From: an uncultured Clostridia bacterium
GTDB taxonomy: Bacteria > Bacillota > Clostridia > Oscillospirales > CAG-272
Assembly (NCBI GenBank): GCA_947588825.1
Contig: CANPZU010000004.1
Location: 21,649 to 85,648 of the forward strand
Direction of reading: 5' to 3'
DNA: 64,000 bases
Made by a program: the position numbers and the translations under genes
The notes under the pieces: generated by a model
The model's input: the letters and a program-made list of their open reading frames with translations, nothing else
Databases searched by the model: none
Told to the model about the DNA's origin: nothing
In this document: piece by piece, positions 1-64,000 of the stretch
How the letters are laid out: each line of letters begins with the position of its first letter
How positions within the stretch are numbered: position 1 is the stretch's first letter

Positions 1-173
1 TCGTCAAAGCGTTCCCAGATGTGGAGCAAGTATATATCGACAGTAAACCGTATTTTGAGGATTATCTGAAATCCACATACAAAACAGGGGAAGACACTGA
101 AAAACGCACAATGCAAGACCTTAGCGATCAAGCGAAAAACTCACCCTTAATCGACGGCATGAAAACAGAATAA
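1..173 (+). CDS. 3' end of an upstream CDS, function unknown (probably head-morphogenesis module)
   Basis: An open frame phased from nt 3 enters the window and stops at TAA 171-173. A hairpin terminator follows. Confidence 0.5.
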   Translation, partial: VKAFPDVEQVYIDSKPYFEDYLKSTYKTGEDTEKRTMQDLSDQAKNSPLIDGMKTE

Positions 174-182
174 TCGTTAATC

Positions 183-206
183 AGCGCCTTAACGGGCGCT
201 TTTTAT
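183..206 (+). terminator. Rho-independent terminator
   Basis: AGCGCC (183-188) pairs with GGCGCT (195-200), followed by TTTTTAT. Confidence 0.7.
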
Positions 207-314
207 ATCGCCTAGGAGAAGTAGGCGTTAAACAAGGAGCAAACGTCATAGAAAGACGGCAAAAAAGAGCAAAGCGGAGACAACCGCTCAACCAAACAGA
301 AAGGTGGATTTGAT

Positions 315-1010
315 ATGAAGCACATGAACAACCATTACGGTCAAAGCCGAATTTTCGGCAGGGCAAGATGCAAGGTCATGCCTATGAACCTGCAGTTTTT
401 CGCAGAGGGCGACGGCGGAGCAGGCGGGGAAGCCGGTGCTGACAGTGGAAACGCCGGAACAGAACCGGGAACCGGCGCGGAGCCGGAGGGCGAGAAGAAA
501 CCGTCCTACGACGAGCTTCTGGCGTTGCTGAACGCAGAGAAAGCGGACAAGGAAAGAATCAAGAACCTAAAAGATGTCGCGTCGCGTGAGGCCGCAGATT
601 TCAAAAAGAAGTACCGCGAGAAGATGACCGCAGAGGAACAGGCCGCTCTTGAAAAGAAAGAGGCGGACGAGGCGAAGGATGCCAGAATCAAGGAACTTGA
701 GGAAAAGATGGCGGTCATTGACAACACCTCATTTTGGGGCGGCAAGTCAATCGGCATGGACGAGGCGCTTGCGAAGTCCACGGCGGAGGCGGAGGCGACC
801 GGAGACAAGGAAAAGTTCCGCGAGAACATTGCCAAGCATATCAAGTCCATCAAGGACAGCGCATATCAGCAGGCGCTTGCCGACCGCCCCGAGATTGCGG
901 CGGGCAACGGCGCGGCTGACAAGAATTCTGCTGCGAAAGATATGGCGGTCGCATCTGCGAAGCGTCTCGGCGGCGTAAACGAAGACATCATCAAACAGTA
1001 CAGGAGGTAA
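315..1010 (+). CDS. Phage scaffolding protein
   Basis: It contains the MNLQFFAEG motif typical of Firmicutes phage scaffold/prohead N termini, followed by Ala/Glu/Lys-rich coiled-coil sequence. It lies upstream of the capsid gene. The RBS AAAGGTGG precedes ATG 315, and ATG 384 (MNLQFF) is an alternative start. Confidence 0.7.
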   Translation: MKHMNNHYGQSRIFGRARCKVMPMNLQFFAEGDGGAGGEAGADSGNAGTEPGTGAEPEGEKKPSYDELLALLNAEKADKERIKNLKDVASREAADFKKKYREKMTAEEQAALEKKEADEAKDARIKELEEKMAVIDNTSFWGGKSIGMDEALAKSTAEAEATGDKEKFRENIAKHIKSIKDSAYQQALADRPEIAAGNGAADKNSAAKDMAVASAKRLGGVNEDIIKQYRR

Positions 1011-1015
1011 TCAAA

Positions 1016-1405
1016 ATGGCAGTAGTAAGAGGCGAAATGAGAGTAGAGAATGCCGCCTTCGGTAGCGGCACAGAAATCCTGAACCGCCCGCCCTACGAGG
1101 CAGTGGCGATGACGATTGATTTCAGCTCCGCAGTAAGCGGGGAGGGTTTCAAGGAAAATGAGGACACGAAGGAGCTGTACGTCCCGGCGGGTATGCCGAT
1201 TAACAAGGACGGCGTTCCGAAGCATGACGAAACAACGGACGTTGTTGGCATACTGCTTTACGACGTGTACCAGAGCAATCCGCAGGGCGCGGTGCTCAAG
1301 AAGGCGTACATCAATGAGAAGAGGGCAAAGGCAAGCTCCGGCGTGGATTACAAAACCTTTGCGGACAAGCTCCCGATGATCGTGTTTGAAGAGTTGGGGG
1401 AATGA
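1016..1405 (+). CDS. Small head protein, possibly decoration-type
   Basis: A 129-aa ORF between the scaffold and capsid genes, the position of gpD in gpE-type head modules. No specific motif was recognised. Confidence 0.45.
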   Translation: MAVVRGEMRVENAAFGSGTEILNRPPYEAVAMTIDFSSAVSGEGFKENEDTKELYVPAGMPINKDGVPKHDETTDVVGILLYDVYQSNPQGAVLKKAYINEKRAKASSGVDYKTFADKLPMIVFEELGE

Positions 1406-2199
1406 TCGGGGCTGACAGCATAAAAATCCCCAGTCAGTCCCAAGACATGGGGGACAAAAACGGCAACAAAAAGGTCGAGGATTTGATTGAGCCGGGCATG
1501 ACGGTCGACTGGAACGGCGCGGTCGGAACGCCGCACGGCACGGTCAAGTACGTCGCAAAGTACGGCGAACCATACGAGGACGGTGAGCAGTTCGGGCATT
1601 ACTTCCCGTTCAAGTTCAGTGAAGAGCTTTACGGGAAAGCAATCCGCGTTGGAGCACAGAACGGCGTTGGCGGCAAGGTAATCACGCCGAACGAGGAAGA
1701 CCCGTACCTGATTATACGCATCGAGAATGTGACGGTTGAAGACAAAATCACTGCCATTCTGGAAGAGACCGGCGAGGAAGTGTTCACAGTTGATTTCAGC
1801 AAGGTGCTCCTGCCGAACGTCGCAGTAATGGCGCAGGACGAGCAAGTCGTGTATGGGGAGAAGCCCGTGTCCGAAATCATGGGCGAAGATGTCAAAATTG
1901 CATGGAACGGCGGCACGACCGGCTATGTGATGGGTACATTCCCGATGGTTACGGGGTGGACGCAGTTGCCGGGCAAGCCGAACGACGGACATTTCTTCGC
2001 ACTCCGCATCGACCAGAAGTTCCTCGGGAAACCGTTTACCCACAGCAAGGGGAGCGACGAGGGGACGACCGTGCAGGAGGCGACGCAGGACGAGATGTTC
2101 TGGGTGCTCAACATCGACGACCGCAAGAGGCACACGTTCAGGTCTGACGATACGGTTATTGCCGTGCTTGATTTTACCGGCGCAGTTTTCAAGCCGTAG
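1402..2199 (+). CDS. Hypothetical structural protein
   Basis: A 265-aa ORF whose start is coupled to the previous stop by an ATGA overlap. It lies in the head module. Confidence 0.6.
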   Translation: MIGADSIKIPSQSQDMGDKNGNKKVEDLIEPGMTVDWNGAVGTPHGTVKYVAKYGEPYEDGEQFGHYFPFKFSEELYGKAIRVGAQNGVGGKVITPNEEDPYLIIRIENVTVEDKITAILEETGEEVFTVDFSKVLLPNVAVMAQDEQVVYGEKPVSEIMGEDVKIAWNGGTTGYVMGTFPMVTGWTQLPGKPNDGHFFALRIDQKFLGKPFTHSKGSDEGTTVQEATQDEMFWVLNIDDRKRHTFRSDDTVIAVLDFTGAVFKP

Positions 2200-2268
2200 C
2201 AACAAAACCGGCTATCCAAAGCAGGGTAGCCGCTTACCAACAAAAATTTTTGGAAGGAGAACAGAACT

Positions 2269-3357
2269 ATGCTGAATTTATCAGATGTCTTTAACTCTGC
2301 ATCGGTTGCCATGAACAGAACCGAAGTAGAGAGCAACAGAATCCCGTATCTTGGGGAGGCATACTTCCCGAGCAGGAAGAAGATGGGGCTTGACCTCAAG
2401 TGGATTAAGATTCACAAGGGACTTGGAGTGGCGCTGAAGCCGTCCACATTCGACGCGATCCCGACTGTACGTCCGAGGGGCGGCGCAAAGCTCACGCAGG
2501 AAGAGATGCCCTTCTTCCGCGAGTCCATGATTATCAAGGAAAAGGACATGATGGAGCTTGCCCGTATTCAGGACAGCAACGACCCGTACTTACAGCCGGT
2601 GATTGATTCCATCTACGACGACACCAATACGCTGATTGACGGCGCTGACATCGCTGTTGAGAAGATGAGGATGCAGTTACTTGCCCCGACAGACGGCGAC
2701 CTCAAGATTACCATCGGCGCGGCGGACAACACGTCCTACATCTACGACTATGACGCGGACAACAAGTGGTCGGAAAAACACTTTACGTCAAATCTTTCCG
2801 GCGCGACGTGGGACAATCCGACGACCGCAAAGCCGCTGACCGATATCCGCAAGGGTATTCAGTACCTCGCAAGCATCGGATACACCGGCGCGACCATCCT
2901 TGGGAACAGCACGACGTTCGACTACCTGCTTGACTGCGACCAAGTCAAGAACGCACTTGTCTCCATCACCGGGCAGACCATCGGATTCCTTGACACAGAG
3001 ACGGTCGAGGAAGTCCTGCGCAGGAAGCTCAAGATTGACTGGCTTAGTTATGACAAGATGTATACGGACTACGACGGAGTGGAGAAGAAGTTCTACCCGG
3101 ACAACTACGTGACAATCATCGGAAACGGGCAGCTTGGCAACACTTGGTACGGCACTACGCCAGAGGAATTGACGATGATGAACTTCATGGGCATGCCACA
3201 GCCGCCGGTTGACATTTCCGTGCTCGACCGCGGCGTGGCGGTTGCCGTGAAGTCCGAGTACAAGCCCGCGCATACCGTAACCACGACGGCTTCGCAGATT
3301 GTACTTCCGTCGTTCGAGGGCATGGACGGAATCTACGTAATCAAAGTAAAGTCGTAA
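2269..3357 (+). CDS. Major capsid protein, lambda gpE-like family
   Basis: 362 aa. The N-terminal region (NRIPYLGEAYFP) and C-terminal region (GQLGNTWYGTTPEE) resemble my recollection of the Phage_cap_E family. The RBS is GGAAGGAG. Confidence 0.8.
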   Translation: MLNLSDVFNSASVAMNRTEVESNRIPYLGEAYFPSRKKMGLDLKWIKIHKGLGVALKPSTFDAIPTVRPRGGAKLTQEEMPFFRESMIIKEKDMMELARIQDSNDPYLQPVIDSIYDDTNTLIDGADIAVEKMRMQLLAPTDGDLKITIGAADNTSYIYDYDADNKWSEKHFTSNLSGATWDNPTTAKPLTDIRKGIQYLASIGYTGATILGNSTTFDYLLDCDQVKNALVSITGQTIGFLDTETVEEVLRRKLKIDWLSYDKMYTDYDGVEKKFYPDNYVTIIGNGQLGNTWYGTTPEELTMMNFMGMPQPPVDISVLDRGVAVAVKSEYKPAHTVTTTASQIVLPSFEGMDGIYVIKVKS

Positions 3358-3370
3358 GGAGGAATACTCC

Positions 3371-3670
3371 ATGATTTTCAAGTATCGAGTGAATTACGAC
3401 GGCACGTACTACGAGGCAGGACAGGACGTGCCGATTGACGAAGGGAAGAACCGGGGCGGGCAAAACGCCACGGCTTTTTCTGCCCCGGAATCTCCGCAGG
3501 AGAAAACAGAACCGACAGTTTCTGATGCCCACAAGTACACGCTTGAGGAGCTTGAGGACATGACGGTTCGGGAAATCCGGGCGGCGGCATCCAGTCTCGG
3601 GTTTGAGATTAAGAAAACATCGAGGGACGATGTCGTAAACGAGTTTTTGGAAAAGCAGAACCAGATGTAA
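3371..3670 (+). CDS. Small protein with C-terminal Rho-N/SAP-like helix-extension-helix motif
   Basis: LEELEDMTVREIRAAASSLGFEIKKTSRDDVV resembles the Rho_N/HeH motif that is common after phage capsid genes. The RBS is AAGGAGG. Confidence 0.6.
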   Translation: MIFKYRVNYDGTYYEAGQDVPIDEGKNRGGQNATAFSAPESPQEKTEPTVSDAHKYTLEELEDMTVREIRAAASSLGFEIKKTSRDDVVNEFLEKQNQM

Positions 3671-3683
3671 GGGAGTGTTTGGC

Positions 3684-4034
3684 ATGAGAGAAGAACTGCT
3701 TCGGGCATTAATTGAACACGCAAAAAAGGTTGGGGATTATTGCCCGGAGCACGACTCATACCTTCTGTTTCTTATAGACAACGCAGTAGAAGAGTTGGCA
3801 ATAAGAAAGTACCCGTATTCATTTCAGTCTGAAAAAAAAGCAAAAAAGGCAAAAGAGTCGACATTGGCATTACTTAACAGACGAGTTTACGAAATAGCAA
3901 AATGGCATTTTGATTTTAGCGGAGAGGAAGGCGCAATTGCGTTTTCTGAGGGAGGAAGCAGTGTATCATTTGAAAACGCAGGAACACCAGAAAGCTATTT
4001 TGCCGGGATAGTGCCAGAAAGCAGAATTTTGTAG
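3684..4034 (+). CDS. Head-tail connector (gp6-like) protein
   Basis: The size and position fit, and the N-terminal helix pattern (DNAVEELAIRKYPY) is typical of gp6-type connectors. ATG 3684 follows the RBS AAGGGAG. Confidence 0.45.
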   Translation: MREELLRALIEHAKKVGDYCPEHDSYLLFLIDNAVEELAIRKYPYSFQSEKKAKKAKESTLALLNRRVYEIAKWHFDFSGEEGAIAFSEGGSSVSFENAGTPESYFAGIVPESRIL

Positions 4035-4150
4035 TAAAAGACGGAGCGCGGCGCACGGCTCCTCCCCGCTTGCGCCGCAGGGAGCGTCCATCATCGGAGG
4101 TGGGGAGGGCGCATTTTATACGGGGAGAGATTGGCTTGCGAGGTGATTGC

Positions 4151-4456
4151 ATGAGCTGTGAGACACCGTGCATAAACGAGAGACGCATTCACGACTTGGA
4201 GAAGGACATTGAGCGGAACACGATAACCCACAAGGAATTTTTCCAAAGGTTTGAGAGCATGAACGAGCGCATGGTCGGGTACGAGAAAGACATGTCCTAC
4301 CTGCGCACGACCATCAGCACAATGTCAGAGGACTTAAAGGAGATAAAAGAAAAACCCGCGAAACGATGGGAAAGCGCGGTTCTGTGCGCAATTACTTCTA
4401 TCGTAAGCGTGGTAGTAGGATTTCTATTGAGCGGCGGGATATTCCACGGCGCGTGA
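4151..4456 (+). CDS. XhlA-like protein (coiled coil plus C-terminal TM helix)
   Basis: The HDLEKDIERN...SEDLKEIKEK coiled coil is followed by the TM segment AVLCAITSIVSVVVGFLL, which is the XhlA haemolysin-like architecture. The RBS is GAGGTGA. Confidence 0.5.
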   Translation: MSCETPCINERRIHDLEKDIERNTITHKEFFQRFESMNERMVGYEKDMSYLRTTISTMSEDLKEIKEKPAKRWESAVLCAITSIVSVVVGFLLSGGIFHGA

Positions 4457-4486
4457 ACATTATTCCACTGAGGGGAGGACGGTGGA

Positions 4487-5083
4487 ATGAATCGAGAAGA
4501 GCAGATAGATATATCTGGTTTCACAAAGAAAGATATAGACTTTTTAAGAGAAAATTGCAATTTCACGCCGCAGGAGCGTGAGTTTTTTGATTTAAGGAAC
4601 AATCACTACACGCTGGAAGAAGCGGCGGAGATAATGAATATATCGACGAGGACATCGTCCCGTCTGAGTAAGAAAGTAAGCGATAAAATCAGGGCGGTAT
4701 CTTACGAAAGAATGGAATCGTATTTCAATGAATGGCTAAAATGCGGCAGTAATATGGCGAATAACTGTCCTTTTAAAAACTTCCTTAGCACCTTACAATT
4801 TATTTGTAAGGGAAAGGGAGGATTAAAAGATGCCATATCCATACTCACAGAACTACGGTTATCAGAATCCATACCAACAGCAGATGCCATATCAGCCGCC
4901 GATGCAGGACAGGTTAGCACAGTTGCAGAACCAGTATCAACAGGCGGTTCCGCAGTATCAAATGCCGCAACAGCCTCAACAGCAGATGCTACACCTGAAT
5001 GGACAAGTCGTGGACAGCCTCGATGTTGTCAAGGCGAAGGATGTGGACTTGAGCGGCGCGGTGACGTACTACCCGAAAGCTGA
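4487..5083 (+). CDS. Sigma-70 region-4-like / HTH transcription regulator
   Basis: FTPQEREFFDLRNNHYTLEEAAEIMNISTRTSSRLSKKV looks like a region-4 / LuxR-type HTH. The last ~85 codons overlap the next gene in another frame. Confidence 0.5.
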   Translation: MNREEQIDISGFTKKDIDFLRENCNFTPQEREFFDLRNNHYTLEEAAEIMNISTRTSSRLSKKVSDKIRAVSYERMESYFNEWLKCGSNMANNCPFKNFLSTLQFICKGKGGLKDAISILTELRLSESIPTADAISAADAGQVSTVAEPVSTGGSAVSNAATASTADATPEWTSRGQPRCCQGEGCGLERRGDVLPES

Positions 5084-5327
5084 TTTAAGCGAAATCTACA
5101 CGAAACAGCTCATGGCGGACGGAACGAGCCGGATTGTGACATACAAGGCAGTCCCGCAGGAAACTCCGGCGCAGGTTCCACAGACCGTTACAGCAGACAC
5201 GATCGAGACGATGTTCAGCCAGTTGCGGACGGACGTGGTGAACGAGATTAACGCCATTAAGGATATGATTCCGGCAATCGTCCCGGAGTCTCCGGCAACC
5301 AAGTCGAGAGGGGGAAGCAAGGCATGA
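4830..5327 (+). CDS. Hypothetical protein with Q/P/Y-rich N-terminal low-complexity region
   Basis: A strong RBS (GGGAGG) precedes the ATG. The first ~55 aa are dominated by Q, P and Y. Confidence 0.7.
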   Translation: MPYPYSQNYGYQNPYQQQMPYQPPMQDRLAQLQNQYQQAVPQYQMPQQPQQQMLHLNGQVVDSLDVVKAKDVDLSGAVTYYPKADLSEIYTKQLMADGTSRIVTYKAVPQETPAQVPQTVTADTIETMFSQLRTDVVNEINAIKDMIPAIVPESPATKSRGGSKA

Positions 5328-5557
5328 ACCCTCTGCAGTTGATCGGAATGTTACGGAATGGCGGGAATCCGCAGGCCGCATTGATGAACCTGATGCGACA
5401 GAATGCAGGAAATAACCCATTAATAAACAACGCCCTCGGTATGATGGAACAGGGAAACACCAAAGGCGTTGAGGAAATGGTTAAGAATATTTGCAAGGAA
5501 AAGGGTTTAGACCCTAACCAAGTGATGCAGACAACCAGAAATATGTTTGGGGCATAG
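5324..5557 (+). CDS. Hypothetical small protein
   Basis: A 77-aa ORF joined to the upstream gene by an ATGA overlap. Confidence 0.6.
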   Translation: MNPLQLIGMLRNGGNPQAALMNLMRQNAGNNPLINNALGMMEQGNTKGVEEMVKNICKEKGLDPNQVMQTTRNMFGA

Positions 5558-5559
5558 CA

Positions 5560-6405
5560 TCAAGAGTTTTTGCGAGAGAGATTCTGATTTGGCGGAGTTG
5601 TAAGTGCCTTTTCGGCTGACCATCCTCTGGAAACTCTCCCATGTATCAAAGCCCAACTCAACCCAGTAGACGCCGACCACTCGGCGATAGATTTTTTCTC
5701 GCCATTATATTCGAGTATGCGGGTTGAGGATTTGTTGATAGACTGTTGAAATGAAGTCGCCCAACGGCAGTTTGATGGTTCGTAGTTACCGTCATTGTTA
5801 ATTCGGTCAATGGTGCAACCTTTCGGACGACCACCGACAGAATCAGACCATTCAACGAATTTCCAGAAATCATGCCATTCATCGCAAACCTTGATGCCTC
5901 TGGCACCATAGCGATAATATTTTATATGATTCGGATTTTCACAACGGTTTATCATTTGAAACCAAAGGCCGTATAAAGGATGTTTGGCTCTGCTATCAAT
6001 GGTTTTATGATTGTCTTTTCTTAAACAACCACAGCTTTTCACGGAACCATTATCGAATTGATATGGGAACAACCGGGACGTATTCCCACATTGGCATTGA
6101 CAGTCAAGACGCCATTTTTTGTCGCTTGGCAATTTGGAATATCCGATAACGGTTAGCAAGTTCTTTGTTTTGCCAATGTATTTCTCTAGGTCATTATGAG
6201 GCCTTGTTTGAACACGACTGAATTGACACTTGCCGCAAGATTTTTGCCCGCCACTGATTACGCGGTCTGGCGCATAACTCACGATTGCACCGCATTCACA
6301 TCTGAAATCGAATGCGTTTGGAATAGAACTGTTTTTGGATTGACCGATTACAGTCAGATGACCATATTGTTTCCCAATATAGTCAGAAACGTGATACTTA
6401 ATCAT
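5560..6405 (-). CDS. HNH/AP2-type homing-endonuclease-like protein
   Basis: It has repeated G.LTVIG...C.C.CG Zn-ribbon-like modules, then YGARGIKVCDEW...IDRINNDGNYEPSNCRWAT, a motif I associate with phage HNH/AP2 homing endonucleases. It is the only minus-strand gene in the head module. Confidence 0.6.
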   Translation of the reverse strand: MIKYHVSDYIGKQYGHLTVIGQSKNSSIPNAFDFRCECGAIVSYAPDRVISGGQKSCGKCQFSRVQTRPHNDLEKYIGKTKNLLTVIGYSKLPSDKKWRLDCQCQCGNTSRLFPYQFDNGSVKSCGCLRKDNHKTIDSRAKHPLYGLWFQMINRCENPNHIKYYRYGARGIKVCDEWHDFWKFVEWSDSVGGRPKGCTIDRINNDGNYEPSNCRWATSFQQSINKSSTRILEYNGEKKSIAEWSASTGLSWALIHGRVSRGWSAEKALTTPPNQNLSRKNS

Positions 6406-6596
6406 AAAAATAACACCTGTCCTTTCAGTGTGTGCGTCCTATTGATAAGTGTGCGGAAATCACTAGGACTTGTGACTTTCGGGAGCTACCCTATCCGCAC
6501 ATAAAAATTATAACACAAAATAGACAAAAACACAACAAAAATGGTAGAAAGCCGCGGATTTCTCCTTTTTGAATAAAAAGAAGGAGCAAATTAAAA

Positions 6597-7403
6597 ATGA
6601 TGAATGGAAATTATAGTTTGGCCGACATCGCAGCTGCGACGGGCGGCTCTAATTCCCGCGGCTCAAATGGCGGAATGTTCGGCGGAGACGGCGCTTGGTG
6701 GCTGATTGTGTTATTCCTTTTCGTTTTTTGCGGATGGGGAAATAACGGATGGGGCGGCTTCGGCGGCGGAAACGGCGGAGCGGGCGTACAGGGCGCACTC
6801 ACTCGCGGAGATTTATGCATGGATATGTCTTTCCAAGACGTAAAATCCGGCGTGCAGAACATTGACGACGCTGTGAGACTTGGATTCTCCAATCTGAACA
6901 GCACCATCTGCCAACAGCAGTACGACACCGCGCAGATGATTAACGGTCTCGGCACCACGATTCAGGGCGGCTTCAACGCGGCGAACATCGTTGCTCTCCA
7001 GAACCAGAACGCTTTGCAGACTCAGCTCGCTCAGTGTTGCTGTGGTCTTGAGGCGGGTCAGGCTCAGACGCGCTACGACATGGCGACGCAGGCTTGCGCG
7101 ACGCAGAACACGATTCAGAACGCGACGCGTGACATTATCGACAACCAGAACGCAAATAGCCGGGCAATTCTTGACTATCTGTGTCAGGATAAGATCGCAA
7201 CGCTCCAGAGCGAGAATCAGGCTCTTAGGCTTTCCGCTTCCCAGCAGGCGCAGAACGCATACCTGATTGAACAGCTCAGACCGACAGCGGTTCCGGCCTA
7301 CATCACGTGTAGCCCGTATGCATCTGCATTTGGCTATCCGTTCGCACAGGGCGGTTGTGGTTGCGGCTATCAGACAGCTAATTCCGGCTGCGGTTGCTGC
7401 TGA
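6597..7403 (+). CDS. Gly-rich TM protein with Q/N-rich coiled region and Cys-rich C terminus
   Basis: 268 aa. It has a Gly-rich N terminus with the TM helix WWLIVLFLFVFCGW, an internal CCC, and the C-terminal sequence GGCGCGYQTANSGCGCC. I did not recognise a family. Confidence 0.7.
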   Translation: MMNGNYSLADIAAATGGSNSRGSNGGMFGGDGAWWLIVLFLFVFCGWGNNGWGGFGGGNGGAGVQGALTRGDLCMDMSFQDVKSGVQNIDDAVRLGFSNLNSTICQQQYDTAQMINGLGTTIQGGFNAANIVALQNQNALQTQLAQCCCGLEAGQAQTRYDMATQACATQNTIQNATRDIIDNQNANSRAILDYLCQDKIATLQSENQALRLSASQQAQNAYLIEQLRPTAVPAYITCSPYASAFGYPFAQGGCGCGYQTANSGCGCC

Positions 7404-7618
7404 TGAACAGCAATAATCTCAATGGCATAAGCCTGTTTGATGCCCTGACGCTGTTTTCTGTAATGCTTCAGCTTATGGGATTACAAAACGACCTTGCGCA
7501 GACTACCACGGACGATCTGATGGAAGAACTGCAAAGGCAGGACAGGGCATATCTGGACAAAATCATTGAGAACCAAAAGGAAATATTGAAAAAACTCGCC
7601 GATCTAAAGGCTGATTAA
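7403..7618 (+). CDS. Hypothetical small protein
   Basis: ATG 7403 overlaps the upstream stop (TGATG). It is a 71-aa helical protein. Confidence 0.5.
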   Translation: MNSNNLNGISLFDALTLFSVMLQLMGLQNDLAQTTTDDLMEELQRQDRAYLDKIIENQKEILKKLADLKAD

Positions 7619-7622
7619 TTCT

Positions 7623-7650
7623 AAGGGGCGGGTTTTCCTGCCCCTTATTG
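7623..7650 (+). terminator. Hairpin, probable terminator
   Basis: AAGGGGC (7623-7629) pairs with GCCCCTT (7640-7646). The T-tract is weak. Confidence 0.45.
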
Positions 7651-7671
7651 ACTGATAAGGAGCAAATAAAT

Positions 7672-7860
7672 ATGGAAAAAGAAAATGCAATCGAGAAAGA
7701 TTCGTGGACTGACAATAGTTGGATTTTTATTCCTTTGATGATGTTGCTTGCGTTTGGCTTTCCTAGCGGAACAGACCATGAATTGCGCGAAGAAGTGGCA
7801 GAATTAAAAGGGAAAATGTCAGTCATTGAAAAAATTGTTTTGTCAGACAGGGGGAATTGA
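7672..7860 (+). CDS. Small membrane protein
   Basis: RBS AAGGAG. It contains the TM helix WIFIPLMMLLAFGF. Confidence 0.55.
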   Translation: MEKENAIEKDSWTDNSWIFIPLMMLLAFGFPSGTDHELREEVAELKGKMSVIEKIVLSDRGN

Positions 7861-7861
7861 C

Positions 7862-8248
7862 ATGGCTTGTAAGAATATATGCAAACTGTGCGACCATCTT
7901 GTGATTTCCCAAGCGGTGACGTATGACTCTGGCGTGCTTACAATCAATATTCCGGCAGGAAGTTATGAGAATTGCGATAAATATTGCTTGGTTATAAGTC
8001 AGGCAATCCCAACAGACGCTATCGTAGGCGCGCCGGTGGTAATCACCATCGGGGAAGGGACGGTTGCTTATCCTTTGTTACTCTGCAACGGAGCGCAGAT
8101 GACCGCAGGGACACTCAGAACAAGAACGAAATACAGCACGGTTGTGCAGACAAGCGCAACGGGCGGCAGTTTCCGCATTCTTGGGAAGATTTGTTTTCAG
8201 CAGAACAATAATCTGCAATCTATCAACGGCACAGCGCCGACAGAGTGA
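7862..8248 (+). CDS. Hypothetical Cys-containing protein
   Basis: 128 aa with RBS GGGGGA. The N terminus reads MACKNICKLCDH. No family recognised. Confidence 0.6.
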   Translation: MACKNICKLCDHLVISQAVTYDSGVLTINIPAGSYENCDKYCLVISQAIPTDAIVGAPVVITIGEGTVAYPLLLCNGAQMTAGTLRTRTKYSTVVQTSATGGSFRILGKICFQQNNNLQSINGTAPTE

Positions 8249-8265
8249 GGGAGGATAGAGACGTT

Positions 8266-9036
8266 ATGGATGTGAAGCATATTCATTGCACGATAGAAAA
8301 GCTCGCCGAGTTCATGTACAACGAGGCCTGCACAGATTTGAAGTCCGTCGATACCGAGGAATACGGCAAAGTCGTAGATATGGTGAAAGATTTGGCAGAA
8401 GCCGAATATTACGCCAGAATTTCAGCCGCGATGAAGAAATCCGAGGAAGAGGACGAGGAGGAAGCCAAGTACATCCTCAAGCAGATGAAAGAGGAATACG
8501 GCGACGAGGGCGGCGAAGAGATGTACCGCCGCATGGGCTACAACCGCAACCGTTATTCCAACGGCAGATTTGCGCCGAGAGGACGCGGGCGCAGGATGGG
8601 CTACATGCCGCCGGAAATGCGCTATCCGTACTTTGAGGACATGATTGGCATGGACGAGTACGAAATGATGATGCCAATGGGCTACGGAAACGGGCGCGGC
8701 GGTAATTCCTCGATGGGCGGCAACCGTGGAAACAGTGGAAATGGTGGCAACCGTGGAATGAACAGCAGCAACCGTGGCGGCGGTGACAGCTACGGCTATT
8801 CCGACGGACGTGGCGAGGGTTCGAGATACGGTCGTTCCTACGACTCATATCGCGAGAACCGCAGACACTACACCGAGACGAAGGACGAGAAGTCCAAGAA
8901 GGACATGGAAATGTCCATGAAAGAGTACACCGAGGACGTGATGGACAACATCAAAGAGATGTGGCGCGACGCTGACCCGGCGTTAAGGCAGACGATGAAA
9001 GCTGACTTGACGAAGATGGTACAGCAGTTGCAGTAA
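8266..9036 (+). CDS. Low-complexity (RGG/Met/Tyr-rich) protein flanked by acidic helices
   Basis: The central ~110 aa are rich in G, R, N, M, Y and S (for example GNRGNSGNGGNRG and MGYMPPEMRYPYFEDM). The RBS is GGAGGA. A GTG at 8245 is an alternative start. Confidence 0.65.
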   Translation: MDVKHIHCTIEKLAEFMYNEACTDLKSVDTEEYGKVVDMVKDLAEAEYYARISAAMKKSEEEDEEEAKYILKQMKEEYGDEGGEEMYRRMGYNRNRYSNGRFAPRGRGRRMGYMPPEMRYPYFEDMIGMDEYEMMMPMGYGNGRGGNSSMGGNRGNSGNGGNRGMNSSNRGGGDSYGYSDGRGEGSRYGRSYDSYRENRRHYTETKDEKSKKDMEMSMKEYTEDVMDNIKEMWRDADPALRQTMKADLTKMVQQLQ

Positions 9037-9087
9037 AGATGAAAAGCCTTGACCTGCGGGTTGGGGCTTTTCTTTTGGGGTGATACC

Positions 9088-9474
9088 ATGCTGACCGAAT
9101 TTTATATGAACGGACTACTCTGGCACGTTCGGTTCGTCCGACCGTCAGACCCGATTCTGATAGATAGGCAAAACATATTGACTTGCGCCGTGACAGACCC
9201 TGAGACCATGACGATTTACCTTGCGGACAATCTGCGTGGGAGTTTTCTAAACCGCGTCTTTATCCATGAGTTGGGTCACTGCGCGATGTTTTCATATAAT
9301 CTTTTGCCGGAACTTCACGCGATGGTGAAGAGGAAATATTGGATTGATGCAGAGGAATGGTGCTGTAATCTCTTGGCGAATTACGGAATGGAAGTGTACG
9401 GAATCGCCTACTCCGTCCTCGGAGACGAAGCAATCCGCATAGTACCGTATCAGATGGAAAGGTTGGTGTCCTAA
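9088..9474 (+). CDS. ImmA/IrrE-like (DUF955-type) zinc metallopeptidase
   Basis: The HExxH motif sits in the context FLNRVFIHELGHC, preceded by the typical ...IYLADNL... strand. Confidence 0.55.
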   Translation: MLTEFYMNGLLWHVRFVRPSDPILIDRQNILTCAVTDPETMTIYLADNLRGSFLNRVFIHELGHCAMFSYNLLPELHAMVKRKYWIDAEEWCCNLLANYGMEVYGIAYSVLGDEAIRIVPYQMERLVS

Positions 9475-9881
9475 TGCGTTCACTATCACGCGACCGGCAG
9501 AGCGTATGGTTTGCCAAAATCACGGAGAAGATCGTCGGTACATCGACCGTCCCGGTTTATGAGAAGCCGATGGAGATGCACTTAGTCGTGACGGCTACGG
9601 CAGGTTTGCCGGATGAACTCGGCGCAGGGCTTGTGCCGGACTATGACCGGGAAATCATATACCACAAGACAAGAGGGTGCTGTAATTCATTTGAGCCTGT
9701 TGAGGGTATGGCAGTGTGGGTGGACAGAAAACCAAAACTTGACGCGAAAGGCAACCTTGCAAAGCGTGAGGACGGCAAAGGCGTGGTTACGCCGCCGGAC
9801 TACAGGCTCAAACGGATAATCACGACGCAGAAATCCAATGTGGCGCGCTACGGGATAGAGCGTATCGGAGGGAATTTGTGA
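9474..9881 (+). CDS. Head-closure / head-tail adaptor candidate
   Basis: A 135-aa ORF in the head-tail joining position, coupled by a TAATG overlap. There is no decisive motif. Confidence 0.4.
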   Translation: MRSLSRDRQSVWFAKITEKIVGTSTVPVYEKPMEMHLVVTATAGLPDELGAGLVPDYDREIIYHKTRGCCNSFEPVEGMAVWVDRKPKLDAKGNLAKREDGKGVVTPPDYRLKRIITTQKSNVARYGIERIGGNL

Positions 9882-10399
9882 TGCCAAAGACCATTAAGAT
9901 GAATCTGTCGGCAGGGTCTATACAGAATGCGGTTAAGGAATTGCAGAGGTACAAGCAATCGCTCATCTCAAAGAACGATTTGTTTGTTCAAAGGCTTGCA
10001 GAAGTCGGAATCCCGGTCATTAATGCGAACATAGCGGCGGCACAGGGTGACTCGGACAAGAATCATAATACGTACATCAAACTGAATTCGTTCGGCTCTT
10101 ATTCACGGGCGGTTTTGGTGGTTGAGGGCGCTGACCTGCTGATGATTGAATTCGGCGCAGGCATCCACTACAACACACCGGCAGGCACAAGCCCCCACCC
10201 GAAAGGGCAAGAACTTGGCTACACAATCGGCTCCTACGGCAAGGGACACGGCGCAGAAGATTATTGGTACTATCAAGCGGAAACGGGCGAATCGGTTCGG
10301 TCATACGGGACTGAAAGCACCATGCCCGTTTATAAGGCGAGCGTGGAAATACGGCAGAAAATCCGGGAGATAGCAAAAGAAGTATTCGGAGGCGGCTGA
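9878..10399 (+). CDS. HK97 gp10-like tail-completion candidate
   Basis: Size, position and the N-terminal helix (AVKELQRYKQSL) fit. The assignment is tentative. Confidence 0.4.
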   Translation: MMPKTIKMNLSAGSIQNAVKELQRYKQSLISKNDLFVQRLAEVGIPVINANIAAAQGDSDKNHNTYIKLNSFGSYSRAVLVVEGADLLMIEFGAGIHYNTPAGTSPHPKGQELGYTIGSYGKGHGAEDYWYYQAETGESVRSYGTESTMPVYKASVEIRQKIREIAKEVFGGG

Positions 10400-10400
10400 C

Positions 10401-10817
10401 ATGGCAGATGTTACGGACAATCCATACATGAAAGTATTTGACCGATGGGCGGCGGCTATGGAGCCGGTCGTCGGAAAAGGCAATTTATCCATGAGCCGGA
10501 GCAAGACACTGATGAACTCGGAGAAGTACGCGAGGATATTCCCGCTCGGCAACCCGGCGCTCTCAACTGCACTCGGCGGCGAAGAGTGCGCAACGTCGCT
10601 GTCGTTCCAAGTAGACAGTTTCGCAAGGGACGATTACGACGCGCAGGACACGGTATTTGCGATTGATGCCGCGTCGCATGACTGCATGGTCGGAATGGGT
10701 TTCCGGCGCACGTATGGGGCAGAACTGCTGACCGACGAGGGCGACAATGTTCAGCGCGTGACGAGCCGGTACAGCCGGACGTACACGGGACAGTTATTGG
10801 GGGAGGGGAAAGCATGA
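10401..10817 (+). CDS. Tail-terminator / neck candidate
   Basis: A 138-aa ORF just upstream of the tail genes. Confidence 0.35.
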   Translation: MADVTDNPYMKVFDRWAAAMEPVVGKGNLSMSRSKTLMNSEKYARIFPLGNPALSTALGGEECATSLSFQVDSFARDDYDAQDTVFAIDAASHDCMVGMGFRRTYGAELLTDEGDNVQRVTSRYSRTYTGQLLGEGKA

Positions 10818-11011
10818 ACGTAGAAGATTATTACTGGACTTGCCCGAGATGCGGCGAGAAAGTGGACGCAATCAGACAGCTTGTGGACGGGTGCTTCGAT
10901 GAGGACGGCGAAGCGGAATTCGACCCGGCGCGCGGTTTAACTGTCCACACAATTGCCTGTCCGAACTGCGGCGCAAAGTGGTACACGTCGGTGAGCGAGA
11001 TGGACGGCTGA
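10814..11011 (+). CDS. Zinc-ribbon protein
   Basis: Two CxxC pairs are present: CPRCG and CPNCG. Confidence 0.6.
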   Translation: MNVEDYYWTCPRCGEKVDAIRQLVDGCFDEDGEAEFDPARGLTVHTIACPNCGAKWYTSVSEMDG

Positions 11012-11039
11012 CCTTTTTCGTGACCTCACGAAAATGATA

Positions 11040-11072
11040 CTTAAACAACACTTAAACAACGCTTAAACAACA
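11040..11072. repeat. Three tandem 11-bp repeats CTTAAACAAC(A/G)
   Basis: Read directly at 11040-50, 11051-61 and 11062-72. A degenerate fourth unit follows. Confidence 0.85.
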
Positions 11073-11087
11073 CTACAACAGGCAATG

Positions 11088-11137
11088 ACCGCATGGCGGT
11101 TTTGCATAGACAGGAGCCGGGAGGCTCTATTTTTTAT
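11088..11137 (+). terminator. Two tandem hairpin terminators
   Basis: ACCGC-ATG-GCGGT followed by TTTG, then GAGCC-GGGA-GGCTC followed by TATTTTTT. Confidence 0.55.
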
Positions 11138-11154
11138 GGAAAGGAGAGAGCGTT

Positions 11155-11421
11155 ATGGATTTTGCAGGAGTTGCAAGCGTGGTAGGGATCACGGTTATCT
11201 GCTACCTCATTGGCATGGTCGCAAAAGCCGTTCCGTTGGATAACAAGTGGATTCCCGTCATTGTCGGAGTCGCAGGAGCGATTCTCGGCGTAGTCGGCAT
11301 GAAAGTTATCCCGGACTTCCCGGCAACGGACATCATCAATGCATTGGCAGTCGGCATCGTAAGCGGTTTGGCGTCGACCGGCGCAGACCAAATTGTCAGA
11401 CAGCAGAAGAAAACAGAGTAA
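11155..11421 (+). CDS. Holin
   Basis: 88 aa with two to three TM segments and a charged C terminus (QIVRQQKKTE). It resembles clostridial phage holins. Confidence 0.6.
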   Translation: MDFAGVASVVGITVICYLIGMVAKAVPLDNKWIPVIVGVAGAILGVVGMKVIPDFPATDIINALAVGIVSGLASTGADQIVRQQKKTE

Positions 11422-11487
11422 TTTCACCGGCGCGTCAAGGAACGCGTCGCTGACCGCGAAAAGTTAGCGGTAGAAAGGAGAAATATC

Positions 11488-12000
11488 ATGGCATTTACTG
11501 TAGCGGTTGACCTGTCAACCATTGGCATGAAAGTCGGCATCGCGTTTGAGGAAACGGCTGGAACGCGTCCGTCAACCAAGTATTATAACTTACAGAAACC
11601 GAAGTCTATCCCGGACATGAACCCGGAGCCGGAGACGATTGACACCACTTCCTTAAACGCAACGAAGTACATGACTTCCGTTCCGGGACTGCTCGACCTG
11701 TCAGGCGCGCAGAGCTTCACGTTCCAGATGTCGCAGGTTCTTATCGACACATGGGAGAAGATTTGCGACGAGTACGATAAGCTCAAGAAAGAGAACAAGC
11801 GTCCGTGGCTTGAGATTTGGCACCCGGATTTGACGAAGGCGTGGTTCCTTCCGATTGCACCGTCAAGGCTCGGACTTCCGGCGGCAGAAGTAAACTCCGC
11901 ATGGGACGCGTCCATAAACGTCACAATCACGGACGAAATCGTGGTTGATACCGCGGTTGAGCCGTCCGACGAGGATTTTACGGCTTCCGAAGCCGTTTGA
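11488..12000 (+). CDS. Major tail protein
   Basis: A 170-aa ORF directly upstream of the chaperone pair, with RBS AAAGGAG. The order is typical of siphoviruses. Confidence 0.6.
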   Translation: MAFTVAVDLSTIGMKVGIAFEETAGTRPSTKYYNLQKPKSIPDMNPEPETIDTTSLNATKYMTSVPGLLDLSGAQSFTFQMSQVLIDTWEKICDEYDKLKKENKRPWLEIWHPDLTKAWFLPIAPSRLGLPAAEVNSAWDASINVTITDEIVVDTAVEPSDEDFTASEAV

Positions 12001-12144
12001 AGCGCACTAAAAATAGGGCTTGAGCAACCCGAATTAACGCCTGTGGAGTTTGCGGACGATGAGACAGGAAGCTCGACGGCAACGGTAAGCCCGACGGCAA
12101 GCTCAAGAAAACGCAGAAAAAAGATCGTTTGGGAGGAATAGGAA

Positions 12145-12567
12145 ATGATGACATTATCTATTAACGGTAAAGAGTACAAGGTGAAGTTCGGCTACAACTG
12201 CTTCTGCGACACGGATTTGCTTGACAGGGTGCGCACGGTCGCCACCCTGTTCAAGGGTTCCGGAGAAGAAATGACCGACGAAGAGGCGCAGGAGACGGGC
12301 GCGCAGAAGATGAAAGACCTGTTCTGCGTCGTCCGGGAGCTTCTGTTTGTCGGGTTCAAAAAGTACAATCCGGTCGAGACGGAGCAGGAAGTCGGAGACC
12401 TGATTGACGAGTACGTCGAGGAAGAGACGGACGAAAAGCGCGGACTGCTCACACTGTTCGCACAGCTTTCGGAGGAACTGACGAGCCGGGGTTTTTTAAA
12501 GGAAATCATCGGCAACCCGGAGGACTCGGCGAAGAAGCCGACAGACCACAAGAAGAAACAGGCATAA
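12145..12567 (+). CDS. Tail assembly chaperone (gpG-like)
   Basis: An acidic 140-aa ORF upstream of the tape measure region. It contains a slippery heptamer near its 3' end. Confidence 0.75.
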   Translation: MMTLSINGKEYKVKFGYNCFCDTDLLDRVRTVATLFKGSGEEMTDEEAQETGAQKMKDLFCVVRELLFVGFKKYNPVETEQEVGDLIDEYVEEETDEKRGLLTLFAQLSEELTSRGFLKEIIGNPEDSAKKPTDHKKKQA

Positions 12568-12965
12568 TCCGCAAGCCGAAGCCTTACAACAGGTTCGTGA
12601 TGGAAGATTTGCTCCCGTTCTACCTGATGCTCGGCGTATCGCGTGAGATGTTTATGGACTCTGACCCAGCGGATTTGGAGCCATACGATTTGATGTACCG
12701 CAGGAAAAGGAACGAGGAAAACGAGATGATGCACCTGCAGGGCGTGTACTTTGCCGACGCGCTTGTCGCGACGGTCGGGAATATGTTCCGCAAGAAAGGC
12801 ACAACGCCGATGGAATATCCGCAGGAGCCGTACCGTATCTTCCCATACACCGAAGAGGAACTGGAAGAAAAGAAAGAAAAGGAACTGCAAAAGGCGATCG
12901 CCTATTTCAACAATATGATGGCGGAGTCCAAAAGAAAGAAGAAAAAGAAACAGCAGGGCGGATAG
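12145..12965 (+). CDS. Tail assembly chaperone frameshift fusion (gpGT-like), -1 PRF at 12492-12498
   Basis: I checked that the -1 frame is open from before 12480 through to 12965. The heptamer T TTT TTA is in the correct zero-frame phase (TTT 12493-95, TTA 12496-98). The predicted fusion is about 273 aa. Confidence 0.75.
12492..12498 (+). promoter_or_regulatory. -1 programmed ribosomal frameshift slippery site U UUU UUA
   Basis: Read directly. It fits the X XXY YYZ pattern in phase with the gpG-like frame. Confidence 0.75.
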
Positions 12966-13015
12966 GTGTCAAAGCTTATCCGTCTATTTTGACGATTTGC
13001 GTCGATTTGTTTGCA

Positions 13016-13044
13016 TTGACAAAATACGTCGGCATGACTATGAT
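13016..13044 (+). promoter_or_regulatory. Sigma-A-type promoter
   Basis: TTGACA, 17-nt spacer, TATGAT. It lies about 260 nt upstream of the Rha-like gene. Confidence 0.6.
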
Positions 13045-13302
13045 ATACCTATAAAGCGACGGCAATCGCGAGATTGCTACACAAAAGAAGAATCCGGGAT
13101 TACGGAGCAAAGAACGACACGAAAGAATAAAGCAGATAGTAGCGTGTATGCTACGCATTCTTTTGTGCCGTTTTTTATTTGCCAGTGATGATACTGGCTA
13201 CCCCATACGGACTCCCATGTGATGAGACATGGTACTTATGAACGGACAGACCGGCTCCGGGGCGATATGCTCCGGGGCAATAAAAATAGGGAGGATGGCC
13301 GT

Positions 13303-13671
13303 ATGAGGAAAGGCGCGATTCTCACAAAAGAGGAAACTATACCGAACGTGATGGGAGGCGTAGAAGAACGTACAATATCGTCTCTGGAGATTGCAGAGAT
13401 GATGGAAATGAACCACAGCGATATTTTAAAGAAACTTGAGGGGAGAAAGGACAGAAAAGGATACATACAAATCCTTAACGAAGGACAAATGTCCGTGGTT
13501 GACTATTTTGTCAAATCATCGTATCAGGATGCGAAGGGGGAGGAGCGTCCTTGCTATCAGGTTACCAAACTCGGTTGCGATTTTCTTGCGAACAAGTTTA
13601 CCGGGGAAAAGGGCGTTCTGTTCACCGCAAGATACGCCAGAAATTTGACTACAATGAGCGCTCCGATTTGA
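13303..13671 (+). CDS. Rha family phage regulatory protein
   Basis: ISSLEIAEMMEMNHSDILKKLE...VTKLGCDFLANKFTGEKG matches my recollection of Phage_pRha. The RBS GGGAGG precedes ATG 13303. Confidence 0.65.
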   Translation: MRKGAILTKEETIPNVMGGVEERTISSLEIAEMMEMNHSDILKKLEGRKDRKGYIQILNEGQMSVVDYFVKSSYQDAKGEERPCYQVTKLGCDFLANKFTGEKGVLFTARYARNLTTMSAPI

Positions 13672-13735
13672 AATCCGGGTGCTTAATAATGGAATATAAT
13701 TCGAGGAAACAGAAAAAAGATTTTAACTATTAATT

Positions 13736-14557
13736 ATGGGAGGATTTAAGAACGTGGACGAAATTAAAAGTTTTGAAAATAAAGAATTTGGTAAAGTGAG
13801 AACAATTCGAAAAAACAGAAAGATTTTGTTTTGCGGGCGCGATGTAGCAACAGCTTTGGGGTATGTAGACACAAAGAAAGCGTTGACTCAGCACTGCAAA
13901 GAAGATGGGGTGGTGTTTTGCCCCCTCACCGACAAACTCGGCAGAACGCAGGAGGCAAAGTTTATTGACGAGGGAAATCTTTATCGGCTTATCGTACACA
14001 GCAAACTTCCATCAGCAGAAAAGTTTGAGCGATGGGTGTTTGATGAAGTGATACCGTCGGTCGTAAACAGCGGCGGCTATATCGCAGGTCAAGATAGTTT
14101 ATCGGACGATGAACTTATTGCAAGAGCTGTTTTGGTTGCACAAAAGAAGATTGCTGAAAAGGACAAGCGCATTGAAAAACTGGAAGCAGAAACGCTAGAG
14201 ATGAGCCAGACCATAGCAGAGATGCAACCGAAAGTGAACTACGTCGATGTAATCCTAAAGAGCAGGTCGACCGTCTGCACCACGCAGATTGCGCAGGACT
14301 ACGGCATGACCGCGAACAAATTCAATAAGATTCTGCGCGATATCGGCATCCAGAGGAAAGTAGGAAAGCAGTGGATTCTGTACCGACAGTATTTAGATCA
14401 GGGATATGTCCAGAGCGAGACGGTGGACATAACAAGGTCGAATGGCCTGCCGGACACAGTGATGCATACCAAGTGGACGCAGAAAGGTAGGCTCTTCCTG
14501 CATGAGAAGTTAAAGAAGAGCGGATACATACCGCTGATTGAGCAGTATAACATTTGA
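13736..14557 (+). CDS. Antirepressor (Bro-N domain plus KilA-C/ANT C-terminal domain)
   Basis: The N-terminal FENKEFGKVRTI...FCGRDVATALGY...GNLYRLI..SKLPSAEKF..WVFDEVIPS is Bro-N-like. The C-terminal half (NYVDVILKS...TTQIAQDYGM) is KilAC-like. Confidence 0.8.
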   Translation: MGGFKNVDEIKSFENKEFGKVRTIRKNRKILFCGRDVATALGYVDTKKALTQHCKEDGVVFCPLTDKLGRTQEAKFIDEGNLYRLIVHSKLPSAEKFERWVFDEVIPSVVNSGGYIAGQDSLSDDELIARAVLVAQKKIAEKDKRIEKLEAETLEMSQTIAEMQPKVNYVDVILKSRSTVCTTQIAQDYGMTANKFNKILRDIGIQRKVGKQWILYRQYLDQGYVQSETVDITRSNGLPDTVMHTKWTQKGRLFLHEKLKKSGYIPLIEQYNI

Positions 14558-14559
14558 GT

Positions 14560-14600
14560 GTAGTTACCAAATTTGAAAATATAATAACTACAGTTATATT
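14560..14600. repeat. 41-bp direct repeat, copy 1, containing a GTAGTTA/TAACTAC hairpin
   Basis: 37 of 41 positions are identical to 14691-14731. The internal 7-bp inverted repeat was read directly. Confidence 0.85.
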
Positions 14601-14690
14601 GGGTGCGTCAAATCTGACGCAGAAAGCAACTATTTAGGTTTTACTCAAAAATGAGTAAAACTACACAAGGAACATTTTGCACTGTTTAAC

Positions 14691-14731
14691 GTAGTTACCA
14701 AAAACGAAAATATGATAACTACAGTTATATT
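14691..14731. repeat. 41-bp direct repeat, copy 2
   Basis: See copy 1. Between the copies lie the palindromes TGCGTCA-AATC-TGACGCA (14603-14620) and GTTTTACTCA-AAAA-TGAGTAAAAC (14638-14661). Confidence 0.85.
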
Positions 14732-14792
14732 AGAAAACATATATAGTTTTCAGACTACTTGAAGTATTCTGAAAATGGGAGGATAGTAGATA

Positions 14793-15536
14793 ATGAATGG
14801 ATTGATAAGGATAAATGGACACGAAATAGAGGTCAAAGAATACAAAGGACAGAGAGTCGTAACATTCAAAGACATTGATACTGTGCACGAGAGACCAGAG
14901 GGTACGGCTCGTGCGACTTTTAATAGGTCGAAAAATCATTTTGTTGAGAATGAGGATTACTTCGTATGCGACGCGTACGAAGCAAAAAAATTGTTTGGAA
15001 TTATCGCACCGAATGGAATTGTCCTTATTGCGGAAGAAGGTTATTTGATGCTCGTCAAGCCGTTTGGGGACGATCTCGCATGGGACGTTCAGCGCAAGCT
15101 TGTCAAGGCATATTTCCGGGCAAATGATATATTTGAAAATATGTCACAGGAACTCAAGGCCGTTATCGTGGTAGACCAGAGGGTGACAGCGGTGGAGAAG
15201 CGCGTGGATTATCTCGAAAACGATATACCGCTTTACGGCTCGGAGGCAGACCAACTCAGCCGGATTGTGAAAAAGAAGGGCGTATCGGTTCTCGGGGGAA
15301 AAGGTAGCAACGCCTACAAAGACAATAAGCTCCGCTCGGAAGTTTATACGGACATATACAATCAAGTGAAAAGGGAATATGGGCTTTATGATGCAGACGG
15401 CAGGTTTGTGACATACAAGGCGCTGAAAAGGAAATATTTCCCCGGCTCGCTGAGATTGGTTGAGTCATACATTCCGCCGGAATACCTACAGGAAAAAATA
15501 AAGGACTATAACGCGCAATGCAGATTAGATGAATAG
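14793..15536 (+). CDS. ORF6N/ORF6C-domain antirepressor-type protein
   Basis: YKGQRVVTFKDIDTVHERPEGTAR is the ORF6N (KilA-N-like) signature. The C-terminal half (PLYGSEADQLSRIVKKKG) is ORF6C-like. Confidence 0.7.
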   Translation: MNGLIRINGHEIEVKEYKGQRVVTFKDIDTVHERPEGTARATFNRSKNHFVENEDYFVCDAYEAKKLFGIIAPNGIVLIAEEGYLMLVKPFGDDLAWDVQRKLVKAYFRANDIFENMSQELKAVIVVDQRVTAVEKRVDYLENDIPLYGSEADQLSRIVKKKGVSVLGGKGSNAYKDNKLRSEVYTDIYNQVKREYGLYDADGRFVTYKALKRKYFPGSLRLVESYIPPEYLQEKIKDYNAQCRLDE

Positions 15537-15588
15537 AGCCGTTCGCGGCTCTTTCTTTTCCTTCCATTTTTCGACATAATGTGTTATT

Positions 15589-16260
15589 ATGGGGAAAACG
15601 AAAGATGGAGCATTTGATTTCATGTCTGGAAGAAAAGGAACAAGCTCGAACGGCTCTGGGTGTGGAACAATTATCGCTGTTTTACTTGTTATAGGATTCA
15701 TAAGTGCATACTGGTATGTTTTTGCAATCATTGCCTTGCTGTTTTTAGCGCGTTTCTGTTTTTCAGCTTATACGAAAAAAAGAAAACAATCAAATTCGGT
15801 TTATCAGTCTATGTATGATGAAATGCGCGAATCATATTGGAAGGATGAATACGATGATGAATTTGAAGATGGAGAGGATGAATATACACGTGCTCCGCCA
15901 GTTACGTTTCTTGGAAAAAATAATTTTAACGAAAACAAATCTATAATCAAAGACAATCAAAAAGAGATAACATATATTGCTGAAAATACGAAAGAGAGGA
16001 ACGGTTGTATGTACGACAGAGAAAAGGGGATTTATCCGGCTGGGCAGTACTTAGTTGGAAGAGATATTCCGCTCGGCGGATATATATTGACTGCAAGGAA
16101 CGGGAAAACCGCATCTGTTACATTATACCCGTCATATACCAAATATAAAAACGAAGAAGATGAATTGATGTGGGTTAATTTTCAAGATGACTTTCATATT
16201 TCTTTAATGGAAGAAAAAAATTTCCTTGTGGTAGAAGATGCTGATATACAAAAGATATAG
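15589..16260 (+). CDS. Membrane protein, unknown function
   Basis: Two TM helices near the N terminus (IIAVLLVIGFISAYWYVFAIIALLFLARF). The gene lies in an AT-rich segment. Confidence 0.6.
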   Translation: MGKTKDGAFDFMSGRKGTSSNGSGCGTIIAVLLVIGFISAYWYVFAIIALLFLARFCFSAYTKKRKQSNSVYQSMYDEMRESYWKDEYDDEFEDGEDEYTRAPPVTFLGKNNFNENKSIIKDNQKEITYIAENTKERNGCMYDREKGIYPAGQYLVGRDIPLGGYILTARNGKTASVTLYPSYTKYKNEEDELMWVNFQDDFHISLMEEKNFLVVEDADIQKI

Positions 16261-16278
16261 AAAAGAAGGTGCCTACAA

Positions 16279-16668
16279 ATGAGAAAATTTTTGATTATAA
16301 TGATTGCATTTGCATTTTTTAATCTTTCCGCTTGCGCCGAAGAATCATTAAGCGACGTAGAAGATTATTTTTCGGATGTTGAATTGGAAATGGATTTTTC
16401 CGAAATTTCCGCGCCGGACGGAAAGAAAATTTTTCAAATATTTGTTTTTCAAGATGAAGATGATGAAACAGACCAAAACGAAAGGCTTGATTCATTTGAT
16501 GAAAAAATATTAAGTATCAGCAATCAGGAATGGTTTGACTCGGATATTATATATTACACATTTTACAATCAAGAATCGGAAACTATTATTTTAAGCGGGA
16601 TTTATTATCTGCCAGATAAAGTTAAATACCACGTATGGGTATTAGATGATTATGAAGAAGTGAAATAG
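16279..16668 (+). CDS. Putative lipoprotein
   Basis: A signal peptide with lipobox, MRKFLIIMIAFAFFNLSAC, followed by acidic mature sequence. Confidence 0.65.
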   Translation: MRKFLIIMIAFAFFNLSACAEESLSDVEDYFSDVELEMDFSEISAPDGKKIFQIFVFQDEDDETDQNERLDSFDEKILSISNQEWFDSDIIYYTFYNQESETIILSGIYYLPDKVKYHVWVLDDYEEVK

Positions 16669-16675
16669 ATGGATT

Positions 16676-16702
16676 GAGCGGACAATGTTCCGCTCTTTTT
16701 TT
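16676..16702 (+). terminator. Rho-independent terminator
   Basis: GAGCGGA-CAATGT-TCCGCTC followed by TTTTTTT. Confidence 0.85.
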
Positions 16703-16713
16703 GAATTTTCTCC

Positions 16714-16742
16714 TTGACATTTTGAGCTACATAATATATATT
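16714..16742 (+). promoter_or_regulatory. Sigma-A-type promoter
   Basis: TTGACA, 17-nt spacer, TATATT. Confidence 0.6.
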
Positions 16743-16773
16743 TATTATGAGCTACAAAATAGGAGGTGAAAAT

Positions 16774-16950
16774 GTGGCTGAAAGGAAATCGGGCAGACCG
16801 ACTTCCAATCCGAAAGGAAAGCCCCGGCAAGTTAGGCTCGATGAAGAATGCGATACAATCTTAAAGAAGTATTGCAAGCAAGAGTCCATTCCAGAGTCGG
16901 AGGGAATACGGAGAGGGATAAGGAAATTAAAGCCCGAGATAAAAGAATAG
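16774..16950 (+). CDS. Ribbon-helix-helix (CopG-like) protein
   Basis: PRQVRLDEECDTILKKYCKQESIPESEGIRRGIRKL fits a strand-helix-helix pattern. GTG 16774 follows the RBS AGGAGGTGA, and ATG 16747 is an in-frame alternative. Confidence 0.5.
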   Translation: MAERKSGRPTSNPKGKPRQVRLDEECDTILKKYCKQESIPESEGIRRGIRKLKPEIKE

Positions 16951-17288
16951 AAGTTGCCCCGCTACCAACGAACGCAACTTCTAATCCAACACAGAGGTTT
17001 CCCACTGATAAATCTATTATATCAGCTTGGGATTCCTCTTTCAAGCAAAACTTGGAGGAAGTGTCGATAAAACGTATTCGACAAAATGTGACAGGCGCTT
17101 GTCGAAAGAAAATGCTTGCATTTTCCGGCGAGTTAATGTAAATTGTGGGTATTAATGTAAAAGTGGTGGCGGCCGATTTCGGGTTACAATACATCAAAAA
17201 AATCTTTTGTACGTTTAAAAATCGGTTGTACATTTCACGGTATCAGCACCGTCTCAGCTTTACGTATTTTTACCGCTATACGGTTTTA

Positions 17289-17420
17289 TCATTGGTGATT
17301 GTCGAGCCACACACGGTACATTCCGAGAGCGGTGGAAACCAACGTATAAAGTACGAAGAAATCCACGTCACCGAAACAGGAACCGAGCATGGAAACGATC
17401 AGTGCAATGACATATTCCAT
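17289..17420 (-). CDS. Small hydrophobic peptide (43 aa), toxin-like
   Basis: MEYVIALIVSMLGSCFGDVDFFVLYTLVSTALGMYRVWLDNHQ, with RBS AAAGGAGAG. The upstream minus-strand promoter is TTAACA, 17-nt spacer, TGgTATAAT. Confidence 0.4.
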   Translation of the reverse strand: MEYVIALIVSMLGSCFGDVDFFVLYTLVSTALGMYRVWLDNHQ

Positions 17421-17502
17421 AATGCTCTCCTTTCGGGACAAAATGGCCGTCATCACGATTACATTATACCACAATTTGACAGTTTGTTAATACTTTTATT
17501 CG

Positions 17503-17535
17503 ACACTTACCGACAAGGTAAGTGTATTTTTTTAC
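17503..17535 (+). terminator. Rho-independent terminator
   Basis: ACACTTACC-GACAA-GGTAAGTGT followed by ATTTTTTT. Confidence 0.85.
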
Positions 17536-17575
17536 AAAAGATAAAGCCCCATTTTGGGGAGAAGAGAGGAAAACC

Positions 17576-17833
17576 ATGAGAGAATACGAAAGAATAGCGG
17601 TTCTGAAGAACCAGATTAAGGAAATGGACGAGGACTTCGGCTTTTCCGTGAAGGATTTGCAGAAAATCAGCGGAAAACTTGTCGAAGCGCAGAGGGCAAA
17701 GGAACTCGGGCTGATTACGGACGAGGAAATGCGGCGCAAGCTGATATGGCTGATCGCAAGCCTTGAGAGCCTTGAGGAAAAACTGGAAACGTCACACTTC
17801 AACGGACAGCAGTTTTTGAAGGGGGTGGCGTGA
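17576..17833 (+). CDS. Hypothetical coiled-coil protein
   Basis: 85 aa, with RBS GAGAGGAAAA. Confidence 0.55.
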   Translation: MREYERIAVLKNQIKEMDEDFGFSVKDLQKISGKLVEAQRAKELGLITDEEMRRKLIWLIASLESLEEKLETSHFNGQQFLKGVA

Positions 17834-18174
17834 TGAACAGGGCGAGGGTGGAGAGCGCATTGCTCGAAATGGGAATGTCCATGAAGCCGCGCGGCTTTGA
17901 TTACATTTCCGACGCAGTTGTCCTTATGTCGGAATCAAAGGGCGGCAGGATAAATATGTACTTCCTCTACACGCTGATAGCGGAAAAGTACGGTACTGCG
18001 TGGACGTGCGTGGAAAGGGGCATCAGATACGCATTCGACAAAGTAAGGGGGAAAGAAAAGCACCGGGATGCCGTAGAGCATTACATAGGGATTGAGGATA
18101 AAACGAACACGGCTTCATTGAAGATGCTGTACCACGCCCTTAAGGTTGAGCAGGAAGGGGGCGCGGCGGCATGA
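17830..18174 (+). CDS. Spo0A C-terminal (DNA-binding) domain-like protein
   Basis: ...GFDYISDAVVLMSE...LYTLIAEKYGTAWTCVERGIRYAFDKV... follows the Spo0A_C pattern (G..Y...AI......LY..IA.....T...VERAIRHAI). Confidence 0.6.
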   Translation: MMNRARVESALLEMGMSMKPRGFDYISDAVVLMSESKGGRINMYFLYTLIAEKYGTAWTCVERGIRYAFDKVRGKEKHRDAVEHYIGIEDKTNTASLKMLYHALKVEQEGGAAA

Positions 18175-18392
18175 AGGATGGAATCCGGGACAATTACTAC
18201 TTGGCGAATGAGAGTTTGAGAAGCGCCGCGACCACTACCAAAATATGCAGAGATTACATCAAAGGGAAAAAGGCAAAGGCATTAGCAGATAGCGCGCTGA
18301 ATGACATTGAAGAGTACATCAAAAAGGCTCAAGAGCACTTAAAAATCCTTTGCGAACTGGCAGAAGCACAGAAAGGTGGTGCTGAGTCGTGA
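18171..18392 (+). CDS. Hypothetical helical protein
   Basis: A 73-aa ORF with overlapping start and stop codons on both sides. Confidence 0.5.
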   Translation: MKDGIRDNYYLANESLRSAATTTKICRDYIKGKKAKALADSALNDIEEYIKKAQEHLKILCELAEAQKGGAES

Positions 18393-18718
18393 GTAAGAGA
18401 AGGAAATTCACGTACCGCGAGAAATGCGAGGTGTACGCCCGGAGCAATGGGAGATGCGCAATCTGCGGAGAACATTTACAATTCAATAGAATGACGATAG
18501 ACCACAAGATTCCCCTGTCAAAGGGCGGCACAAATGCAATGAACAACCTGCAGGCGGCTTGCCTGTCCTGCAACCGATCAAAATGCGACATGACTCCTGC
18601 GGAGTTTTTCGGAAAGCTGATTTCGGTCGCCTGCAACAGCAAGATGCAGATTGCAAAGTATTGCATTGTGAAGATGCTCGGTTTAAATACAAAAGATGAA
18701 AGGGGAGTTGTGGCATGA
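18389..18718 (+). CDS. HNH endonuclease
   Basis: CAICGEHL...IDHKIPLSKGGTNAMNNLQAACLSCNRSK is a classic HNH motif. Confidence 0.85.
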   Translation: MSKRRKFTYREKCEVYARSNGRCAICGEHLQFNRMTIDHKIPLSKGGTNAMNNLQAACLSCNRSKCDMTPAEFFGKLISVACNSKMQIAKYCIVKMLGLNTKDERGVVA

Positions 18719-19482
18719 ATGATATAATTGTGAAGAACGTCGATGTTATGGGAGATATGGTTACAGCCGCAAAAGACATTGACGGAAATATATGGGTTGG
18801 AGTTAAATATATATGTGACGCTCTTGAAATGAGCGAGGGGCAAGTGAAACGCCAGATCAAAAACATTCATAATGATATGGTGTTTCAAGGGGGATCAAAT
18901 CAGATCCCCCTTCCGACAAACAGAGGAAGTCAGACAGTTTTTTGCATAAGGAATGATTTCATTCCGCTTTGGCTCGCAAGGATTAACATAACAGAGAAAA
19001 CAAGAAAAGAACGTCCAGAGTTTGCCGCAAAGCTTCTCGACTACCAACTCAAAGCCAAAGACATCCTCGCCGAAGCGTTCTATCCGAAGCAGACGCTCCC
19101 GACCACGACCGAGGGAAAGATACAGCTTCTCGCGCAGGGGAACGTCGAGCTGAACAAGAAAGTGGACACGCTGACGGAGCGCATTGACAAACTGGAAATG
19201 GATTTGCCGCTGTTCCCGTCCGAAGCCGAAGAGGTTTCCAATGCGGCAAAGCGGCGCGGAGTCGAGGTTCTGGGCGGCAAACGTTCGGCGGCATACCGCA
19301 ACAAGTCTATCCGGGCGAAAGTTTACCGTACGCTGTATTTGTATCTGAATTATAACTTCGGCACGAGGCGGTACAAGGAAATCAAGCGCGGAATGATGGA
19401 CAAAGCGGTCGAGATCGCGGAGACGTGGACGCCGCCGGAGTTTCTTGCGAGGGAGATTGCCGGGGAGAATTCGCAAAATTGA
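18715..19482 (+). CDS. Antirepressor-type protein (P22 AR N-terminal-like plus ORF6C-like)
   Basis: The N terminus reads WVGVKYICDALEMSEGQVKRQIKNI...NDFIPLWLARIN. The C terminus (LPLFPSEAEEVSNAAKRRG...) parallels the C terminus of the 14793 gene. Confidence 0.6.
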   Translation: MNDIIVKNVDVMGDMVTAAKDIDGNIWVGVKYICDALEMSEGQVKRQIKNIHNDMVFQGGSNQIPLPTNRGSQTVFCIRNDFIPLWLARINITEKTRKERPEFAAKLLDYQLKAKDILAEAFYPKQTLPTTTEGKIQLLAQGNVELNKKVDTLTERIDKLEMDLPLFPSEAEEVSNAAKRRGVEVLGGKRSAAYRNKSIRAKVYRTLYLYLNYNFGTRRYKEIKRGMMDKAVEIAETWTPPEFLAREIAGENSQN

Positions 19483-19491
19483 TTTTGTATA

Positions 19492-19520
19492 TTGAAATCG
19501 CGAAACGCATATGCTATAAT
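19492..19520 (+). promoter_or_regulatory. Consensus sigma-A promoter driving a short RNA
   Basis: TTGAAA (19492-97), 17-nt spacer, TATAAT (19515-20). Confidence 0.7.
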
Positions 19521-19526
19521 GCCGCT

Positions 19527-19600
19527 AGGCAAGAAAGGATAGTAAAACCTGCATAGTAGCGCAAAACGAAAACCCCGGAGGTGGCTTCTCCGGGATTTTC
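19527..19600 (+). ncRNA. Candidate ~70-nt sRNA (type I antitoxin-like)
   Basis: It runs between the consensus promoter and the terminator CCCGGAG-GTGGCTT-CTCCGGG followed by ATTTTCT (19574-19600). Nt 19533-62 match 24 of 30 positions of the antisense of the toxin-1 SD/start region (19716-45). Confidence 0.5.
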
Positions 19601-19650
19601 TATTCTCAATTTCGGCAGTGGGAGAGCTTAACCCCACAGGATAGTTGCCG

Positions 19651-19737
19651 CTATTCGCCGCCGTCTAACCATTTGATGATGTAGTGGCAAACTACACCAG
19701 CCGCAACAGCGGCGAGAAAAGATAGTAAGGCTTGCAT
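19651..19737 (-). CDS. Type I toxin-like hydrophobic peptide, 28 aa
   Basis: I translated it by hand as MQALLSFLAAVAAGVVCHYIIKWLDGGE. The RBS AAAGGGGG lies 5-7 nt upstream. It is not in the ORF track because it is under 60 aa. The aromatic-WL ending resembles Fst/SprA1/Lpt-type toxins. Confidence 0.6.
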   Translation of the reverse strand: MQALLSFLAAVAAGVVCHYIIKWLDGGE

Positions 19738-19781
19738 AATAGCACCCCCTTTCCTGCCAGTATAGGGGTGGCAACGAAACA

Positions 19782-19809
19782 ATTATATCATAAAAAGGGG
19801 AAATGGCAA
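19782..19809 (-). promoter_or_regulatory. Promoter for toxin-1 mRNA
   Basis: On the minus strand: TTGCCA, 16-nt spacer, TGaTATAAT (extended -10). Confidence 0.6.
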
Positions 19810-19822
19810 TGTTCAATTAATG

Positions 19823-19851
19823 TTGCAAATGGAACAAAGAAGTGGTAATAT
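19823..19851 (+). promoter_or_regulatory. Promoter for an RNA antisense to toxin 2
   Basis: TTGCAA, 17-nt spacer, TAATAT. It sits back to back with the toxin-1 promoter. Confidence 0.55.
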
Positions 19852-19891
19852 AAAAAGGGCACTATACGGCGGTGGTTGACCTCAGCCAGTA

Positions 19892-19932
19892 CAGAAAGCA
19901 CTAAGCCTTGGTCGGACTGTTAGTGCTTTCTG
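19892..19932. repeat. Perfect 13-bp inverted repeat (stem-loop) over the toxin-2 stop codon
   Basis: CAGAAAGCACTAA (19892-19904) pairs with TTAGTGCTTTCTG (19920-19932), with a 15-nt loop. Confidence 0.85.
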
Positions 19933-20006
19933 GAAACATTGAAGATTAAAGTCGCAAAGGCAATCAAAACCGCCGTATACGCGAACAAATCACCGTATGT
20001 AACCAT
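19920..20006 (-). CDS. Type I toxin-like peptide, 28 aa (TxpA/BsrG/holin-like-toxin type)
   Basis: I translated it by hand as MVTYGDLFAYTAVLIAFATLIFNVSRKH, with RBS AAAGGGGGA. The N terminus resembles M.TYE.L of TxpA/BsrG. The 5' UTR can sequester the SD (20014-20037). Confidence 0.6.
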   Translation of the reverse strand: MVTYGDLFAYTAVLIAFATLIFNVSRKH

Positions 20007-20075
20007 AAGCATTCCCCCTTTCATTAAATGAAAGAGGTCAGCCACAACCGTCCTCCCCGATAGCACCCAGACAAC

Positions 20076-20104
20076 ATTTTAATACAAATCAAATTCAAAA
20101 ACAA
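20076..20104 (-). promoter_or_regulatory. Possible promoter for toxin-2 mRNA
   Basis: On the minus strand: TTGTTT, 17-nt spacer, TAAAAT. Confidence 0.35.
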
Positions 20105-20114
20105 CAAGAAATTC

Positions 20115-20139
20115 GAGCGTCCTTCGGGGCGCTCTTTTT
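20115..20139 (+). terminator. Strong terminator with UUCG tetraloop
   Basis: GAGCGTCC-TTCG-GGGCGCTC followed by TTTTT. Confidence 0.85.
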
Positions 20140-20150
20140 GTGGAGGAAAT

Positions 20151-20450
20151 ATGTTCTGGAAAAGGAAGAAAAAAACACAAAATATGATAGATACGAGCAT
20201 AGAGGCGTACCGGGAACTTGGTATTAATTTAACCAAAGAGCAATTTGAGGATTTGGTTTGCATTAATCTGATGGCAAACAGCGAAGAGTGCAAAACGACC
20301 CCGACACATTGGGTTATGCTCCTTTTCAAATATCTCAATATATTACCACCCGAACTTGTGTGTGAAGTAAGCGATAACGAGTCCGCTGATGATTCCGAGA
20401 ATGTAGGAAACGACGTATTTCAAAAGCGATACGGAAAGCTTAAATACTGA
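20151..20450 (+). CDS. Hypothetical protein
   Basis: A 99-aa ORF with RBS GGAGGA. Its 3' ~100 nt overlap the convergent gene. Confidence 0.45.
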   Translation: MFWKRKKKTQNMIDTSIEAYRELGINLTKEQFEDLVCINLMANSEECKTTPTHWVMLLFKYLNILPPELVCEVSDNESADDSENVGNDVFQKRYGKLKY

Positions 20451-20687
20451 CTTTGCCTTTTTCTTGGCAGGGCTTACATAAGCGGCCTTTCCTTGCGGAA
20501 ATATGTGGAAAGAATCCGATCCGTTCATTGCAATATAGTTTTGAGATTCTAGGCTCTTGATAAAGGGAAGGCAATTGTTTGTTGTCATGCCGTATTCCTT
20601 TGCAAGTTTGGTAATGGTACAATCATCATATTCGTTGGCGAGCTTGATAGCCGCGCCGAGGAAATCATTATCATTCGTAATTTTCAT
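20343..20687 (-). CDS. wHTH-like protein with C-terminal TM helix
   Basis: The N-terminal sequence ITKLAKEYGMTTNNCLPFIKSLESQNYI is HTH-like. The C-terminal sequence YILGIISGLVIAYF is a TM helix. Confidence 0.55.
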   Translation of the reverse strand: MKITNDNDFLGAAIKLANEYDDCTITKLAKEYGMTTNNCLPFIKSLESQNYIAMNGSDSFHIFPQGKAAYVSPAKKKAKSVFKLSVSLLKYVVSYILGIISGLVIAYFTHKFGW

Positions 20688-20763
20688 ACTTTTTCTCCTT
20701 AGTAAGATGGAGAAATTATACCATATTCCGACAAAATTTTTAATACTTTATGGGGGAATCAAA

Positions 20764-20976
20764 ATGAATAAAACATATGTCGTTCCGTACACAGAGGAAC
20801 AAAAGGAAATGCTAAAAAAAAGAAGCGAATCAATTTACGCACAAAGAGCGCCGATCTCGGAAGCGACCGGCGCAGTATTGCTCGACTGTCTTGGAGAAAT
20901 CCAAAACGCGCTTCAAACTCTTACAGAAGAAGTAAGAAAATTAGAAGCTATTGTTCTGGACGCAAAAAACCGATAG
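20764..20976 (+). CDS. Hypothetical small protein
   Basis: 70 aa. RBS GGGGGA before ATG 20764. Confidence 0.5.
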   Translation: MNKTYVVPYTEEQKEMLKKRSESIYAQRAPISEATGAVLLDCLGEIQNALQTLTEEVRKLEAIVLDAKNR

Positions 20977-21280
20977 TTCTTTTCGGTCTGTCCGGCTCTT
21001 TTGGTATGGATGTCAAAAGAAAGTTTAATTGACTGACGTGCTGAATTAGAGTAGAATATGTCCCTTTTACATAGCCACGGAAAACCATCAAAACAGATTC
21101 CTCGTAGCTTATTTCGGTAACTTGCATTAAAATAGATTGACCGAAATTTGTGAGAAGAATGCCTACTTCATGTTCAGAATCAAGGGTTTCCTCGAACTTT
21201 TTGATATGCTTTTGGAGGATTTCAAACTGCGTATCAGAATATTGATACATAATTGGGGTAGAAAAATCAGAACCGAACAT
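20948..21280 (-). CDS. Hypothetical protein
   Basis: 110 aa with RBS AAAGGAG. An extended -10 element (TGGTATAAT) lies upstream on the minus strand. Confidence 0.55.
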   Translation of the reverse strand: MFGSDFSTPIMYQYSDTQFEILQKHIKKFEETLDSEHEVGILLTNFGQSILMQVTEISYEESVLMVFRGYVKGTYSTLIQHVSQLNFLLTSIPKEPDRPKRTIGFLRPEQ

Positions 21281-21330
21281 ACGAAACGCTCCTTTATCTT
21301 TAGTATAGATTGAATTATACCATATTTCGA

Positions 21331-21356
21331 CAGGGTTTGCACCCTGTTATTTTTAT
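21331..21356 (+). terminator. Hairpin terminator
   Basis: CAGGGT-TTGC-ACCCTG followed by TTATTTTTA. Confidence 0.6.
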
Positions 21357-21415
21357 GCAAACCGACTCACATTCGGAGTGAGCCGCTAACCTCGAAAAGT
21401 TGGAGGTAGATTCTT

Positions 21416-24400
21416 ATGGCAAACGATGTAATTGATACCCTGTCGCTTGAAATTAATTCTTCGGCGAAGAATGCCTATGCTTCCATCGACGCATTACTCG
21501 GGAGGCTTAACAAACTTAACGGCGCGTTAAATGGAATTAACACAGGCAGGCTTAATAGCCTTTCAACAAGCGTTTCGAGACTAGGGCAATCTGTGAGTAC
21601 ATTCACACAGAATGTAAAAACCGCAGATTTTACCAGAATTGCAAGCGGCTTGAACAAGTTGGCTACTGTTGATTTTTCGGGGCTTGCGAATACGGCAGGT
21701 GCAATTCATAACCTTTCCAACAGCCTTACTGGATTAAATGGGATTTCTTTCGACGCGCAGGGTCTCACAAACCTCATTAACGGCGTATCAAAGTTAGGAA
21801 GGAAAACCGTTACTCAAGCGGCGCAAAATATACCGCAACTCACGACCGCACTTTCCGGGCTTGTGACACAATTAAACAGCATCGGAACTATAAATTTTGA
21901 TTTAACAAGTCTTTCAAACCTTGTATCTTCCGTGTCAAGGCTCGGTGGGAAAAACGCCGGAAATGCTCCGCAAAATATGCAGAACATCGCCAACGGACTT
22001 AAGAACATGATGGCTACGCTGTCGAAAGCGCCGAGGGTAAGCAACAATGTTATCCGTCTTGCGGAAGCAATGGGGCGTATCTCTTCCAATGGCTCTAGGG
22101 CAGGAGCGGCGGCGAGAAGTTTGTCTAGCAATATTCGGTCATTCGGCAACAGTGCAACGAAAACAGAAAAGAAAACAAGAAGCCTTGCGCTTTCTATCGG
22201 AAAGCTTGTTGCCGCTTTTTATGCAATAAAACGAATCGGAAAGGGACTATTTGAATCGGTTGAAAACTCAATGAATTATCTTGAGACTTTCAACTATTTT
22301 AATGCCGCGTTTAATCAAGTGGCGGATAAGGCGGCAGGTGAGTGGCAGGAAGCCGGTTATAAATCTGCGGAGGAATACGCAAACTCATTCAGCAAGAGGG
22401 CACGTGAACTTACCGCGAAAATGACCGGCTTTAATGTTGCCGATAACGGTCTTTTGGCGGAAACGGGCGGAGCATCGCTTGGAATGGACGCAAATATGCT
22501 CTTGAATTATCAAGCGACTTTCGGGCAGATTTCCTCTTCGATGGGGGTTGCGTCTGAAAATGCCTTGCGTCTATCTGACGCGCTGACGATGATCGGCGCA
22601 GACCTTGCGTCCGTGAGAAATGAAGATTTCTCGAAAGTATATGACAACTTAACATCCGGTATTGTCGGAATGAGCCGTGCGGTTGATAAGTACGGCGTAA
22701 ATATCAGAGTTGCCAATCTGGAACAACAGGCGCAGGCGCTCGGAATAAACGCGTCTGTCTCAGCGATGAGTCAAGCCGACAAGGCACTATTGAGAACTAT
22801 TACAATCCTAGACTCAACGCGCTATGCATGGGCAGATTTGTCGAAAACGATCAATATGCCTGCCAATCAGATAAGACTTTTAAAGCAGAACTTTGTTGCT
22901 TTGTCTCGCTCAATCGGAAACATTTTCTTGCCGATCGTGGCAAAAGTTTTGCCGTATCTGAACGCGATGACGATAGCGCTCCGCAGGCTTTTTGAGTTTA
23001 TCGGGAAACTGCTCGGCGTGGACAAAACGATAGGAGACTGGGGTTCTTCCGTCGCCGGTGGTTCTGATGCGCTTTCTGACGCTCTGGATTCTCTCGATAC
23101 CGACGTTCCGACGGATGGGGTGGACAATCTAAGCGATTCTCTTTCCAACGCAAAGGACAAGGCGAAAGAGCTTGAAAAGCGGCTTGCCTCTTGGGATGAA
23201 CTTGAGGTAATCAATCCAAAACAAGACTCCGTAGACGATTACAAATTACCGTCAATCGGAGACATGGCGGCAGATGCCGGACTTGGCGATTATTCAGACA
23301 TTCTGGGCGGCGCTCTTGATGATATTTTGTCTGAATATGAAAAAGCGTGGAACGATGCTTTTAATAGCCTTGACAATAAGGCCGTTAAGATAGCGAACGA
23401 AATAGAAAAAGCGTTCAAGAGCCTTGCAAAAACAGCAAAACCAACAACAGAGGCAATTAAAAAACTCTGGAATGAGGGGTTGAAAAAACTCGGGAACTTC
23501 ACATGGGATACCATAAAGGATTTCTGGAATAATTTCCTGAAGCCGATGGGAACATGGATGCTATCCGACGACGCAGGACTTCCGAGATTTTTCAATATTA
23601 CAAACGATTTACTCAACGAAATTGAATGGGATAGGCTGAATACGTCGCTTGAGAATTTCTTTACTTCCTTACAGAAGCCGGCAAAGTTTGTATGGACTTC
23701 TCTCATGGACTTCTACGAGAAGTTTTTGAAACCGATTTCTGTATGGACAATGAGCGAAGCTATCCCGGATTTGGTTGATGCCCTCACTGACTTTAACGAT
23801 AAGATTAAGTGGGATGAAATAAATGAAGCACTTTCGAATTTCTGGGAAGCGCTTGAGCCATTTGCGGAGTCTGTCGGTCGAGGGCTTGTAAATTTCTTTA
23901 AAGATTTGCTTTCTGTCGGTGCGGACTTTATCAATGCTACAGTACCGGACGGATTAAATTCCTTAGCGGACGCTATAAAGAAAATCAGCCCGGAGACTGC
24001 TGAAAAAATCGGAGAGGGAATCGGGAAGATTGCGCTTGCGCTTGCAGGATTTAAAGGGCTGAACAAGATATCTCAACTATTCGACAAAAAAGGTGCAATA
24101 GGGAAAATATTTGTTGAACTTGCAAAACATCCATACTTTACCATCGCATCTGGCGTGCTTGCAGTTGTCGGCGCTCTTGACAATTTCGGCATTATTGAAG
24201 TTGACTGGGAGTTTTTATATAACAAATTCAAAGATATTAAAGATATACTTGCCGATTTTGTAGATAAAATTGATTGGCAAACAATAAAAGACGGAATCGG
24301 GAAATTTTGGAGCGCATTTCAGCCGTTTGCCGAGGGTTTTGCGGACGGATTTATCGATGCGCTTGATAAGATAGTAAATGGCATAGGCGCTCCATTAATC

Positions 24401-26566
24401 AACGGAATTGCATCCGCGTTTGAAAAGCTTGCGTCGGCACTAGATATGCTTCCGGACGATATGCTTGAGGGAATCGGAAAGGGGCTTGGTGAGATCGCCG
24501 CGGCGCTGTTGGCGATAAAAGGCGCTAAATCCGCAATCAAATGGTTGGGCGAACTCGGAGCATTTAAAGGACTTGGCTCCGGCACAGCGGCCGCAGGAGC
24601 CGGAAGCTCGGCGGGGGCAGGGACGGCCGGAGGCGCGGCCGCCGCAGGTGGCGCGGCGCAGGCGGCAAAAACAGCGAAAGCCGGAAAAGGGTTACTTGAT
24701 GCTTTCAAATCTTTCGGCATGAATGCCGGAGGAACTATTCTTTTTCAAGATACGCTTTCCGGCATTGCCAAACAGCTTGACGGAACCGCAAAGAAGTCAA
24801 ACGAAGCAAAAGACGCACTCGGACTCGTGGCAAAGGCAATGTCTGATGTCGGAATAGAGGGAGACACTTTCGGCGGAAAACTTGGAAATGCGCTTATGCC
24901 GGTAGACGAATTCACGAGTGGTGGAGCGACAGAATTCCTTGCGGCATTTGATGAAATGGTTACGCGCTTCACAAATGCCGGAGGCTCTGCGGACGAATTA
25001 AAAGCAAAATTATCGACGGCCTTGTCCGAGAACACAACACTTTCGCAGGAATACGCTTCCGCTATTCAAGAGTACATCGGCGGAACAGGAGACACGTTCA
25101 CGACAGCCGCGACGGAATACGAGACAGCTTCCGCGCAGATGCAGACGGCAACTTCTGGAATAAGCGGAATGTTGCAGAGCATCAGTGACAACTCGTGGGG
25201 AGCAGATCAACAACTTTCCCTTGTTGCAGGAGCTTTACAGTCGCTTTCTGACAAGGGCTTGCTTTCAAATCCGCAGTTGTCCACTTTGAACGAAATGCTC
25301 TTGAATGCACAAAATTCGGGCGGTGGTTTGGCTCCGATTTTGCAGAACTTGTCCGACGAATTATACAATGCCGGGATTAACGCCCCGACATTTTTTGATG
25401 CCTTAAAGGACGGCTCTTATTACGTGGGTGACAAACTTCCGTCTGATTTCAGCACATTTATCGGGAGTCTGCAAAACGTAAAAACAGAGGCAGACAACGC
25501 ATCAACCGCGACGCAGAACGTCGGCACAAGCGCATTTAACTCAATTGGCAATTTAGTCAGCTTTATCGCGCAAGCCGGATTTATGGCAGGCGGTCTCGGC
25601 TCGATCAAGACCGGGAGCGAAGAAGCTGGAACTAAAATTTCCGAGTTGAGCGGAAACATTGTAAACTTTGTGAATGGTCTCGCCACAAACGCGCAGACGG
25701 TATTCGACGAGGGCAAAAAGACCGGCGAGAACTACCCGGCAGGATTCGCACAGGGCATAGAGGGCAAGAATCAGGATGTCAAAGACGCGTCGCAGGAGAT
25801 GGTCGATACTGCCACCGATACCGTAAAGACCGGGCTTGATATCAACTCGCCATCGGGCGTTGCGGAAGGGTTCGGCGAGAATTACGGTCAAGGGCTGATA
25901 AACGGCATAAAGGCAAAGCTGACCGACCTCGGAACTGTTATGGACAGCGTGATTGACAAGCTGAAAAAACCGTTTGACAACCTTGCGCAGAACTTCCAGA
26001 CCGTCGGCAAAAACCTCATGGTTTCCTTGCAGAACGGCATCAACTCACAGCACATTTCCCTGCCGAGGATTTCCGTGAGCTGGACAAAGTACTTTATGGG
26101 GAACAGCCAGTTTTCCATCCCGAATTTCAGTCTTAGCTATCTTGCAAAGGGCGGTCTGATTACCGACGAGATGCTTGCCATCATGGGCGAGAACCGGCGC
26201 AAGGAAGCCGTCCTGCCGCTTGAGAACCAGAAAACCATGTCGATGATCGCGGACGCTATCGTGGACAGGATGCCGCAGAGACTTGACATCGGCAACATCG
26301 AGATAAACCGCTCGCAGGCTCCATACGTCACGACGGCGAACATCCCGCGGAGCACGTATTCCGACAGCTTCGGCGACGATATGCGCCGGGATATCGCGGC
26401 AATCTCGTCGAACACGTTCAACAATAACACGAACATCGGGCAGGCGGTCAAGGAAGCGCTGAACGGCATGGCGGTCGTGGCGGACGGCTATATTATCGGC
26501 TACCTGCAGAGCAAGAACATGGAATCTCGGAACCAGAACGGCGGTCTCGGGATTTTTGAAGTGTAG
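21416..26566 (+). CDS. Tail tape measure protein
   Basis: 1716 aa. It is helical and low-complexity with Ala/Gly-rich hydrophobic segments, and it lies in the expected position downstream of the chaperones apart from the inserted island. Confidence 0.9.
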   Translation: MANDVIDTLSLEINSSAKNAYASIDALLGRLNKLNGALNGINTGRLNSLSTSVSRLGQSVSTFTQNVKTADFTRIASGLNKLATVDFSGLANTAGAIHNLSNSLTGLNGISFDAQGLTNLINGVSKLGRKTVTQAAQNIPQLTTALSGLVTQLNSIGTINFDLTSLSNLVSSVSRLGGKNAGNAPQNMQNIANGLKNMMATLSKAPRVSNNVIRLAEAMGRISSNGSRAGAAARSLSSNIRSFGNSATKTEKKTRSLALSIGKLVAAFYAIKRIGKGLFESVENSMNYLETFNYFNAAFNQVADKAAGEWQEAGYKSAEEYANSFSKRARELTAKMTGFNVADNGLLAETGGASLGMDANMLLNYQATFGQISSSMGVASENALRLSDALTMIGADLASVRNEDFSKVYDNLTSGIVGMSRAVDKYGVNIRVANLEQQAQALGINASVSAMSQADKALLRTITILDSTRYAWADLSKTINMPANQIRLLKQNFVALSRSIGNIFLPIVAKVLPYLNAMTIALRRLFEFIGKLLGVDKTIGDWGSSVAGGSDALSDALDSLDTDVPTDGVDNLSDSLSNAKDKAKELEKRLASWDELEVINPKQDSVDDYKLPSIGDMAADAGLGDYSDILGGALDDILSEYEKAWNDAFNSLDNKAVKIANEIEKAFKSLAKTAKPTTEAIKKLWNEGLKKLGNFTWDTIKDFWNNFLKPMGTWMLSDDAGLPRFFNITNDLLNEIEWDRLNTSLENFFTSLQKPAKFVWTSLMDFYEKFLKPISVWTMSEAIPDLVDALTDFNDKIKWDEINEALSNFWEALEPFAESVGRGLVNFFKDLLSVGADFINATVPDGLNSLADAIKKISPETAEKIGEGIGKIALALAGFKGLNKISQLFDKKGAIGKIFVELAKHPYFTIASGVLAVVGALDNFGIIEVDWEFLYNKFKDIKDILADFVDKIDWQTIKDGIGKFWSAFQPFAEGFADGFIDALDKIVNGIGAPLINGIASAFEKLASALDMLPDDMLEGIGKGLGEIAAALLAIKGAKSAIKWLGELGAFKGLGSGTAAAGAGSSAGAGTAGGAAAAGGAAQAAKTAKAGKGLLDAFKSFGMNAGGTILFQDTLSGIAKQLDGTAKKSNEAKDALGLVAKAMSDVGIEGDTFGGKLGNALMPVDEFTSGGATEFLAAFDEMVTRFTNAGGSADELKAKLSTALSENTTLSQEYASAIQEYIGGTGDTFTTAATEYETASAQMQTATSGISGMLQSISDNSWGADQQLSLVAGALQSLSDKGLLSNPQLSTLNEMLLNAQNSGGGLAPILQNLSDELYNAGINAPTFFDALKDGSYYVGDKLPSDFSTFIGSLQNVKTEADNASTATQNVGTSAFNSIGNLVSFIAQAGFMAGGLGSIKTGSEEAGTKISELSGNIVNFVNGLATNAQTVFDEGKKTGENYPAGFAQGIEGKNQDVKDASQEMVDTATDTVKTGLDINSPSGVAEGFGENYGQGLINGIKAKLTDLGTVMDSVIDKLKKPFDNLAQNFQTVGKNLMVSLQNGINSQHISLPRISVSWTKYFMGNSQFSIPNFSLSYLAKGGLITDEMLAIMGENRRKEAVLPLENQKTMSMIADAIVDRMPQRLDIGNIEINRSQAPYVTTANIPRSTYSDSFGDDMRRDIAAISSNTFNNNTNIGQAVKEALNGMAVVADGYIIGYLQSKNMESRNQNGGLGIFEV

Positions 26567-26577
26567 GGGGTGATTTT

Positions 26578-26991
26578 GTGGCTTATAAAGGATATCTTCT
26601 CAAGTTTGGCACAAAGGAACTGCCGAACGACTATCTGGCGTACGACAGCTACTCAATCACTCCCAACCAGCGCACGGAGCTTGAGGCGTACCGAGACCAA
26701 AACCTGAACAAGCTGCACCGGGAGACGATACCGTATCCGAAAACAAAGATTGACTGCGAGACGCACGTCATGTACGAGGATGAGAAAATAGCGTTCCAGA
26801 ACATCCTCAAAAACGGTCTCGTGAACGCATTGCAGAGGAAGTATAACGTCGAGTACTACGACCCGGAGGAAAACACGTACAAGACCGGGGAATTCTACAT
26901 CCCGGACACGGAATTCAAGATTATCCGCACGGACGATGAGACAAATCAGGTGCTGTTCAACAAGATACGGCTCGCGCTGATTGAGTATTGA
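26578..26991 (+). CDS. Small tail component (distal-tail position)
   Basis: A 137-aa ORF with a GTG start after the RBS GGGGGTGA, directly after the tape measure gene. Confidence 0.5.
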   Translation: MAYKGYLLKFGTKELPNDYLAYDSYSITPNQRTELEAYRDQNLNKLHRETIPYPKTKIDCETHVMYEDEKIAFQNILKNGLVNALQRKYNVEYYDPEENTYKTGEFYIPDTEFKIIRTDDETNQVLFNKIRLALIEY

Positions 26992-27041
26992 TGAGTTAAA
27001 ATGAGTTAAAACGAATTAAAATGAGTTAAAATGAGTATTCG
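26982..27041. repeat. Six phased 10-bp repeats (TGAGTTAAAA type)
   Basis: The units start at 26982, 26992, 27002, 27012, 27022 and 27032. A-tracts recur every 10 bp. Confidence 0.85.
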
Positions 27042-27052
27042 GAGGAATCGCT

Positions 27053-30000
27053 ATGTCTTGGCTACCGTTACCATACATACAATTGGAATCCGCACGGACA
27101 AACGGAACGGATTATCTTGACACGCAGTGGAGCGCGGGATACGGGTTTTCCGCACAGTTCGTCGGGTGCGCGGCGAACGGTGCATACCTGTTCGGCGCAA
27201 TGACTTCCGAGGATTCTGCGGACAAGTTTGCCTTGCAGTTTCAGGAAGGGAAATATATTTATTATTTTGGCGACCAGACCGCGGAGTCTCCGGCAGAGTA
27301 CGAGTTGGGTGAGCCGCATTTTTTTGTCCTCGGCGGTAACTCATGGAGCATCGACGGCGTGCCTATGCCGAGTACTTCATTCTCTTTGTCGCCAAGCAAT
27401 GAAATGACTTTGAATGTTTACGTTGGCGCAGTGAATGTCGGTGGAGAGGCACAGCACTTGTCGGACGTTCAGATTGGGCTTATCAATTTTAGCGGTTCAA
27501 GCGGCTTCAAACAATGGAGACAATGCAAGACACAGGACGGACAGTTTGGTTTTGGTCTTTACATCAGCAGTTCAATTACGGAGTTTGTCGAAAAGCCAAA
27601 TTTTACTTACAGCGACGTGATGGCGGCTCAATCTAGCACAGCATTGACTGTTATCGGTGCACCGACAAAAAAGGACTACAAACTCGGCGAACCATTCGAC
27701 CCGACTGGAATGACGGTATATCTTCCGCTCGACGACGGGACGAGGAGAAACATCACAAGCGAAGCCGAAGCAAAATACCCGGACGGCTCGACGGAATTCA
27801 GAAATGACGCCATTATTCAGCACGGCAGTATAAACTATATCTACTACAGATATAAACCTTTTGGTGTTGATTATACATTTTTTGAATTTTCACCTAAAAA
27901 TTACTATGCTTCTATTGGAAATTTTCCGTATACTGTCAGCTCGGATTCCCCCGTAGAGTCCATAGAAGTGACGAAACTGCCGGACAAGACAGAATACCTC
28001 ATTAAGGAGTATTTCAGCACAACCGGCATGGTGGTGACCGGGCATCTCGAAGACGGCGAGACTGTGGAAATTGGGGACGGTTACACAAGCAGTCCGAGTC
28101 GTTTCACAAAAGAGGGAACAATTGACGTCACGATCGGTTGGTATGATGGAATGAAATCTATCATATCCGAACCGTTTCAAGTCACGGTCAAGAATGCTGT
28201 TGACAAGCTGAACATCACGCTCCCGACAAAATCCGAATATTCCATCGGCGAGAAGTTCAACCCGACGGGCATCACGGTGACGGCGCTTTACCTCGACGGC
28301 ACAGAACGCCCGATTTACAACTTTTTCGTGGATTCGAGCAAATTCGACAGCACGAAAGAGGGCGGCTACGCGATTACCGTCAAGGCTACGGTGGACGAGA
28401 AAGAGTACACGGAGACTATCACGGTGTACGTGTTCGGCGCGCCGAAAAAGCTCGAAGATTTGCTCGGCACGACCGAGGGAATGACGGTCATTCGGAATAA
28501 TTCCAAGAACGACGGCGGAAAAGACACAATCTCCGGAGTAGATTGGTTTGTATTTGACGGAAATACAGCAAGCAAGATTTATGTCAGCGGTGATAATTAT
28601 ATAAGCTTCAATAATACGACGGAGCACATTAAAATCTGCCGCCGCGACGGTGCGACGTACTATGTCTATTCGCAGGCAGGCAAGCTCGACGATGGGCGAA
28701 AATTCTTCAAAATCCGCGTCGAGGGCTACACGAACTGGAATTCCGCAACTACACAATATGCGCTCAAGTACGAGCTGTTCCTGTTTGATGATAACAGCAT
28801 GTTCCTTAACATCCTGCAAGCGCCGACGAACACGTCCTATCTTGGCACGAGCGAGTTGTATTATTACCTCACAACGCCTTCGGCGGCGGGAATGACGCAT
28901 GTTCCGTTCACGGTCGAGGCGGGAAAGGCTCAGGAATTCCGTTTCTTCACCAGTGACCCGGCGCAAGGAAAACCGTGGGAGGTTGTTGCGGGAAAGCCGA
29001 AGAAGCTCGAAGATTTGCTGAATACGACCGAGGGCATGGAGGTTATAAAAAACAACGAGGAAATAGTCAGTACTGTATACGTTGATGGAGTTCCGTGGTT
29101 TGTATCAAACAGAATAAAATGTGAAGAAATAGGCGTAACCGGAAGCGTTTATCTATCAAACATAAATCTTCGCGTATGCAGAAATACATATTCGGGAGGC
29201 GTGGTTTGTTATATTTATCGCCAAGAAGGATTGCTTGACAATGGACATAGATTTCTGAAACTGCGCATCGAGGGGTACACAAGATCGGACTTAAAAACTG
29301 ATGATTATGCAGTAAAATATGAGCTCTTTCTGTTCGATGATAACGGAATGTACCTTAACACAATTCAGGTTCCGACAAACGGCGTTTATATAGGTGAAAG
29401 CGGGCTTTTCTGGTCGGACAAAAGGCTTCCGTTTTCATTTGAGCTTGGAAAGCCGAGGAATGTAAGTTTTTACACGACCGACCCGGCAAACGGCGCTCCG
29501 TGGTTTCTCACGTACTATGACTACGATTTCACAAAGTCTTCCGTTCGCTACCTGACCGCAATTCCGACAAAATATGAGTATAATGCCGGTGAGGAATTCG
29601 ACAGCAACTCATTCGACGTGACCGCAACGTGGATTGACGGAAAAACAGAAAGAATCACAGATTTTTCCGTGGATTCCGCAAACTTTAACAAGGAAAAAGA
29701 AGGAAGGTACACGGTAACTGTCACGGCGCAGATTGATGGGAAGGAATATACAGCTGAAACGATTGTAGCCGTGTATGGAAATCCGCACAGCATTTACGAT
29801 CTGATAAATACAACAAGCGGAATGGAAAGCCACAGAGTATACAATTCCGGCATGACAAACGCACATATATACGGAGTCCCGTGGTTCAATTTTGATGGAA
29901 ACAATATTTTTGATATCGAAGCAAGCGATGGAAATATATTGTTTTTCAGGGAAAATACGAACGGTGACTATGTAGTATATGAAGAAGGAGAAAACTTCCT

Positions 30001-33000
30001 TGTATGTGGGCGCATGACTTACCCAACAAGAAATTACCGCACGCAGGAAGGAAAACTGGAAAACGGGCACAGGTTTTTCAAGATTCGCGCGGATGTAGAT
30101 AACGACCAGAGGCAGGCACTATACGAGCTGTTCTTCTTCGACGACAACAGCATATACCTGAATCTGATAAATACGACCACACTCGAAGACAACAACACTT
30201 CTTTCCTTAAATGGTCGGGCGGTACGATCGAAATTCCGACAAAATTCAAAACTCCGCTTGTGGCAAGTTTTTACACCACGGATTCCGAACAGGGAGCGCC
30301 GTGGACGATGGAAGTTGCACAGCATAAGTTTATCAAGACCGTGGAGTCCATCTCGGCAATCGCCACGAAGAGAGAATATGATTTGTACGATTCGCTCGAC
30401 AAAAAAGCTTTTGCCGTGACCGCAAACTTATCGGATGGCACGACCGCAAGCGTTTCAAGTTTTAGCGTTGACTCGTCTTCTTTTGACAACACAAAAGAAG
30501 GGCGGTACTTCATCACGGTCAAGTCTACGGTACTCGGCACGGAGTACACGACGCAGGCGGTGGTTGTAGTTTATGGAAATCCCTATAACATTCTGGATTT
30601 GCTGAACACGAATGAAGGGATGGAAAGGATTTACGCCCCGTCCTACGTATCGGAACTTGGGGATGTATCTTGGTTTGTTTTCGATGGAAAACGAGTAGAA
30701 GAAATAGGAACTGCGAGTTTGAGCAGAGTCTATTTTAACGGGACAATAGCTGTAAGAGTGTGTGAAAGCTCTTACGGCACAACGAATTACACATACATGC
30801 AGGAAGGAAAGCTTGACAACGGTCATAAGTTCCTGAAGTTGAGATGTGAAGGGGGCACTTCTGAGTATTTCCCGACTTTCGAGCTTTTCCTGTTCGATGA
30901 TAACAGCATGTATGTGAACATACTGAAAACCACAGACCAAGGCGGGAAAAGCGGACTTACATGGAGCGACGGAGAACTTGAAATCCAGGTCACGTTCGGA
31001 GAAACACAGAAAGCAAGCTTTTACACGGACAACCCTTCCGAGGGCAAGCCGTGGACGATGGAAGTTGACTATCATAACTTCATCAAAGAAAAGATGCGGA
31101 CGCTGACAGTCAATGGAGGCGAAGGCTCTGGTTTATATCTTCCGGGTGAGTCTGTAACAATCAAGGCGGAGGAGAGGACAGGGAACAGATTTCGGTGGCT
31201 GAAAGACGGAGGGCTTTTTGTGCCAAAACCCAAAGTTGTGAGCATGAATTCAAGCTACACGCCTATCCCCAAAAATGGAAACCTGCTTGTATTTGCATGG
31301 TGGAGCTATTCAAACGCAGAAAGCTCTACGCAAATAAGCGGTTGGACATATGACGGCACGTTAAGAGAATCCGGCGATAAGGATGCCGGAAGCACGGAAA
31401 ATATTGCATATGTTCACATATATCACAAAATAAATGATGGGATTGTTTCGACTGGAAAAGCGGGATACTACTTTGAGATTGGAAACGCAAAATCTTTCGA
31501 ATTGCAGGAAAGCACAAGACAGGAAAACCTGCTCCTCACAAGCGCAAACAGCTTTTTGTGTGCGAAGGAAACAGATGACTTGTATTTGTGGTTCCTGTTT
31601 GCATTGTACTGGTCGACGAGCAGAAGATGGGTCGCACAGCCGGACGTGATTTCCTATTTCCCAGGCATCGGAAACTCTGATTCGAATTTCTCCGTTCTGA
31701 TTGACGAGAATGTCCCGCCTGTCAGCTTCCGGGTAAGCGTATCATCCGCTATGGCAACGCGTTACGGCTCAGCAATCGGCGCACGCATTGTCCCGTCATA
31801 CACGGGATACGAGCGTGAGATGACGTTCACGATGCCGGATGAAGACTTGACGGTTACCGCGGAGTATTCCCTGATTGCCGACAGAATCGAGATTACCAAG
31901 AACCCGTTCAAGATGAATTATAAGCTTGACGAAACGTTCAATCCTTCCGGCATGGTAGTCACGGCGCATTTTGCGGACGGAACAAGCAAAGCAGTCAGGG
32001 ACTACACATTCTCGGAGCTTGACAGTTCGACGCCCGGCGCGAAGGAAGTCACGATAACCTATACGGACGGGGTCGAGTCGGTGTCCGCGACGCTGACGGT
32101 CAACGTCGGGCTTAAGGGAATTGCGATTACCAGATTCCCAAACAAGACGACGTATGCGCGGCTCGAAGACTTGGACACGGAAGGGCTTGAAGTTTCCATC
32201 GTTTATGCGGACGACAGCACATACCCGACAGAAGATTACACATTGTCATTTTTCGACAGCACGAGCATAGGAATCAAAACCGTGACCGTCACGTCCTTGA
32301 TTGACGGGTATCCCTACAACGCGCAGTTTACCGTTGCGGTCACGTCGTCTGGCGACAATCCGTTCAAGGGATACAACGAGAACCGCACGATGCGGATTCA
32401 CTTCGTGGACGGGAAGTATAAGGATATTACGGGCGACGAGATTGAGGGCGAGTCCATGTCCCTCACGGAGTCGGTCGGGAACGACAAGAACCTGCAATTC
32501 GGGGGATGCATCTCGACGCAGTTCTCGGTGAACATCTTTTCGGAACAGTTCATGAACCCGGAAGAATACCCGGACGGCGACATTGAAGTGTATCTTGAAA
32601 CCCCGGATGATTCGTTGCGGATATTCACCGGGACAATCGAAAGCGCGGAGCGGACAGGCGGCATCAACAAACGGAAGCTCATTGCTTACGACTACCTGAA
32701 ACGCAAGAGCTCCATCAGCCTTAAATACTGGTACGAATCGCTGACGTTCCCGATCACGCAGAAAGATTTCCGCGACAGCCTGTTCAAGTTTATGGGCATC
32801 CTTCAGGAGACGACGCATCTCTACTACGATGACGCGATGGTTCCCGACAATATGAATGTGGACAGCATCACGTTCCTGTCGCTTGCCAAGGACATCTGCC
32901 TATGCAATAAATGTTTCGGGCATATCAATGCGGACGGTGTATTCGAGTACATCACGCTCCGGGAAAACGGCGGGATCGATCAGGCGGGAAAGCTTTACTT

Positions 33001-34006
33001 CCTGACCCCGCAGGACGCAGTTGCAGACGACGAGGTGATCTCGGCGACGTTCAAGGAAGGAAAAATCTGGGCTCCGACGAATTTTTGGATTTCTCCGAAC
33101 CCGAGCATTCCGTATGTCGATGTTCCTCCATTAGATAACAAATACGGATATAACGTCAACTATTACCACATCCGCAACAGCTACATGATTGGCGACAAGG
33201 ACTGGATTAACAAAGCATACGAAAGCGTCATTCACGATACCGGGACAGAGACGTACTCCGCGGACGAATTAAAATACCCGATCGTACTCGGCCCGACTTT
33301 CGGAGGCGGGGGCGGCAACATATACGCGCAGGAATACAGCCTTACGACGCCCGGAAATTTCCTGCGGAAAATCGGAACGAACATCGAGTTCAACTGCATC
33401 AAGTACCGCGAGGACGGAACGCCTGTCACATGGAAGATAAACTCGTTCGTTATGTCCCGGACGATCACCGGAGTCCGGTCGCTGAAAGACGTGTACACGG
33501 CGAAGAACTCATCATATGATGAGGAAACATATGGCGTTGCGAAGGCGACAAGGGACAATTCAGACGCGCTGAATACGGTAAAGGATGAAATGCCAAAAAG
33601 TACAGAAGAAAGCGACGGATTAGACGTTTCCATAGAGCCATTTGGAGGCGCTGACTACAAGGGCGATATAGAATGGAGAAAACATTACGAAGAAGTTTAC
33701 CAAGAAGAAATGGAGCGTCTAAAAAGAGAAGAAAAAGAAGAGTACGACAAACTTACTGAGTATCAGAAAAAAAAGATCGCCGATATGGCGGCGGCGAAAA
33801 AAGCAAAAGAAAAGAAAAACACGCTTACTGTCTACAAAGACGGCACGGCAAGATACAACGGCGTAACAATCAGTGGTTCCGGCAGTTCTGGCGGCGGTGG
33901 CGGCGGCGGGACAGGCGGTTTTGATGTCCAGTCCGTCACGTCGCTTCCGTCGAACCCCGACCCGAACACGATTTATCTCATACAAGGCGAGGTGGTAGTG
34001 AACTGA
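27053..34006 (+). CDS. Giant tail/baseplate protein with Ig-like (Big_3-type) domains, four tandem unknown ~185-aa modules, a Tal-like region and a Gly-rich C terminus
   Basis: 2317 aa. It has repeated Ig-like modules of the form TKxEYxxGExFDxxGxxVTAxxxDG. An unknown module (..KKLEDLL.TTEGM...WFVFDG...GKLDNGH.F.K.R.EG...YELFLFDDNSMYLN) occurs four times. The C terminus carries a coiled coil and GGGGGGG. Confidence 0.85.
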   Translation: MSWLPLPYIQLESARTNGTDYLDTQWSAGYGFSAQFVGCAANGAYLFGAMTSEDSADKFALQFQEGKYIYYFGDQTAESPAEYELGEPHFFVLGGNSWSIDGVPMPSTSFSLSPSNEMTLNVYVGAVNVGGEAQHLSDVQIGLINFSGSSGFKQWRQCKTQDGQFGFGLYISSSITEFVEKPNFTYSDVMAAQSSTALTVIGAPTKKDYKLGEPFDPTGMTVYLPLDDGTRRNITSEAEAKYPDGSTEFRNDAIIQHGSINYIYYRYKPFGVDYTFFEFSPKNYYASIGNFPYTVSSDSPVESIEVTKLPDKTEYLIKEYFSTTGMVVTGHLEDGETVEIGDGYTSSPSRFTKEGTIDVTIGWYDGMKSIISEPFQVTVKNAVDKLNITLPTKSEYSIGEKFNPTGITVTALYLDGTERPIYNFFVDSSKFDSTKEGGYAITVKATVDEKEYTETITVYVFGAPKKLEDLLGTTEGMTVIRNNSKNDGGKDTISGVDWFVFDGNTASKIYVSGDNYISFNNTTEHIKICRRDGATYYVYSQAGKLDDGRKFFKIRVEGYTNWNSATTQYALKYELFLFDDNSMFLNILQAPTNTSYLGTSELYYYLTTPSAAGMTHVPFTVEAGKAQEFRFFTSDPAQGKPWEVVAGKPKKLEDLLNTTEGMEVIKNNEEIVSTVYVDGVPWFVSNRIKCEEIGVTGSVYLSNINLRVCRNTYSGGVVCYIYRQEGLLDNGHRFLKLRIEGYTRSDLKTDDYAVKYELFLFDDNGMYLNTIQVPTNGVYIGESGLFWSDKRLPFSFELGKPRNVSFYTTDPANGAPWFLTYYDYDFTKSSVRYLTAIPTKYEYNAGEEFDSNSFDVTATWIDGKTERITDFSVDSANFNKEKEGRYTVTVTAQIDGKEYTAETIVAVYGNPHSIYDLINTTSGMESHRVYNSGMTNAHIYGVPWFNFDGNNIFDIEASDGNILFFRENTNGDYVVYEEGENFLVCGRMTYPTRNYRTQEGKLENGHRFFKIRADVDNDQRQALYELFFFDDNSIYLNLINTTTLEDNNTSFLKWSGGTIEIPTKFKTPLVASFYTTDSEQGAPWTMEVAQHKFIKTVESISAIATKREYDLYDSLDKKAFAVTANLSDGTTASVSSFSVDSSSFDNTKEGRYFITVKSTVLGTEYTTQAVVVVYGNPYNILDLLNTNEGMERIYAPSYVSELGDVSWFVFDGKRVEEIGTASLSRVYFNGTIAVRVCESSYGTTNYTYMQEGKLDNGHKFLKLRCEGGTSEYFPTFELFLFDDNSMYVNILKTTDQGGKSGLTWSDGELEIQVTFGETQKASFYTDNPSEGKPWTMEVDYHNFIKEKMRTLTVNGGEGSGLYLPGESVTIKAEERTGNRFRWLKDGGLFVPKPKVVSMNSSYTPIPKNGNLLVFAWWSYSNAESSTQISGWTYDGTLRESGDKDAGSTENIAYVHIYHKINDGIVSTGKAGYYFEIGNAKSFELQESTRQENLLLTSANSFLCAKETDDLYLWFLFALYWSTSRRWVAQPDVISYFPGIGNSDSNFSVLIDENVPPVSFRVSVSSAMATRYGSAIGARIVPSYTGYEREMTFTMPDEDLTVTAEYSLIADRIEITKNPFKMNYKLDETFNPSGMVVTAHFADGTSKAVRDYTFSELDSSTPGAKEVTITYTDGVESVSATLTVNVGLKGIAITRFPNKTTYARLEDLDTEGLEVSIVYADDSTYPTEDYTLSFFDSTSIGIKTVTVTSLIDGYPYNAQFTVAVTSSGDNPFKGYNENRTMRIHFVDGKYKDITGDEIEGESMSLTESVGNDKNLQFGGCISTQFSVNIFSEQFMNPEEYPDGDIEVYLETPDDSLRIFTGTIESAERTGGINKRKLIAYDYLKRKSSISLKYWYESLTFPITQKDFRDSLFKFMGILQETTHLYYDDAMVPDNMNVDSITFLSLAKDICLCNKCFGHINADGVFEYITLRENGGIDQAGKLYFLTPQDAVADDEVISATFKEGKIWAPTNFWISPNPSIPYVDVPPLDNKYGYNVNYYHIRNSYMIGDKDWINKAYESVIHDTGTETYSADELKYPIVLGPTFGGGGGNIYAQEYSLTTPGNFLRKIGTNIEFNCIKYREDGTPVTWKINSFVMSRTITGVRSLKDVYTAKNSSYDEETYGVAKATRDNSDALNTVKDEMPKSTEESDGLDVSIEPFGGADYKGDIEWRKHYEEVYQEEMERLKREEKEEYDKLTEYQKKKIADMAAAKKAKEKKNTLTVYKDGTARYNGVTISGSGSSGGGGGGGTGGFDVQSVTSLPSNPDPNTIYLIQGEVVVN

Positions 34007-35076
34007 TGGGAAGACAGAGTTCAAGGCTTTATTTTCAAGGCAAAGACCATAAGGATATTTACTTCCAAGGTCACTACCACGATGCCATGTATATCGGGAA
34101 TCAGCTTGTGTGGGAGAAACTGGGCGGCAAGCTCGAACCGATGCTGTATGAAGATATTTCCGTAGGCGTGCCAGAGGAATACAGAAAAAACCATGTATTA
34201 AATATGGTATCTACCGTTTTCGGTAGTGTGGTTTTTGCGGCAAATGTAAGCGATATTTACGCAAGAAACGGGAGCGGATACCTCTTTAGGTATAATTCAA
34301 ACGGGGAATATGCGCACATTTCCGGCATGAACACGGCAATCCGAGGTTCTAACGACGACGTTCTTTTCCCGGACAATGGGCTTTACCAGAAAGGGACGGT
34401 TATCTCGAATGTTCTAAGACCATACGATGAACGGTTGAAATACTGCTTCGATAAGCTCCTCGGAACTGTTCTGGATTCTGCCGGAGTAAGTCCTGATACT
34501 GGAATCTCGTATTTTTACTACACAGTTCGCGGAATTGACATGCAGACCGGAGAACTTATAAGAAATATCCCGTTTACCATAGACGGTGTTCCGCTCCCGA
34601 CATTCAGGGATTCCGGGGAATGTGAAATTATGATTGGCGAGTCGCAGTATTTCGGCGGAAGACTGTATGCAAACATTACGGAATCGACGGTTGCCGCAGG
34701 ATGGCATTCGACCACGGACGGGATAAACTGGGTCTCAAAAGACCCAAAACTGACCGTGAGCGGAAGGGAAACAGTGATCGGTGATTATCTTTTTTATGAG
34801 AGCGGAAAGGCAATCAACCGCAACTTTGACGAGATAACATACTCGAGAATGCCTGCGATCTATGTGAACGATTGGTACTATGCGGAAGAATTGGACAACG
34901 GGTATCTGATGCGCTCCAAGAATCTGCAAAACTGGGAACGTTACAAGGATATCGGAGTCAGCAATAACTACACCGTTTCCGGGTACTGGCGCACCAAGAA
35001 CCTGCTCTGCCTGCGAAAAGCGGAAGATGACGCAGACGGCGAGGCAGGCATTTATAAATATAAAATCCATCTGTAA
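34006..35076 (+). CDS. Tail/baseplate-associated hypothetical protein
   Basis: 356 aa, coupled by a TGATG overlap with the giant tail gene. Confidence 0.6.
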   Translation: MGRQSSRLYFQGKDHKDIYFQGHYHDAMYIGNQLVWEKLGGKLEPMLYEDISVGVPEEYRKNHVLNMVSTVFGSVVFAANVSDIYARNGSGYLFRYNSNGEYAHISGMNTAIRGSNDDVLFPDNGLYQKGTVISNVLRPYDERLKYCFDKLLGTVLDSAGVSPDTGISYFYYTVRGIDMQTGELIRNIPFTIDGVPLPTFRDSGECEIMIGESQYFGGRLYANITESTVAAGWHSTTDGINWVSKDPKLTVSGRETVIGDYLFYESGKAINRNFDEITYSRMPAIYVNDWYYAEELDNGYLMRSKNLQNWERYKDIGVSNNYTVSGYWRTKNLLCLRKAEDDADGEAGIYKYKIHL

Positions 35077-35094
35077 AATGAAAGGAGCCAAAAC

Positions 35095-36012
35095 ATGAGC
35101 GTAAAAACAGTAACAGCCGAAATCAACGGTCAATCGTACACGCTGACGTACAGTGACGTGTCAGGAAAGTACGAAGCAACTATCAACGCGCCTGCAAAGT
35201 CGAGTTTCCCATTGGAGGGGCATTACTACCCCGTCACGGTGAAAGCAACGGACGATGCAGGCAACACGACGGAGAAAGGCGCGACCGACCCGGAGTTGGG
35301 CGAAAACCTGCGCTTGCAGGTGGTTGAGAAGAACGCGCCGACCATCGAGATTACTTCGCCGACCAACGAAGCGCTGTTGTCGAACAGCACGCCGGAAATC
35401 AGGTGGACGGTGAAGGACGATGATTCGGGCGTGAAGCGTGACAGCATCAAGCTGACGATCGACACGCTGACCGTAGTCACCGAGGAAGAGGGCATCACCA
35501 TCACGCCAACCGAAGGCGGCTTCGAGTGCAGTTACACGCCGACCGAAGCGCTTGACGACGGCGAGCACACCGTTTCCGTGGATGCATCCGACAACGACGG
35601 CAACGCGGCGACGCAGGAATCCGTCACGTTCAAGATTGACACCGTACCGCCGGTTCTTTCTGTCGACAGCCCGGCAGACAACCTTGTGACGAACGAGCAG
35701 ACGCTGAGCGTCTCCGGCAACACAAACGACGAGGGGAGCAGCCCCGTGACCGTAGAGGTGACGGTGAACGGCGGCGACCCGGTGACCGCGCAGGTGCAGG
35801 AGGACGGAAGTTTCACCGTGGACGTGGAACTCTCCGAGGGCGGCAACGAGATTGTGGTCAAGGCGACCGACAAGGCAGGCAAGAGCACCGAGGTGACAAG
35901 GCGCGTCGAACTCGATACTGCACCTCCTGTTATCGTGAGCGTGACGATCGTCCCGAACCCGGTGGACGCAGGGCAGACCTACGTTATCTCCGCAGAGGTT
36001 ACGGACGAGTGA
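35095..36012 (+). CDS. Ig-like fold domain protein (tail decoration or fibre)
   Basis: It has repeated beta-rich modules containing ATDDAGN, ASDNDGN and ATDKAGK. Confidence 0.6.
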   Translation: MSVKTVTAEINGQSYTLTYSDVSGKYEATINAPAKSSFPLEGHYYPVTVKATDDAGNTTEKGATDPELGENLRLQVVEKNAPTIEITSPTNEALLSNSTPEIRWTVKDDDSGVKRDSIKLTIDTLTVVTEEEGITITPTEGGFECSYTPTEALDDGEHTVSVDASDNDGNAATQESVTFKIDTVPPVLSVDSPADNLVTNEQTLSVSGNTNDEGSSPVTVEVTVNGGDPVTAQVQEDGSFTVDVELSEGGNEIVVKATDKAGKSTEVTRRVELDTAPPVIVSVTIVPNPVDAGQTYVISAEVTDE

Positions 36013-36026
36013 TGGGGTGATGGCGC

Positions 36027-36341
36027 ATGGTTGTCAAATTAGAAGGGACGCTGAACGGCAGTCCAATCGTGTTTGAACGGAAAGAGGGGGACAGGTGGGA
36101 AACCACCGTCCCCAAAATCCCGAGCGGGACATACGCCGTGTGGCTTGTGGCAACTGACGATGCCGGGAACAAGGGCTACGCGACAAAGTACCTGCTGACA
36201 ATCAATCTCAACCAGATGTGCGTACATCTTGAGCCGTTCCCGTGGAAAACGGAACTGCTGTGCGCGGACTACTGCGCGAAGCTGAAGGTCAGCAACTATT
36301 ACGCCGAACTCATGTCGGCAGGATGCGGAGGGTGCGGATAA
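36027..36341 (+). CDS. Ig-like domain protein
   Basis: VWLVATDDAGNKGYATKYLLTINL has the same ATDxAGN motif. The C terminus is Cys-rich (GCGGCG). Confidence 0.55.
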   Translation: MVVKLEGTLNGSPIVFERKEGDRWETTVPKIPSGTYAVWLVATDDAGNKGYATKYLLTINLNQMCVHLEPFPWKTELLCADYCAKLKVSNYYAELMSAGCGGCG

Positions 36342-36610
36342 TGACAGTGATTATGGATTATGGGGAGAGCAGGCATATCAAGCTGATGATTCACAACTGC
36401 AGGGGAGATGAGTTTGAAATTGTCCGCGCCGAGTTTGAGTTTACACCAAAGGGCGCGGATATCCCGGAAGCGTCAGGGCTTGCGAGCATTGTGGAGCACA
36501 TCATCGACATTGCCGTGACCCCGCGGCAAAAGGGAACATACACGCTGAAAGTCACCTACCACATTGCCGACGAGACGCTGATTGATACCGTGGAAGTGCA
36601 GGTGATATGA
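36341..36610 (+). CDS. Hypothetical tail-associated protein
   Basis: 89 aa. ATG 36341 overlaps the upstream TAA. Confidence 0.5.
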   Translation: MTVIMDYGESRHIKLMIHNCRGDEFEIVRAEFEFTPKGADIPEASGLASIVEHIIDIAVTPRQKGTYTLKVTYHIADETLIDTVEVQVI

Positions 36611-36611
36611 C

Positions 36612-36788
36612 GTGGCAAACATCGTGATAACAGACGCAAAGCTGACCCCGAACCCGGTCGTGGCGAAGGGGTCTTTTATTTTGTCCGTTGGCATCCGGGA
36701 TATAGTTTACGGACTGCTGACACGGAGTAACGAACTGCTGACGACTGCCGACGGGCAAGCGATTGAGAAAATACCGAGAGGGGAGTGA
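36612..36788 (+). CDS. Small ORF (58 aa), tail-fibre-like N-terminal segment
   Basis: A GTG start follows the RBS AGGTGA. I translated it by hand as MANIVITDAKLTPNPVVAKGSFILSVGIRD.... It is below the ORF-track cut-off. Confidence 0.4.
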   Translation: MANIVITDAKLTPNPVVAKGSFILSVGIRDIVYGLLTRSNELLTTADGQAIEKIPRGE

Positions 36789-36794
36789 CGGGGC

Positions 36795-36980
36795 ATGGCT
36801 GACGTGATAAACGGGACACCGATCAACAAACTGCCTGCGGCGACGACTGTTGCGGACAGCGATATTCTTGTGATTGAGAACGCGACGAAAACGCAGAAAA
36901 TCGCCGTGTCCACGCTCAGGGAACAGCTCGGGCTTTTGACAGATGAAGAATATGCAGATTTGCTGAAACGTTTGCAATAA
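36795..36980 (+). CDS. Small tail-fibre-associated protein
   Basis: INKLPAATTVADSDILVIEN resembles the N-terminal motif of many phage fibre and tailspike proteins. Confidence 0.45.
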   Translation: MADVINGTPINKLPAATTVADSDILVIENATKTQKIAVSTLREQLGLLTDEEYADLLKRLQ

Positions 36981-36995
36981 TATGGGGAGGAAATT

Positions 36996-38186
36996 ATGGC
37001 AGGCAGGAAAAGGATTGGTGTGTACACCATTTGCAAGAATGAGTCAAAATTCGTGAAGCGATGGATTGAATCCATGTGGAGCAACGGCAACGGCGCGGAT
37101 GCGGCATATGTGCTCGACACAGGCTCGACGGATGGGACGGTGCGGATGTTCAAGGAAACCGTCCGGGAACTTGGCATCCCGCACGGGTGGCTTAAGGTTC
37201 GCCGGAAACTGTACCGTCATTTCCGCTTCGACGTGGCGCGGAACGACAACCTTGACATGATACCGCCGGATTCGTTTGATGCACTTGTCTCGGTCGATTT
37301 GGACGAAATCTTAATCCCGGAATTCTGGGGAGATTTACGTAAGCTAGTGTCGGAGCACCCGGACTTTTTGGAAATAAACTACATGTACGCATGGAACCAC
37401 GACGAGAACGGGAACAATGGGCGCGTATTTTGGTACAACAAGGTGCATCAGCAGAATGGTTTCCGATGGAAGGGCGCTGTCCATGAATGGCATGAGAACG
37501 TCGAGCCGGAGAAATATCAGTACAGCGGGCAGTACTACATGGACGAGAACACTGTCTATCTGCACCACTACCCGGACAACACAAAATCACGTGGACAATA
37601 TCTCGGACTTCTCGAAGAGCGGATAAAGGACATGCCGGACGACATGAACACCTATGTTTACCTTATGAACGAGTACCTTGCGCACGGCATGATGGAAAAA
37701 GCATTTGCAACTGCGAATGTTGCGTATCTTAGGGGAGATGATGGACTGAAATTCCTGTTTGCCGCAAGGATAGCGGATATTTACAACAAATATGGATTAG
37801 AGAGTGAAGCGGACAGGTTCTACCGCATCGCAATCGAAAAAGATAAGACGGTCAGGAATTCCTATATCAACTACGCACAGTTCCTTGTCTACCACGGGAA
37901 AGCAAAGGAAGCGCTCGGCATCCTGATTGACATGGAGCAGAACAACATACACCACCACAACTGGATGGAATTAGACTACGACTGGACGTGGCGACCTTTG
38001 CAGATAAAAGCGGACGCATATTGCTGGCTCGGAAAATACGATGAAGCAAAGAAGCTGTTCGAGGAAGCGGAAGAAAAATATTTACAGAGTGAAAAAGACA
38101 AGGCAGAAGCGCAGGCTTGTGCCTTTTTTGATGATTATGATTGGCTGAAAAACCGACTTAATGAGATTGAGGGGGCGGTCACTTGA
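36996..38186 (+). CDS. Family-2 glycosyltransferase with C-terminal TPR-like repeats
   Basis: The N-terminal IGVYTICKNESKFVKRWIESM...YVLDTGSTDGT is the GT2 signature. The C-terminal half is helical-repeat sequence. Confidence 0.75.
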   Translation: MAGRKRIGVYTICKNESKFVKRWIESMWSNGNGADAAYVLDTGSTDGTVRMFKETVRELGIPHGWLKVRRKLYRHFRFDVARNDNLDMIPPDSFDALVSVDLDEILIPEFWGDLRKLVSEHPDFLEINYMYAWNHDENGNNGRVFWYNKVHQQNGFRWKGAVHEWHENVEPEKYQYSGQYYMDENTVYLHHYPDNTKSRGQYLGLLEERIKDMPDDMNTYVYLMNEYLAHGMMEKAFATANVAYLRGDDGLKFLFAARIADIYNKYGLESEADRFYRIAIEKDKTVRNSYINYAQFLVYHGKAKEALGILIDMEQNNIHHHNWMELDYDWTWRPLQIKADAYCWLGKYDEAKKLFEEAEEKYLQSEKDKAEAQACAFFDDYDWLKNRLNEIEGAVT

Positions 38187-39247
38187 GCAGGTATTACACA
38201 CTGTTTTCAAAGATTATTGACAAGATAAATAATATCTCCCTTACGCCGGGGCCGAAAGGCGACAAAGGTGAACCGGGCAAAGATGGAAGTCCGGGAGCGA
38301 CAGGACCGACGGGGGCTATCGGGCCTACTGGCCCACAGGGATTACAGGGATTGCAAGGGCTTCCCGGAACGCCGGGAGCCGCAGGAGCTGTCGGCGCGAT
38401 TGGCCCTACCGGCCCCACGGGACAGACAGGGGCGCAAGGCCCTCAAGGCAATCAGGGGATTCAAGGGGCTTTAGGCCCTACGGGACCAACCGGAAAAACA
38501 GGCGGCGTTGGGGCTCAAGGTGCAACTGGCGCTACCGGACCAACTGGCCCGAAAGGAGACAAAGGAGACAAGGGAAATCAGGGTGACAGAGGGCTTCAAG
38601 GACTTGCAGGGCCGACTGGACCCACCGGCGCTAAAGGCGCAGATGGAAAGAATGGAACGAATGGTAGTAACGGAGCGACGGGACCAGTAGGCCCAACGGG
38701 ACCACAAGGCAAGCAAGGTAATGTTGGCCCACAAGGTCCTGCAGGTGCCGCGGGTGCAACAGGATCAACCGGAGCGACTGGCCCAACTGGGCCAACTGGG
38801 CCAAAGGGAGATAAAGGGAATACCGGAGACAGGGGGCCAACTGGAGCTACAGGAAGTACAGGGCCACAGGGGCCAGCAGGCCCGGTCAACATCGCCAACA
38901 ACCTCACGACGGACAATGCGGCGTATGCTCTCGCCGCTCCGATGGGGAAGAAATTGCAGGGGGAGATTGATGAACTAAACGCGAGCATATATGTGAGCAC
39001 TAATCAGTTACAAATTACAGGAACCGTTCTTGATTGGGCTTGCAATGCATTACTTCCGGGAAGCGCAATGATAGTCGTAGACAGAATGCCGTCGGACGCG
39101 CCTACTCAAGCAGAATATGCTCTCATTGTTTTTGGCATGAACGTTCGCCGGATGGTTCTGGCTCTCGGATATAATAGCAACAAGATAATGTACTATAGAC
39201 GCATATTCAAAGGCGCTTGGACAACAGAGTGGATCAAGTTATTTTGA
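38183..39247 (+). CDS. Collagen-like tail fibre protein
   Basis: About 70 uninterrupted G-X-Y triplets are followed by a ~115-aa globular C terminus. The TTG start follows the RBS GAGGGGG. Confidence 0.85.
   Translation: MSRYYTLFSKIIDKINNISLTPGPKGDKGEPGKDGSPGATGPTGAIGPTGPQGLQGLQGLPGTPGAAGAVGAIGPTGPTGQTGAQGPQGNQGIQGALGPTGPTGKTGGVGAQGATGATGPTGPKGDKGDKGNQGDRGLQGLAGPTGPTGAKGADGKNGTNGSNGATGPVGPTGPQGKQGNVGPQGPAGAAGATGSTGATGPTGPTGPKGDKGNTGDRGPTGATGSTGPQGPAGPVNIANNLTTDNAAYALAAPMGKKLQGEIDELNASIYVSTNQLQITGTVLDWACNALLPGSAMIVVDRMPSDAPTQAEYALIVFGMNVRRMVLALGYNSNKIMYYRRIFKGAWTTEWIKLF
38973..38985. repeat. Left inverted repeat AACTAAACGCGAG inside the fibre gene
   Basis: It is the perfect reverse complement of 39531-39543. 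Here it is read in frame as (E)LNAS. Confidence 0.9.
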
Positions 39248-39253
39248 CGATTA

Positions 39254-39541
39254 GGATATTACTTTCTTAGTGAATTTATCTTGGTTGATACGATTGTAAT
39301 AATCCAAACCAGCAAAAGACACGACAAGAGCAAATGCAAATTTTCTATTGCTATTTATCCATGCAATAATTATTTGACTGTTAGCGTTGTTTGGGTCGGT
39401 TGACAACGGCAAATTATTATGCGCTGTTACAACAGTATCTGTAGGAATGGTATTAGCCCATGCATCAAGATCTGAAATGCTTATTTGCCCATTATATGTG
39501 CCGTAGGAACCAAAAAACAGCTTTTGTAGACTCGCGTTTAG
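39254..39541 (-). other. Silent, start-less alternative fibre C-terminal cassette (96 codons, inverted)
   Basis: I translated the minus strand by hand as LNASLQKLFFGSYGTYNGQISISDLDAWANTIPTD...LDYYNRINQDKFTKKVIS with stop at 39251-53. A TAA lies directly upstream and there is no ATG or RBS. It is similar to the current fibre C terminus. Confidence 0.75.
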
Positions 39542-39543
39542 TT
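39531..39543. repeat. Right inverted repeat CTCGCGTTTAGTT
   Basis: It is the reverse complement of 38973-38985. On the minus strand it encodes LNAS in frame with the silent cassette. Confidence 0.9.
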
Positions 39544-39575
39544 AACAAAAACCCAAAAAAAGAAAGGATGATTTT

Positions 39576-39929
39576 ATGGACAAAATTGTTTTAAAAGATG
39601 GAACAGAAATTGAAATCCACGAAGGAGCAAGCATTTCTTCCATCACCACCAACATTTACGGCTATGAATACCTCGACACACTGTCGAAGCAGCTCACAAC
39701 CGAAAACCTGTCCGAGGTGAAATTTACGATTGACGATAAAGTGACGGGAATCTACGAGAACATGGTCACGACGAATCCAAAGTTTCAGATTCGGGAGACG
39801 GATGAAGGGTGGCTTGAAGTGACGTTCGGTCTGCGTGAGCGGACTGCGGACGAACTGCATTATGAGGACTTATCGCGGCAGGTCACGGACGCGCAGGTGG
39901 CAATAGCTGAAATCTATGAAACGATGTAG
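39576..39929 (+). CDS. Hypothetical protein (tail-lysis junction)
   Basis: 117 aa, with RBS AAAGGA. Confidence 0.6.
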   Translation: MDKIVLKDGTEIEIHEGASISSITTNIYGYEYLDTLSKQLTTENLSEVKFTIDDKVTGIYENMVTTNPKFQIRETDEGWLEVTFGLRERTADELHYEDLSRQVTDAQVAIAEIYETM

Positions 39930-39940
39930 GGGGCGATGAT

Positions 39941-40066
39941 ATGGCGAAAGTATACGCAGATTTGATTATGAAAGGATTACGCACAATCGAAGACGTGAAA
40001 CAAACCATCCGTGAACAGGTGCGCCAGATTTTGATTGAGCGCGGATACCCGGAACTTGCAGAGTAG
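39941..40066 (+). CDS. Small XkdX/CD1375-like protein (41 aa)
   Basis: MAKVYADLIMKGLRTIEDVKQTIREQV resembles small proteins found before lysis genes in Firmicutes phages. It is below the ORF-track cut-off. Confidence 0.5.
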   Translation: MAKVYADLIMKGLRTIEDVKQTIREQVRQILIERGYPELAE

Positions 40067-40078
40067 GAGGCAGATTGC

Positions 40079-42328
40079 ATGAACATTATCAAAAACTATC
40101 TCACAAAAAACCGCTGTTATCAGCAGAACAAGAAGCGCACGCCTATCGGCATACAGTTGCACACCATCGGGACAGGACAGGGAACGGCGCAGAGCGTAGC
40201 GGATTACTGGAATCAGTCGGCGGTGAGCGCGTGCGTGACGTACATATGCGACGCTGACACCAACGGAAAAGACCTTCAGCTGTTGCCGGAGGACGTGTAC
40301 ACATGGGCTGATGGGGGATTTGGAAACCGCAGCCTTATCACCATAGAGATTTGCGAGTCTGACTACATCAAGTACACTTCCGGCGCAAACTACACCGTTT
40401 TGAATGCAGAAAAATTCAAAGCCGATATTCTGCGAGGCTACAACAATGCGGTCGAGCTGTGTGCGGACATCTGCAAGCGGTACGGGTGGAATCCAACGGA
40501 CAAGCTTGACTCCGGTCTGTATCTGATTTCTTCCCACGACGAGGGCAGACGCGCCGGATTGTCTACCGCGCACGTTGACCCGACGCACGTTTGGGACAGG
40601 TTCGGACTGACAATGGACAAGTTCCGCGCGGACGTGGTTGCGGCTATGAACGGCGAAATCGTTGCACAGCCGGAGACAGAAAAACTGTACCGTGTTCGCA
40701 AATCTTGGACTGACGTGCAGTCGCAGATTGGCGCGTACACCGTGCTTGAGAACGCGAAAAAGGCTTGCCTGCCGGGATATTCGGTCTATGATGAGGACGG
40801 CAAACAGGTTTACACGGTCGAGGTGCACGGCTTCCAAGCGTCCGACCTACGCGGGCTGTCCGAGGCTGACCGCATAAAGAAAGTTGCTCCGCTGTACCAA
40901 GAGAACATGAAGAAAACCGGGATGCTCGCGTCCGTAGGTTTGGCGCAGTTCTGCCTTGAGAGCGGCTACGGCACGACCGATTTAGCAGAGTTTGCCAACA
41001 ATCTGCACGGAATGAAATGTTCGCTGTCCGGCAATACGTGGAGCGGTTCTGTGTGGGATGGCGTGAGCAAGTACACCAAAAAGACAAAAGAGCAGACCGC
41101 AAGCGGACAGGAATACACCATCACGGCAGATTTTCGCAAGTATCCGTGCTGTGAGGATTCAATTGCCGACCGGGCGGCGTATTTTATCGGGGCAATGAAC
41201 GGCTCGAAGAAGCGTTACCCGGACATCAATAAGCAGACGGACTACAAAAAAGCGATACAGATTATCAAGAACGGCGGTTATGCGACAGATGTGAACTACG
41301 TGTCGAAGCTTGTCAACCTCGTCGAGCGGTGGAAACTGTACGAATACGACAAGGGAATCGAGGTTCCCGACACAGGCGGCGATGTTCTGCCGGAGACAGA
41401 CGAGCCGTGGTATCGTGTCCGCAAGTCGTGGGGCACGACCATGGACGGGCAGATAGGCGCTTACCACAACCTCGAAAAGGCAAAGGAGAAAGTGGACGAG
41501 AACCCGGAATACAAGGTGTTCGACGAGTCCGGCAATGTGGTCTACGAGATTGCCAAAGAGGAAGCTACGGCGAATAAAGTCATTGCACAATGCAAGAAAT
41601 TCCAGAAACAACTCAAGACAGATATTGCCGCCGGAAAGCCGTGGACATACCACAATCCAAGTAAATACCTTGAAGAGCAGTGGGGCAAGGCGCTCAAGAA
41701 AGGAAAGCGCGCCTGCAACTGTGCACTCTTGGCTCGGTGGGCACTCAAGGAAGCCGGATTGATTCCGCAGGATACCGGCATCTTCTACGGCAAATCCGAC
41801 GGAACAATCTCGTGGAACGCGGCAACCAAAAAGGCTGTCAAAAAGAACTGCGACGTTATCCACATCGGGAACAAGACCGTCAGTCAGCTCATCAAAGACG
41901 GGACGCTCAAGGCAGGCGATATTGTGACATACGCAAGCCTGCAACATACCAACATCTATGCGGGCGGTAACAAGTGGTATGATGCCGGGCACGCGTATGC
42001 GGAAGGTTCTGGCGAGGGTGCGGTATATAAGTCGTGGCACGGAAAGACGGTGTACGGGTCGTACAAGGTTGCATATATCATCCGCGAGAAAGGCAAGACA
42101 ACCGCCACAAAGAACGCCTATGTCGTGCAGGTGGGGAGCTATAGTTTTTCCGCAAACGCCGACAAACAGGTGAATGCGGTCAAGAAAGCCGGGTTTGACG
42201 CGATCGTGAAAATTGAGGACAGTCGGTACAAGGTGCAGTGCGGCGTGTTTGAAGAGAAGAAGAACGCCGACGCGCTCGTGGAAAAGCTCAAGAAAGCCGG
42301 ATTCGACGCGATCATCAAGACGGTGTAA
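40079..42328 (+). CDS. Multidomain endolysin: amidase_2 plus glucosaminidase-like plus NlpC/P60- or CHAP-like region plus C-terminal SPOR domain
   Basis: The N terminus (IGIQLHTIGT...ITIEICES) is PGRP/amidase_2-like. The middle (MLASVGLAQFCLESGYGT...GYATD..Y) is glucosaminidase-like. A later Cys...His region (CNCALLARWALKEAG...GDIVTY..LQHTNIY) follows. The C terminus (YVVQVGSYSF..NADKQV..VKKAGFDA) is SPOR-like. Confidence 0.8.
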   Translation: MNIIKNYLTKNRCYQQNKKRTPIGIQLHTIGTGQGTAQSVADYWNQSAVSACVTYICDADTNGKDLQLLPEDVYTWADGGFGNRSLITIEICESDYIKYTSGANYTVLNAEKFKADILRGYNNAVELCADICKRYGWNPTDKLDSGLYLISSHDEGRRAGLSTAHVDPTHVWDRFGLTMDKFRADVVAAMNGEIVAQPETEKLYRVRKSWTDVQSQIGAYTVLENAKKACLPGYSVYDEDGKQVYTVEVHGFQASDLRGLSEADRIKKVAPLYQENMKKTGMLASVGLAQFCLESGYGTTDLAEFANNLHGMKCSLSGNTWSGSVWDGVSKYTKKTKEQTASGQEYTITADFRKYPCCEDSIADRAAYFIGAMNGSKKRYPDINKQTDYKKAIQIIKNGGYATDVNYVSKLVNLVERWKLYEYDKGIEVPDTGGDVLPETDEPWYRVRKSWGTTMDGQIGAYHNLEKAKEKVDENPEYKVFDESGNVVYEIAKEEATANKVIAQCKKFQKQLKTDIAAGKPWTYHNPSKYLEEQWGKALKKGKRACNCALLARWALKEAGLIPQDTGIFYGKSDGTISWNAATKKAVKKNCDVIHIGNKTVSQLIKDGTLKAGDIVTYASLQHTNIYAGGNKWYDAGHAYAEGSGEGAVYKSWHGKTVYGSYKVAYIIREKGKTTATKNAYVVQVGSYSFSANADKQVNAVKKAGFDAIVKIEDSRYKVQCGVFEEKKNADALVEKLKKAGFDAIIKTV

Positions 42329-42334
42329 TTTTAT

Positions 42335-42362
42335 GGGGCGGTTTCATACCGCCCCTTTTTTG
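42335..42362 (+). terminator. Rho-independent terminator
   Basis: GGGGCGG-TTTCATA-CCGCCCC followed by TTTTTTT. Confidence 0.9.
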
Positions 42363-42542
42363 ATTTAAGGGCAAAAACAATTGAGGGATATATTCAATAA
42401 TATGCACCAACCATCTACGTTATCTACTCAATTCTGTCAAAAAAAGTCGAAAAGATTTAATTGCAAAATTGATTAATTATATTACAATAATGTTACAACA
42501 CGCCCACAAGGACGCGGAATCTACGTGAGGGGAGGGTAAAGC

Positions 42543-42659
42543 GTGGAGTACAAAAGAGAGGATAATTTGACGGAAAAAATAATGGAAATTCTGAGTATGC
42601 TCCCGAAAAAAGAGAAGATAAGAATTTATCATTATCTTCTCGCTTTGTATTTTCACTGA
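42543..42659 (+). CDS. Possible 38-aa ORF
   Basis: A GTG start follows the RBS GAGGGGAGGG. The ORF overlaps the repressor stop codon by 7 nt. Confidence 0.25.
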   Translation: MEYKREDNLTEKIMEILSMLPKKEKIRIYHYLLALYFH

Positions 42660-43009
42660 CATTCTAAAAGGTTTTTCAAAAGATTTCGTACAGCCTTCTT
42701 ATGCTTCCGCGTGAGTTGGCTGTACATTTTTATTATATTTGCTTCGTCCTCACCGTCTTTCGCTTCTCTGTATGCCCGATATTCTTCTTTGCTCCCCCAT
42801 TCTGTTAAATCATTTGGCTCAACGCCAAGCGCATCTGAAATTTTCTTTAGTAATTCTGTGTCTATTGTCTTTATGTTTCCATTTTCATATTTTTGAATCG
42901 TTGCTTCCGAAAGGGAAACCCTTTCCCCTAACTGTTTTAATGTTAAATCAGCTTCTTTTCTGTACTTTTTTATATTGTTTCCAACTCTCGTGCAAAACTG
43001 CTCTGACAT
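42653..43009 (-). CDS. CI-like XRE-family repressor
   Basis: GNNIKKYRKEADLTLKQLGERVSLSEATIQKYENG is a classic XRE HTH. The RBS AAAGGGGG precedes ATG 43009, so the longer ORF-track version is probably over-extended. Confidence 0.8.
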   Translation of the reverse strand: MSEQFCTRVGNNIKKYRKEADLTLKQLGERVSLSEATIQKYENGNIKTIDTELLKKISDALGVEPNDLTEWGSKEEYRAYREAKDGEDEANIIKMYSQLTRKHKKAVRNLLKNLLECQ

Positions 43010-43034
43010 TGCAAAGCCCCCTTTCTTTTGTATT

Positions 43035-43062
43035 ATTCTATCACAGTATGATAAAAAATCAA
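43035..43062 (-). promoter_or_regulatory. Repressor promoter (PRM-like)
   Basis: On the minus strand: TTGATT, 16-nt spacer, TGaTAGAAT. Confidence 0.5.
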
Positions 43063-43066
43063 TCTT

Positions 43067-43129
43067 TTTATGAAAAAAACTTTCATAACACGATTGACAA
43101 ACTTTCATAATGTGATATAATCTTTCATA
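43067..43129. promoter_or_regulatory. Operator cluster: three CTTTCATA sites plus the palindrome TTTATGAAA...TTTCATAA
   Basis: The sites are at 43080-87, 43102-09 and 43122-29. They overlap the divergent promoters. Confidence 0.6.
43094..43121 (+). promoter_or_regulatory. Early rightward promoter (PR-like)
   Basis: TTGACA, 16-nt spacer, TGaTATAAT. Confidence 0.7.
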
Positions 43130-43160
43130 GCAAGAAAGTTTTTGGAAAGGAGGAATAAGG

Positions 43161-43361
43161 GTGAATCTTCCGAAATTAAAAGGAATTATACGAGAGAGAG
43201 GAAAGACGTATGTGCAGTGCGCCGCCGCGATTGACAAGAGCGTCGCCACGTTTAACTCGAAGATGAACGGTCGATCGAAATTCTATATCGACGAGTTGGA
43301 CGAGCTTGGAAACTTTTTGCATATGTCGGAAACGGAAAAACAGGAAACGTATCTTTCTTAG
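43161..43361 (+). CDS. Cro-like small HTH regulator
   Basis: 66 aa, divergent from the repressor. The GTG start follows the RBS AAAGGAGGA. LKGIIRERGKTYVQCAAAIDKSVATFNSKMNG is HTH-like. Confidence 0.65.
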   Translation: MNLPKLKGIIRERGKTYVQCAAAIDKSVATFNSKMNGRSKFYIDELDELGNFLHMSETEKQETYLS

Positions 43362-43366
43362 TTTTC

Positions 43367-43621
43367 ATGCAAGGGGTGGGTAATGGAAACAAGAAAACGG
43401 TAGTTGGATTTTTTGTTGAAAGGAGGGGCGCAGTGAAGGGCGTTAAGATTTTCGATACCATATGCAACGAAACCGCAAAAGATTGCAACGGGAATTTTCT
43501 CTACACTATATCTGCAATATGCGACGATAACGGAAGTTTTGCGATAAATGTCGTAGGAAACGGCGGCACAGATAGGGCAATCGAAGCCGTCAAGAGAACC
43601 ATGGAGCTTATAAGTAAGTGA
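43367..43621 (+). CDS. Hypothetical early protein
   Basis: An 84-aa ORF. Confidence 0.45.
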   Translation: MQGVGNGNKKTVVGFFVERRGAVKGVKIFDTICNETAKDCNGNFLYTISAICDDNGSFAINVVGNGGTDRAIEAVKRTMELISK

Positions 43622-43657
43622 CGAATAACAAATTTAATGATTGGAAGGAGGGATAAA

Positions 43658-44485
43658 GTGAACGAGTTAATCAAAATCGGCAAGCACGACATTTCAGTGA
43701 AGATGTACAAGGGGCAAAGGGTTGTCACGTTCAAAGACATTGACACCGTGCATGAACGACCGGAAGGAACGGCGAGGAAGCGATTCGCAGACAACCGTGA
43801 GCGCTTCATTGAAGGAACGGACTACTTCGTTGTAACGCCGGAAATGCTTGAAAATACGGAGATGTCCGAAAAACGGACATCTGGAATTGACAGCGTGAAT
43901 CCTCGCGGAACGGCATTCATTACAGAATCCGGCTATCTCATGTTGGTGAAGTCCTTTACAGATGATTTGGCGTGGCAGGTACAGCGTGATTTGGTTTCTT
44001 CCTATTTTAATACGAAAGAAATTATTAACACACAGCTTTCGCCGGAGCTTCAAATGCTTCAAGGACTTTTGAACCAGATGGTTCAGAAAGAGCTTGCCGA
44101 CAAGGAACGCGACCGACAGATTGCACTTGCACAGGAAACGGCAGAAAAGGCAGTCCATACCACGGAACAGATTAAGGAAGAGATTGTCACGCCGTTTGAG
44201 AACTGGCGCGAGGATGTCAACGCGAAAGTCCGGGAGATTGCGATAAAGGCAAAGATTCCATTTCAGAGCCTGTTTACAGATATGTACCGCGAGCTTGAGA
44301 TGAAAGCCGGATGCGACCTTTCGACGCGGCAGAGAAACAAGCGCGACCGAATGATTGGAAACGGAAGCAGGAAAACGGACATCGACAAGGAAACCACGAA
44401 GATCGCGGTTATCGGAGACGATAAGCGGCTGAAACAGATTTTTGACGATATCGTCAGAAGATATGCGGTCAAGTATGTAGCGTAA
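43658..44485 (+). CDS. ORF6N-domain antirepressor-type protein
   Basis: YKGQRVVTFKDIDTVHERPEGTARKRF is an identical peptide block to part of the 14793 gene, although the nucleotide sequences have diverged. GTG 43658 follows the RBS GGAGGG. Confidence 0.7.
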   Translation: MNELIKIGKHDISVKMYKGQRVVTFKDIDTVHERPEGTARKRFADNRERFIEGTDYFVVTPEMLENTEMSEKRTSGIDSVNPRGTAFITESGYLMLVKSFTDDLAWQVQRDLVSSYFNTKEIINTQLSPELQMLQGLLNQMVQKELADKERDRQIALAQETAEKAVHTTEQIKEEIVTPFENWREDVNAKVREIAIKAKIPFQSLFTDMYRELEMKAGCDLSTRQRNKRDRMIGNGSRKTDIDKETTKIAVIGDDKRLKQIFDDIVRRYAVKYVA

Positions 44486-44500
44486 GCGGAGGAACAAAAG

Positions 44501-44710
44501 ATGGCAAAGAGAATACTACTGGACAATTACGTGGTGAATGAACTAAGCGAGTACAGGAAACTGTGGGAGCGGTACGACGAGTTAAACGGCGGGAAACAAC
44601 GCAGGTCACGGAGCGACAGCGAGCTGATTTCGCTTGCCATTCTGGGCGACATGAAGAGCCTGAAAGAATTCGTCAAGCGCCGCGAGAAAGCCGAGGTGAG
44701 CAATGACTGA
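44501..44710 (+). CDS. Hypothetical small protein
   Basis: A 69-aa ORF with RBS GGAGGA. Confidence 0.55.
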   Translation: MAKRILLDNYVVNELSEYRKLWERYDELNGGKQRRSRSDSELISLAILGDMKSLKEFVKRREKAEVSND

Positions 44711-44858
44711 AAAATCGAAGGAGGAGTCATTAGATCGCTTGCTGATAAAAGAAACCACTTCCATCTCGGAAGTGAACAAATACATAAGGAACGGATGGCA
44801 GTTGCTTCACGTGACTGTCCAATTCGGGAGACACCTGTTCATGTTAGTAAAAGAATGA
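44703..44858 (+). CDS. Hypothetical 51-aa ORF
   Basis: I translated it by hand. It overlaps the upstream stop and is below the ORF-track cut-off. Confidence 0.35.
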   Translation: MTEKSKEESLDRLLIKETTSISEVNKYIRNGWQLLHVTVQFGRHLFMLVKE

Positions 44859-44989
44859 AGGTGTCCCGGCGGTGCACCACCACCAACCGGGACGGATAGT
44901 AAGTAAACCAGTCTTACCAACTATCAAGGGAATTATATCAAATCCTCTTGATTTTGGCAAGAATAACCAAATTTAAGGAGGATATTTTT

Positions 44990-45313
44990 ATGGAAACAAA
45001 CGGAACTGAAAACGGCAAAAAAGAGATGAGTTGGAATTTTTTTGAAGAGTCTCTGGCTTCGAGCATCATCGGATTGCAGGAGAAAACGACAAAAGCGATG
45101 CGCACTGGGCTTATCTGCGTGACAGCGCTTGCGACCGTGGCGGTTGCCGGGCTGATCATCGCAAACTGCCTTGAGAGCAAACACTTTGTCGATTACCTGT
45201 CTGAGTATGATTTCGTAAGTCAGGACGGGGAGGGCTTCAACTATTACAACTCCGATGTAGGGGGTAATGTAATAAATGGGGCAGAGAATAAGGAGACAGA
45301 AGAACAGAGCTAA
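44990..45313 (+). CDS. Membrane protein
   Basis: RBS AAGGAGGA. It contains the TM helix LICVTALATVAVAGLIIA. Confidence 0.55.
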   Translation: METNGTENGKKEMSWNFFEESLASSIIGLQEKTTKAMRTGLICVTALATVAVAGLIIANCLESKHFVDYLSEYDFVSQDGEGFNYYNSDVGGNVINGAENKETEEQS

Positions 45314-45379
45314 AGTCAAGGGTGTGGCAGTCAGGAAGAAGAAAAAGAAGAAATAAACGCAATTCAGGGGGACAAAAAA

Positions 45380-46021
45380 GTGGAGTACAGAAAAAACAGG
45401 AACAACCATGTGATTGTCTGCGGCACAATCCGCGGCGAATTCACATTAAACCACGAAACGCACGGCGAGAAGTTTTATGTCGCGTCGATCGACAGCAAAC
45501 GGCTCAGCGGACGGGTTGACAGCATCCCGGTCATGGTCTCGGAGCGTCTTGTGGACGTGACGGAGGACTGGGGCGGGCAGACAGTGCTCATTGAGGGCGA
45601 CATGCGCTCCCACAACAGTTTGGAACACGACAGGAATCATCTGCACCTGCACGTTTTTGCGAAATATTTTGCAGAGTGCGGCGCGGGGGAATCTGATGAT
45701 AACGAAATATATCTCGACGGATATATCTGCCAAGACGTCCGATACCGCGAAACGCCGCTCGGACGGGAGGTTTCCGATCTGATGCTCGCGGTCAACCGTC
45801 CGTACTGGAAATCAGACTACATACCGTGCATCTGTTGGGGGAGGAACGCGATGTTCTCGGCAAGCCTCGAAAAAGGAACGCATCTGCGGGTTAAGGGGCG
45901 CATCCAGAGCCGTGAATACCACAAGCGAATATCCGAAGAAGAATACGAACAGCGGACGGCCTATGAGGTGTCTGTGAGCAGTCTGGAGGTGATTTCCGAT
46001 GATTTCGCAGAAGAAGATTGA
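45380..46021 (+). CDS. ssb: Single-stranded DNA-binding protein with duplicated OB fold
   Basis: The second half (NEIYLDGYICQDVRYRETPLGREVSDLMLAVNR...ICWGRNAMFSASLEKGTHLRVKGRIQSREY) follows the SSB OB-fold pattern. The first half is a weaker copy. Confidence 0.7.
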   Translation: MEYRKNRNNHVIVCGTIRGEFTLNHETHGEKFYVASIDSKRLSGRVDSIPVMVSERLVDVTEDWGGQTVLIEGDMRSHNSLEHDRNHLHLHVFAKYFAECGAGESDDNEIYLDGYICQDVRYRETPLGREVSDLMLAVNRPYWKSDYIPCICWGRNAMFSASLEKGTHLRVKGRIQSREYHKRISEEEYEQRTAYEVSVSSLEVISDDFAEED

Positions 46022-46448
46022 GGAAACGCTACTTAGAATCGGCGTTCCTGCCGGGATACATGGATTCCGCTATATCACGGACGCAATCAAGCTTCTTGAT
46101 GATCCGGAATGGAAGAACATCAAAACGATTGCCCTGTACGAAAAGGTTGCGAACATGAACAATGCAACCGCAGGAAGCGTCGAGCGCGCAATTCGCCACG
46201 CGCTCATGACAACAAGGAACCACGTCGGAGAGACGGAAGATGTTCTGCGCTATATCGGCGGCAAGGAAACGAGGAGCGCGGACGCGTTGAAGCTTCTTTA
46301 CACAAGGCTCAAGAATGAGGACGATGCAAAAGTCCGGGAGAGGAACGTGGACGGTCTGAGCCAAGATGAGATTACACTGCGCCGGATTATCCGCGAGGAA
46401 GTCCGGGAGTTTCTGAAAGGCGTTCTTTTGGGAGGTGACACGTTATGA
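45999..46448 (+). CDS. Spo0A C-terminal domain-like protein (second copy)
   Basis: LLRIGVPAGIHGFRYITDAIKLL...LYEKVANMNNATAGSVERAIRHAL closely follows the Spo0A_C pattern. Confidence 0.7.
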   Translation: MISQKKIEETLLRIGVPAGIHGFRYITDAIKLLDDPEWKNIKTIALYEKVANMNNATAGSVERAIRHALMTTRNHVGETEDVLRYIGGKETRSADALKLLYTRLKNEDDAKVRERNVDGLSQDEITLRRIIREEVREFLKGVLLGGDTL

Positions 46449-46705
46449 GCGATGTAAGCATAGGAACATGCAGTTATTGCGGTTCGCAGAACGTCCCTAT
46501 TGTCGCAACGCCGGAAACAGGGCTTTACTGCATCGAATGTCATAGGCTCACAAGGGATAACTGCAACGATGCTATAAGAAAAATAAAGAGATTCCAAAAG
46601 CTTTCCAACTTTGCGTCAGAAAGAAAAGATCTGCAAAAAGATTATAAAGAAGAGGCAGAAAAAGCGTTGTTTGATTTGTGCGGGGAGCATATTTCTTTGG
46701 ACTGA
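46445..46705 (+). CDS. Zinc-finger protein
   Basis: CSYCGS...CIECH. Confidence 0.55.
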   Translation: MSDVSIGTCSYCGSQNVPIVATPETGLYCIECHRLTRDNCNDAIRKIKRFQKLSNFASERKDLQKDYKEEAEKALFDLCGEHISLD

Positions 46706-46722
46706 AAAAGAGGTGATTTGTT

Positions 46723-46971
46723 ATGAAACTGAAAACCTATGCGGCAATCATGACCGGGGCATTCGCGATGATGACGACGGTGCTTATATTATGGGCGGCT
46801 ACGCAGGTCGCACTGCACGATGCGCTTGCGGTCGGAATCGGAGCATACTGCGTCGCAACAATCGGGACGTTTGCGGCGATAGAATTCGTCGAGAGACGAA
46901 AGAAGAGGAATCTCGCGGCGACGATCGTCACGCTTGTGAGGGAGGAATGGGAACGCGGAAGGGCGGCGTAA
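46723..46971 (+). CDS. Small membrane protein
   Basis: It has two TM helices. Confidence 0.55.
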   Translation: MKLKTYAAIMTGAFAMMTTVLILWAATQVALHDALAVGIGAYCVATIGTFAAIEFVERRKKRNLAATIVTLVREEWERGRAA

Positions 46972-46973
46972 AG

Positions 46974-47522
46974 ATGGCAAGAAGGAGCGGATACTACGGT
47001 TTCGGCTTCAACCCGGAGCTGAATAAAAACCATTTTTTGGTCTCGATTCCAGACAGTAAGAGGGCAGACACAAAGGTTTGCGTTTATGAGCGTTTTCGGT
47101 GGGATGCGGACGGCGAGCAGAAAATCCACGAGGAAGATTTGCTGAAGGTCGAGTTCGAGCGCCGGAAATGGTCGAAGATTGCCGAGACCGTGACGAGGGA
47201 ATTCAATATCCGGCTGAAGCAGGACAGGCTTCCGGTCGGCAAATTTTCGTCCGGTGGAGTCCCGGTAGAAAAGCGACTCGGCAAAGAGCTGATTTGCCTG
47301 CTGTGGTCTCTGGAAGGATGCGCAGAATCCTGCATCCCTACAGCTTTGCGGAATTGGCTCGGTCTACAGCCGGAAGAAAGATGGTGGCTGTACACGATGA
47401 CGAACGCGAACACTGGGGCAGCCGGTGACGGTAACAGAGGATGGCGGGTAGCGCTTAAGTATATCATGTGCGAAAACCCGGTCGATAGCCGGAATTATGA
47501 ACAATTATCAATGGGGGTATAA
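46974..47522 (+). CDS. Hypothetical protein
   Basis: 182 aa from ATG 46974. The longer 46611 ORF-track version overlaps two well-supported genes and is rejected. Confidence 0.6.
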   Translation: MARRSGYYGFGFNPELNKNHFLVSIPDSKRADTKVCVYERFRWDADGEQKIHEEDLLKVEFERRKWSKIAETVTREFNIRLKQDRLPVGKFSSGGVPVEKRLGKELICLLWSLEGCAESCIPTALRNWLGLQPEERWWLYTMTNANTGAAGDGNRGWRVALKYIMCENPVDSRNYEQLSMGV

Positions 47523-47526
47523 AACG

Positions 47527-47712
47527 ATGAAGAAATACCGCGAGGAATTAGAAAAGCACGTAAACGACATTCTCGATGAGATTGAGGCAGATGTAAATAC
47601 TGTCGCAAATGAACTTGAGACGATCATGTACTCGAAGGACGGCGCAGAAATCTCAAAGTGTGCAAGACATGCATGGGAGATGCTAAATAGCCTTTCCGTT
47701 AGACTGCATTAG
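47527..47712 (+). CDS. Hypothetical small protein
   Basis: A 61-aa helical ORF. Confidence 0.5.
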   Translation: MKKYREELEKHVNDILDEIEADVNTVANELETIMYSKDGAEISKCARHAWEMLNSLSVRLH

Positions 47713-47753
47713 CAGGATGTGCGTGGCTGCAAGCTTATGAGGGGGATTGGAGC

Positions 47754-48014
47754 ATGGAGAAAGAACATCGCAAGGGCAAAGATGGTTATTTTATGATGGA
47801 TAATGTGATTGATAGGATTGAAGAGGAGTGCTCAAAGACTGGAACAAGAAAATGCATTGATGTTGTCTGCAATATGATTGGCGTATTTCGCGCAATCAGA
47901 GATGCAGAGCCATCGATGGAATATTCCGTCGAAGACGTTTGCAGGCTTCTCGATTCTGTTTACGAGATCGTCTTTGATGATACCTTGAAAGAAACGGAGG
48001 ATAAAAATGATTGA
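47754..48014 (+). CDS. Hypothetical small protein
   Basis: An 86-aa ORF with RBS GGGGGA. Confidence 0.55.
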   Translation: MEKEHRKGKDGYFMMDNVIDRIEEECSKTGTRKCIDVVCNMIGVFRAIRDAEPSMEYSVEDVCRLLDSVYEIVFDDTLKETEDKND

Positions 48015-48174
48015 AGCAATGGAACTCGCCCTCGTGGACAAAGACAGGGTGCGCGAGGTAAAGGAGGAAACAAAGCGGAAACTCCGCAACGGCAACGAGA
48101 CCATGAAAATCCGGGCAGAGGGCATGAAATACGCGCTTGAATGCCTAGATTTATGGGAAAATAAAGAAAACTAA
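48007..48174 (+). CDS. Hypothetical 55-aa ORF
   Basis: I translated it by hand. It overlaps the upstream stop. Confidence 0.4.
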   Translation: MIEAMELALVDKDRVREVKEETKRKLRNGNETMKIRAEGMKYALECLDLWENKEN

Positions 48175-48198
48175 ATCAAAAAAGGGAGGAAACGAAAA

Positions 48199-48813
48199 AT
48201 GGAAACCAAAATGGCAAAAGAGATGAAAGTGCGCTTGACTTTCACTGAACAGATTCTTGGCACGGCAAGCAACGACAAAGAGATTCACGCAGAGTTTATC
48301 GCAAGCAAAGCGCCGGACGCGCCGAGCCGGGAGGAAGAGATTGAGGCTATCGGCGTGGATGCGGCAATCGAAAAGGGCATGACGGTATTCAGCCGCAACC
48401 CCGACGGAAAGCCGATTCTGTTCGACTACCAACTCAAAGGTTTTTTCAAAAATTGCGCAAAAGCGTTCAATTATGTCGGAGGAAAGGAAAAATTGACGGC
48501 ATACAAGTCGAAAATCGACAATCTTATTTTCATCAAAGAGCGCATGATTGAACTCCATCTGCCGGATGGAGAGGAAATCGGAAACTGCCAGAGACCGCTC
48601 CGGGCGAATACGGCGCAGGGTGAACGCGTTGCCCTTGCAAACAGCGAATCATGCCCGCCCGGTACATACATCGAATTCACGGTCATGGTAATGGTCGGCG
48701 AGTTGATGGAGCATGTCATTAAGTGGCTTGACTACGGTGCTCTGAACGGCATCGGGCAGTGGCACAACTCCGGCTGTGGGCGCTTTGAATGGACTGACAT
48801 TTCTGATAAATAG
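48199..48813 (+). CDS. Hypothetical protein with C-terminal Cas6/RAMP-style glycine-rich loop motif
   Basis: 204 aa. The extreme C terminus, GIGQWHNSGCGRFEW, fits the pattern G-h-G-x5-G-h-G. The RBS is GGGAGGAAA. Confidence 0.65.
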   Translation: METKMAKEMKVRLTFTEQILGTASNDKEIHAEFIASKAPDAPSREEEIEAIGVDAAIEKGMTVFSRNPDGKPILFDYQLKGFFKNCAKAFNYVGGKEKLTAYKSKIDNLIFIKERMIELHLPDGEEIGNCQRPLRANTAQGERVALANSESCPPGTYIEFTVMVMVGELMEHVIKWLDYGALNGIGQWHNSGCGRFEWTDISDK

Positions 48814-48814
48814 T

Positions 48815-49499
48815 TTGAAATGGAACGGTACGGACTTGATGAGAAAGGCATTGGATAGGCGTAGTCCCGATTGGATTTGCAGAGGCGGCGCATGGTGATG
48901 AACTGGCAGGCTCCGAGTCGGAGGAGAAAAGCACGGATGAGATCGGCGATGATTTGGAAAAGCGAGGACGCGCGGCGCGTGGACTGGAATGGATGCGCAT
49001 TGGCTAGGAACAGAGGAGATAAGACACGAAACGCAAAGAAACGAAAAGGACAAGCACGGAGGTGAGCGGAGTAGATAAGGATTTGAGCAGAAAAGATTCG
49101 ATATGATCGGACAAGGCGAAGCGTAGCTCGGAGACGTGAGGAGTGGAAACGGAGGGGACTTGAATCGAGTGGATGAGAAACGTGGCGGCAAGGCGACGCA
49201 AGGATTCGACAGGATTCGGAAAGGCTTTGAGGGGAAGCGAGCCGAAGAGGAATGGCATAGAAAGGACACGACGTGGCGTGGCATGAAAACACATAGAGAG
49301 GAAACGGCATAGCTACGCTCGGGGCAGAGAAGCGGATGGGCGGCGATATGTTCTGAATTGGAGAAGACTTGATATGCGCAGACCGAGAAGAGCAGGAAAG
49401 GAATAGAGCAGAAACGGAATCGTTTAGCAAAGATCAGTGAAGCTTTGGAGAGGCGTCGATTTTCACGGACTAGATCGGCAAAGGAAAGGTGGTGGTTGA
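48815..49499. other. ~690-nt purine-rich (G+A on the + strand) non-coding tract
   Basis: All three + frames are full of stops. The minus strand carries only long low-complexity S/P/L/F ORFs, which are compositional artefacts. Imperfect repeats of the form TGGAA(A)CGG..GGACTTGA lie near 48821, 49144 and 49357. Confidence 0.7.
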
Positions 49500-49715
49500 T
49501 TGTATGTCGGCATCTTAACAGAACAAGGCAAGAGCGTTCACGACGCAGACGCTTTCCCATACGCCTGCGAGCGCGTGGAGAGCGGCACAGTGGAAGAACA
49601 GGCAGAGTTTATGAGCATCGCCGCAGACAGCGCGGACTTCACGGAATTTGCGGCACGGGTGGTTGAGTGGTTTTATTCTGGAGACTGGATTTATCAAAAT
49701 GAAATGGAGGACTAA
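49500..49715 (+). CDS. Hypothetical small acidic protein
   Basis: 71 aa with a TTG start and a purine-rich RBS region. Confidence 0.45.
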   Translation: MYVGILTEQGKSVHDADAFPYACERVESGTVEEQAEFMSIAADSADFTEFAARVVEWFYSGDWIYQNEMED

Positions 49716-49718
49716 GAG

Positions 49719-50177
49719 ATGGAAGAAAAAAGAATTATCGAGATTGACGGCGTAAAAATCGAGGTTGACATGAGGACGGCAAAGAGGATTGACACGTTCA
49801 GGGTCGGCGACAACGTGAAAGTCCTGTGCAAAAGCGGGGACGACTTCAAGGTAAGACCGGGCGTGATTGTGGATTTCTGCAACTTCAAGGAAAAGCCGAC
49901 AATCAGCGTGGCGGTGTACAAAGAGCCGTCCTACTACGGCGGCAGACCGGGAATCGAGATTATCAACATCTTCGAGGGCATGGAGGACAAGTACGAGATT
50001 GTCTACACGAGTGAGGACGATTTACGTCTGACGCGCGATGGAATCATTGAAAGGTTCGAGCATGAAATCCAGAAAAAGAAAGAAGAAATGCTGGATTTGG
50101 AGAATCAGCTTAGCTATTTCAAGAAGCATTTCCTTAAGGTTGGGTTAGGTGATAAAGATGAGACAGAATCCTTGTAG
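49719..50177 (+). CDS. Hypothetical protein
   Basis: A 152-aa ORF. Confidence 0.6.
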   Translation: MEEKRIIEIDGVKIEVDMRTAKRIDTFRVGDNVKVLCKSGDDFKVRPGVIVDFCNFKEKPTISVAVYKEPSYYGGRPGIEIINIFEGMEDKYEIVYTSEDDLRLTRDGIIERFEHEIQKKKEEMLDLENQLSYFKKHFLKVGLGDKDETESL

Positions 50178-50472
50178 GTACTGCATTCTTTCGGAGGAAT
50201 ACAAAGGCGTTCATTACAGGGGCGGTGACAAGAAGTGCGAAACCTGCGAGAAGTATTTCGCCCACAGGGAATACCTGAAATCCAAGAGGAAGTTTGCAGA
50301 GGGCGAACCGATAAACTCTGTCGAGGAACTTCTGAAGGAAGAATGGGTTATGTGGTACGGACAAACAAAGCATATTGAAACGTTCAAATCAATGCCGCTG
50401 AGGAATGTGCTTAGATTTTTGGAATTAGGCGAAATCAGAAAGGCAGTCAGAAAAGAAAGAGAGGATGATTGA
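50158..50472 (+). CDS. Zinc-finger-containing hypothetical protein
   Basis: CRYC...CETC. The RBS AGGTGA precedes ATG 50158. Confidence 0.55.
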   Translation: MRQNPCRYCILSEEYKGVHYRGGDKKCETCEKYFAHREYLKSKRKFAEGEPINSVEELLKEEWVMWYGQTKHIETFKSMPLRNVLRFLELGEIRKAVRKEREDD

Positions 50473-50474
50473 TT

Positions 50475-51224
50475 ATGGCAGAACAGAACACAAATTTGGC
50501 AACACAGCAGGAGCAGAAACCGGCAACAGCAAACAAGGTGACGGATTTTAGCCTCGGCATTTTCGGCACGTCCGACAACTTCATCATGGCGAACCAAATG
50601 GCGAAGGCTCTGGCGAACTCGACAATGGTTCCGAAGGAATATCAGGGCAACGTGTCAAATGCCCTGGTCGCGATGGAGATGGCCGTGCGCGTTGGGACAA
50701 GCCCTTTGATTGTCATGCAGAACCTTGATGTGATTTACGGCCGTCCTTCGTGGAGGGCACAGTACATAATCGCCATGATTAACGGTTCTGGGAAGTACGA
50801 CATGGAGTTGCAGTATGACGAGAAAACCGACAAGAACGGAAAACCGTTTTCCTGCCAGTGCTGGACGACAAAGAACGGCCGCAGGGTGGATGGCCCGGTC
50901 ATTGACATGGATCTGGCAAAAGCCGAGGGTTGGTACGAAAAGAACGGGAGCAAGTGGAAAACCATGCCGCAGGTGATGCTCAGATACCGTGCGGCGGCAT
51001 TCTTTGGCCGCTTCAACTGCCCGGAACTTATCATGGGGCTGTATTCAAGAGATGAAGTAATCGAAATGGGAGCACAGCGCGACATTGAGGTCGAGGCGGA
51101 AGTTTTTGACCCGTTTGAGGCAAAGGCAGAGGCGGTCAAAAAAGAAGCCGAAAAGCCGCAGGAAACAGTTGAGATGGCTGACGGCGAACAGGCAACGCTT
51201 GATTTGAATGGAGAAAAGGCATGA
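50475..51224 (+). CDS. recT: RecT-family single-strand annealing recombinase
   Basis: MVPKEYQGNVSNALVAMEMAVRVGTSPLIVMQNLDVIYGRPSW...KWKTMPQVMLRYRAAAFFGR follows the RecT pattern. Confidence 0.8.
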   Translation: MAEQNTNLATQQEQKPATANKVTDFSLGIFGTSDNFIMANQMAKALANSTMVPKEYQGNVSNALVAMEMAVRVGTSPLIVMQNLDVIYGRPSWRAQYIIAMINGSGKYDMELQYDEKTDKNGKPFSCQCWTTKNGRRVDGPVIDMDLAKAEGWYEKNGSKWKTMPQVMLRYRAAAFFGRFNCPELIMGLYSRDEVIEMGAQRDIEVEAEVFDPFEAKAEAVKKEAEKPQETVEMADGEQATLDLNGEKA

Positions 51225-51967
51225 TTCTCACAGAGGAAACCTATTACAGCCGCGAGGCAGATACCGCATTCTTCAGCGTGAGCCAGTATAAGTCATTCTG
51301 CCGCTGTCCTGCCGCTACGATGGCAAGACTGCGAGGAGAGTATGAACCACCCACGAACACGGCGTTCCTTGTCGGGGGATATTTCGACGCTTACTTTGAC
51401 GGAAGTCTTGAACGGTTCAAAGCGGAGCACCCGGAAATACTTGTGACAAGGGGCGAACGCAAGGGCGAACTGAAATCCGAGTTCCGGCAGGCAGAGGTGA
51501 TGATCGAGCGCGCCAAGAGTGACAAGCTGTTCATGAAATTCATGTCCGGCGAGAAGCAGAAGATCCTTACGGCTGACCTGTTCGGCGCTCCGTGGAAATG
51601 CAAACTGGATTCATTTTCGGAGGGTATCTGTATCACTGACCTAAAGACCTGCCAGAGTTTCGGGACGATACCGCGATACCGATACGACATTCAAGGCGCG
51701 ATATACCAGAAAATCGCGGAGCTGAACGGATACGGCAGACTGCCGTTTTACTTGGCGGCGTGCACGAAAGAAACCGTCCCGGGACTGCGGATTTTCCAGA
51801 TGCCGAATGAAGTCCTTGACCTTGCACTTAGTGAGGTGGAATCAAATATGCCCCTGTTCATTGCCATGAAGAACGGTGAGGAAGAAGCAACGCACTGCGG
51901 CTCTTGCGATTACTGCAAGAGTACGCAGGATGCGGAGATACACAGTTATTTGGAGCTTTTGGCTTGA
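51221..51967 (+). CDS. PD-(D/E)XK exonuclease, Cas4/RecB-like with Cys cluster
   Basis: An N-terminal Cys (FCRCPA) pairs with a C-terminal HCGSCDYC cluster. ITDLKT is a DxK-type motif. The gene is paired with recT. Confidence 0.65.
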   Translation: MILTEETYYSREADTAFFSVSQYKSFCRCPAATMARLRGEYEPPTNTAFLVGGYFDAYFDGSLERFKAEHPEILVTRGERKGELKSEFRQAEVMIERAKSDKLFMKFMSGEKQKILTADLFGAPWKCKLDSFSEGICITDLKTCQSFGTIPRYRYDIQGAIYQKIAELNGYGRLPFYLAACTKETVPGLRIFQMPNEVLDLALSEVESNMPLFIAMKNGEEEATHCGSCDYCKSTQDAEIHSYLELLA

Positions 51968-51974
51968 TGTGGCA

Positions 51975-52032
51975 GGCAAGGCACGGTGGAGTTGGTTGGG
52001 GCAAGGCTTGGCGAGGCACGGCGTGACAAGGC
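51975..52032. repeat. G-rich short repeats (GGCAAGGC x3, AGGCACGG x2) upstream of the recombinase
   Basis: Read directly. G(G/A)CAAGGC is at 51975-82, 52000-07 and 52025-32. AGGCACGG is at 51980-87 and 52014-21. Confidence 0.7.
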
Positions 52033-52075
52033 AAAAGAATCGCCGCAGTTGACGGCTACATCGAGGAATATTTGA

Positions 52076-52681
<606 letters not shown>

Positions 52682-52682
52682 T

Positions 52683-53018
52683 TTGACAAAGCAGGAAGCG
52701 ATCAACCTTGAGAGCGAGTGCGAAAAGCTTCTCTCGGATGCGCTCGGGAGAGAATGCACGGTGAGCATGGTTTTGACCGGAAACCTTAAAGTCACATTTG
52801 GCGAAAACTATGTTGCAATCTCAAAGCATGATTTGTTTACGCCGGATTATGTTGATTTTCACGGTTTTTATGATGATTTGACAGAGGCTGTCGTAAAAAT
52901 CCAGAAAGTATTTTCCGAGAACAAGGACAAATTCAAACTTCTTCTGGAATCGTACCACATGAACTTTGACGACGATCAAAACTACAAGGAAGTGAGGAAA
53001 GTAAAACAATGTTGGTGA
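52683..53018 (+). CDS. Hypothetical protein
   Basis: 111 aa with a TTG start. Confidence 0.5.
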   Translation: MTKQEAINLESECEKLLSDALGRECTVSMVLTGNLKVTFGENYVAISKHDLFTPDYVDFHGFYDDLTEAVVKIQKVFSENKDKFKLLLESYHMNFDDDQNYKEVRKVKQCW

Positions 53019-53221
53019 GGATAACAATATTTCTAATTATTTTGACGGTAATCTGGTGTTTTCTCATAAGGCTCTATTTAAAAGACGACTTCGAAAAAAT
53101 CATAAAACTTAGTTTCGACAAAAATTATTGTCCTTGGTATATCTGCATAACCGGAATTTTGATGTATACGGACATTGCTCTTATACTGGCAAGCGCATTT
53201 TACCTGCTGTTTTTGAGGTGA
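53009..53221 (+). CDS. Small membrane protein
   Basis: It has two TM helices. Confidence 0.5.
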   Translation: MLVRITIFLIILTVIWCFLIRLYLKDDFEKIIKLSFDKNYCPWYICITGILMYTDIALILASAFYLLFLR

Positions 53222-53238
53222 TAAGGAGGAAACGAAAA

Positions 53239-53571
53239 GTGAAAGAATTGCGAGTATATCACTCTTCGGATTCGTTCAGAAAACCATTCTTTGTCTGTGT
53301 TGACAGCGTTAAAGAGGGCGAGAAGGTTATGGACATTCTTAGGTTTTATGACTGGTTTCTGCGTGAGAACCACATAAAACCGGACTGCTCGGACACAAGG
53401 GAACTGCAGCTATTGCAGAGATATAACAAAAAATCTGAAGAGTGGGAAGAGTGGGATATCGCAACAGAAAACCATTACTTCGATGACGTGAGAGAATATC
53501 TTCTTTACGACAAGGAAACCGAAGAGTTTGCAAAGATGCTTCGTTCACAGCTTGAAGGAGGAAAGCCATGA
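53239..53571 (+). CDS. Hypothetical protein
   Basis: GTG 53239 follows the RBS AAGGAGGAAA. Confidence 0.55.
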   Translation: MKELRVYHSSDSFRKPFFVCVDSVKEGEKVMDILRFYDWFLRENHIKPDCSDTRELQLLQRYNKKSEEWEEWDIATENHYFDDVREYLLYDKETEEFAKMLRSQLEGGKP

Positions 53572-53960
53572 TCGCAACACTACGACAGGCTCTCGACGAC
53601 ATGGAGCGTGGAGTCTACGACTTTACGAAAGACGGAAAGTGTACGGGATGCGGCGAGTGCTGTAGCAATTTCCTTCCGCTGTCCGACCGGGAGATAAAAG
53701 ACATCAAGCGGTACATCGCAAAGCACCGCATCAAGGAGTGCAGGCGCGTTGCGCCGCTTGTAAAGCCTGCCGAGGATTGGCTATGTCCTTTCCTCGACGG
53801 AACGAAACCAAAGGACAAGTGCACCATATACCAAGTCAGACCGCAGATTTGCCGCGCGTTTGTATGCAATCAGCCTCCGAGCAAGGTTCGGGTGAACAAG
53901 GAACTGTTCTGGCGCACGCGGAAGCCGGTGGACATGAGACAAGAATTTTTCGGGAGGTAA
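53568..53960 (+). CDS. YkgJ-family cysteine-cluster protein
   Basis: CTGCGECCSNF...CPFLD...CTIYQVRPQICRAFVC. Confidence 0.7.
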   Translation: MIATLRQALDDMERGVYDFTKDGKCTGCGECCSNFLPLSDREIKDIKRYIAKHRIKECRRVAPLVKPAEDWLCPFLDGTKPKDKCTIYQVRPQICRAFVCNQPPSKVRVNKELFWRTRKPVDMRQEFFGR

Positions 53961-53962
53961 TT

Positions 53963-54301
53963 ATGGAGATTAAAAACGCACGTATTACAAGCACGATGCT
54001 CGGACGCGAAGACCACGGAATTATGACGTTTATGATTTTCGTGGAGCTTGACGGCGGTTCCTGCGGAATCGGTGGATACGCAATAGACCAATACAATGCC
54101 GCGACCAAAGGCAGAGAATTCTCCCCGAAAGGATTGGAAGCAATCAGCAGAATCCTTGAGACTGTCGGCGTGGGCGAATGGGAGAAGCTGAAAGGCTCAT
54201 ACATCCGCGTCGAGGACAACGGATGGGGAGGTCGGATAACCAAAATCGGGAATCTGATGAAAGACAAGTGGTTCGATATGGAGGAATTTTTCGGGAGGTA
54301 G
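53963..54301 (+). CDS. Hypothetical protein
   Basis: 112 aa. The RBS GGGAGG precedes ATG 53963. Confidence 0.6.
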   Translation: MEIKNARITSTMLGREDHGIMTFMIFVELDGGSCGIGGYAIDQYNAATKGREFSPKGLEAISRILETVGVGEWEKLKGSYIRVEDNGWGGRITKIGNLMKDKWFDMEEFFGR

Positions 54302-54303
54302 GC

Positions 54304-54456
54304 ATGCAAATACTTTGTTCAGTTTGTTCTTCAATTTCTGCTTTCACATTCGGGTGGAATTTATACAAATATGAGAAAGGGAAAGGAAGTGTATTTCCTG
54401 CCATCATATCGCTTATTTTTATCTGCATTTTTGAAATTATGTATTACATATATTAG
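54304..54456 (+). CDS. Small membrane peptide (50 aa)
   Basis: It has two hydrophobic segments. The RBS is GGGAGG. Confidence 0.45.
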   Translation: MQILCSVCSSISAFTFGWNLYKYEKGKGSVFPAIISLIFICIFEIMYYIY

Positions 54457-54562
54457 ACCGCGTATTTTCCGTTTTAAGCGGACTTTCGGTTTAGCCGACC
54501 AATTCCGCACGGAAAGCCGAAACGTCCAACCACGGAAATTCTACGTTCAAATAGGAGGTATT

Positions 54563-54916
54563 ATGAGGATTATATCACAGAAAGGCATTGAGCCTATGGT
54601 TGACCTGCCGTATGAGCAAGTGGCATTGGAAGCTGATTCATGTTTGATTCAAGCATATTTTGGAAATATGGGGAGGAAAATTGTCGCCAGATATTCCACG
54701 CCGGAGAAGGCGGAGAAAGCAATAGAGGAGCTTCACAAAGCATACATGGGAGTTTTTATCGCAAAAGAAATAGACGCTTCGCCGGATTTTGAAGAAGCAT
54801 TAAAGAGCACTTTGGCTCAAGGATTCGGAATAATTACAGTTAAAAAAGACTGCGAGAGCGCATCTTTTGAGCCTGCAAATATAGTATTCCGCTTCCCGGA
54901 AGATTCGGAGGTGTAA
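54563..54916 (+). CDS. Hypothetical protein
   Basis: The RBS AGGAGG precedes ATG 54563. Confidence 0.6.
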   Translation: MRIISQKGIEPMVDLPYEQVALEADSCLIQAYFGNMGRKIVARYSTPEKAEKAIEELHKAYMGVFIAKEIDASPDFEEALKSTLAQGFGIITVKKDCESASFEPANIVFRFPEDSEV

Positions 54917-54917
54917 C

Positions 54918-55328
54918 ATGAAAACGATTGAAGAATTAAGAAAAACGCCGCATCTGCTCATTGGCACGCTCGGAGCGGACGGATTCTCCGGCGAAGTACA
55001 CTTCGAGAAATGGAGCGGTTCGGTTGTCTGCTCGTGGGGCGGCGGTTGGGAGCACGTTTCCGTTTGTCCGTACAAGCACCACATTACGCCGTCATGGGAT
55101 GATATGTGCCGCATTAAGGATATGTTCTGGCGAGAGGATGAATGCGTGGTGCAGTATCACCCGCCGAAAAGCCAGTACGTCAACAACATGCAAAACTGCT
55201 TGCATCTATGGCGACCGATTGACGAGAAGATGCCCGCGCCGCCGTCCGTGATGGTTGGAAAGGCTGGCGGGCAGGACATTGTTGAATTTCTGACACAGGT
55301 GAAGAATCTTGTGGGAGGTGCGACATGA
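54918..55328 (+). CDS. Hypothetical protein
   Basis: A 136-aa ORF. Confidence 0.6.
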   Translation: MKTIEELRKTPHLLIGTLGADGFSGEVHFEKWSGSVVCSWGGGWEHVSVCPYKHHITPSWDDMCRIKDMFWREDECVVQYHPPKSQYVNNMQNCLHLWRPIDEKMPAPPSVMVGKAGGQDIVEFLTQVKNLVGGAT

Positions 55329-55483
55329 AGAACTGCGGAAACTGTAAATACCACGTCCATGAGGACATAGACGACGGATACGTGTGCGTGAACTCGGACA
55401 GCGAACACTGCGCGGACTGGACGGATGATGATTACTCATGCGAGGAATGGGTAGAAAAGGAAGACAGAAAGTTGGAGGGGTAG
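55325..55483 (+). CDS. Small Cys-rich ORF (52 aa)
   Basis: I translated it by hand as MKNCGNCKYH...CVN...C..W. It overlaps the upstream stop. Confidence 0.4.
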   Translation: MKNCGNCKYHVHEDIDDGYVCVNSDSEHCADWTDDDYSCEEWVEKEDRKLEG

Positions 55484-55485
55484 CT

Positions 55486-56412
55486 TTGTCTGACGTTGAA
55501 TGGATTAAGATTACGGTTGGAATGTTTGACAACAGGAAGATAAAGCACATAAGGAAACTGCCGGAGGGAAACAATATCGTCCTCATATGGGTGATGTTGC
55601 TGACGATGGCCGGAAGATGCAACGCAAGCGGATTTATATTTCTAACTGAAAATATTCCGTACACAACGAAGATGCTTGCAGATGAGCTCGGATTTGACGA
55701 GAGTGTGATTATGGTCGCGCTCGAGATACTTGAGAAATTTGACATGATACGAAGAGACGGAGATTTGCTCTCAATTCCCGGTTGGGAGGAGCATCAGAAC
55801 ACGGAGGGGCTTGAAAAAGTAAGAGAACAGACAAGAAAAAGGGTGTCGGAATATAGGGAAAAACAGAGAAAACAGGCAGAATTGCTTGAATGTAACGTTA
55901 CATGTAACGTTACAGAAACGTTACGTAACGCTACTGTAACGCAACAGAATAAGAATAAGAATATAGATAAAGAAAAAGAAGAAGAAAAAGATATATTAAC
56001 TATTTCTAACGAAATAGTTTGTCGGAAACAATCGCGGGAAATCATAGAAAGATGGAACAAATTACAAGATGTTGGCATAAAACCTGTGTCCCGTATTGCC
56101 GGAAACTCGGAAAGAAACGAGAGGTTAAAAGCCAGAATCAGACAGTATGGCATGGAAAAAGTTCTTTATGCGATCGAAAAGATACGCGAAAGCGATTTCC
56201 TGCAGGGGAAAAACCGGGACGGTTGGGCTATCACATTTGACTGGTTTGTCAAGCCGAATAACTTCCCAAAAGTGCTTGACGGTAATTATGACAACAGGAG
56301 CGGAACAAAAAGCTATCAGAGCCAGACAAAACAGATGCTCGACAGCAGTTACGAGATGATGGGTGACTGGGCGAGAAAGAGAATGGAGGGGGACGGAGAA
56401 AATGACACCTAA
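55486..56412 (+). CDS. Phage replisome organiser (N-terminal domain family)
   Basis: WIKITVGMFDNRKIKHIRKLPEGNNIVLIWVMLLTMAGRCN is the Phage_rep_org_N signature. The TTG start follows the RBS GGAGGGG. Confidence 0.7.
   Translation: MSDVEWIKITVGMFDNRKIKHIRKLPEGNNIVLIWVMLLTMAGRCNASGFIFLTENIPYTTKMLADELGFDESVIMVALEILEKFDMIRRDGDLLSIPGWEEHQNTEGLEKVREQTRKRVSEYREKQRKQAELLECNVTCNVTETLRNATVTQQNKNKNIDKEKEEEKDILTISNEIVCRKQSREIIERWNKLQDVGIKPVSRIAGNSERNERLKARIRQYGMEKVLYAIEKIRESDFLQGKNRDGWAITFDWFVKPNNFPKVLDGNYDNRSGTKSYQSQTKQMLDSSYEMMGDWARKRMEGDGENDT
55891..55942. repeat. Iteron cluster (GTAACG / AACGTTAC repeats), probable origin inside the organiser gene
   Basis: TGTAACGTTACATGTAACGTTACAGAAACGTTACGTAACGCTACTGTAACG was read directly. 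Confidence 0.7.
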
Positions 56413-57019
56413 AGAATTTGGAGAGCTTGCGGCGGCAATAAAGACATATTTTCCGAGAGACAATATGATTCCAACGGACAAGGCAATGGATTTGTGGTAT
56501 GAGGAGTTAAAAGACTTGCCTTATGCGGTCGCTCAGATTTCTTTGAGGAAATATGTCGCGACAAACAAATTTCCGCCTACGATCGCAGATATTCGGGAAA
56601 ACGCGGTCGCAGAAGAAGAACAGAACGAACTTTCCGCATGGCACATGGTCTACCGGGCAATCAGCGATTCTGCCTACCACGCGGACGAACGCTTCGCAGA
56701 ACTGCCGGATATAATCCAGAGGGCGGTCGCAAGCCCGGGGAACCTGCGCGAATGGGGGCAGATGGACACAGAGACGGTGAACAGCGTGATTCAGTCACAG
56801 TTCCTACGATCGTACCGCGCAGAGGTCAAGCGCGCGGCAGACCTGCGGAAACTCAGCCCGGATTTGCTGAAGCTGACCGGGATTGTCATGGACAAGCTAC
56901 CGCAGGCAGAGAAGAAAGCGGTTCCGTCAGAAGAGAGAGCCGAAGGTGTTCCTGCGCCGGAGGGGTTTATGGATGAAATAAGAGAGCGGTTATCAATGCG
57001 TGATAAGAACAGCGCATAA
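56402..57019 (+). CDS. G39P-like helicase loader
   Basis: FGELAAAIKTYFPRDNM...WYEELKDLPYAVAQISLRKYVATNKFPPTIADIRE follows the loader/inhibitor-of-G40P pattern. Confidence 0.6.
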   Translation: MTPKEFGELAAAIKTYFPRDNMIPTDKAMDLWYEELKDLPYAVAQISLRKYVATNKFPPTIADIRENAVAEEEQNELSAWHMVYRAISDSAYHADERFAELPDIIQRAVASPGNLREWGQMDTETVNSVIQSQFLRSYRAEVKRAADLRKLSPDLLKLTGIVMDKLPQAEKKAVPSEERAEGVPAPEGFMDEIRERLSMRDKNSA

Positions 57020-57047
57020 GGTGACGCGATGGGTGGCGGTGAGAATA

Positions 57048-57293
57048 ATGCAATCTATCTTTGAACTATGGGCGAATAGCTGCGCTGATAATGGTACGGA
57101 GTTATGGGAACTTGAAAGCGGCGACGGCGAAACGGGATTGTATTTGACGAAATCAAAATACCTTGTAAACCATGATTATTTTTATGATACACCTGTTTAT
57201 CATGTTTGGGAGAACGGGAAAAGCCTTATATCGACAACAAATATAGGTAGCGCATACACTGTCTGGAACAAGATTAAAAAGAAAGAGAGGTAA
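57048..57293 (+). CDS. Hypothetical protein
   Basis: An 81-aa ORF. Confidence 0.5.
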   Translation: MQSIFELWANSCADNGTELWELESGDGETGLYLTKSKYLVNHDYFYDTPVYHVWENGKSLISTTNIGSAYTVWNKIKKKER

Positions 57294-57298
57294 GCAAT

Positions 57299-57589
57299 AT
57301 GCTTGGAAACAATGCAGAACTGATAGCGGATCGCATGAGCGCTATTGCAGATGCAATCGAAAAACAGATACCGAAAAAGCCGGACAAGACAGGTGAAACA
57401 AGACAGGGAATAAATGGGGATGGCGAAAACGAAAATTACGTCAGCACGCAAGAAGATTTTTATGAGTGCCCTGCTTGCGGGAGTTTTCTCGGATATGTTG
57501 ATGAGTGCAAAGACGGAAATTATCAGTGCAATTATTGCCAGTGTTGCGGACAGGCTATTGATTGGGATATGGAATTTACTGAGCGATAG
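57299..57589 (+). CDS. Zinc-ribbon protein
   Basis: CPACG...CNYCQCCG. Confidence 0.55.
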   Translation: MLGNNAELIADRMSAIADAIEKQIPKKPDKTGETRQGINGDGENENYVSTQEDFYECPACGSFLGYVDECKDGNYQCNYCQCCGQAIDWDMEFTER

Positions 57590-57641
57590 CGCATGAGACT
57601 AAAAAATGGATAAGCGGATTCAAGAAAGGCGGTGATGCCAC

Positions 57642-57986
57642 ATGACAACAATCACACTCACGCATGGCTATTACATAGAGCAAAACAGCCGGGGATACTA
57701 TCTCAAGCAGAAATTCCAAAGCAAGGCGCGCGACGGAACACCGAAAGAGTCCGTACGGCAACATGGATACTTCGGGGATCTTGTCCCGGCGGTCGAGAAA
57801 TGCATCAAGCTGATTCAGAAAGATTACACGGACGGAGAAGAAATGATTCTGGAACGATGCGTGAAAAAAATTGAGGAAGCGAATAAGAATGCCGTGTGGG
57901 CGGTTATCAAGATTGAGAGAAATGGAGGGGAGCAGGATGGCGGCAAGCAGAACGGGAATGGAAAAAGTTATATGCCGAATGATTGA
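57642..57986 (+). CDS. Hypothetical protein
   Basis: A 114-aa ORF. Confidence 0.55.
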   Translation: MTTITLTHGYYIEQNSRGYYLKQKFQSKARDGTPKESVRQHGYFGDLVPAVEKCIKLIQKDYTDGEEMILERCVKKIEEANKNAVWAVIKIERNGGEQDGGKQNGNGKSYMPND

Positions 57987-58206
57987 GGATGGGAAGTCAA
58001 ACGCGGAAATCGCAAGGCTGAACGGTGTGAACTATAAGACAGTTGTGCGGTACAGGAAAATGACACAGGAAACCGGCTACAAGGTCGAGAAAACCATTTG
58101 CTCGGCAAATTATCCGCCACACTTCAAGCGGGACTGGACGGTTGCGGTAAACAGGCTGAGACGGTACATGGGGAAACGGGCATTCCCGATGCCAAAGGAG
58201 GATTGA
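57937..58206 (+). CDS. Small HTH protein
   Basis: MIEDGKSNAEIARLNGVNYKTVVRY is a resolvase/terminase-small-type HTH. Confidence 0.5.
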   Translation: MAASRTGMEKVICRMIEDGKSNAEIARLNGVNYKTVVRYRKMTQETGYKVEKTICSANYPPHFKRDWTVAVNRLRRYMGKRAFPMPKED

Positions 58207-58207
58207 G

Positions 58208-58750
58208 ATGGAAGAGATTAAGATTGGCGACAAAGCGTTAGTAGAAATGAATGTTGTCGGATGGGACAAAATCACCGGCGATTATCAGATGAGACCTAAA
58301 GAAGATACACGTACTTTTTTGGCATCAAAAGAAATTGTGCATCCGCTCCCCGCCAAGACCTACGGGGACGGCCTGCGGGAAGCGTGGGAGCTGGCGAAGA
58401 AAATAGTATTTTACGAGAAGAGAGGAGGCTTTTCAACATCGCAACTGGAAGAAATATTCGGGACGAGCGATTTTGACGACATAATTGACAGCCATACCGC
58501 GCAGGAAGCCGCCACGAAGATTGCGGAGTGGGAGAAAAAACAGGAAATACGCGTTGGAGATGTGGTCGAGTTTGTTGAGACTGGGATAAGAGGTCTTGTT
58601 ACAAGGGCAGACGACGACGGAGAAGATTTGTACATAGTGTGGGAAGACGGAAAAAACGGAAGATTTTATAAATCCAGAGAAAGTCTTAAAAAGACCGGCC
58701 GCGCCATCGACATTGTGGAGCTGTTGGCGCAGATTGGAGGGACGAAATGA
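58208..58750 (+). CDS. Hypothetical protein
   Basis: A 180-aa ORF. Confidence 0.6.
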   Translation: MEEIKIGDKALVEMNVVGWDKITGDYQMRPKEDTRTFLASKEIVHPLPAKTYGDGLREAWELAKKIVFYEKRGGFSTSQLEEIFGTSDFDDIIDSHTAQEAATKIAEWEKKQEIRVGDVVEFVETGIRGLVTRADDDGEDLYIVWEDGKNGRFYKSRESLKKTGRAIDIVELLAQIGGTK

Positions 58751-58751
58751 T

Positions 58752-58976
58752 ATGCCTACGTATTACAACAAGCGATTAAAGCCGTGCAAGACTTGCGGGA
58801 CAAAGCCGGTATTGGAGCATTGGACAAGCGGCGGGCCGGTGTATGCAGTCAGGTGCAATAATCCGGACAGACCGGATTCCTGCGATGAAGCGTTTTATTA
58901 TTCAATGTGCAATAACCCGGGCAAAGCAATAAGCCGGTGGAATGAATATCAAGAGAATGGAGGGACGCAACCATGA
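58752..58976 (+). CDS. Lar-family restriction-alleviation-like protein
   Basis: CKTCG...YAVRCNN..C......AISRWN matches my recollection of the Lar family pattern. Confidence 0.5.
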   Translation: MPTYYNKRLKPCKTCGTKPVLEHWTSGGPVYAVRCNNPDRPDSCDEAFYYSMCNNPGKAISRWNEYQENGGTQP

Positions 58977-59548
58977 CACGCTCAGAGATATTGCAGATTT
59001 CAAAGCCCATCCTTTTCAACACTGAGATGGTTCGGGCGATTCTGGGTGGTAAAAAAACGGTGACGCGGCGGGTTGTAAAGCCGCAGCCAGAAGGAATAAA
59101 CGACATTATTTATATGTGCAATGGGAATTGGTATATTTCTCCCGATGATTGCGGACAGGGCGAAACGCCGGTTAAACCACCATACGAGCCGGACTGTTAC
59201 CTATATGTCCGGGAAACATGGAACGGCTTGCCCGCAAGAGGAATATTTCCGGCAGAATTTTGGTACAAGGCAGACGAAAAGATGCTTAATCTTGATGAAA
59301 AATGGCGACCATCCATCCATATGCCGAAAGAAGCCGCCAGAATCTTCCTTCGGGTGACGGATGTGAGGGTGGAGAGGCTAAAGGACATGACCGCTGATTC
59401 CGCCATGAGCGAAGGATTTGCAGACTGGAACGACGTGGTGCGTGTATGGGACAGCACTATCCCACCAAAAGACCGCGACAAATACGGATGGGCGGCGAAT
59501 CCCTACGTGTGGGTGATTGAGTTTGAGAGAGTGGAGGTGACAGAATGA
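58973..59548 (+). CDS. ASCH-domain-like protein
   Basis: ILFNTEMVRAILGGKKTVTRRV...YVRETW is a motif typical of phage ASCH proteins. Confidence 0.5.
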   Translation: MTRSEILQISKPILFNTEMVRAILGGKKTVTRRVVKPQPEGINDIIYMCNGNWYISPDDCGQGETPVKPPYEPDCYLYVRETWNGLPARGIFPAEFWYKADEKMLNLDEKWRPSIHMPKEAARIFLRVTDVRVERLKDMTADSAMSEGFADWNDVVRVWDSTIPPKDRDKYGWAANPYVWVIEFERVEVTE

Positions 59549-59928
59549 GCATGATAAGTGAGCTTGTAGAAGATTTAAGATATCTTGAAAGACGTGAACG
59601 AGAGACAGGAGATACAAGCCATTATGCACAATGGTTCAAAAGCGCCGCAGACAACATCGAAGAACTTTCTACAAAACTCAGCGCCGCACAGATGGAGCGG
59701 TCGAGCCAGTATTATCACGGCGGTTGGATTCCGTGCGAGGAACGTATGCCAGAAATAACTATTGAAGATAGACATTCCGAAGATGTGCTTGTTGTACTTA
59801 AATGGTGGGATGCCGATATCACATATGAAGTTGGGTGGTATAACGCCAGTGGGAGATGGAATTATGATTGTGAGAATTGCAAAGTTATTGCGTGGCGTCC
59901 ATTGCCGGAACCGTATAGGGAGGTGTAA
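59545..59928 (+). CDS. DUF551-like protein
   Basis: GWIPCEERMPE...VLVV is characteristic of DUF551. Confidence 0.5.
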   Translation: MSMISELVEDLRYLERRERETGDTSHYAQWFKSAADNIEELSTKLSAAQMERSSQYYHGGWIPCEERMPEITIEDRHSEDVLVVLKWWDADITYEVGWYNASGRWNYDCENCKVIAWRPLPEPYREV

Positions 59929-59931
59929 CCG

Positions 59932-60093
59932 ATGGGAATTAGATATATCATCCGCACGCGCAAGCTGAAACGCATAATAAAAACCATCAAAAAATACTTT
60001 CCCGGAAATCTTAAGCACGATTCGCAGAGGAAAGAGTATCGGTTCACATGGACAGAATCACTTGAACGGGAATTGTGGGGTGGTAAGCGGTGA
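59932..60093 (+). CDS. Small basic ORF (53 aa)
   Basis: I translated it by hand. It is below the ORF-track cut-off. Confidence 0.35.
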   Translation: MGIRYIIRTRKLKRIIKTIKKYFPGNLKHDSQRKEYRFTWTESLERELWGGKR

Positions 60094-60302
60094 GGGCAAC
60101 GAAGTTTCGGATTGTAGACCACAACAGGAGAACGACAGATGAAATCGATTGCGGGAAAGTGATTGCCTTGCGCCGGGCAAAGTGGACAGTCAAGGAAATC
60201 GCCGAAGACATGGGAATCTCAACGATGGACGTTATCAAGACGATTGATGGGTACAAAAAGGGAGAGATAAAGATTCAAAACGAGGTGGAGTCCTATGATT
60301 GA
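60090..60302 (+). CDS. Small HTH protein
   Basis: RRAKWTVKEIAEDMGISTMDVIKTI. The start is GTG. Confidence 0.5.
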   Translation: MRATKFRIVDHNRRTTDEIDCGKVIALRRAKWTVKEIAEDMGISTMDVIKTIDGYKKGEIKIQNEVESYD

Positions 60303-61008
60303 GTGGAACAGTTTTGTCTGTGGCGACTGCATGGATTACCTGCCGGATTTTCCAGACAAGTATTTTGACCTTGCGATCGTAGACCCGCCTTACGGGATAG
60401 GTGAGGACGGCTCAAAAAATCACACAAGAGGAAAACTTGCAAAGCCAAGAGACTATAAGGGATATGCTGGGAACGACTTGAAAGCTCCAGATAAGGGATA
60501 CTTTGACGAACTTTTCAGAGTATCGAATAATCAGATTATATGGGGCGCAAACCATTTTATCAGCAAGATTCCATACGATTCTTCCTGTTGGATTGTCTGG
60601 GATAAAGTCAACGGAGACACGGACTTTGCAGACTGTGAACTGGCATGGACAAGTTTTCGTTCTGCAGTGAGAAAAGTCACATTTATGTGGAATGGAATGA
60701 TGCAAGGAAAAAGCGTCTATGACGGGGAGACGGTGCAAGGGAACAAGGCACTGAACGAGCACAGAATCCACCCAAACCAGAAACCCGTTGCGCTGTATGA
60801 TTGGATTCTCTCAAAGTACGCAAAACCCGGCGACAAGATTCTCGACACTCACACCGGGAGCGCATCGAGCCTGATTGCTTGCCACAAGAACGGGTTTGAC
60901 TACATCGGATTCGAGAAAGACCCGTATTATTATGAGTTGGCGAGGAATAGGTTGGAAGATTACAAGACACAAATAACGCTGTTTGATTTGGGGATGGAAA
61001 GGATATGA
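60295..61008 (+). CDS. DNA methyltransferase (N6-adenine/N4-cytosine family)
   Basis: It has the DPPY motif (LAIVDPPYGIG) and a C-terminal AdoMet-binding motif (ILDTHTGSASS). Confidence 0.8.
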   Translation: MIEWNSFVCGDCMDYLPDFPDKYFDLAIVDPPYGIGEDGSKNHTRGKLAKPRDYKGYAGNDLKAPDKGYFDELFRVSNNQIIWGANHFISKIPYDSSCWIVWDKVNGDTDFADCELAWTSFRSAVRKVTFMWNGMMQGKSVYDGETVQGNKALNEHRIHPNQKPVALYDWILSKYAKPGDKILDTHTGSASSLIACHKNGFDYIGFEKDPYYYELARNRLEDYKTQITLFDLGMERI

Positions 61009-61157
61009 AAAACATATGAACAAAATAGAACAAGAAAGAAAGGAGTAGCATCTATCCTAGTGAAACTAGGTTTTGTGCAGGAACTTCAACGGCTGTGTAC
61101 AAGTAAAATACAGAAGTAGATGGCTATAAGGTTTAGGCCGGAAACAGCCTAAATCGC

Positions 61158-61931
61158 ATGAGAGCAATTCAGGGTATTGCCACGGCATTAGCGATAGTGT
61201 TTGTGGCTGATGTGAAACAAAATCTAAGAGTATGTTGGATAAGCGCAGGGGTTTCAAGTTTTATCGCCGGATGGTTAGCCGGAAACGTGGACGAGTGGAT
61301 ATACATAGACATTGAAGACCAACACCCGGACAGCATGAGATTTATCAAAGATTGCGAAAAAGCAATCGGGAAAGAAATAAAAATACTTTCCTCGGAGTAC
61401 AGAAACGTAGAGAACGCATGTCGAGCGGGCGGTTTTATCAACAGGCCGAAAATAGGCGCGTACTGCACAAAATACCTAAAGAAAAGAGTTCGGCAAAAGT
61501 GGGAATATGAGCATCAGGATTTTGATATCACGTATATATGGGGATTTGACTTGAAAGAGAAGCATAGGGCGGAGAGGACAGTTGAGGAATATCCGCAATT
61601 TACACATGAATTTCCGTTGATTGAACACTTTCTTTCAAAGCAAGACTGTCATGCGATGATCGAAAATCTTGGAATCAAAAGGCCAGTTATGTATGACATG
61701 GGCTACCCGAACAACAATTGCGTAGGTTGCGTCAAGGGAGGGATGGGATATTGGAACAAAATACGCAAAGATTTTCCAGAAGTATTTGCAAAAAGAGCAA
61801 AGCTTGAAAGGGACTTGTCGAGCAGTTGCATAAATGGGATTTATCTCGATGAACTTGAGCCTGACAGGGGAAACATGGAAATGGAGATATTCCCGGATTG
61901 CAGTATCATGTGTTACTTATCAAGCGAATAA
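61158..61931 (+). CDS. PAPS-reductase-like (adenine-nucleotide alpha-hydrolase) protein
   Basis: WISAGVSS sits in the P-loop position. The C-terminal CVGCVKGGMGYW is typical of phage PAPS-reductase/DndC-like proteins. The start is uncertain, and GTG 61212 is an alternative. Confidence 0.5.
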   Translation: MRAIQGIATALAIVFVADVKQNLRVCWISAGVSSFIAGWLAGNVDEWIYIDIEDQHPDSMRFIKDCEKAIGKEIKILSSEYRNVENACRAGGFINRPKIGAYCTKYLKKRVRQKWEYEHQDFDITYIWGFDLKEKHRAERTVEEYPQFTHEFPLIEHFLSKQDCHAMIENLGIKRPVMYDMGYPNNNCVGCVKGGMGYWNKIRKDFPEVFAKRAKLERDLSSSCINGIYLDELEPDRGNMEMEIFPDCSIMCYLSSE

Positions 61932-61953
61932 TTTTTTGAAAAACGGAGGAACC

Positions 61954-62253
61954 ATGAGAAAGATATCAGCCATGTACCAATATTCCGGCGGCACAAATTA
62001 CCGCCGAACCTGCGGCGAGTGCAGGAACTGCATCCGTGTCACAAGGGGCAAACGGAGCATCTACAAGTGCCTTTCCTACGGAAACACAGCAAGCAACGCG
62101 ACGGACTGGAAGAAAAGCTATGTCGCGTGCCGGGCATTTGACCGAGACCCGCCGAAAATCCCTGTCTTTAAGGCAGGGGCAGGGGCGCAGGAAGAGCCAC
62201 AGATTGATGGGCAGATGAGTATATTTGATTTTGTGGAGGGAGAAGATGGATAA
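61954..62253 (+). CDS. Hypothetical Cys-containing protein
   Basis: The RBS GGAGGA precedes ATG 61954. Confidence 0.55.
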   Translation: MRKISAMYQYSGGTNYRRTCGECRNCIRVTRGKRSIYKCLSYGNTASNATDWKKSYVACRAFDRDPPKIPVFKAGAGAQEEPQIDGQMSIFDFVEGEDG

Positions 62254-62479
62254 GGTTATTTTGATTATGGATAAGCCGGATTGTTGCGGAATGTGCAGAT
62301 TGTCCGGCACTGGGGCGTGCGGAAAGTGGAACATGGAAGATTCCGGGAAATTCCCGAAAGGGTGTCCGCTGAAGCCGTTGCCGAAAGAGATGGGGTTTCA
62401 CGACATTTTTTCGAGCGTGGAATACGCGAAAGGTTGGAACGCCTGCATTGACAGGATTTTGGAGGGGGCGATTGATTGA
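62246..62479 (+). CDS. Hypothetical Cys-rich protein
   Basis: 77 aa, containing CCGMC...C. Confidence 0.5.
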   Translation: MDKVILIMDKPDCCGMCRLSGTGACGKWNMEDSGKFPKGCPLKPLPKEMGFHDIFSSVEYAKGWNACIDRILEGAID

Positions 62480-63054
62480 ATTACAAAAAAGTTTACGCCA
62501 TGAAAGCCGAACGTGAGCGCAAGATAAGCAAAATCTGTCCTGGAATACCGCACAGGAGCGGGATATACGCATTCTACAGAGACGATGAGTCGGGTTTACA
62601 TATGGCATATTGCGGTCAAGCAGTTGACCTTCTTTCAAGATGTGCGTCTCATTTAGCAGAATACGACCATATAGGGCTGAGTCTAAAAAAGAGAGGATTC
62701 TACAGTGAGTATAATCCTTATGGATGGAAACTTGCGTTTCAGGAGTGCAGAAAAGAAGATTTGGACGAAAACGAGCGCGCAACGATTAAAAATTTTGCAG
62801 ACAAAGGCTATCAGCTTTACAACGTGAGCTCCGGCGGGCAGGGAGCAGGACGGACGCAGATAGGAGAATTTAAACCGGCGAAAGGCTACCACGACGGCAT
62901 ACGGCAGGGGCGCAAGTCGCTCGCAAAAGAGATTCTGCACATCATCGACACGCACTTGACCGTCACGCTGAAACCGGGGAAAGAGAATAACAAAGTGTCA
63001 ATCCGGGCGCTTGAAAAGTTTTGGGAACTGCTGAAAGGAGAAGAACAGAAATGA
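62476..63054 (+). CDS. GIY-YIG nuclease-domain protein
   Basis: SGIYAFYRDDESGLHMAYCGQAVDLLSRCASH fits the GIY...Y.G...R pattern. Confidence 0.6.
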   Translation: MNYKKVYAMKAERERKISKICPGIPHRSGIYAFYRDDESGLHMAYCGQAVDLLSRCASHLAEYDHIGLSLKKRGFYSEYNPYGWKLAFQECRKEDLDENERATIKNFADKGYQLYNVSSGGQGAGRTQIGEFKPAKGYHDGIRQGRKSLAKEILHIIDTHLTVTLKPGKENNKVSIRALEKFWELLKGEEQK

Positions 63055-63533
63055 ATATTGATTACAAAAAATTGGAAATGAAATGTTGGTTTGAAGACGA
63101 AAACGGAAATATCGTCGAGAAAGACGACCCGAGAGCATGTTTTTATAGGAATTGCTTCCCTTTGCAACTTCACGAATGCTTAGACGAATATTGCTACCAT
63201 CCCAAAAATCCGATCGTGAAATTTCTTTGCAGGAAAAGTGAAACTTTATACAAATTGTTTTCGAGAGGAAAAGACAAGACGTTTAAATCAATATTTGACT
63301 GCACGACCACATACATGAGCGGTTCGGATTGCATTGTTGCTATGGTGAATAGCGGTGATTTTACTCTTGAACAGGCAATCTGGGTATATGCCAAATCTTG
63401 CGAACGTTGCATGAATGCTCTTTGCTACAAATATCTTGACGGCAAAGAAGGGTATCCAGAATATTCGGAAGAATGGGAAAAAGCTAATACCGTATGCGAT
63501 TTTTGCAGGGAGATGGATTCTCATAAGTGCTGA
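63051..63533 (+). CDS. Hypothetical Cys-rich protein
   Basis: 160 aa from ATG 63051. Confidence 0.55.
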   Translation: MNIDYKKLEMKCWFEDENGNIVEKDDPRACFYRNCFPLQLHECLDEYCYHPKNPIVKFLCRKSETLYKLFSRGKDKTFKSIFDCTTTYMSGSDCIVAMVNSGDFTLEQAIWVYAKSCERCMNALCYKYLDGKEGYPEYSEEWEKANTVCDFCREMDSHKC

Positions 63534-63545
63534 AAGGAGAAGAAG

Positions 63546-63860
63546 ATGGGCGCAAAGAGGGCGATTGAGGAATTGAAAAGCAGAATCGCGCTGATTGACG
63601 GAAAATACAAGAACGACATGAAAGACTATAAGGAGGTTTTGCAGATGGCGGTTGACGCGATAGACAAGCAGATACCCATGCAACCGAGATACGAGGGCGA
63701 CGGATATTGTGACGGAGAGCTTGTATATGACATGGCATATTGCCCGAAATGCGACCATGATTTCGAGTACAACATAAACGACTGGGGCAGTAAATTCTGC
63801 CCGGACTGCGGACAGGCACTCGATTGGAGCGTTGGAGAGGAAGGAGAGGAATCAGAATGA
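63546..63860 (+). CDS. Zinc-ribbon protein
   Basis: CPKCD...CPDCG. Confidence 0.55.
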   Translation: MGAKRAIEELKSRIALIDGKYKNDMKDYKEVLQMAVDAIDKQIPMQPRYEGDGYCDGELVYDMAYCPKCDHDFEYNINDWGSKFCPDCGQALDWSVGEEGEESE

Positions 63861-64000
63861 AACTTAGCGACAAGGGCGGCTTGACAATCGACCGCATGGC
63901 ACACACGCTCATGGAGTTTAACCCGCTGAACGCACACGGCGCGACGTATGAGGACGGATACTTGGCATTCTACCACGAGGAACGGCTTTACTCGGTCAGG
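63857..64000 (+). CDS. 5' end of a CDS running out of the window
   Basis: ATG 63857 overlaps the upstream stop. The frame stays open to the window edge. Confidence 0.5.
   Translation, partial: MKLSDKGGLTIDRMAHTLMEFNPLNAHGATYEDGYLAFYHEERLYSVR

What the first reader, a model, noticed from the sequence alone, without database searches (positions are those of the whole stretch)
19492..20140. Unannotated double type I toxin-antitoxin-like locus inside the accessory island
Seen in the sequence:
- Two 28-codon minus-strand ORFs, both below the ORF-track cut-off, have strong AAAGGGGG Shine-Dalgarno sites.
- Toxin 1 (19737..19651) encodes MQALLSFLAAVAAGVVCHYIIKWLDGGE.
- Toxin 2 (20006..19920) encodes MVTYGDLFAYTAVLIAFATLIFNVSRKH.
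- The surrounding ~650 bp is packed with near-consensus promoters on both strands: 19492-19520 (+), 19782-19809 (-) and 19823-19851 (+).
- The locus also holds two strong terminators and a perfect 13-bp stem covering the toxin-2 stop codon.
- The + promoter at 19492 would make a ~70-nt RNA. Its nt 19533-62 match 24/30 positions (27/30 counting G:U pairs) of the antisense of the toxin-1 SD, start and first codons.
- That RNA overlaps a 9-codon relic copy of the toxin N terminus (MQVLLSFLA stop).
- The + promoter at 19823 would make an RNA fully antisense to toxin 2, ending at the UUCG terminator at 20115-39.
- The toxin-2 leader can sequester its own SD (CCTCTTTCATT/AATGAAAGGGG).

Established knowledge: Fst/SprA1-like and TxpA/BsrG-like toxins with antisense RNAs are common in Firmicutes prophages and stabilise them.

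Inference: these two are functional toxin/antitoxin pairs, one of them with a trans-acting antitoxin derived by duplication.
Basis: partly seen in the sequence, partly recalled or inferred. Interest (0 to 1): 0.7.

Follow-up and report, generated by a model that had tools for sequence, protein, structure and literature searches.

The report
Two small toxin/antisense-RNA modules in a prophage
Two neighbouring, independently mobile mini-genes in a gut-bacterial prophage each encode a 28-residue membrane peptide opposed by a small antisense RNA; both look like unannotated relatives of known type I toxin-antitoxin systems, though toxicity itself is untested.

Summary
One correction: the + promoter at 19823 is only 8/12 plus an extended -10.

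Module 1 (19492-19809) has the Enterococcus par/Fst layout:
- Convergent promoters and a shared bidirectional terminator.
- A ~75-nt RNA whose 5' part pairs with the toxin SD/start through a direct repeat (-44 kcal/mol).

About 70 related loci, mostly Lachnospiraceae genomes, plus gut-phage records including inoviruses, carry the same cassette. The RNA-RNA pairing co-varies: -37.7 kcal/mol for cognate pairs against -19.4 for non-cognate pairs. The peptide carries the Fst signature but stays below every curated HMM cut-off, and public sources leave it unnamed.

Module 2 (19823-20139) belongs to an orphan family, MVTYGDLF + transmembrane stretch + basic tail. It was found in about 50 distinct loci, mostly viral contigs; in the two examined it sits between repressor and integrase. 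Shared features:
- A sequestered SD.
- A bidirectional terminator containing the stop codon.
- A strong convergent promoter.
- A conserved pairing between the 5' leader and the 3' extension of the toxin transcript.

Both are best read as new members of the type I toxin-antitoxin kind. Transcripts and toxicity are untested.

The parts
19492..19520 (+). Promoter of the module-1 antisense RNA ('RNA II'): TTGAAA-17-TATAAT with TG
   Evidence: Promoter scan scored it 11/12. The -10 region GCATTATAGCATATGC is conserved in relatives, and its 16-mer retrieved 120 loci.
19527..19601 (+). Predicted RNA II, about 75 nt: an unstructured 5' part of about 40 nt that is antisense to the toxin-1 translation initiation region, followed by a terminator hairpin
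   Evidence: Fold. Nt 19527-19563 pair with 19746..19710: 31 pairs, -44.3 kcal/mol. Across 67 loci the cognate duplex averages -37.7 kcal/mol against -19.4 for non-cognate pairs.
19525..19560 (-). Direct-repeat copy of the toxin-1 start region. It includes the relic ORF MQVLLSFLA* at 19554..19525 and is the template of the RNA II 5' part.
   Evidence: 26/32 identity to 19743..19712; translation of the relic ORF.
19569..19600 (.). Bidirectional intrinsic terminator shared by RNA I and RNA II (stem 19574-19594, A-run on one side and T-run on the other)
   Evidence: Terminator scan and folds. 61 of 69 family loci have a perfect hairpin here, 56 of them with both flanking runs, and the 5' arm occurs in 55 distinct sequences.
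19651..19737 (-). tox1 ORF, 28 aa, MQALLSFLAAVAAGVVCHYIIKWLDGGE: a transmembrane helix followed by invariant K-W and an acidic tail
   Evidence: ORF list. A family of 68 distinct peptides was recovered. Codon-position entropy is 0.92/0.40/1.01. GRAVY is 1.11.
19745..19752 (-). tox1 Shine-Dalgarno AAAGGGGG, predicted to pair with the upstream ACCCCU
   Evidence: RNA I fold. Pairing probability of the SD core is 0.93-1.0 in the window; the family mean is 0.78 against 0.63 after shuffling the leader.
19560..19775 (-). Predicted toxin-1 mRNA ('RNA I'), about 215 nt. Its 5' GUUGCC pairs with GGCAAC just after the stop codon.
   Evidence: Fold gives -82.8 kcal/mol, z -3.81. The 5'-hexamer/post-stop hexamer pairing is present in 29/32 members of the short-tail subfamily, in three co-varying sequence types.
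19782..19809 (-). tox1 promoter TTGCCA-16-TATAAT with TG
   Evidence: Promoter scan scored it 11/12; conserved in alignment A1.
19823..19851 (+). Promoter of the module-2 antisense RNA: TTGCAA-17-TAATAT with extended -10 TGg
   Evidence: 8/12 plus TG. Relatives carry 11-12/12 promoters at the equivalent place, 90-96 nt after the stop codon. Homology with L131 ends at this promoter.
19856..19889 (-). 3' extension of the tox2 transcript. It is complementary to the transcript's own 5' leader (the 3' arm of a panhandle) and is followed by a T5 run at 19856..19852. On the + strand the same DNA encodes the 5' end of the antisense RNA.
   Evidence: Duplex with 20069..20028 is -39.7 kcal/mol. Family z-scores are mostly -2.7 to -6.9. 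The toxin-strand version is the more stable in 24/25 loci.
19892..19932 (.). Perfect 13-bp hairpin with the tox2 stop codon in one arm. It is the homologue of the bidirectional terminator of the family, but its U-runs are weak in this lineage.
   Evidence: A compensatory change GCACU/AGUGC to GCGCU/AGCGC occurs in close relatives. Distant relatives have the same design with different sequences.
19920..20006 (-). tox2 ORF, 28 aa, MVTYGDLFAYTAVLIAFATLIFNVSRKH
   Evidence: ORF list. The family has 13 distinct peptides in 49 distinct loci. Codon-position entropy is 0.74/0.40/1.08, against a flat profile in the leader.
20014..20037 (-). tox2 SD AAAGGGGG (20021..20014), sequestered by the anti-SD CCUCUUUCAUU (20037..20027)
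   Evidence: A 10-bp hairpin appears in the MFE and centroid structures. SD pairing probability is 0.80.
20028..20069 (-). tox2 mRNA 5' leader (the 5' arm of the panhandle); predicted transcription start near 20069
20076..20104 (-). Candidate tox2 promoter TTGTTT-17-TAAAAT (weak)
   Evidence: 8/12; conserved in L131. Relatives have toxin-strand promoter candidates scoring 7-11/12 at a comparable distance.
20115..20139 (+). Strong terminator (UUCG loop, T5) at the outer edge of module 2. It is oriented to stop the + strand antisense RNA (long form about 280 nt) and to shield the toxin from read-through.
   Evidence: Terminator scan. It forms the left border of the block shared with L131. The 285-nt RNA folds with z -5.35.

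Best explanation
The 650-bp region holds two independent type I toxin-antitoxin-like modules set tail to head in the accessory region of a tailed prophage.

Module 1 (19492-19809) works like the Enterococcus par/Fst system.
- A promoter at 19809..19782 makes a ~215-nt mRNA, RNA I.
- RNA I has its SD sequestered by a 5' stem, and its 5' end pairs just behind the stop codon.
- It encodes a 28-residue Fst-like membrane peptide.
- A convergent promoter at 19492-19520 makes a ~75-nt RNA II that shares the bidirectional terminator with RNA I.
- The single-stranded 5' part of RNA II is transcribed across a duplicated copy of the toxin start region. It therefore pairs with the SD edge, the AUG and the first nine codons and blocks translation.

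Module 2 (19823-20139) encodes an unrelated 28-residue peptide, MVTYGDLF + transmembrane stretch + basic tail.
- The mRNA has a hairpin-sequestered SD.
- Its leader pairs with a 3' extension lying beyond the stop-codon hairpin, forming a panhandle.
- A convergent promoter starts an antisense RNA exactly at the end of that 3' extension.
- This RNA is fully complementary to the 3' arm and the stop-codon hairpin. In this lineage it probably also covers the whole ORF, up to the terminator at 20139.
- Inferred consequence: pairing opens the panhandle and creates an RNase III substrate, so the toxin mRNA is destroyed or kept silent.

What is shown: the sequence anatomy, conservation, coding periodicity, co-variation of the pairings, and strand asymmetry.

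What is inferred: the transcripts, toxicity, the mode of repression, and a role in prophage maintenance.
For: Module 1:
- The whole cassette is conserved in gut inoviruses and faecal phage contigs.
- 72 of 127 matches to the RNA II -10 16-mer, mostly in Lachnospiraceae genomes, have a 28-35 aa ORF with a GGAGGTG-type SD. In full-length loci it starts about 200-240 nt upstream.
- K22 and W23 are invariant.
- Cognate RNA I/RNA II duplexes average -37.7 kcal/mol, against -19.4 for non-cognate pairs and -16.4 for shuffled sequences. The cognate RNA II is the best partner in 56/67 loci and within the top five in all 67.
- The window duplex is -44.3 kcal/mol.
- In L125 the toxin N terminus and the repeat changed together, giving -49.2 kcal/mol.
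- The bidirectional terminator is conserved with 55 different arm sequences.
- SD sequestration and 5'-end pairing are supported.
- Sub-threshold hits to NF033608 (Fst) and NF047374 (C. difficile type I toxin) occur in 13 and 15 of 68 members.

Module 2:
- It occurs alone in L131, and with a different module-1 variant in L125.
- The family was recovered from genomes, a metagenome and about 60 IMG/VR contigs.
- All share the SD, a stop codon inside a bidirectional terminator, and a convergent promoter; most relatives score 11-12/12, one 9/12, and the window lineage 8/12.
- Leader/3'-extension complementarity has z -2.7 to -6.9 in nearly all representatives.
- That pairing is more stable on the toxin strand in 24/25 loci, with 2-13 G.U pairs.
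- A compensatory change occurs in the stop-codon stem.
- The ORF shows codon periodicity while the leader does not.
- In the two IMG/VR contigs examined (L152, L149) the module sits between a repressor-side gene (CI-like HTH repressor or ImmA/IrrE-type peptidase) and the integrase.

Context: the window is a tailed prophage with head, Ant, tape-measure and endolysin genes.
Against: - There is no expression or toxicity data.
- The window peptides hit no curated toxin model. Family members reach at most 17-21 bits in the rows where scores were listed, against cut-offs of 26 (Fst) and 60 (C. difficile toxin). Module-2 peptides give only faint hits.
- No Rfam family matches.
- The tox2 toxin promoter (8/12) and antisense promoter (8/12 plus TG) are weak in this lineage.
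- The stop-codon hairpin lacks good U-runs here, so the transcript ends are uncertain.
- The panhandle does not change predicted SD accessibility in the window lineage: 0.80 in every form. Its function is therefore inferred.
- One close relative, L128, pairs the same toxin 1 with a non-cognate RNA II at -16.2 kcal/mol.
- Representatives within subfamilies are not independent. Only about seven lineages of module 2 are truly distinct.
Confidence: 0.72

Rival explanations
1. Module 2 is a conserved small membrane peptide controlled by an antisense RNA, but the peptide is not a toxin. It could be, for example, a lysogeny-associated peptide acting in superinfection exclusion, as a holin/antiholin-like modulator, or as a ComI-like inhibitor. 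The RNA would then tune its level rather than protect the cell.
For: - No significant similarity to any toxin model.
- The faint hits include the non-toxin ComI (E 0.09).
- In the two IMG/VR contigs examined the module sits inside the lysogeny module, between repressor and integrase, where many non-toxic morons reside.
Against: - Size, hydrophobic core, basic tail, sequestered SD and a convergent promoter that in most relatives is stronger than the toxin promoter form the standard type I toxin pattern.
- One relative gives a faint hit to Hol_Tox and another to PepG1.
Confidence: 0.18
2. Module 2 is mainly a transcriptional device and the ORF is incidental. It would be a bidirectional terminator plus an antisense promoter that insulates or regulates flanking genes, such as read-through from the repressor gene into int.
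For: - In the two IMG/VR contigs examined the element lies in the repressor-integrase intergenic space, on the same strand.
- Its most conserved parts are RNA structures.
Against: - The peptide N terminus MVTYGDLF is invariant.
- ORF length stays at 25-29 codons.
- Codon-position entropy is 0.74/0.40/1.08, against a flat profile in the leader.
- A strong SD at 7-nt spacing is kept in all lineages.
- In the window and in L131 the module lies in quite different surroundings.
Confidence: 0.07
3. The small ORFs, promoters and hairpins are chance features of an AT-poor intergenic spacer after the antirepressor gene.
For: Short ORFs and promoter-like hexamers are frequent. expects about 5 promoter-like sites per 3 kb.
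Against: Both cassettes recur as units in dozens of unrelated genomes with co-varying pairings.
Confidence: 0.01

Closest known systems
par (RNA I / RNA II, Fst toxin) of Enterococcus faecalis pAD1, and the Fst/Ldr superfamily including SprA1/PepA1 (features taken from PMC7472228)
   Same: Module 1 shares:
- convergent promoters and a shared bidirectional terminator;
- an sRNA that pairs with the toxin SD/start through DNA direct repeats;
- a 5' stem sequestering the SD;
- pairing of the mRNA 5' end;
- a peptide of about 30 residues with a transmembrane helix, a conserved Trp at the helix end and a charged tail;
- location on mobile elements.
   Different: - There is one contiguous ~32-nt repeat that retains an ATG and nine codons, rather than two short repeats DRa and DRb.
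- The PxxxG motif is replaced by (A/T/S)VxxG or S.
- Scores stay below the PF13955 and NF033608 cut-offs.
- The hosts are Lachnospiraceae and their phages, inoviruses included.
- No U-turn motif is evident in the terminator loop.
Clostridioides difficile type I toxins CD2517.1 / CD0956.2 with RCd8-10 (NF047374; PMC5961336)
   Same: - Clostridial hosts, often in prophages, with convergent overlapping transcripts.
- Short and long antitoxin isoforms, which parallels the possible ~85-nt and ~280-nt forms of the module-2 RNA.
- 15 of 68 module-1 family members give weak N-terminal hits.
   Different: - The C. difficile toxins are 50-53 aa with a Lys-rich tail.
- Scores here are 21 bits against a cut-off of 60.
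- The antitoxins there act through an extended 3' overlap, not through a direct repeat.
bsrG/SR4 and txpA/RatA of Bacillus subtilis prophage regions, and SprG1/SprF1 (PMC8309996)
   Same: Module 2 shares:
- a prophage location;
- a small hydrophobic peptide with a basic C terminus;
- a convergent sRNA overlapping the 3' end of the toxin mRNA;
- a sequestered SD.
RNase III-mediated decay is the expected outcome.
   Different: - There is no significant sequence similarity: Hol_Tox 13.2 bits against 23.3, PepG1 14.2 against 70, and only in relatives.
- The stop codon lies inside a bidirectional terminator.
- The leader pairs with a 3' extension that is the sRNA target.
hok/sok fold-back inhibition and the AapA1/IsoA1 long-distance 5'-3' interaction (from my own knowledge, not tested here)
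   Same: The toxin mRNA is closed by pairing between its 5' and 3' ends while the SD is sequestered.
   Different: In those systems the antisense RNA binds the 5' region after 3' trimming. Here the antisense RNA is encoded opposite the 3' arm itself.

Membership tests
par/Fst-type type I TA (module 1) | Convergent promoters for the toxin mRNA and the sRNA | tested here: met
   Both promoters score 11/12 with TG. Both are conserved in relatives.
par/Fst-type type I TA (module 1) | Shared bidirectional intrinsic terminator | tested here: met
   Stem 19574-19594 with an A-run and a T-run. 56 of 69 family loci have both runs, and the arms occur in 55 distinct sequences.
par/Fst-type type I TA (module 1) | Direct repeats that make the sRNA complementary to the toxin translation initiation region | tested here: met
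   26/32 repeat; 31-pair duplex of -44.3 kcal/mol. Cognate duplexes average -37.7 against -19.4 for non-cognate pairs. It is a single contiguous repeat rather than DRa plus DRb.
par/Fst-type type I TA (module 1) | Intramolecular 5' stem-loop sequestering the SD, and a helix sequestering the mRNA 5' end | tested here: met
   Fold, z -3.81. SD pairing probability is 0.93-1.0 in the window; the family mean is 0.78 against 0.63 for controls. The 5' hexamer pairs with a post-stop hexamer in 29/32 loci, in three co-varying types.
par/Fst-type type I TA (module 1) | U-turn (YUNR) motif in the terminator loop of the toxin RNA | tested here: inconclusive
   The RNA I loop AAGCCAC shows no obvious YUNR. 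The review notes that many homologues lack it.
Fst/Ldr toxin superfamily (module 1 peptide) | Hydrophobic transmembrane helix, conserved Trp between the helix and a charged C terminus | tested here: met
   W23 and K22 are invariant; L24 and D25 are at least 90% conserved across 68 peptides. GRAVY is 1.11. Signature as stated in PMC7472228.
Fst/Ldr toxin superfamily (module 1 peptide) | P/D/S/TxxxG(C) motif in the helix | tested here: inconclusive
   Many members have T/S-V-x-x-G followed by xxC. The window peptide has A-V-A-A-G-V-V-C, and a subfamily has S in place of G.
Fst/Ldr toxin superfamily (module 1 peptide) | Score above the curated HMM cut-off (PF13955 Fst_toxin, NF033608 type_I_tox_Fst) | tested here: not met
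   The window peptide gives no hit. For the family: NF033608 matches 13/68 members, best E 1.2e-4, listed scores up to 17.1 bits against a cut-off of 26; PF13955 matches 3/68, E 0.029.
C. difficile type I toxin (NF047374) | Score above the cut-off; 50-53 aa with a Lys-rich tail | tested here: not met
   Best score is 21.3 bits against 60, aligned over the N-terminal 17-20 residues only. The peptides are 28-35 aa with acidic or mixed tails.
TxpA/BsrG/Hol-Tox/SprG toxins (module 2 peptide) | Score above the curated HMM cut-off (PF16935, NF041589) | tested here: not met
   The window peptide gives no hit. Relatives score Hol_Tox 13.2 bits against 23.3 and PepG1 14.2 against 70.
Type I TA with a 3'-overlapping antisense RNA (module 2) | Convergent sRNA promoter downstream of the toxin ORF, with overlap at the mRNA 3' end | tested here: met
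   By prediction only. The -10 ends 68 nt after the stop codon in the window and 90-96 nt after it, at 9-12/12 (mostly 11-12/12), in relatives outside the window lineage.
Type I TA (both modules) | Peptide is toxic when over-produced and is neutralised by its RNA | not testable with these tools
   Requires expression experiments.
Type I TA (both modules) | Both RNAs are actually transcribed, with the antitoxin less stable or in excess | not testable with these tools
   No transcriptome data were available. Promoter strength favours the antisense RNA in most module-2 relatives.

The most novel reading that the evidence does not exclude
Module 2 represents a previously undescribed class of type I-like module found in temperate phages of gut Firmicutes, lying between the repressor and integrase genes in the two phage contigs examined. 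In this class the antisense RNA does not touch the ribosome-binding region. It targets the 3' arm of a 5'-3' panhandle of the toxin transcript and the stop-codon terminator. Antitoxin loss or excess would then switch the fate of the mRNA, and toxin expression would be coupled to the lysogeny/induction state of the prophage.
Probability: 0.25. Interest if true: 0.65.

Novelty: new member of a known kind. Interest (0 to 1): 0.45.

Why it matters
Type I toxin-antitoxin loci escape annotation because the ORFs fall below gene-caller limits and the families diverge quickly.

This finding yields two sets of sequences from which detection models could be built for the dominant gut Firmicutes and their phages:
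- An Fst/par-like family. Public sources either give it no name or call it 'hypothetical protein', and it also occurs in filamentous phages.
- An orphan MVTYGDLF family, found between the repressor and integrase genes in the two temperate-phage contigs examined.

If functional, these modules would help explain prophage and inovirus retention in Lachnospiraceae. They would also give natural, co-varying RNA-RNA pairs for studying antisense specificity. They could serve as selection or containment parts for gut commensals that are hard to manipulate genetically.

Tried and rejected
- Pfam, NCBIfam and Rfam scans of the window peptides and region gave nothing meaningful.
- A profile of the module-1 family against PDB sequences gave only a chance 'KWLD' match in a U-box protein. 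Fst and PepA1 structures were not retrieved.
- The search for related loci and the search for homologous proteins refuse 28-aa queries. I worked round this with extended ORFs and degenerate DNA patterns.
- tblastn of tox2 against phage records found nothing. Against the module-1 loci it also found nothing, so the two modules are not generally linked.
- phmmer of tox2 against 1.84 billion representatives found only its own cluster.
- The looser genome scan returned mostly chance matches in proB-like genes.
- RNAalifold on 35 RNA II sequences returned no consensus because the loop lengths misalign. I replaced it with per-sequence hairpin detection.
- Hypothesis that the module-2 sRNA 5' domain pairs with the toxin translation initiation region, as in par: rejected, z about 0 in most lineages.
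- Hypothesis that the panhandle opens the SD and the sRNA re-closes it: seen only in some lineages (L132, L195, the L149 group) and not in the window lineage.
- An exact reverse-complement test for the anti-SD was too strict to be useful.
- Full-text searches for the peptide motifs found no paper.
Full report
OBSERVATION.
- The two minus-strand ORFs (19737..19651 and 20006..19920) encode the stated 28-residue peptides.
- Each has AAAGGGGG seven bases before the ATG.
- The promoter scan returned 19492-19520 (+) and 19809-19782 (-), both 11/12 with a TG extension. It counted 11 promoter-like sites in 3 kb against 5.0 +/- 2.3 in shuffles.
- The scan did not return the + promoter at 19823-19851. 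It is TTGCAA-17-TAATAT, 8/12, with an extended -10 (TGgTAATAT).
- Terminators at 19574-19594 and 20115-20134 were found.
- The 13-bp perfect stem is 19892-19904 / 19920-19932 and contains the tox2 stop codon.
- The relic ORF MQVLLSFLA* lies at 19554..19525.

CONTEXT. The window is a tailed phage or prophage. It carries:
- a major head protein (2269-3357);
- three Ant-type antirepressors (13736-14557, 14793-15536, 18715-19482);
- an HNH nuclease and a Spo0A_C-domain protein;
- the region under study;
- a tape measure protein (21416-26566), an endolysin (40079-42328) and a DnaD-like loader (55438-56412).

MODULE 1, 19492-19809.

Distribution.
- tblastn against phage records found toxin-1 relatives in three gut inoviruses ('bajarodino virus' 68, 15, 29) and in human faecal phage contigs. 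In the inovirus records the ORF itself is not annotated, though an adjacent or opposite-strand CDS overlaps it in two of the three.
- Aligning these with the window showed that the whole cassette is conserved, not just the ORF. This covers the toxin promoter, leader, SD, ORF, terminator and the opposing promoter.
- The conserved -10 region of the opposing promoter (GGCATTATAGCATATG) was used as a probe.
- In 72 of 127 matches a 28-35 codon ORF with a GGAGGTG/GGGGGTG SD lies upstream; where the full upstream sequence was held it starts about 200-240 nt upstream.
- The 68 distinct peptides give the consensus MExxxSFxVAVxAGVxCHYIxKWLDxDxxxN, with K22 and W23 invariant.

Coding evidence. Codon-position entropy is 0.92/0.40/1.01, as expected for a translated hydrophobic peptide.

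RNA II.
- The predicted RNA (19527-19601) has an unstructured 5' part of about 40 nt and a terminator hairpin.
- Its nt 1-37 pair with the toxin mRNA from the 3' edge of the SD through the AUG and nine codons (19746..19710). The duplex has 31 pairs and -44.3 kcal/mol.
- The cause is a 26/32 direct repeat.
- Across 67 distinct loci the cognate duplex averages -37.7 kcal/mol, against -19.4 for non-cognate pairs and -16.4 for shuffled RNA. The cognate RNA is the best partner in 56 loci and among the top five in all 67.
- A close relative of the window phage (L125) carries a different toxin variant (MEYFIAFL...). Its repeat changed in concert, giving -49.2 kcal/mol.

Terminator and RNA I.
- The terminator is flanked by an A-run and a T-run. 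It is present as a perfect hairpin in 61/69 loci, with 55 different arm sequences.
- The predicted RNA I (19775..19560) folds with z -3.81. ACCCCU pairs with the SD, and the 5' GUUGCC pairs with GGCAAC just after the stop codon.
- The 5'-end pairing occurs in 29/32 members of the short-tail subfamily, in three co-varying versions.
- SD pairing probability is 0.93-1.0 in the window. The family mean is 0.78 against 0.63 for shuffled leaders.

Comparison with par. These are, feature for feature, the elements the Weaver review lists for par/Fst loci: convergent promoters, a bidirectional terminator, direct repeats, a 5' stem-loop over the SD, an upstream helix, and a transmembrane helix followed by a conserved Trp and a charged tail (PMC7472228).

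Membership by HMM is not met.
- The window peptide hits nothing.
- Among family members, 13/68 touch NF033608 (Fst), with listed scores up to 17.1 bits against a cut-off of 26.
- 15/68 touch NF047374 (C. difficile type I toxin), with at most 21 bits against 60.
- 3/68 touch PF13955.
- Rfam has no match.
- Of 42 database homologues of the extended ORF, five are labelled 'hypothetical protein' and the rest carry no name; none has a Pfam domain.
- No paper holds the peptide motifs.

Conclusion for module 1: it works like par and is a divergent, unannotated branch of the Fst-type kind.

MODULE 2, 19823-20139.

Independence from module 1.
- Gene-call databases hold only near-identical copies.
- Their contigs (L125-L131) show the module is a separate unit. 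L126-L128 have the same double locus. L125 has the same module 2 beside a different module-1 variant.
- L131 has module 2 alone. Homology there runs from the terminator at 20140 to about 19825, that is, to the -35 of the + promoter.
- The stop-codon stem carries a compensatory change, GCACU/AGUGC to GCGCU/AGCGC.

Wider family.
- Degenerate DNA patterns for MVTYGDLF(A) found distant members in an Oscillospiraceae MAG, in Ca. Pseudolachnospira and in a metagenome.
- They also found about 60 IMG/VR viral contigs.
- In total there are 13 distinct peptides in 49 distinct loci.

Shared features across all lineages:
- A strong SD with an upstream anti-SD.
- 25-29 codons ending in basic residues.
- A stop codon inside the 5' arm of a GC-rich hairpin. 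The Lys codons of the tail supply the A-run, and a T-run follows, so the hairpin is a bidirectional terminator.
- A convergent promoter of 11-12/12 in most relatives (one at 9/12) whose -10 ends 90-96 nt after the stop codon. In the window lineage it ends 68 nt after the stop and scores 8/12 plus TG.

Coding evidence. Codon-position entropy in the ORF is 0.74/0.40/1.08, against a flat 1.12/1.08/1.03 in the leader.

RNA pairing differs from module 1.
- The 5' domain of the antisense RNA is not complementary to the toxin initiation region; z is about 0 in most lineages.
- Instead, the toxin-strand sequence beyond the stop-codon hairpin is complementary to the toxin's own leader, with z -2.7 to -6.9 in nearly all representatives.
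- In the window this is 20069..20028 with 19889..19856, at -39.7 kcal/mol.
- The helix is more stable on the toxin strand than on the opposite strand in 24 of 25 representatives (-46.0 against -35.1 kcal/mol). It holds 2-13 G.U pairs that would be A.C mismatches on the other strand.
- The pairing is therefore selected in a toxin transcript that reads through the stop-codon hairpin.
- The antisense RNA starts at the end of this 3' arm and is perfectly complementary to it.

Transcript ends in this lineage.
- The hairpin has poor U-runs in both directions.
- The toxin RNA probably ends at the T5 run at 19856..19852.
- The antisense RNA probably ends at the strong terminator at 20115-20139, giving 285 nt with fold z -5.35.
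- In most relatives a ~100-nt sRNA ending at the bidirectional terminator is more likely.

SD accessibility. Predicted SD pairing stays near 0.8 in all forms of the window mRNA. I therefore infer that the panhandle serves stability or inertness, and that the antisense RNA acts by opening it and creating an RNase III substrate. I do not infer a translational switch. This part is inference.

Family assignment.
- The toxin matches no known family. The best results are Hol_Tox at 13.2 bits (cut-off 23.3), PepG1 at 14.2 (cut-off 70) and ComI at E 0.09, each in a single relative.
- In the two IMG/VR contigs examined the module sits on the integrase strand, between a CI-like repressor (L152) or an ImmA/IrrE-type peptidase (L149) and the integrase.

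COMPARISON AND VERDICT.
- Module 1 is a new, widespread member of the par/Fst kind.
- Module 2 is a new peptide family. Its layout resembles the 3'-overlapping prophage systems (bsrG/SR4, txpA/RatA, C. difficile RCd), with an added 5'-3' closure reminiscent of hok or AapA1 mRNAs. That last comparison rests on my own knowledge.
- Neither module is surprising in kind. Both were unannotated, and both are supported here by co-variation rather than resemblance alone.
- Toxicity, transcripts and any role in prophage maintenance remain to be shown.
- One unexplained point: contig L128 pairs the window's toxin 1 with a non-cognate RNA II, at -16.2 kcal/mol. This may be a chimeric short-read assembly or a real recombinant.

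Noticed in passing
L128 (Logan ERR10663772 contig), region homologous to window 19527-19570: This contig has the same toxin-1 ORF and leader as the window, but its RNA II 5' part belongs to another specificity type. The duplex is -16.2 kcal/mol, against -44.3 in the window. It is either a chimeric metagenome assembly or a natural recombinant with an unmatched antitoxin.
   Followed up: partly
L001-L003 (bajarodino viruses 68, 15, 29; circular inovirus genomes of 7-8.5 kb): Complete module-1-type cassettes sit in filamentous phage genomes from rodent faeces, and the records do not annotate the toxin ORF. A type I TA in an inovirus of Firmicutes would be a maintenance or exclusion module worth testing.
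   Followed up: partly
L230 386-499 (Streptococcus satellite phage Javan542, next to the integrase): An annotated 'hypothetical protein', MSDIAIELVLTIMAEVIAGLCLHYLCKWLDSKEDDRD, shares the HY.CKWLD motif of the module-1 family. It scores only 12.3 bits on the Fst model. It may link the Lachnospiraceae family to streptococcal Fst-like toxins.
   Followed up: partly
L152 and L149 (IMG/VR contigs), and other loci L149-L228: In the two contigs examined the module-2 family lies on the integrase strand. In L152 it sits between a CI-like HTH repressor and a serine recombinase; in L149 between an ImmA/IrrE-type peptidase and a tyrosine integrase. The toxin could be co-transcribed with lysogeny genes.
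   Followed up: partly
L073 (5065 and 6156); also L069, L120, L121: Some genomes carry two RNA II-type promoters within about 0.4-1.1 kb. L073 has two complete, different module-1 toxins (MPGSFILSVLASIVAYYICKWLDSEIDNN and MLDVTISFFIAIAAGVVCHLVCKWLDSKNIDN). This is a tandem array of specificity variants.
   Followed up: no
window 13736-14557, 14793-15536, 18715-19482: Three paralogous Ant-type antirepressor genes (ORF6N or P22_AR_N plus ORF6C) lie within 6 kb, between the head genes and the tape measure gene. With them are an HNH nuclease (18389-18718) and a Spo0A_C-domain protein (17830-18174). This is an unusually rich accessory island.
   Followed up: partly
window 19978..19963 (inside the tox2 ORF) against 19885..19860: A third copy of the repeat (UAUACGGCGGUUUUGA, codons 10-15 of tox2) is also complementary to the 3' extension, with 11 contiguous pairs by eye. 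The 3' arm could therefore pair alternatively with the ORF instead of the leader.
   Followed up: no
window 20151-20450 (+) and 20343-20687 (-): Two overlapping ORFs without any Pfam match lie directly beyond the module-2 terminator. The minus-strand ORF ends in a hydrophobic stretch (…VVSYILGIISGLVIAYFTHKFGW). Which of the two is real was not resolved.
   Followed up: no

Follow-up and report, generated by a model that had tools for sequence, protein, structure and literature searches.

The window analysed here, a stretch of 64,000 nucleotides of DNA from an uncultured Clostridia bacterium, belongs to a phage whose genome was walked by exact-protein look-ups, with contig L029 upstream and contigs L033 and L056 downstream; the overlaps close a circle of about 88.3 kb. 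The window includes a gene for a collagen-like tail fibre, and directly behind it, on the opposite strand, an open frame that cannot be expressed where it stands. The features of this locus, and the two recombinase genes that have to be considered with it, are the following, with positions counted from the first letter of the window unless a contig is named.

38183..39247, plus strand: fibre open reading frame (ORF list), 354 aa, TTG start
38183..38972, plus strand: constant part of the fibre gene (ORF list, Pfam, relatives), the equivalent of the Rc part of the Rin shufflons discussed at the end of the text
38973-38985, plus strand: left candidate crossover site, in frame and read as (E)LNAS; together with the right site it makes up the perfect 13-nt inverted repeat AACTAAACGCGAG
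38986..39247, plus strand: tip A, the expressed C-terminal head, 86 aa followed by a TGA stop
39251..39530, minus strand: tip B, silent, 92 codons after the site, with a TAA stop at 39251-53
39531-39543, minus strand: right candidate crossover site, the 13-mer again in inverted orientation, TAA being directly on the outer side
39576..39929, plus strand: gene for a 117-aa protein, function not assigned, conserved, directly 3' of the module
52088..52681, plus strand: serine recombinase of the resolvase/invertase family, 197 aa (Pfam Resolvase, E=1e-29)
L033:10375-11583: 402-aa tyrosine recombinase (Pfam Phage_integrase, PHROG_1), about 1.4 kb past the 3' end of the window and about 26 kb from the module

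The constant part of the fibre gene begins at the TTG codon, which is served by a GAGGGGG ribosome-binding site, and encodes an anchor at the N-terminus, then Gly-X-Y repeats of the collagen type (Pfam Collagen, E=1e-33) and a Phage_fiber_rpt neck (residues 237-266), the last residues of which are ...KKLQGEIDE. It is 85-90% identical to the corresponding part in the related loci L013, L018 and L038. The tip region is AT-rich relative to both the window and the collagen part, with a GC content of 0.36 in tip B and 0.44 in tip A; the whole window has 0.48 and the collagen part about 0.6. The 117-aa gene downstream, for which Pfam and PHROG gave no family, consistently accompanies this shufflon group, and in the L003-type loci described below its homologue is found together with the recombinase within the invertible central segment.

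The left site, whose core TAAACGCGAG occupies positions 38976-38985, sits in frame directly after the neck. The two arms of the inverted repeat are identical at 13 of 13 nt, are spaced 545 nt apart and both translate as LNAS in frame, such that the 13-mer forms the beginning of both tips in the same reading frame. Arm identity stops beyond the 13 nt, there is no dyad inside the 13-mer, and no additional copy of the site is present elsewhere in the 88.3-kb circle. About 0.03 perfect 13-nt inverted-repeat pairs would be expected by chance in 2 kb. The outer flank of the right site, gtttttgttaac, is common to L013, L015, L016 and L017. Recombination between the two sites would invert positions 38986-39530 and give a fibre ending in tip B; the junction would be ...GEIDE-LNAS-LQKLFF..., with tip B fused in frame. 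A first-pass annotation of this DNA, made from the sequence alone, had described the fibre gene with its 86-aa tail, the perfect inverted 13-mer read as LNAS in both copies, the opposed 96-codon frame with its stop at 39251-53, without start codon and with TAA upstream, and the in-frame joining of the stalk to a different 92-aa tail upon inversion. The ORF list and Pfam (for the gene), a repeat search (for the 13-mer) and translation bear out this anatomy.

Tip B is a genuine fibre-tip domain. It is promoterless, lacks a start codon and lies tail-to-tail with tip A, 3 nt from the stop of the latter. The minus-strand frame that contains it (39541->39254) has 96 open codons (LNASLQKLFF...KKVIS) with TAA directly upstream, and the remaining five frames carry 4-10 stops each. 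In shuffled sequence a frame of this kind survives in 22 of 20000 mononucleotide and 15 of 5000 dinucleotide replicates (about 0.1-0.3%). Four homologues of tip B (E 1e-16 to 5e-5, 35-49% identity) came out of an exhaustive HMMER search against 1.84 billion representatives, and all of them are small proteins with a fibre-repeat N-terminus and the tip B domain at the C-terminus. The AlphaFold2 model of tip B (pLDDT 78) has phi812 baseplate chain 9euf_8 as its nearest structural neighbour (probability 0.99); its further matches are numerous, to phage tail-fibre and collagen-repeat proteins, all with E >0.001. For tip A no homologues were found in a word-indexed protein search with neck plus tip A, and the AlphaFold2 model is of low confidence (pLDDT 53). 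Word-indexed searches with neck plus tip B, and with a concatenate of the silent tips of the relatives, were likewise empty, and cultured phage genomes gave no match to positions 38800-39700 by blastn or to tip B by tblastn.

Homology between the two tips, which had been taken as apparent in the first-pass annotation, is unproven. Default BLASTP gives no alignment of A with B, and the tip-B family profile compared with tip A yields an hhalign probability of 1%. What speaks for a relationship is limited to weak hints: 26% identity over 77 aa under relaxed BLASTP settings (E=0.004 in an eight-sequence database), a similar predicted order of secondary structure in which a helix is followed by five strands, and six low-significance Foldseek matches shared by the two models, that of tip A being poor. 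Homology of the tips is not required for a switch of this kind, since the published Rin cassettes are dissimilar as well (PMC6109161).

Contigs of relatives were recovered via the 117-aa protein and a 396-aa protein that flank the module. The 396-aa upstream protein has no match in IMG/VR, and a single-protein scan of genome contigs identified one truncated contig, from a metagenome-assembled genome of an uncultured Clostridia bacterium, isolate 'Lapin-028'. A 17-mer, GATGAACTAAACGCGAG, matched two unrelated IMG/VR contigs with one copy each, neither with an inverted partner or a Rin gene, and these matches were judged to be due to chance.

The flanks of L018 are 85-89% identical to those of the window. 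This locus has four exact copies of the site TAAACACGAG, at 1731(+), 2267(-), 3435(+) and 3912(-), of which that at 1731(+) is located within the fibre gene, and each copy leads in the same frame into an open tip of 73-91 codons that starts with LNT[RS]. Sites 2 and 3 of L018 enclose a 329-aa tyrosine recombinase (L018:2345-3334) that scores above the NCBIfam XerA cut-off and also matches XerC and XerD. L039 shares the layout of L018, with the variant TAAACAGCAG at site 2. A more distant, AT-rich group, referred to as the L003 type (L003, L004 and L049-L051), has four TAAACGGCAG sites in a +,-,+,- pattern and a recombinase that is 41% identical to that of L018. In L026 the recombinase is 36% identical, and one plus-strand and two minus-strand sites are read as LNNDLI. 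The relatives with four sites carry three silent cassettes, and a Rin-like recombinase is present at the locus in L018, L039, L003, L049-51 and L026. This enzyme is an armless XerC/D-like tyrosine recombinase positioned inside the array. A core family, TAAAC-N4-R, marks every cassette start in L018, L039, L013, L003 and L052; the motif is found only at cassette starts, and at the neck-tip junction the site always encodes 'LN'. In the relatives, the tyrosine recombinase and this site family are linked.

Shuffling of the related loci is directly visible in a comparison of five L003-type contigs from different metagenomes. Segment 1 of L003 corresponds to segment 3 of L004 in inverted orientation (99.6%), and segment 1 of L004 to segment 3 of L050, again inverted (100%). 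Segment 3 of L051 is segment 3 of L003 inverted in place, and L049 has its central segment, the one with the recombinase, turned round with respect to both flanks. All rearrangement breakpoints in the group coincide with sites, and the rearrangements are the products expected from nested shufflon inversions. Public metagenomes can in this way provide evidence of shuffling at the level of populations.

Other relatives are more reduced. In L013 and L015 the two sites differ at N4 positions and the silent tip is still open, while L052 has two good sites and a silent tip that is a stub of 35 codons, with no Rin gene in the 1.2 kb after the module. Arranged by content, the loci suggest a decay series that runs from four cassettes with a recombinase (L018 and L039, four sites), through two cassettes without a recombinase (the window, with two identical sites and an intact tip B), to mismatched sites (L013, L015) or a truncated cassette (L052). 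If two directly oriented sites in an array of four recombined with deletion, the recombinase and one cassette pair would be lost and exactly the layout of the window would result, which may have arisen in this way. On the other hand, recombinase-less two-site modules recur, once in the lineage of the window and L013 types and once in that of L052, and could represent dependence on an enzyme in trans as a stable strategy instead of decay.

As for actual flipping in this phage, which was implicit in the first-pass annotation, the available data do not bear it out: no cognate recombinase is encoded anywhere in the genome, and all eight assemblies of the phage (four from ENA and four from Logan, all of one project) have tip A in the expressed position and are collinear with the window through both sites. 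The flipped isomer is not found among these eight, which have a coverage of 5-8x and give the majority form only; no assembly breaks at a site, contig ends falling in the collagen repeats. Among the related loci, only the L039 contig begins exactly at a site (2.2x coverage). Exact look-ups of the predicted flipped fusions of the window, L018 and L013, with the L013 fibre as positive control, returned none, a result that says little because even the unflipped fibres of the window and L018 do not occur in that resource. Since assemblies at such coverage give the majority form, their uniform orientation is a weak sign that the module does not flip.

The recombinase of L018 finds nothing in the window by tblastn, and a Rin-like gene is absent from the rest of the circle as well (L029, L033, L056 and L057; the whole of the approximately 88.3 kb by tblastn). 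We regard it as moderately probable that 38973-39543 is a reduced two-cassette module of the Rin shufflon type, an orphan that is fixed with tip A expressed unless a Rin-like enzyme is supplied in trans. The module is viewed as an orphan because the complete genome of the phage has no Rin-like enzyme, and it could flip, given two identical sites and an intact tip B. Flipping would need a Rin-like recombinase in trans, from a co-resident relative or from the host; no Rin-carrying relatives were found in the same samples as this phage. By analogy with the relatives, the window sites are presumably substrates of such a recombinase, and the switch is probably static at present.

Two observations sit less easily with an orphan module. 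Sites that are identical over 13 nt, together with an intact tip B, fit ongoing use or a very recent loss of the enzyme better than a long decay of the kind seen in L052, and the genome encodes two other recombinases. The 197-aa serine enzyme is, as the first-pass annotation had it, the sole recombinase within the window (Pfam, tblastn); the 402-aa tyrosine enzyme, just beyond the 3' end, had been missed.

An active switch driven from afar by the phage's own serine recombinase, along the lines of Gin, Cin, Hin or Mpi, would account for the intact sites and tip B, and the protein matches PHROG_125 'DNA invertase' with E=1e-53. It also has a weak match to the Mpi master-invertase family, whose namesake recognises short inverted repeats and works on them in trans (cited in PMC6109161), but it reaches 49.8 bits where the cut-off is 272. 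Moreover, the gene is located 12.5 kb from the module, inside a RecT/DUF3799 replication-recombination module, and has no inverted repeats around it. An orthologue occupies the same RecT/DUF3799 module in an L018-type contig that also has Rin, so that L018-type phages possess the serine enzyme in addition to a dedicated tyrosine recombinase inside the shufflon; this coexistence implies that the serine recombinase is not shufflon-specific. The site family, for its part, accompanies the tyrosine recombinase across lineages in which that enzyme is only 36-41% identical, and the 13-mer, on inspection, does not show the dyad-symmetric 26-bp form of gix/hix sites. The serine recombinase is probably not the enzyme of this module, the role implied for it in the first-pass annotation is not supported, and an active serine-driven switch is unlikely. 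The 402-aa protein is encoded on the same 88.5-kb contig as the window and belongs to the enzyme superfamily of Rin; a further point in its favour is that the lysogeny module has no integrase in the usual position beside its repressor gene (42653-43249). Its similarity to the Rin of L018 is, however, restricted to 22% identity over 85 C-terminal residues, it is far below the Xer cut-offs, and its greater length is due to an additional region at the N-terminus, a feature of integrases and not of armless invertases. Its gene is surrounded by early and methylase genes. The simpler explanation is that it serves the phage as integrase or dimer resolvase, and we consider it quite unlikely that it drives an active switch.

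That there is no switch at all, the repeat being fortuitous and the minus-strand frame a decayed convergent gene or a random frame, would agree with the failure to see a flipped isomer of this phage in eight assemblies and with the lack of detectable homology between A and B. Such a reading is highly improbable. The chance expectations are about 0.03 for the repeat and about 0.001-0.003 for the open frame, and the repeat falls exactly at both tip starts in the same frame; furthermore, the same motif bounds every cassette in the relatives, and tip B has real homologues. The comparative data effectively refute the absence of a switch. A variant of the orphan module that is still in working order, flipped in trans either by the Rin of a co-infecting or co-resident sister phage or by the phage's own unrelated serine recombinase, appears rather unlikely to us. 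If the Rin of a sister phage were responsible, the choice of tip would depend on which phages share a cell, and if the serine recombinase were, this would amount to a cross-family takeover of a tyrosine-recombinase site.

In the first-pass annotation no description of such a switch was known for a collagen-like fibre of a Firmicutes siphovirus. Novelty of the kind of system is not supported, since both the Rin shufflon of receptor-binding proteins (RBPs) and a recombinase-less inversion of about 500 bp were published in 2018 (PMC6109161). In the incomplete library of literature searched, no such system is reported in phages of Firmicutes or Clostridia or on a collagen-like fibre, and the RBP-tip shufflons with a tyrosine recombinase described to date are all from actinobacterial prophages. 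The locus and its relatives extend the Rin kind to phages of uncultured gut Clostridia, to collagen-like fibres, to a different site and to an arrangement in which the array itself encloses the recombinase gene. Annotators should take notice of reverse-strand frames that lack a start codon and follow a tail-fibre gene, and the copy in the window offers a clean test case for flipping of orphan modules in trans.

Among known systems, the R64 shufflon uses the tyrosine recombinase Rci to exchange the tips of pilV at sfx sites of 19 bp, which consist of a 7-bp spacer and one conserved 12-bp arm. The relatives resemble it in their tyrosine recombinase, in asymmetric sites that are conserved on one side, and in segments that contain two convergent C-terminal cassettes; nested inversions swap segment positions in R64 as they do in the L003-type isomers. 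The differences are that a conjugative pilus adhesin is the target in R64 and a phage fibre here, that the sfx sites are longer, and that the recombinase of the relatives is best matched by Xer-family models.

The switches of the Gin, Cin, Hin and Min type depend on an adjacent small serine invertase, dyad-symmetric gix/hix sites (about 26 bp, 2-bp core), and a Fis-dependent sis enhancer. Those that act on tail fibres (Gin, Cin, Pin and Min, in Mu G, P1 C, e14 P and p15B Min, respectively) share with the present locus a constant N-terminal part and opposed tips that are joined by inversion. Here, in contrast, the serine recombinase is 12.5 kb away, its conservation is independent of the shufflon, and by inspection no 26-bp dyad of the gix/hix kind is present at the 13-mer. 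The site family is associated with a tyrosine recombinase. Of the two types of architecture proposed in the first-pass annotation, the shufflon type is supported by the sites of the relatives, by their arrays of up to four cassettes and by the L003-type isomers, and the serine type of Mu G, P1 C and Hin is not. In an Enterobacter phage, a fibre shufflon with a serine invertase was revealed by long reads and had been hidden in the reference assembly (PMC12330518); one reference assembly can conceal alternative host ranges.

A counterpart of similar size is found in the tRNA-Met-integrated bifidoprophages 689b-1 and Bb423phi2, in which an inversion of about 500 bp takes place at an 8-bp site with no flanking recombinase, and for which a trans-acting enzyme was proposed (PMC6109161). 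As in the window, a single segment of about 500 bp contains the 3'-terminal part of a tail gene together with a small gene in opposite orientation and is bounded by short repeats, of 8 bp in the bifidoprophages and 13 nt here. Both orientations were observed between the two bifidoprophages, unlike the present phage, for which only the form with tip A expressed is known, and here the family of the cognate recombinase can be named from sister phages.

The Rin shufflon itself, described from prophages of Bifidobacterium breve and Bifidobacterium longum (Mavrich et al. 2018, Sci Rep 8:12772, PMC6109161) and also present in prophages of Eggerthella lenta (PMC8778435), is composed of a constant Rc part, variable Rv cassettes, asymmetric 11-bp rix sites and an armless XerD-like invertase (PMC6109161). 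The present system differs in its host, an uncultured Clostridia bacterium (Firmicutes) and not an actinobacterium, in having a collagen-like fibre as the constant part, and in the sequence of the site. The recombinase of the relatives lies between two cassette pairs inside the array, and that of Rin at one end; the copy in the window has two cassettes without a recombinase, with alternative arrangements in 0 of 8 assemblies. The window has both a constant N-terminal RBP gene and an in-frame crossover site at the tip boundary, and its promoterless C-terminal cassette follows a short asymmetric repeat, as in Rin (11 bp in rix, and a TAAAC-N4-R core of 10-13 nt here). The cassettes are dissimilar in sequence in both systems, and in the relatives the correspondence includes an armless XerD-like recombinase (L018, L039, L003 and L026) and, in the L003-type group only, isomers that arise by inversion at the repeats.

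The tip cassettes of the tail-fibre modules are all markedly AT-rich compared with the constant part of the fibre and the recombinase gene. In L018, a relative with a four-cassette shufflon (L018:1740-3911), cassettes c1-c4 have a GC content of 0.36-0.42, against 0.61 for the constant, N-terminal fibre portion and 0.56 for rin, which encodes the XerC/D-like tyrosine recombinase Rin. The window module (38986-39530) has values of 0.44 for the expressed tip A and 0.36 for the silent tip B. Because of this difference in base composition, lower-GC phages are suggested as the source of imported tip cassettes. At the sequence level, a comparison of two near-identical phages from different studies (contigs L016 and L017) shows cassette turnover: the two encode an identical 117-aa protein, the conserved downstream neighbour of the module, and have the right outer flank in common, but differ just inside the right crossover site (L017:21-30 versus L016:285-294). 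In one L018-type assembly, rin itself carries a scrambled patch of ~40 nt (L020:270-310, equivalent to L018 ~2940-2980), in which 7 nt are deleted and the reading frame is disrupted. Coverage of this assembly is 3.8x, and the patch reflects either an artefact of assembly or inactivation of the recombinase.

Core variants TAAACACGAG and TAAACAGCAG of the crossover site are found side by side in single loci, i.e., at site 2 versus sites 3/4 in the Rin-carrying relative L039, and at the left versus right site in L013/L015. Either strand exchange would take place in a region that excludes the N4 positions of the core, or sites paired in this way would be unable to recombine; the co-existing variants bear on the crossover position. 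The L039 SPAdes contig begins precisely at site 2 (L039:1-16, CTGCTGTTTAATGCAC...). A break at this point is what a mixed-orientation population would do to an assembly, but it may also be due to chance at 2.2x coverage. The exact 17-mer GATGAACTAAACGCGAG also occurs in two IMG/VR contigs (L054:3883-3899 and L055:2489-2505), which are otherwise dissimilar to the window and lack both an inverted partner of the 17-mer and a Rin-like gene; given the size of the collection, these matches are probably fortuitous.

The collagen-like fibre gene is preceded in the window by a gene that is kept together with it in all relatives:

36996-38186, + strand: 396-aa protein, family-2 glycosyltransferase domain at the N-terminus, TPR/PPR repeats at the C-terminus

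The PHROG match of this protein is 'beta-1,4-glycosyltransferase' (E=4e-51). Its gene overlaps the fibre start at 38183-38186 (TTGA), by which the two genes appear to be translationally coupled, and the fibre may be a target for glycosylation by the 396-aa protein.

Overlaps of L029, L033, and L056 close the window-phage genome as a circle of ~88.3 kb, with a single integrase-like gene:

L033:10375-11583, ~1.4 kb past the window 3' end: 402-aa integrase-like gene

A repressor gene (window 42653-43249) lies directly 3' of the lysin gene with no integrase at this place, and the 402-aa gene is located amid early and methylase genes, an arrangement that poses the question of integration versus maintenance as a plasmid prophage.

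As for the window type, a module in the L003-type lineage has two sites and lacks a recombinase, and constitutes a second such case:

L052:5448-5932: two-site module without recombinase

The inverted repeat spans 18 nt with 94% complementarity (TAAACGGCAGTCTAAATA), and the silent tip comprises only 35 codons. The homologue of the 117-aa protein is followed here by a gene for an unrelated 261-aa protein.

Follow-up and report, generated by a model that had tools for sequence, protein, structure and literature searches.

What kind of protein is encoded at positions 48199 to 48813 of the window (the whole 64-kb stretch of DNA that was analysed), and does the non-coding tract directly downstream belong with it? 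From the letters alone, the initial annotation had read a glycine-rich loop towards the end of the protein as the possible mark of a stand-alone RAMP-like RNA-binding or RNA-processing protein, encoded in a phage and having the adjoining tract as its candidate substrate. This overall interpretation, of a RAMP-like protein and an adjoining tract in a phage, was supported, and a motif-level hunch from raw sequence had correctly pointed to a CRISPR-related RNA-guided system. We consider the locus, with a probability of roughly 85%, to be a VIPR system of a temperate gut phage, composed of a vipr gene and a staggered vrRNA array (48809 to 49501) of roughly 21 short guide blocks.

VIPR (Viral Interference Programmable Repeat) is presented as an RNA-guided, DNA-silencing system of phages and proviruses built on a minimal RAMP (Vipr) with no CRISPR array, whose flanking intergenic vrRNAs consist of at least four tandem pentamer repeats of the form YNNGG, or of the relaxed forms NNNGG, YNNNG and NNNNG (bioRxiv 10.64898/2026.04.26.720920). 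Some of these form "staggered arrays", described from loci, with an overlap of 1 nt between successive vrRNAs (bioRxiv 10.64898/2026.04.26.720920, legends of fig. S17-S18 and Methods). The preprint names seven VIPR types and six vap genes, and all types keep the pentamer code (bioRxiv 10.64898/2026.04.26.720920); from six vap genes for seven types, a type devoid of vap may exist. The class, its mechanism and the staggered arrays have already been described in the 2026 preprints, and the locus in the window is therefore not a discovery in its own right.

The open reading frame at 48199 to 48813 is real; it is on the forward strand, begins with ATG, and encodes 204 amino acids, as against the approximately 200 first estimated. 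A Shine-Dalgarno sequence, GGGAGG (48184 to 48189, forward strand, read from the sequence), lies 9 nt 5' of the ATG at 48199. The stretch KVRLTFTEQILG, which had been cited for the beta/alpha character of the N-terminal region, was located at residues 10 to 21. The putative glycine-rich loop, GIGQWHNSGCGRFEW, occupies residues 184 to 198 (codons 48748 to 48792, forward strand) and fits the G-h-G-x5-G-h-G pattern as claimed, but does not form the literal last 15 residues of the protein, as the six residues TDISDK follow it, placing the motif near the C-terminus and not at its very end. When 62 diverse members of the family were aligned (A1), conservation proved highest in the G-loop, where G184, W188 and G194 are invariant and Q187, N190 and F196 are conserved in at least 90% of sequences. 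That these three residues are invariant across so diverse a set speaks against the resemblance being coincidental, which the initial annotation had left open.

Searches of Pfam, PHROG and, with the single sequence, of the PDB returned no match for the Vipr protein, so that its RAMP identity is seen only through family profile and fold searches. The family recovered by a word-indexed search comprises 6224 proteins, falling into 1692 clusters at 50% identity, with close relatives including P0002 (93% identity) and with at least 558 loci in IMG/VR that encode relatives. Two members, P0128 (458 aa) and P0141 (432 aa), are approximately double the usual length and were matched by the query in two stretches, suggesting that tandem double-Vipr fusions may exist. 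The related IMG/VR loci, along with four GenBank phage records, are largely of human-gut or faecal origin.

The predicted structure places the protein among the RAMPs. The AlphaFold (AF2) model is confident (pLDDT 87.7), and has a beta-alpha-beta-beta-alpha-beta topology with a hairpin at residues 128 to 152 and the G-loop at 184 to 195, corresponding to a single RRM core, a thumb and a C-terminal G-loop. Foldseek returned 216 PDB matches at E ≤ 1e-3, and type VII Cas7 and Csm3 lead among the matches listed (E 3.5e-8). A VIA search, independent of Foldseek, gave a Z-score of 13.5 against Csm3 (9g9a_D), and the best 50 PDB entries from this search all have the RAMP fold, 47 of them being CRISPR RAMPs and three RNase P subunits. 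In the PDB, the A1 profile matched Csm4 and a 200-aa type VII Cas7 (21bh_B, E 7.8e-5), with an alignment limited precisely to the final helix, the G-loop and the final strand. At the level of family models the matches were fainter: searches with RAMP models (Pfam PF03787; TIGR Csm3/Cmr4) gave no Pfam match for Vipr, the PADLOC Cas7_IIId model was matched by 7/62 of the A1 members, and some members touch the PADLOC Csm3, Cmr4 and Cas6 models, all NCBIfam and PADLOC matches being below threshold and confined to a minority of members. The G-loop resemblance reflects common descent, Cas7 being the closest relative, and the protein is a minimal Cas7-like RAMP with a conserved G-loop.

The proposal of a stand-alone RAMP-like protein accordingly holds for the single-RRM RAMP core, thumb and G-loop that are predicted, but the likeness to Cas6 that accompanied it does not, the nearest relatives being Cas7 and Csm3. 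Identity with Cas6 was rejected, given a single RRM within 204 aa as opposed to the two RRM domains of Cas6, and given VIA scores for Cas6 structures (Z 9.2 and 8.4, with only one Cas6 domain aligned) below the 13.5 of Csm3. Identity with the Cas7 of type III or type VII CRISPR-Cas was likewise rejected, there being no cas operon, no CRISPR array and no PF03787 match. Csm3/Cmr4 and type VII Cas7 share with the window protein the RRM-thumb-G-loop fold (Z 12-13.5) and resemble the window system in forming filaments on RNA, each protomer covering a fixed step of the guide. They differ in having CRISPR repeats, Cas10, Cas5, Cas11 or Cas6 partners and a PF03787 match, and in a step of 6 nt where that of the window is 5 nt; by homology, the window system would target double-stranded DNA by way of a gapped code. 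Type IV-B CRISPR-Cas, in which Csf2 forms filaments on non-CRISPR RNAs (PDB 7jhy, Z 10.7), is similar in pairing a Cas7-like protein with the absence of a CRISPR array, but is a multi-subunit complex on heterogeneous host RNAs and has no dedicated pentamer array. In BFVD, the protein A0A8S5R426 of an uncultured siphovirus, 55% identical to the window Vipr, bears the UniProt name "Cas system-associated RAMP superfamily protein", and weaker structural matches were found in Los Azufres archaeal virus 2 and a betalipothrixvirus.

The non-coding tract reported downstream of the gene, of about 690 nt, is also real: 48814 to 49499 comprises 686 nt, contains stops in all three forward frames and, at 69% A+G, is richer in purines than any other part of the window. 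Long minus-strand ORFs in the tract were set aside as artefacts of a pyrimidine-rich strand, and stop-codon recoding was rejected, TAG and TGA being present in all three frames and TAA in two. For G in the tract, the lag-5 autocorrelation is 0.40 and the lag-10 value 0.30, and the lag-5 periodicity (z = 10.3 against Markov shuffles) occurs at this one site in the 64-kb window. Viterbi segmentation divided the array (48809 to 49501, forward strand) into approximately 21 blocks with about 137 pentamers in all. The regular part (48809 to 49286) consists of 13 consecutive blocks of MNNNG pentamers (92 units), with lengths of 45, 31, 36, 36, 46, 46, 31, 36, 36, 36, 31, 31 and 37 nt, nearly all of which are 5n+1 nt, each block being shifted by +1 in phase relative to the preceding one. 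The distal, less regular part (49287 to 49501) runs to the start of the next gene, and contains eight shorter or irregular blocks of 20, 26, 28, 21, 14, 21, 31 and 54 nt.

Within the units, position 5 is G in 93% of cases and position 4 in 39%, and position 1, the position following the conserved G, is A in 64%, C in 28%, T in 7% and G in 1%, favouring A or C over a pyrimidine. As position 1 is almost never G, a G in that position is essentially limited to block boundaries, where it shifts the register; it is the punctuation of the array. The tract is strictly 5-nt-periodic: each pentamer has a single conserved G, and the blocks are 5n+1 nt long. No CRISPR-type direct repeats of 25-40 nt were found in the tract, which holds short degenerate ones only; Rfam and tRNA scans of the whole window gave no match, and consensus promoter and terminator scans stayed at the level of shuffles. 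The folding energy of the tract is not better than that of shuffled sequences (z +1.65), indicating that it has no structured tail.

This pairing of gene and array extends across the family. A 5-nt G-periodic non-coding tract abuts the gene in 79/79 of the homologous loci analysed, whether upstream, downstream or on both sides, bearing out the association that the initial annotation had suggested surveying. The lengths of the family blocks are of the form 5n+1 nt in 86% of 842 cases, mostly 26, 31 or 36 nt. By blastn, the window tract has no similarity to the related loci, indicating that the arrays are conserved in grammar and not in sequence. Among close relatives in five clades, variation at the periodic G is 3-9 times lower than at positions 1 to 4, all of which are variable between related arrays, and entire 31- or 36-nt blocks come and go, or are swapped, in the manner of cassettes. 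Gene and array always travel together across the analysed loci; between relatives, the periodic G persists amid exchange of the other bases and of entire blocks.

Independent rabbit-gut assemblies from another study (runs X5/X6) contain vipr and its downstream genes at approximately 96% identity to the window, and have vipr-proximal blocks replaced (29 nt by 147, 214 by 45, and 85 by 156), with the distal ~190 nt (49306 to 49499) kept at approximately 96%. The change is polar, the proximal and middle blocks being replaced and the distal end conserved, a pattern reminiscent of leader and trailer in a CRISPR array.

How close is this system to those already characterised? The published staggered VIPR loci (bioRxiv 10.64898/2026.04.26.720920) resemble the window in that a solo minimal RAMP is encoded by a phage or provirus lacking a CRISPR array, that intergenic pentamer arrays with a conserved G flank it, and that guides are offset by 1 nt, each one's end marking where the next begins, represented here by 5n+1 blocks and the +1 phase. 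The window differs in having no recognised vap gene and in its preference for A or C after the conserved G. The canonical GGY/NN (YNNGG) motif is absent from the window array, in which only position 5 is conserved, and the repeat belongs with the alternative NNNGG/NNNNG class of that preprint.

The type II VIPR of Escherichia phage SUSP1 (Vipr ALH47069.1, KT454805.2 28474-29061) offers a second comparison, and the support for homology between the window protein and the characterised Vipr clade is moderate. An HMM scan of the SUSP1 genome with the A1 profile gave no match, and hhalign aligned A1 with SUSP1 Vipr over 171 columns (probability 84.8%, E 6.5e-6) and with a profile of the SUSP1 clade (A2) over 190 columns (probability 79.6%, E 1.5e-5). 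Both proteins are RAMPs of approximately 200 aa, alignable over their full length, and their G-loops, GVGDWRPRFGRF in SUSP1 and GIGQWHNSGCGRF in the window, correspond, with the G-stacking tryptophan W178 of SUSP1 equivalent to W188. The arrays of both are found by the lag-5 scan, which, run on KT454805.2 as a positive control, placed the SUSP1 locus at 27.5-29.5 kb and recovered its YNNGG runs. In SUSP1, vap1 is present and four discrete vrRNAs of approximately 100 nt each carry 9-16 YNNGG repeats and have a structured 3' tail, where the window has ~21 tail-less blocks of 5-10 single-G pentamers and no vap.

In the cryo-EM structure of SUSP1, one protomer sits on each repeat, with G2 stacked on the G-loop tryptophan and held by a thumb arginine, and the NN bases are presented to double-stranded DNA with each third target base skipped; D177, W178 and R179 contact the vrRNA, and H17 and D177 read the first G (2026 VIPR preprints). 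In an alignment of moderate confidence, H17 and D177 are replaced by T22 and Q187 in the window Vipr, a change that would fit a relaxed, single-G repeat in which the first G has been lost.

By homology with the SUSP1 and P. fulva systems, both studied experimentally (2026 VIPR preprints), the array would be transcribed together with the early operon, and one Vipr protomer would occupy each pentamer, with the conserved G held against W188 and the thumb. The resulting helical filament would show the variable bases to double-stranded DNA, and its binding may silence the genes of other elements sharing the host, whether competing phages, satellites or prophages. The idea that the RNA of the tract is the partner of the RAMP gains from the match of the gene-array pair to published VIPR, where such RNAs are coated by the RAMP; by the same analogy, the array RNA would be a guide bound by the predicted Vipr, and not a substrate that it cleaves.

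We investigated the genes surrounding vipr in the window and at the related loci. The RecT module announced by the initial annotation is present, with a RecT-like SSAP at 50469 to 51224 (phrog_561, E 2e-73), followed by a DUF3799 PDDEXK exonuclease (51221 to 51967) and, just past this pair, by a small serine recombinase (52088 to 52681; Resolvase N-terminal domain, E 1.2e-29). Genes on the 5' side of vipr encode a two-OB SSB, a protein resembling the C-terminal domain of Spo0A (PF08769, E 7.6e-15; 45999 to 46448), a DUF3780 protein (E 1.4e-44; 46977 to 47522) and an anti-repressor. The gene is surrounded by phage early genes; no vap accessory gene was recognised among them, and the small neighbours at 47497 to 48174 and 49500 to 50472 have no Pfam domain.

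Comparison of plus-strand ORFs between loci identified no cluster of neighbouring genes common to all. The commonest neighbours are an SSB, an anti-repressor, an SbcC-like ATPase and SSAPs of three unrelated families (RecT, Erf and Sak), and NinB/Orf was also often seen near vipr homologues. An SSAP is present in 41/59 loci with enough downstream DNA, usually 0.4-1.7 kb downstream of the vipr homologue, and 18/59 have no recognised SSAP; this proximity may reflect a functional link, or only a shared position in the early operon.

No Cas10, Cas14, Cas5, Cas11 or Cas6 genes were found among the neighbours of vipr, and neither Cas1 nor a PF03787 RAMP in the host genome (96% complete), in which a crude repeat scan returned four short tandem-repeat sites only. 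Taken with the phage early genes around vipr and the tract's lack of 25-40-nt repeats, this agrees with the first description of the locus as a phage with no CRISPR array.

What the array of the window might target was examined under several reading codes. Twelve reading rules applied to the host genome and loci, with the array unmasked, gave no excess of matches over shuffled guides, and eleven rules applied to the host genome and 80 loci, with arrays masked, gave none above shuffled guides. Matches to a symmetric rule were rejected as unmasked homologous arrays, and a 2- to 4-fold excess with the skipped base at the wobble position was also discarded, as it vanished under within-guide shuffling and is therefore compositional. 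One pattern scan of IMG/VR returned a single match at chance level, in a capsid gene, with the skipped base not at the wobble position. The dinucleotides at pentamer positions 2-3, over all arrays, have a composition like that of codon positions 1-2 of the sense strand, and for order-shuffled guides, too, matches to coding DNA that place the skipped base at the wobble position are approximately twice as frequent; this evidence is compositional only.

Under the published rule of two bases per pentamer, blocks of 5-9 pentamers specify only 10-18 bases, few for a unique target. An alternative code is suspected from this figure, from the altered first-G residues and from the avoidance of G at position 1. 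It is conceivable, if on balance unlikely, that the single-G short-block staggered clade does not use the GGY/NN code with its 1-nt skip, and reads 3-4 bases per pentamer or relies on cooperative neighbouring blocks; the position next to RecT/Erf/Sak could signify a link to recombination and not pure silencing.

The most probable of the rivals is a ribonucleoprotein of Vipr type with a different reading rule or job: more than two bases per pentamer, cooperating blocks, or action on the recombination or replication intermediates of the phage's own SSAP module in place of the silencing of rival elements. The replacement of the SUSP1 G1 contacts (H17 by T22, D177 by Q187), the variation of all of positions 1-4 between related arrays, the shortness of the blocks at just 5-9 pentamers, and the SSAPs of three unrelated families in 41/59 loci would all accord with it. 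Even so we regard it as improbable, since rules with 3-4 read bases and the symmetric rule gave no matches above shuffled controls, the published types all keep the pentamer code (bioRxiv 10.64898/2026.04.26.720920), and the adjacency of the SSAP, which is not recognised in 18/59 loci, may mean no more than a shared early operon.

The position of the tract among SSB, RecT and exonuclease genes, and the strong purine skew of its transcribed strand, could also be expected of a replication origin or of an R-loop-forming leader of the early operon, with the protein binding single-stranded nucleic acid generically as part of the recombination module. Purine skew alone, however, yields neither a lag-5 G periodicity of z = 10 nor 5n+1 blocks with a +1 shift, the arrays of other loci may precede the gene, follow it or flank it, and block-wise replacement between 96%-identical phages would not be expected of an origin; we judge this explanation very improbable. 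Phages carry mimics of Cas proteins, and the nearest solved structures are Csm3 and type VII Cas7, but the notion that the protein is an anti-CRISPR decoy, a phage Cas7 mimic poisoning host type III/VII effectors beside an unrelated purine-rich tract, is scarcely credible, as the lack of Cas1 and of a Pfam RAMP in the host argues against an anti-type-III role and the conserved-G, 5-nt-periodic array in 79/79 loci is left unexplained.

Read as a VIPR system, the locus adds a well-described rabbit-gut prophage example to the class and places constraints on its least-studied architecture, in the form of the 5n+1 grammar, the MNNNG logo and the position-1 G boundaries, together with the turnover of vipr-near blocks, the conservation of distal ones, and the change in the residues that read the first G in SUSP1. 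The residual novelty lies in the reading rule and the targets of the single-G short-block clade. We additionally identified two very long forward-strand ORFs in the same phage region, at 21416 to 26566 (1716 aa) and 27053 to 34006 (2317 aa). Among the runs listed as holding the locus, none is an RNA run, and those with more than a small share of it are all rabbit-gut metagenomes, from two studies.
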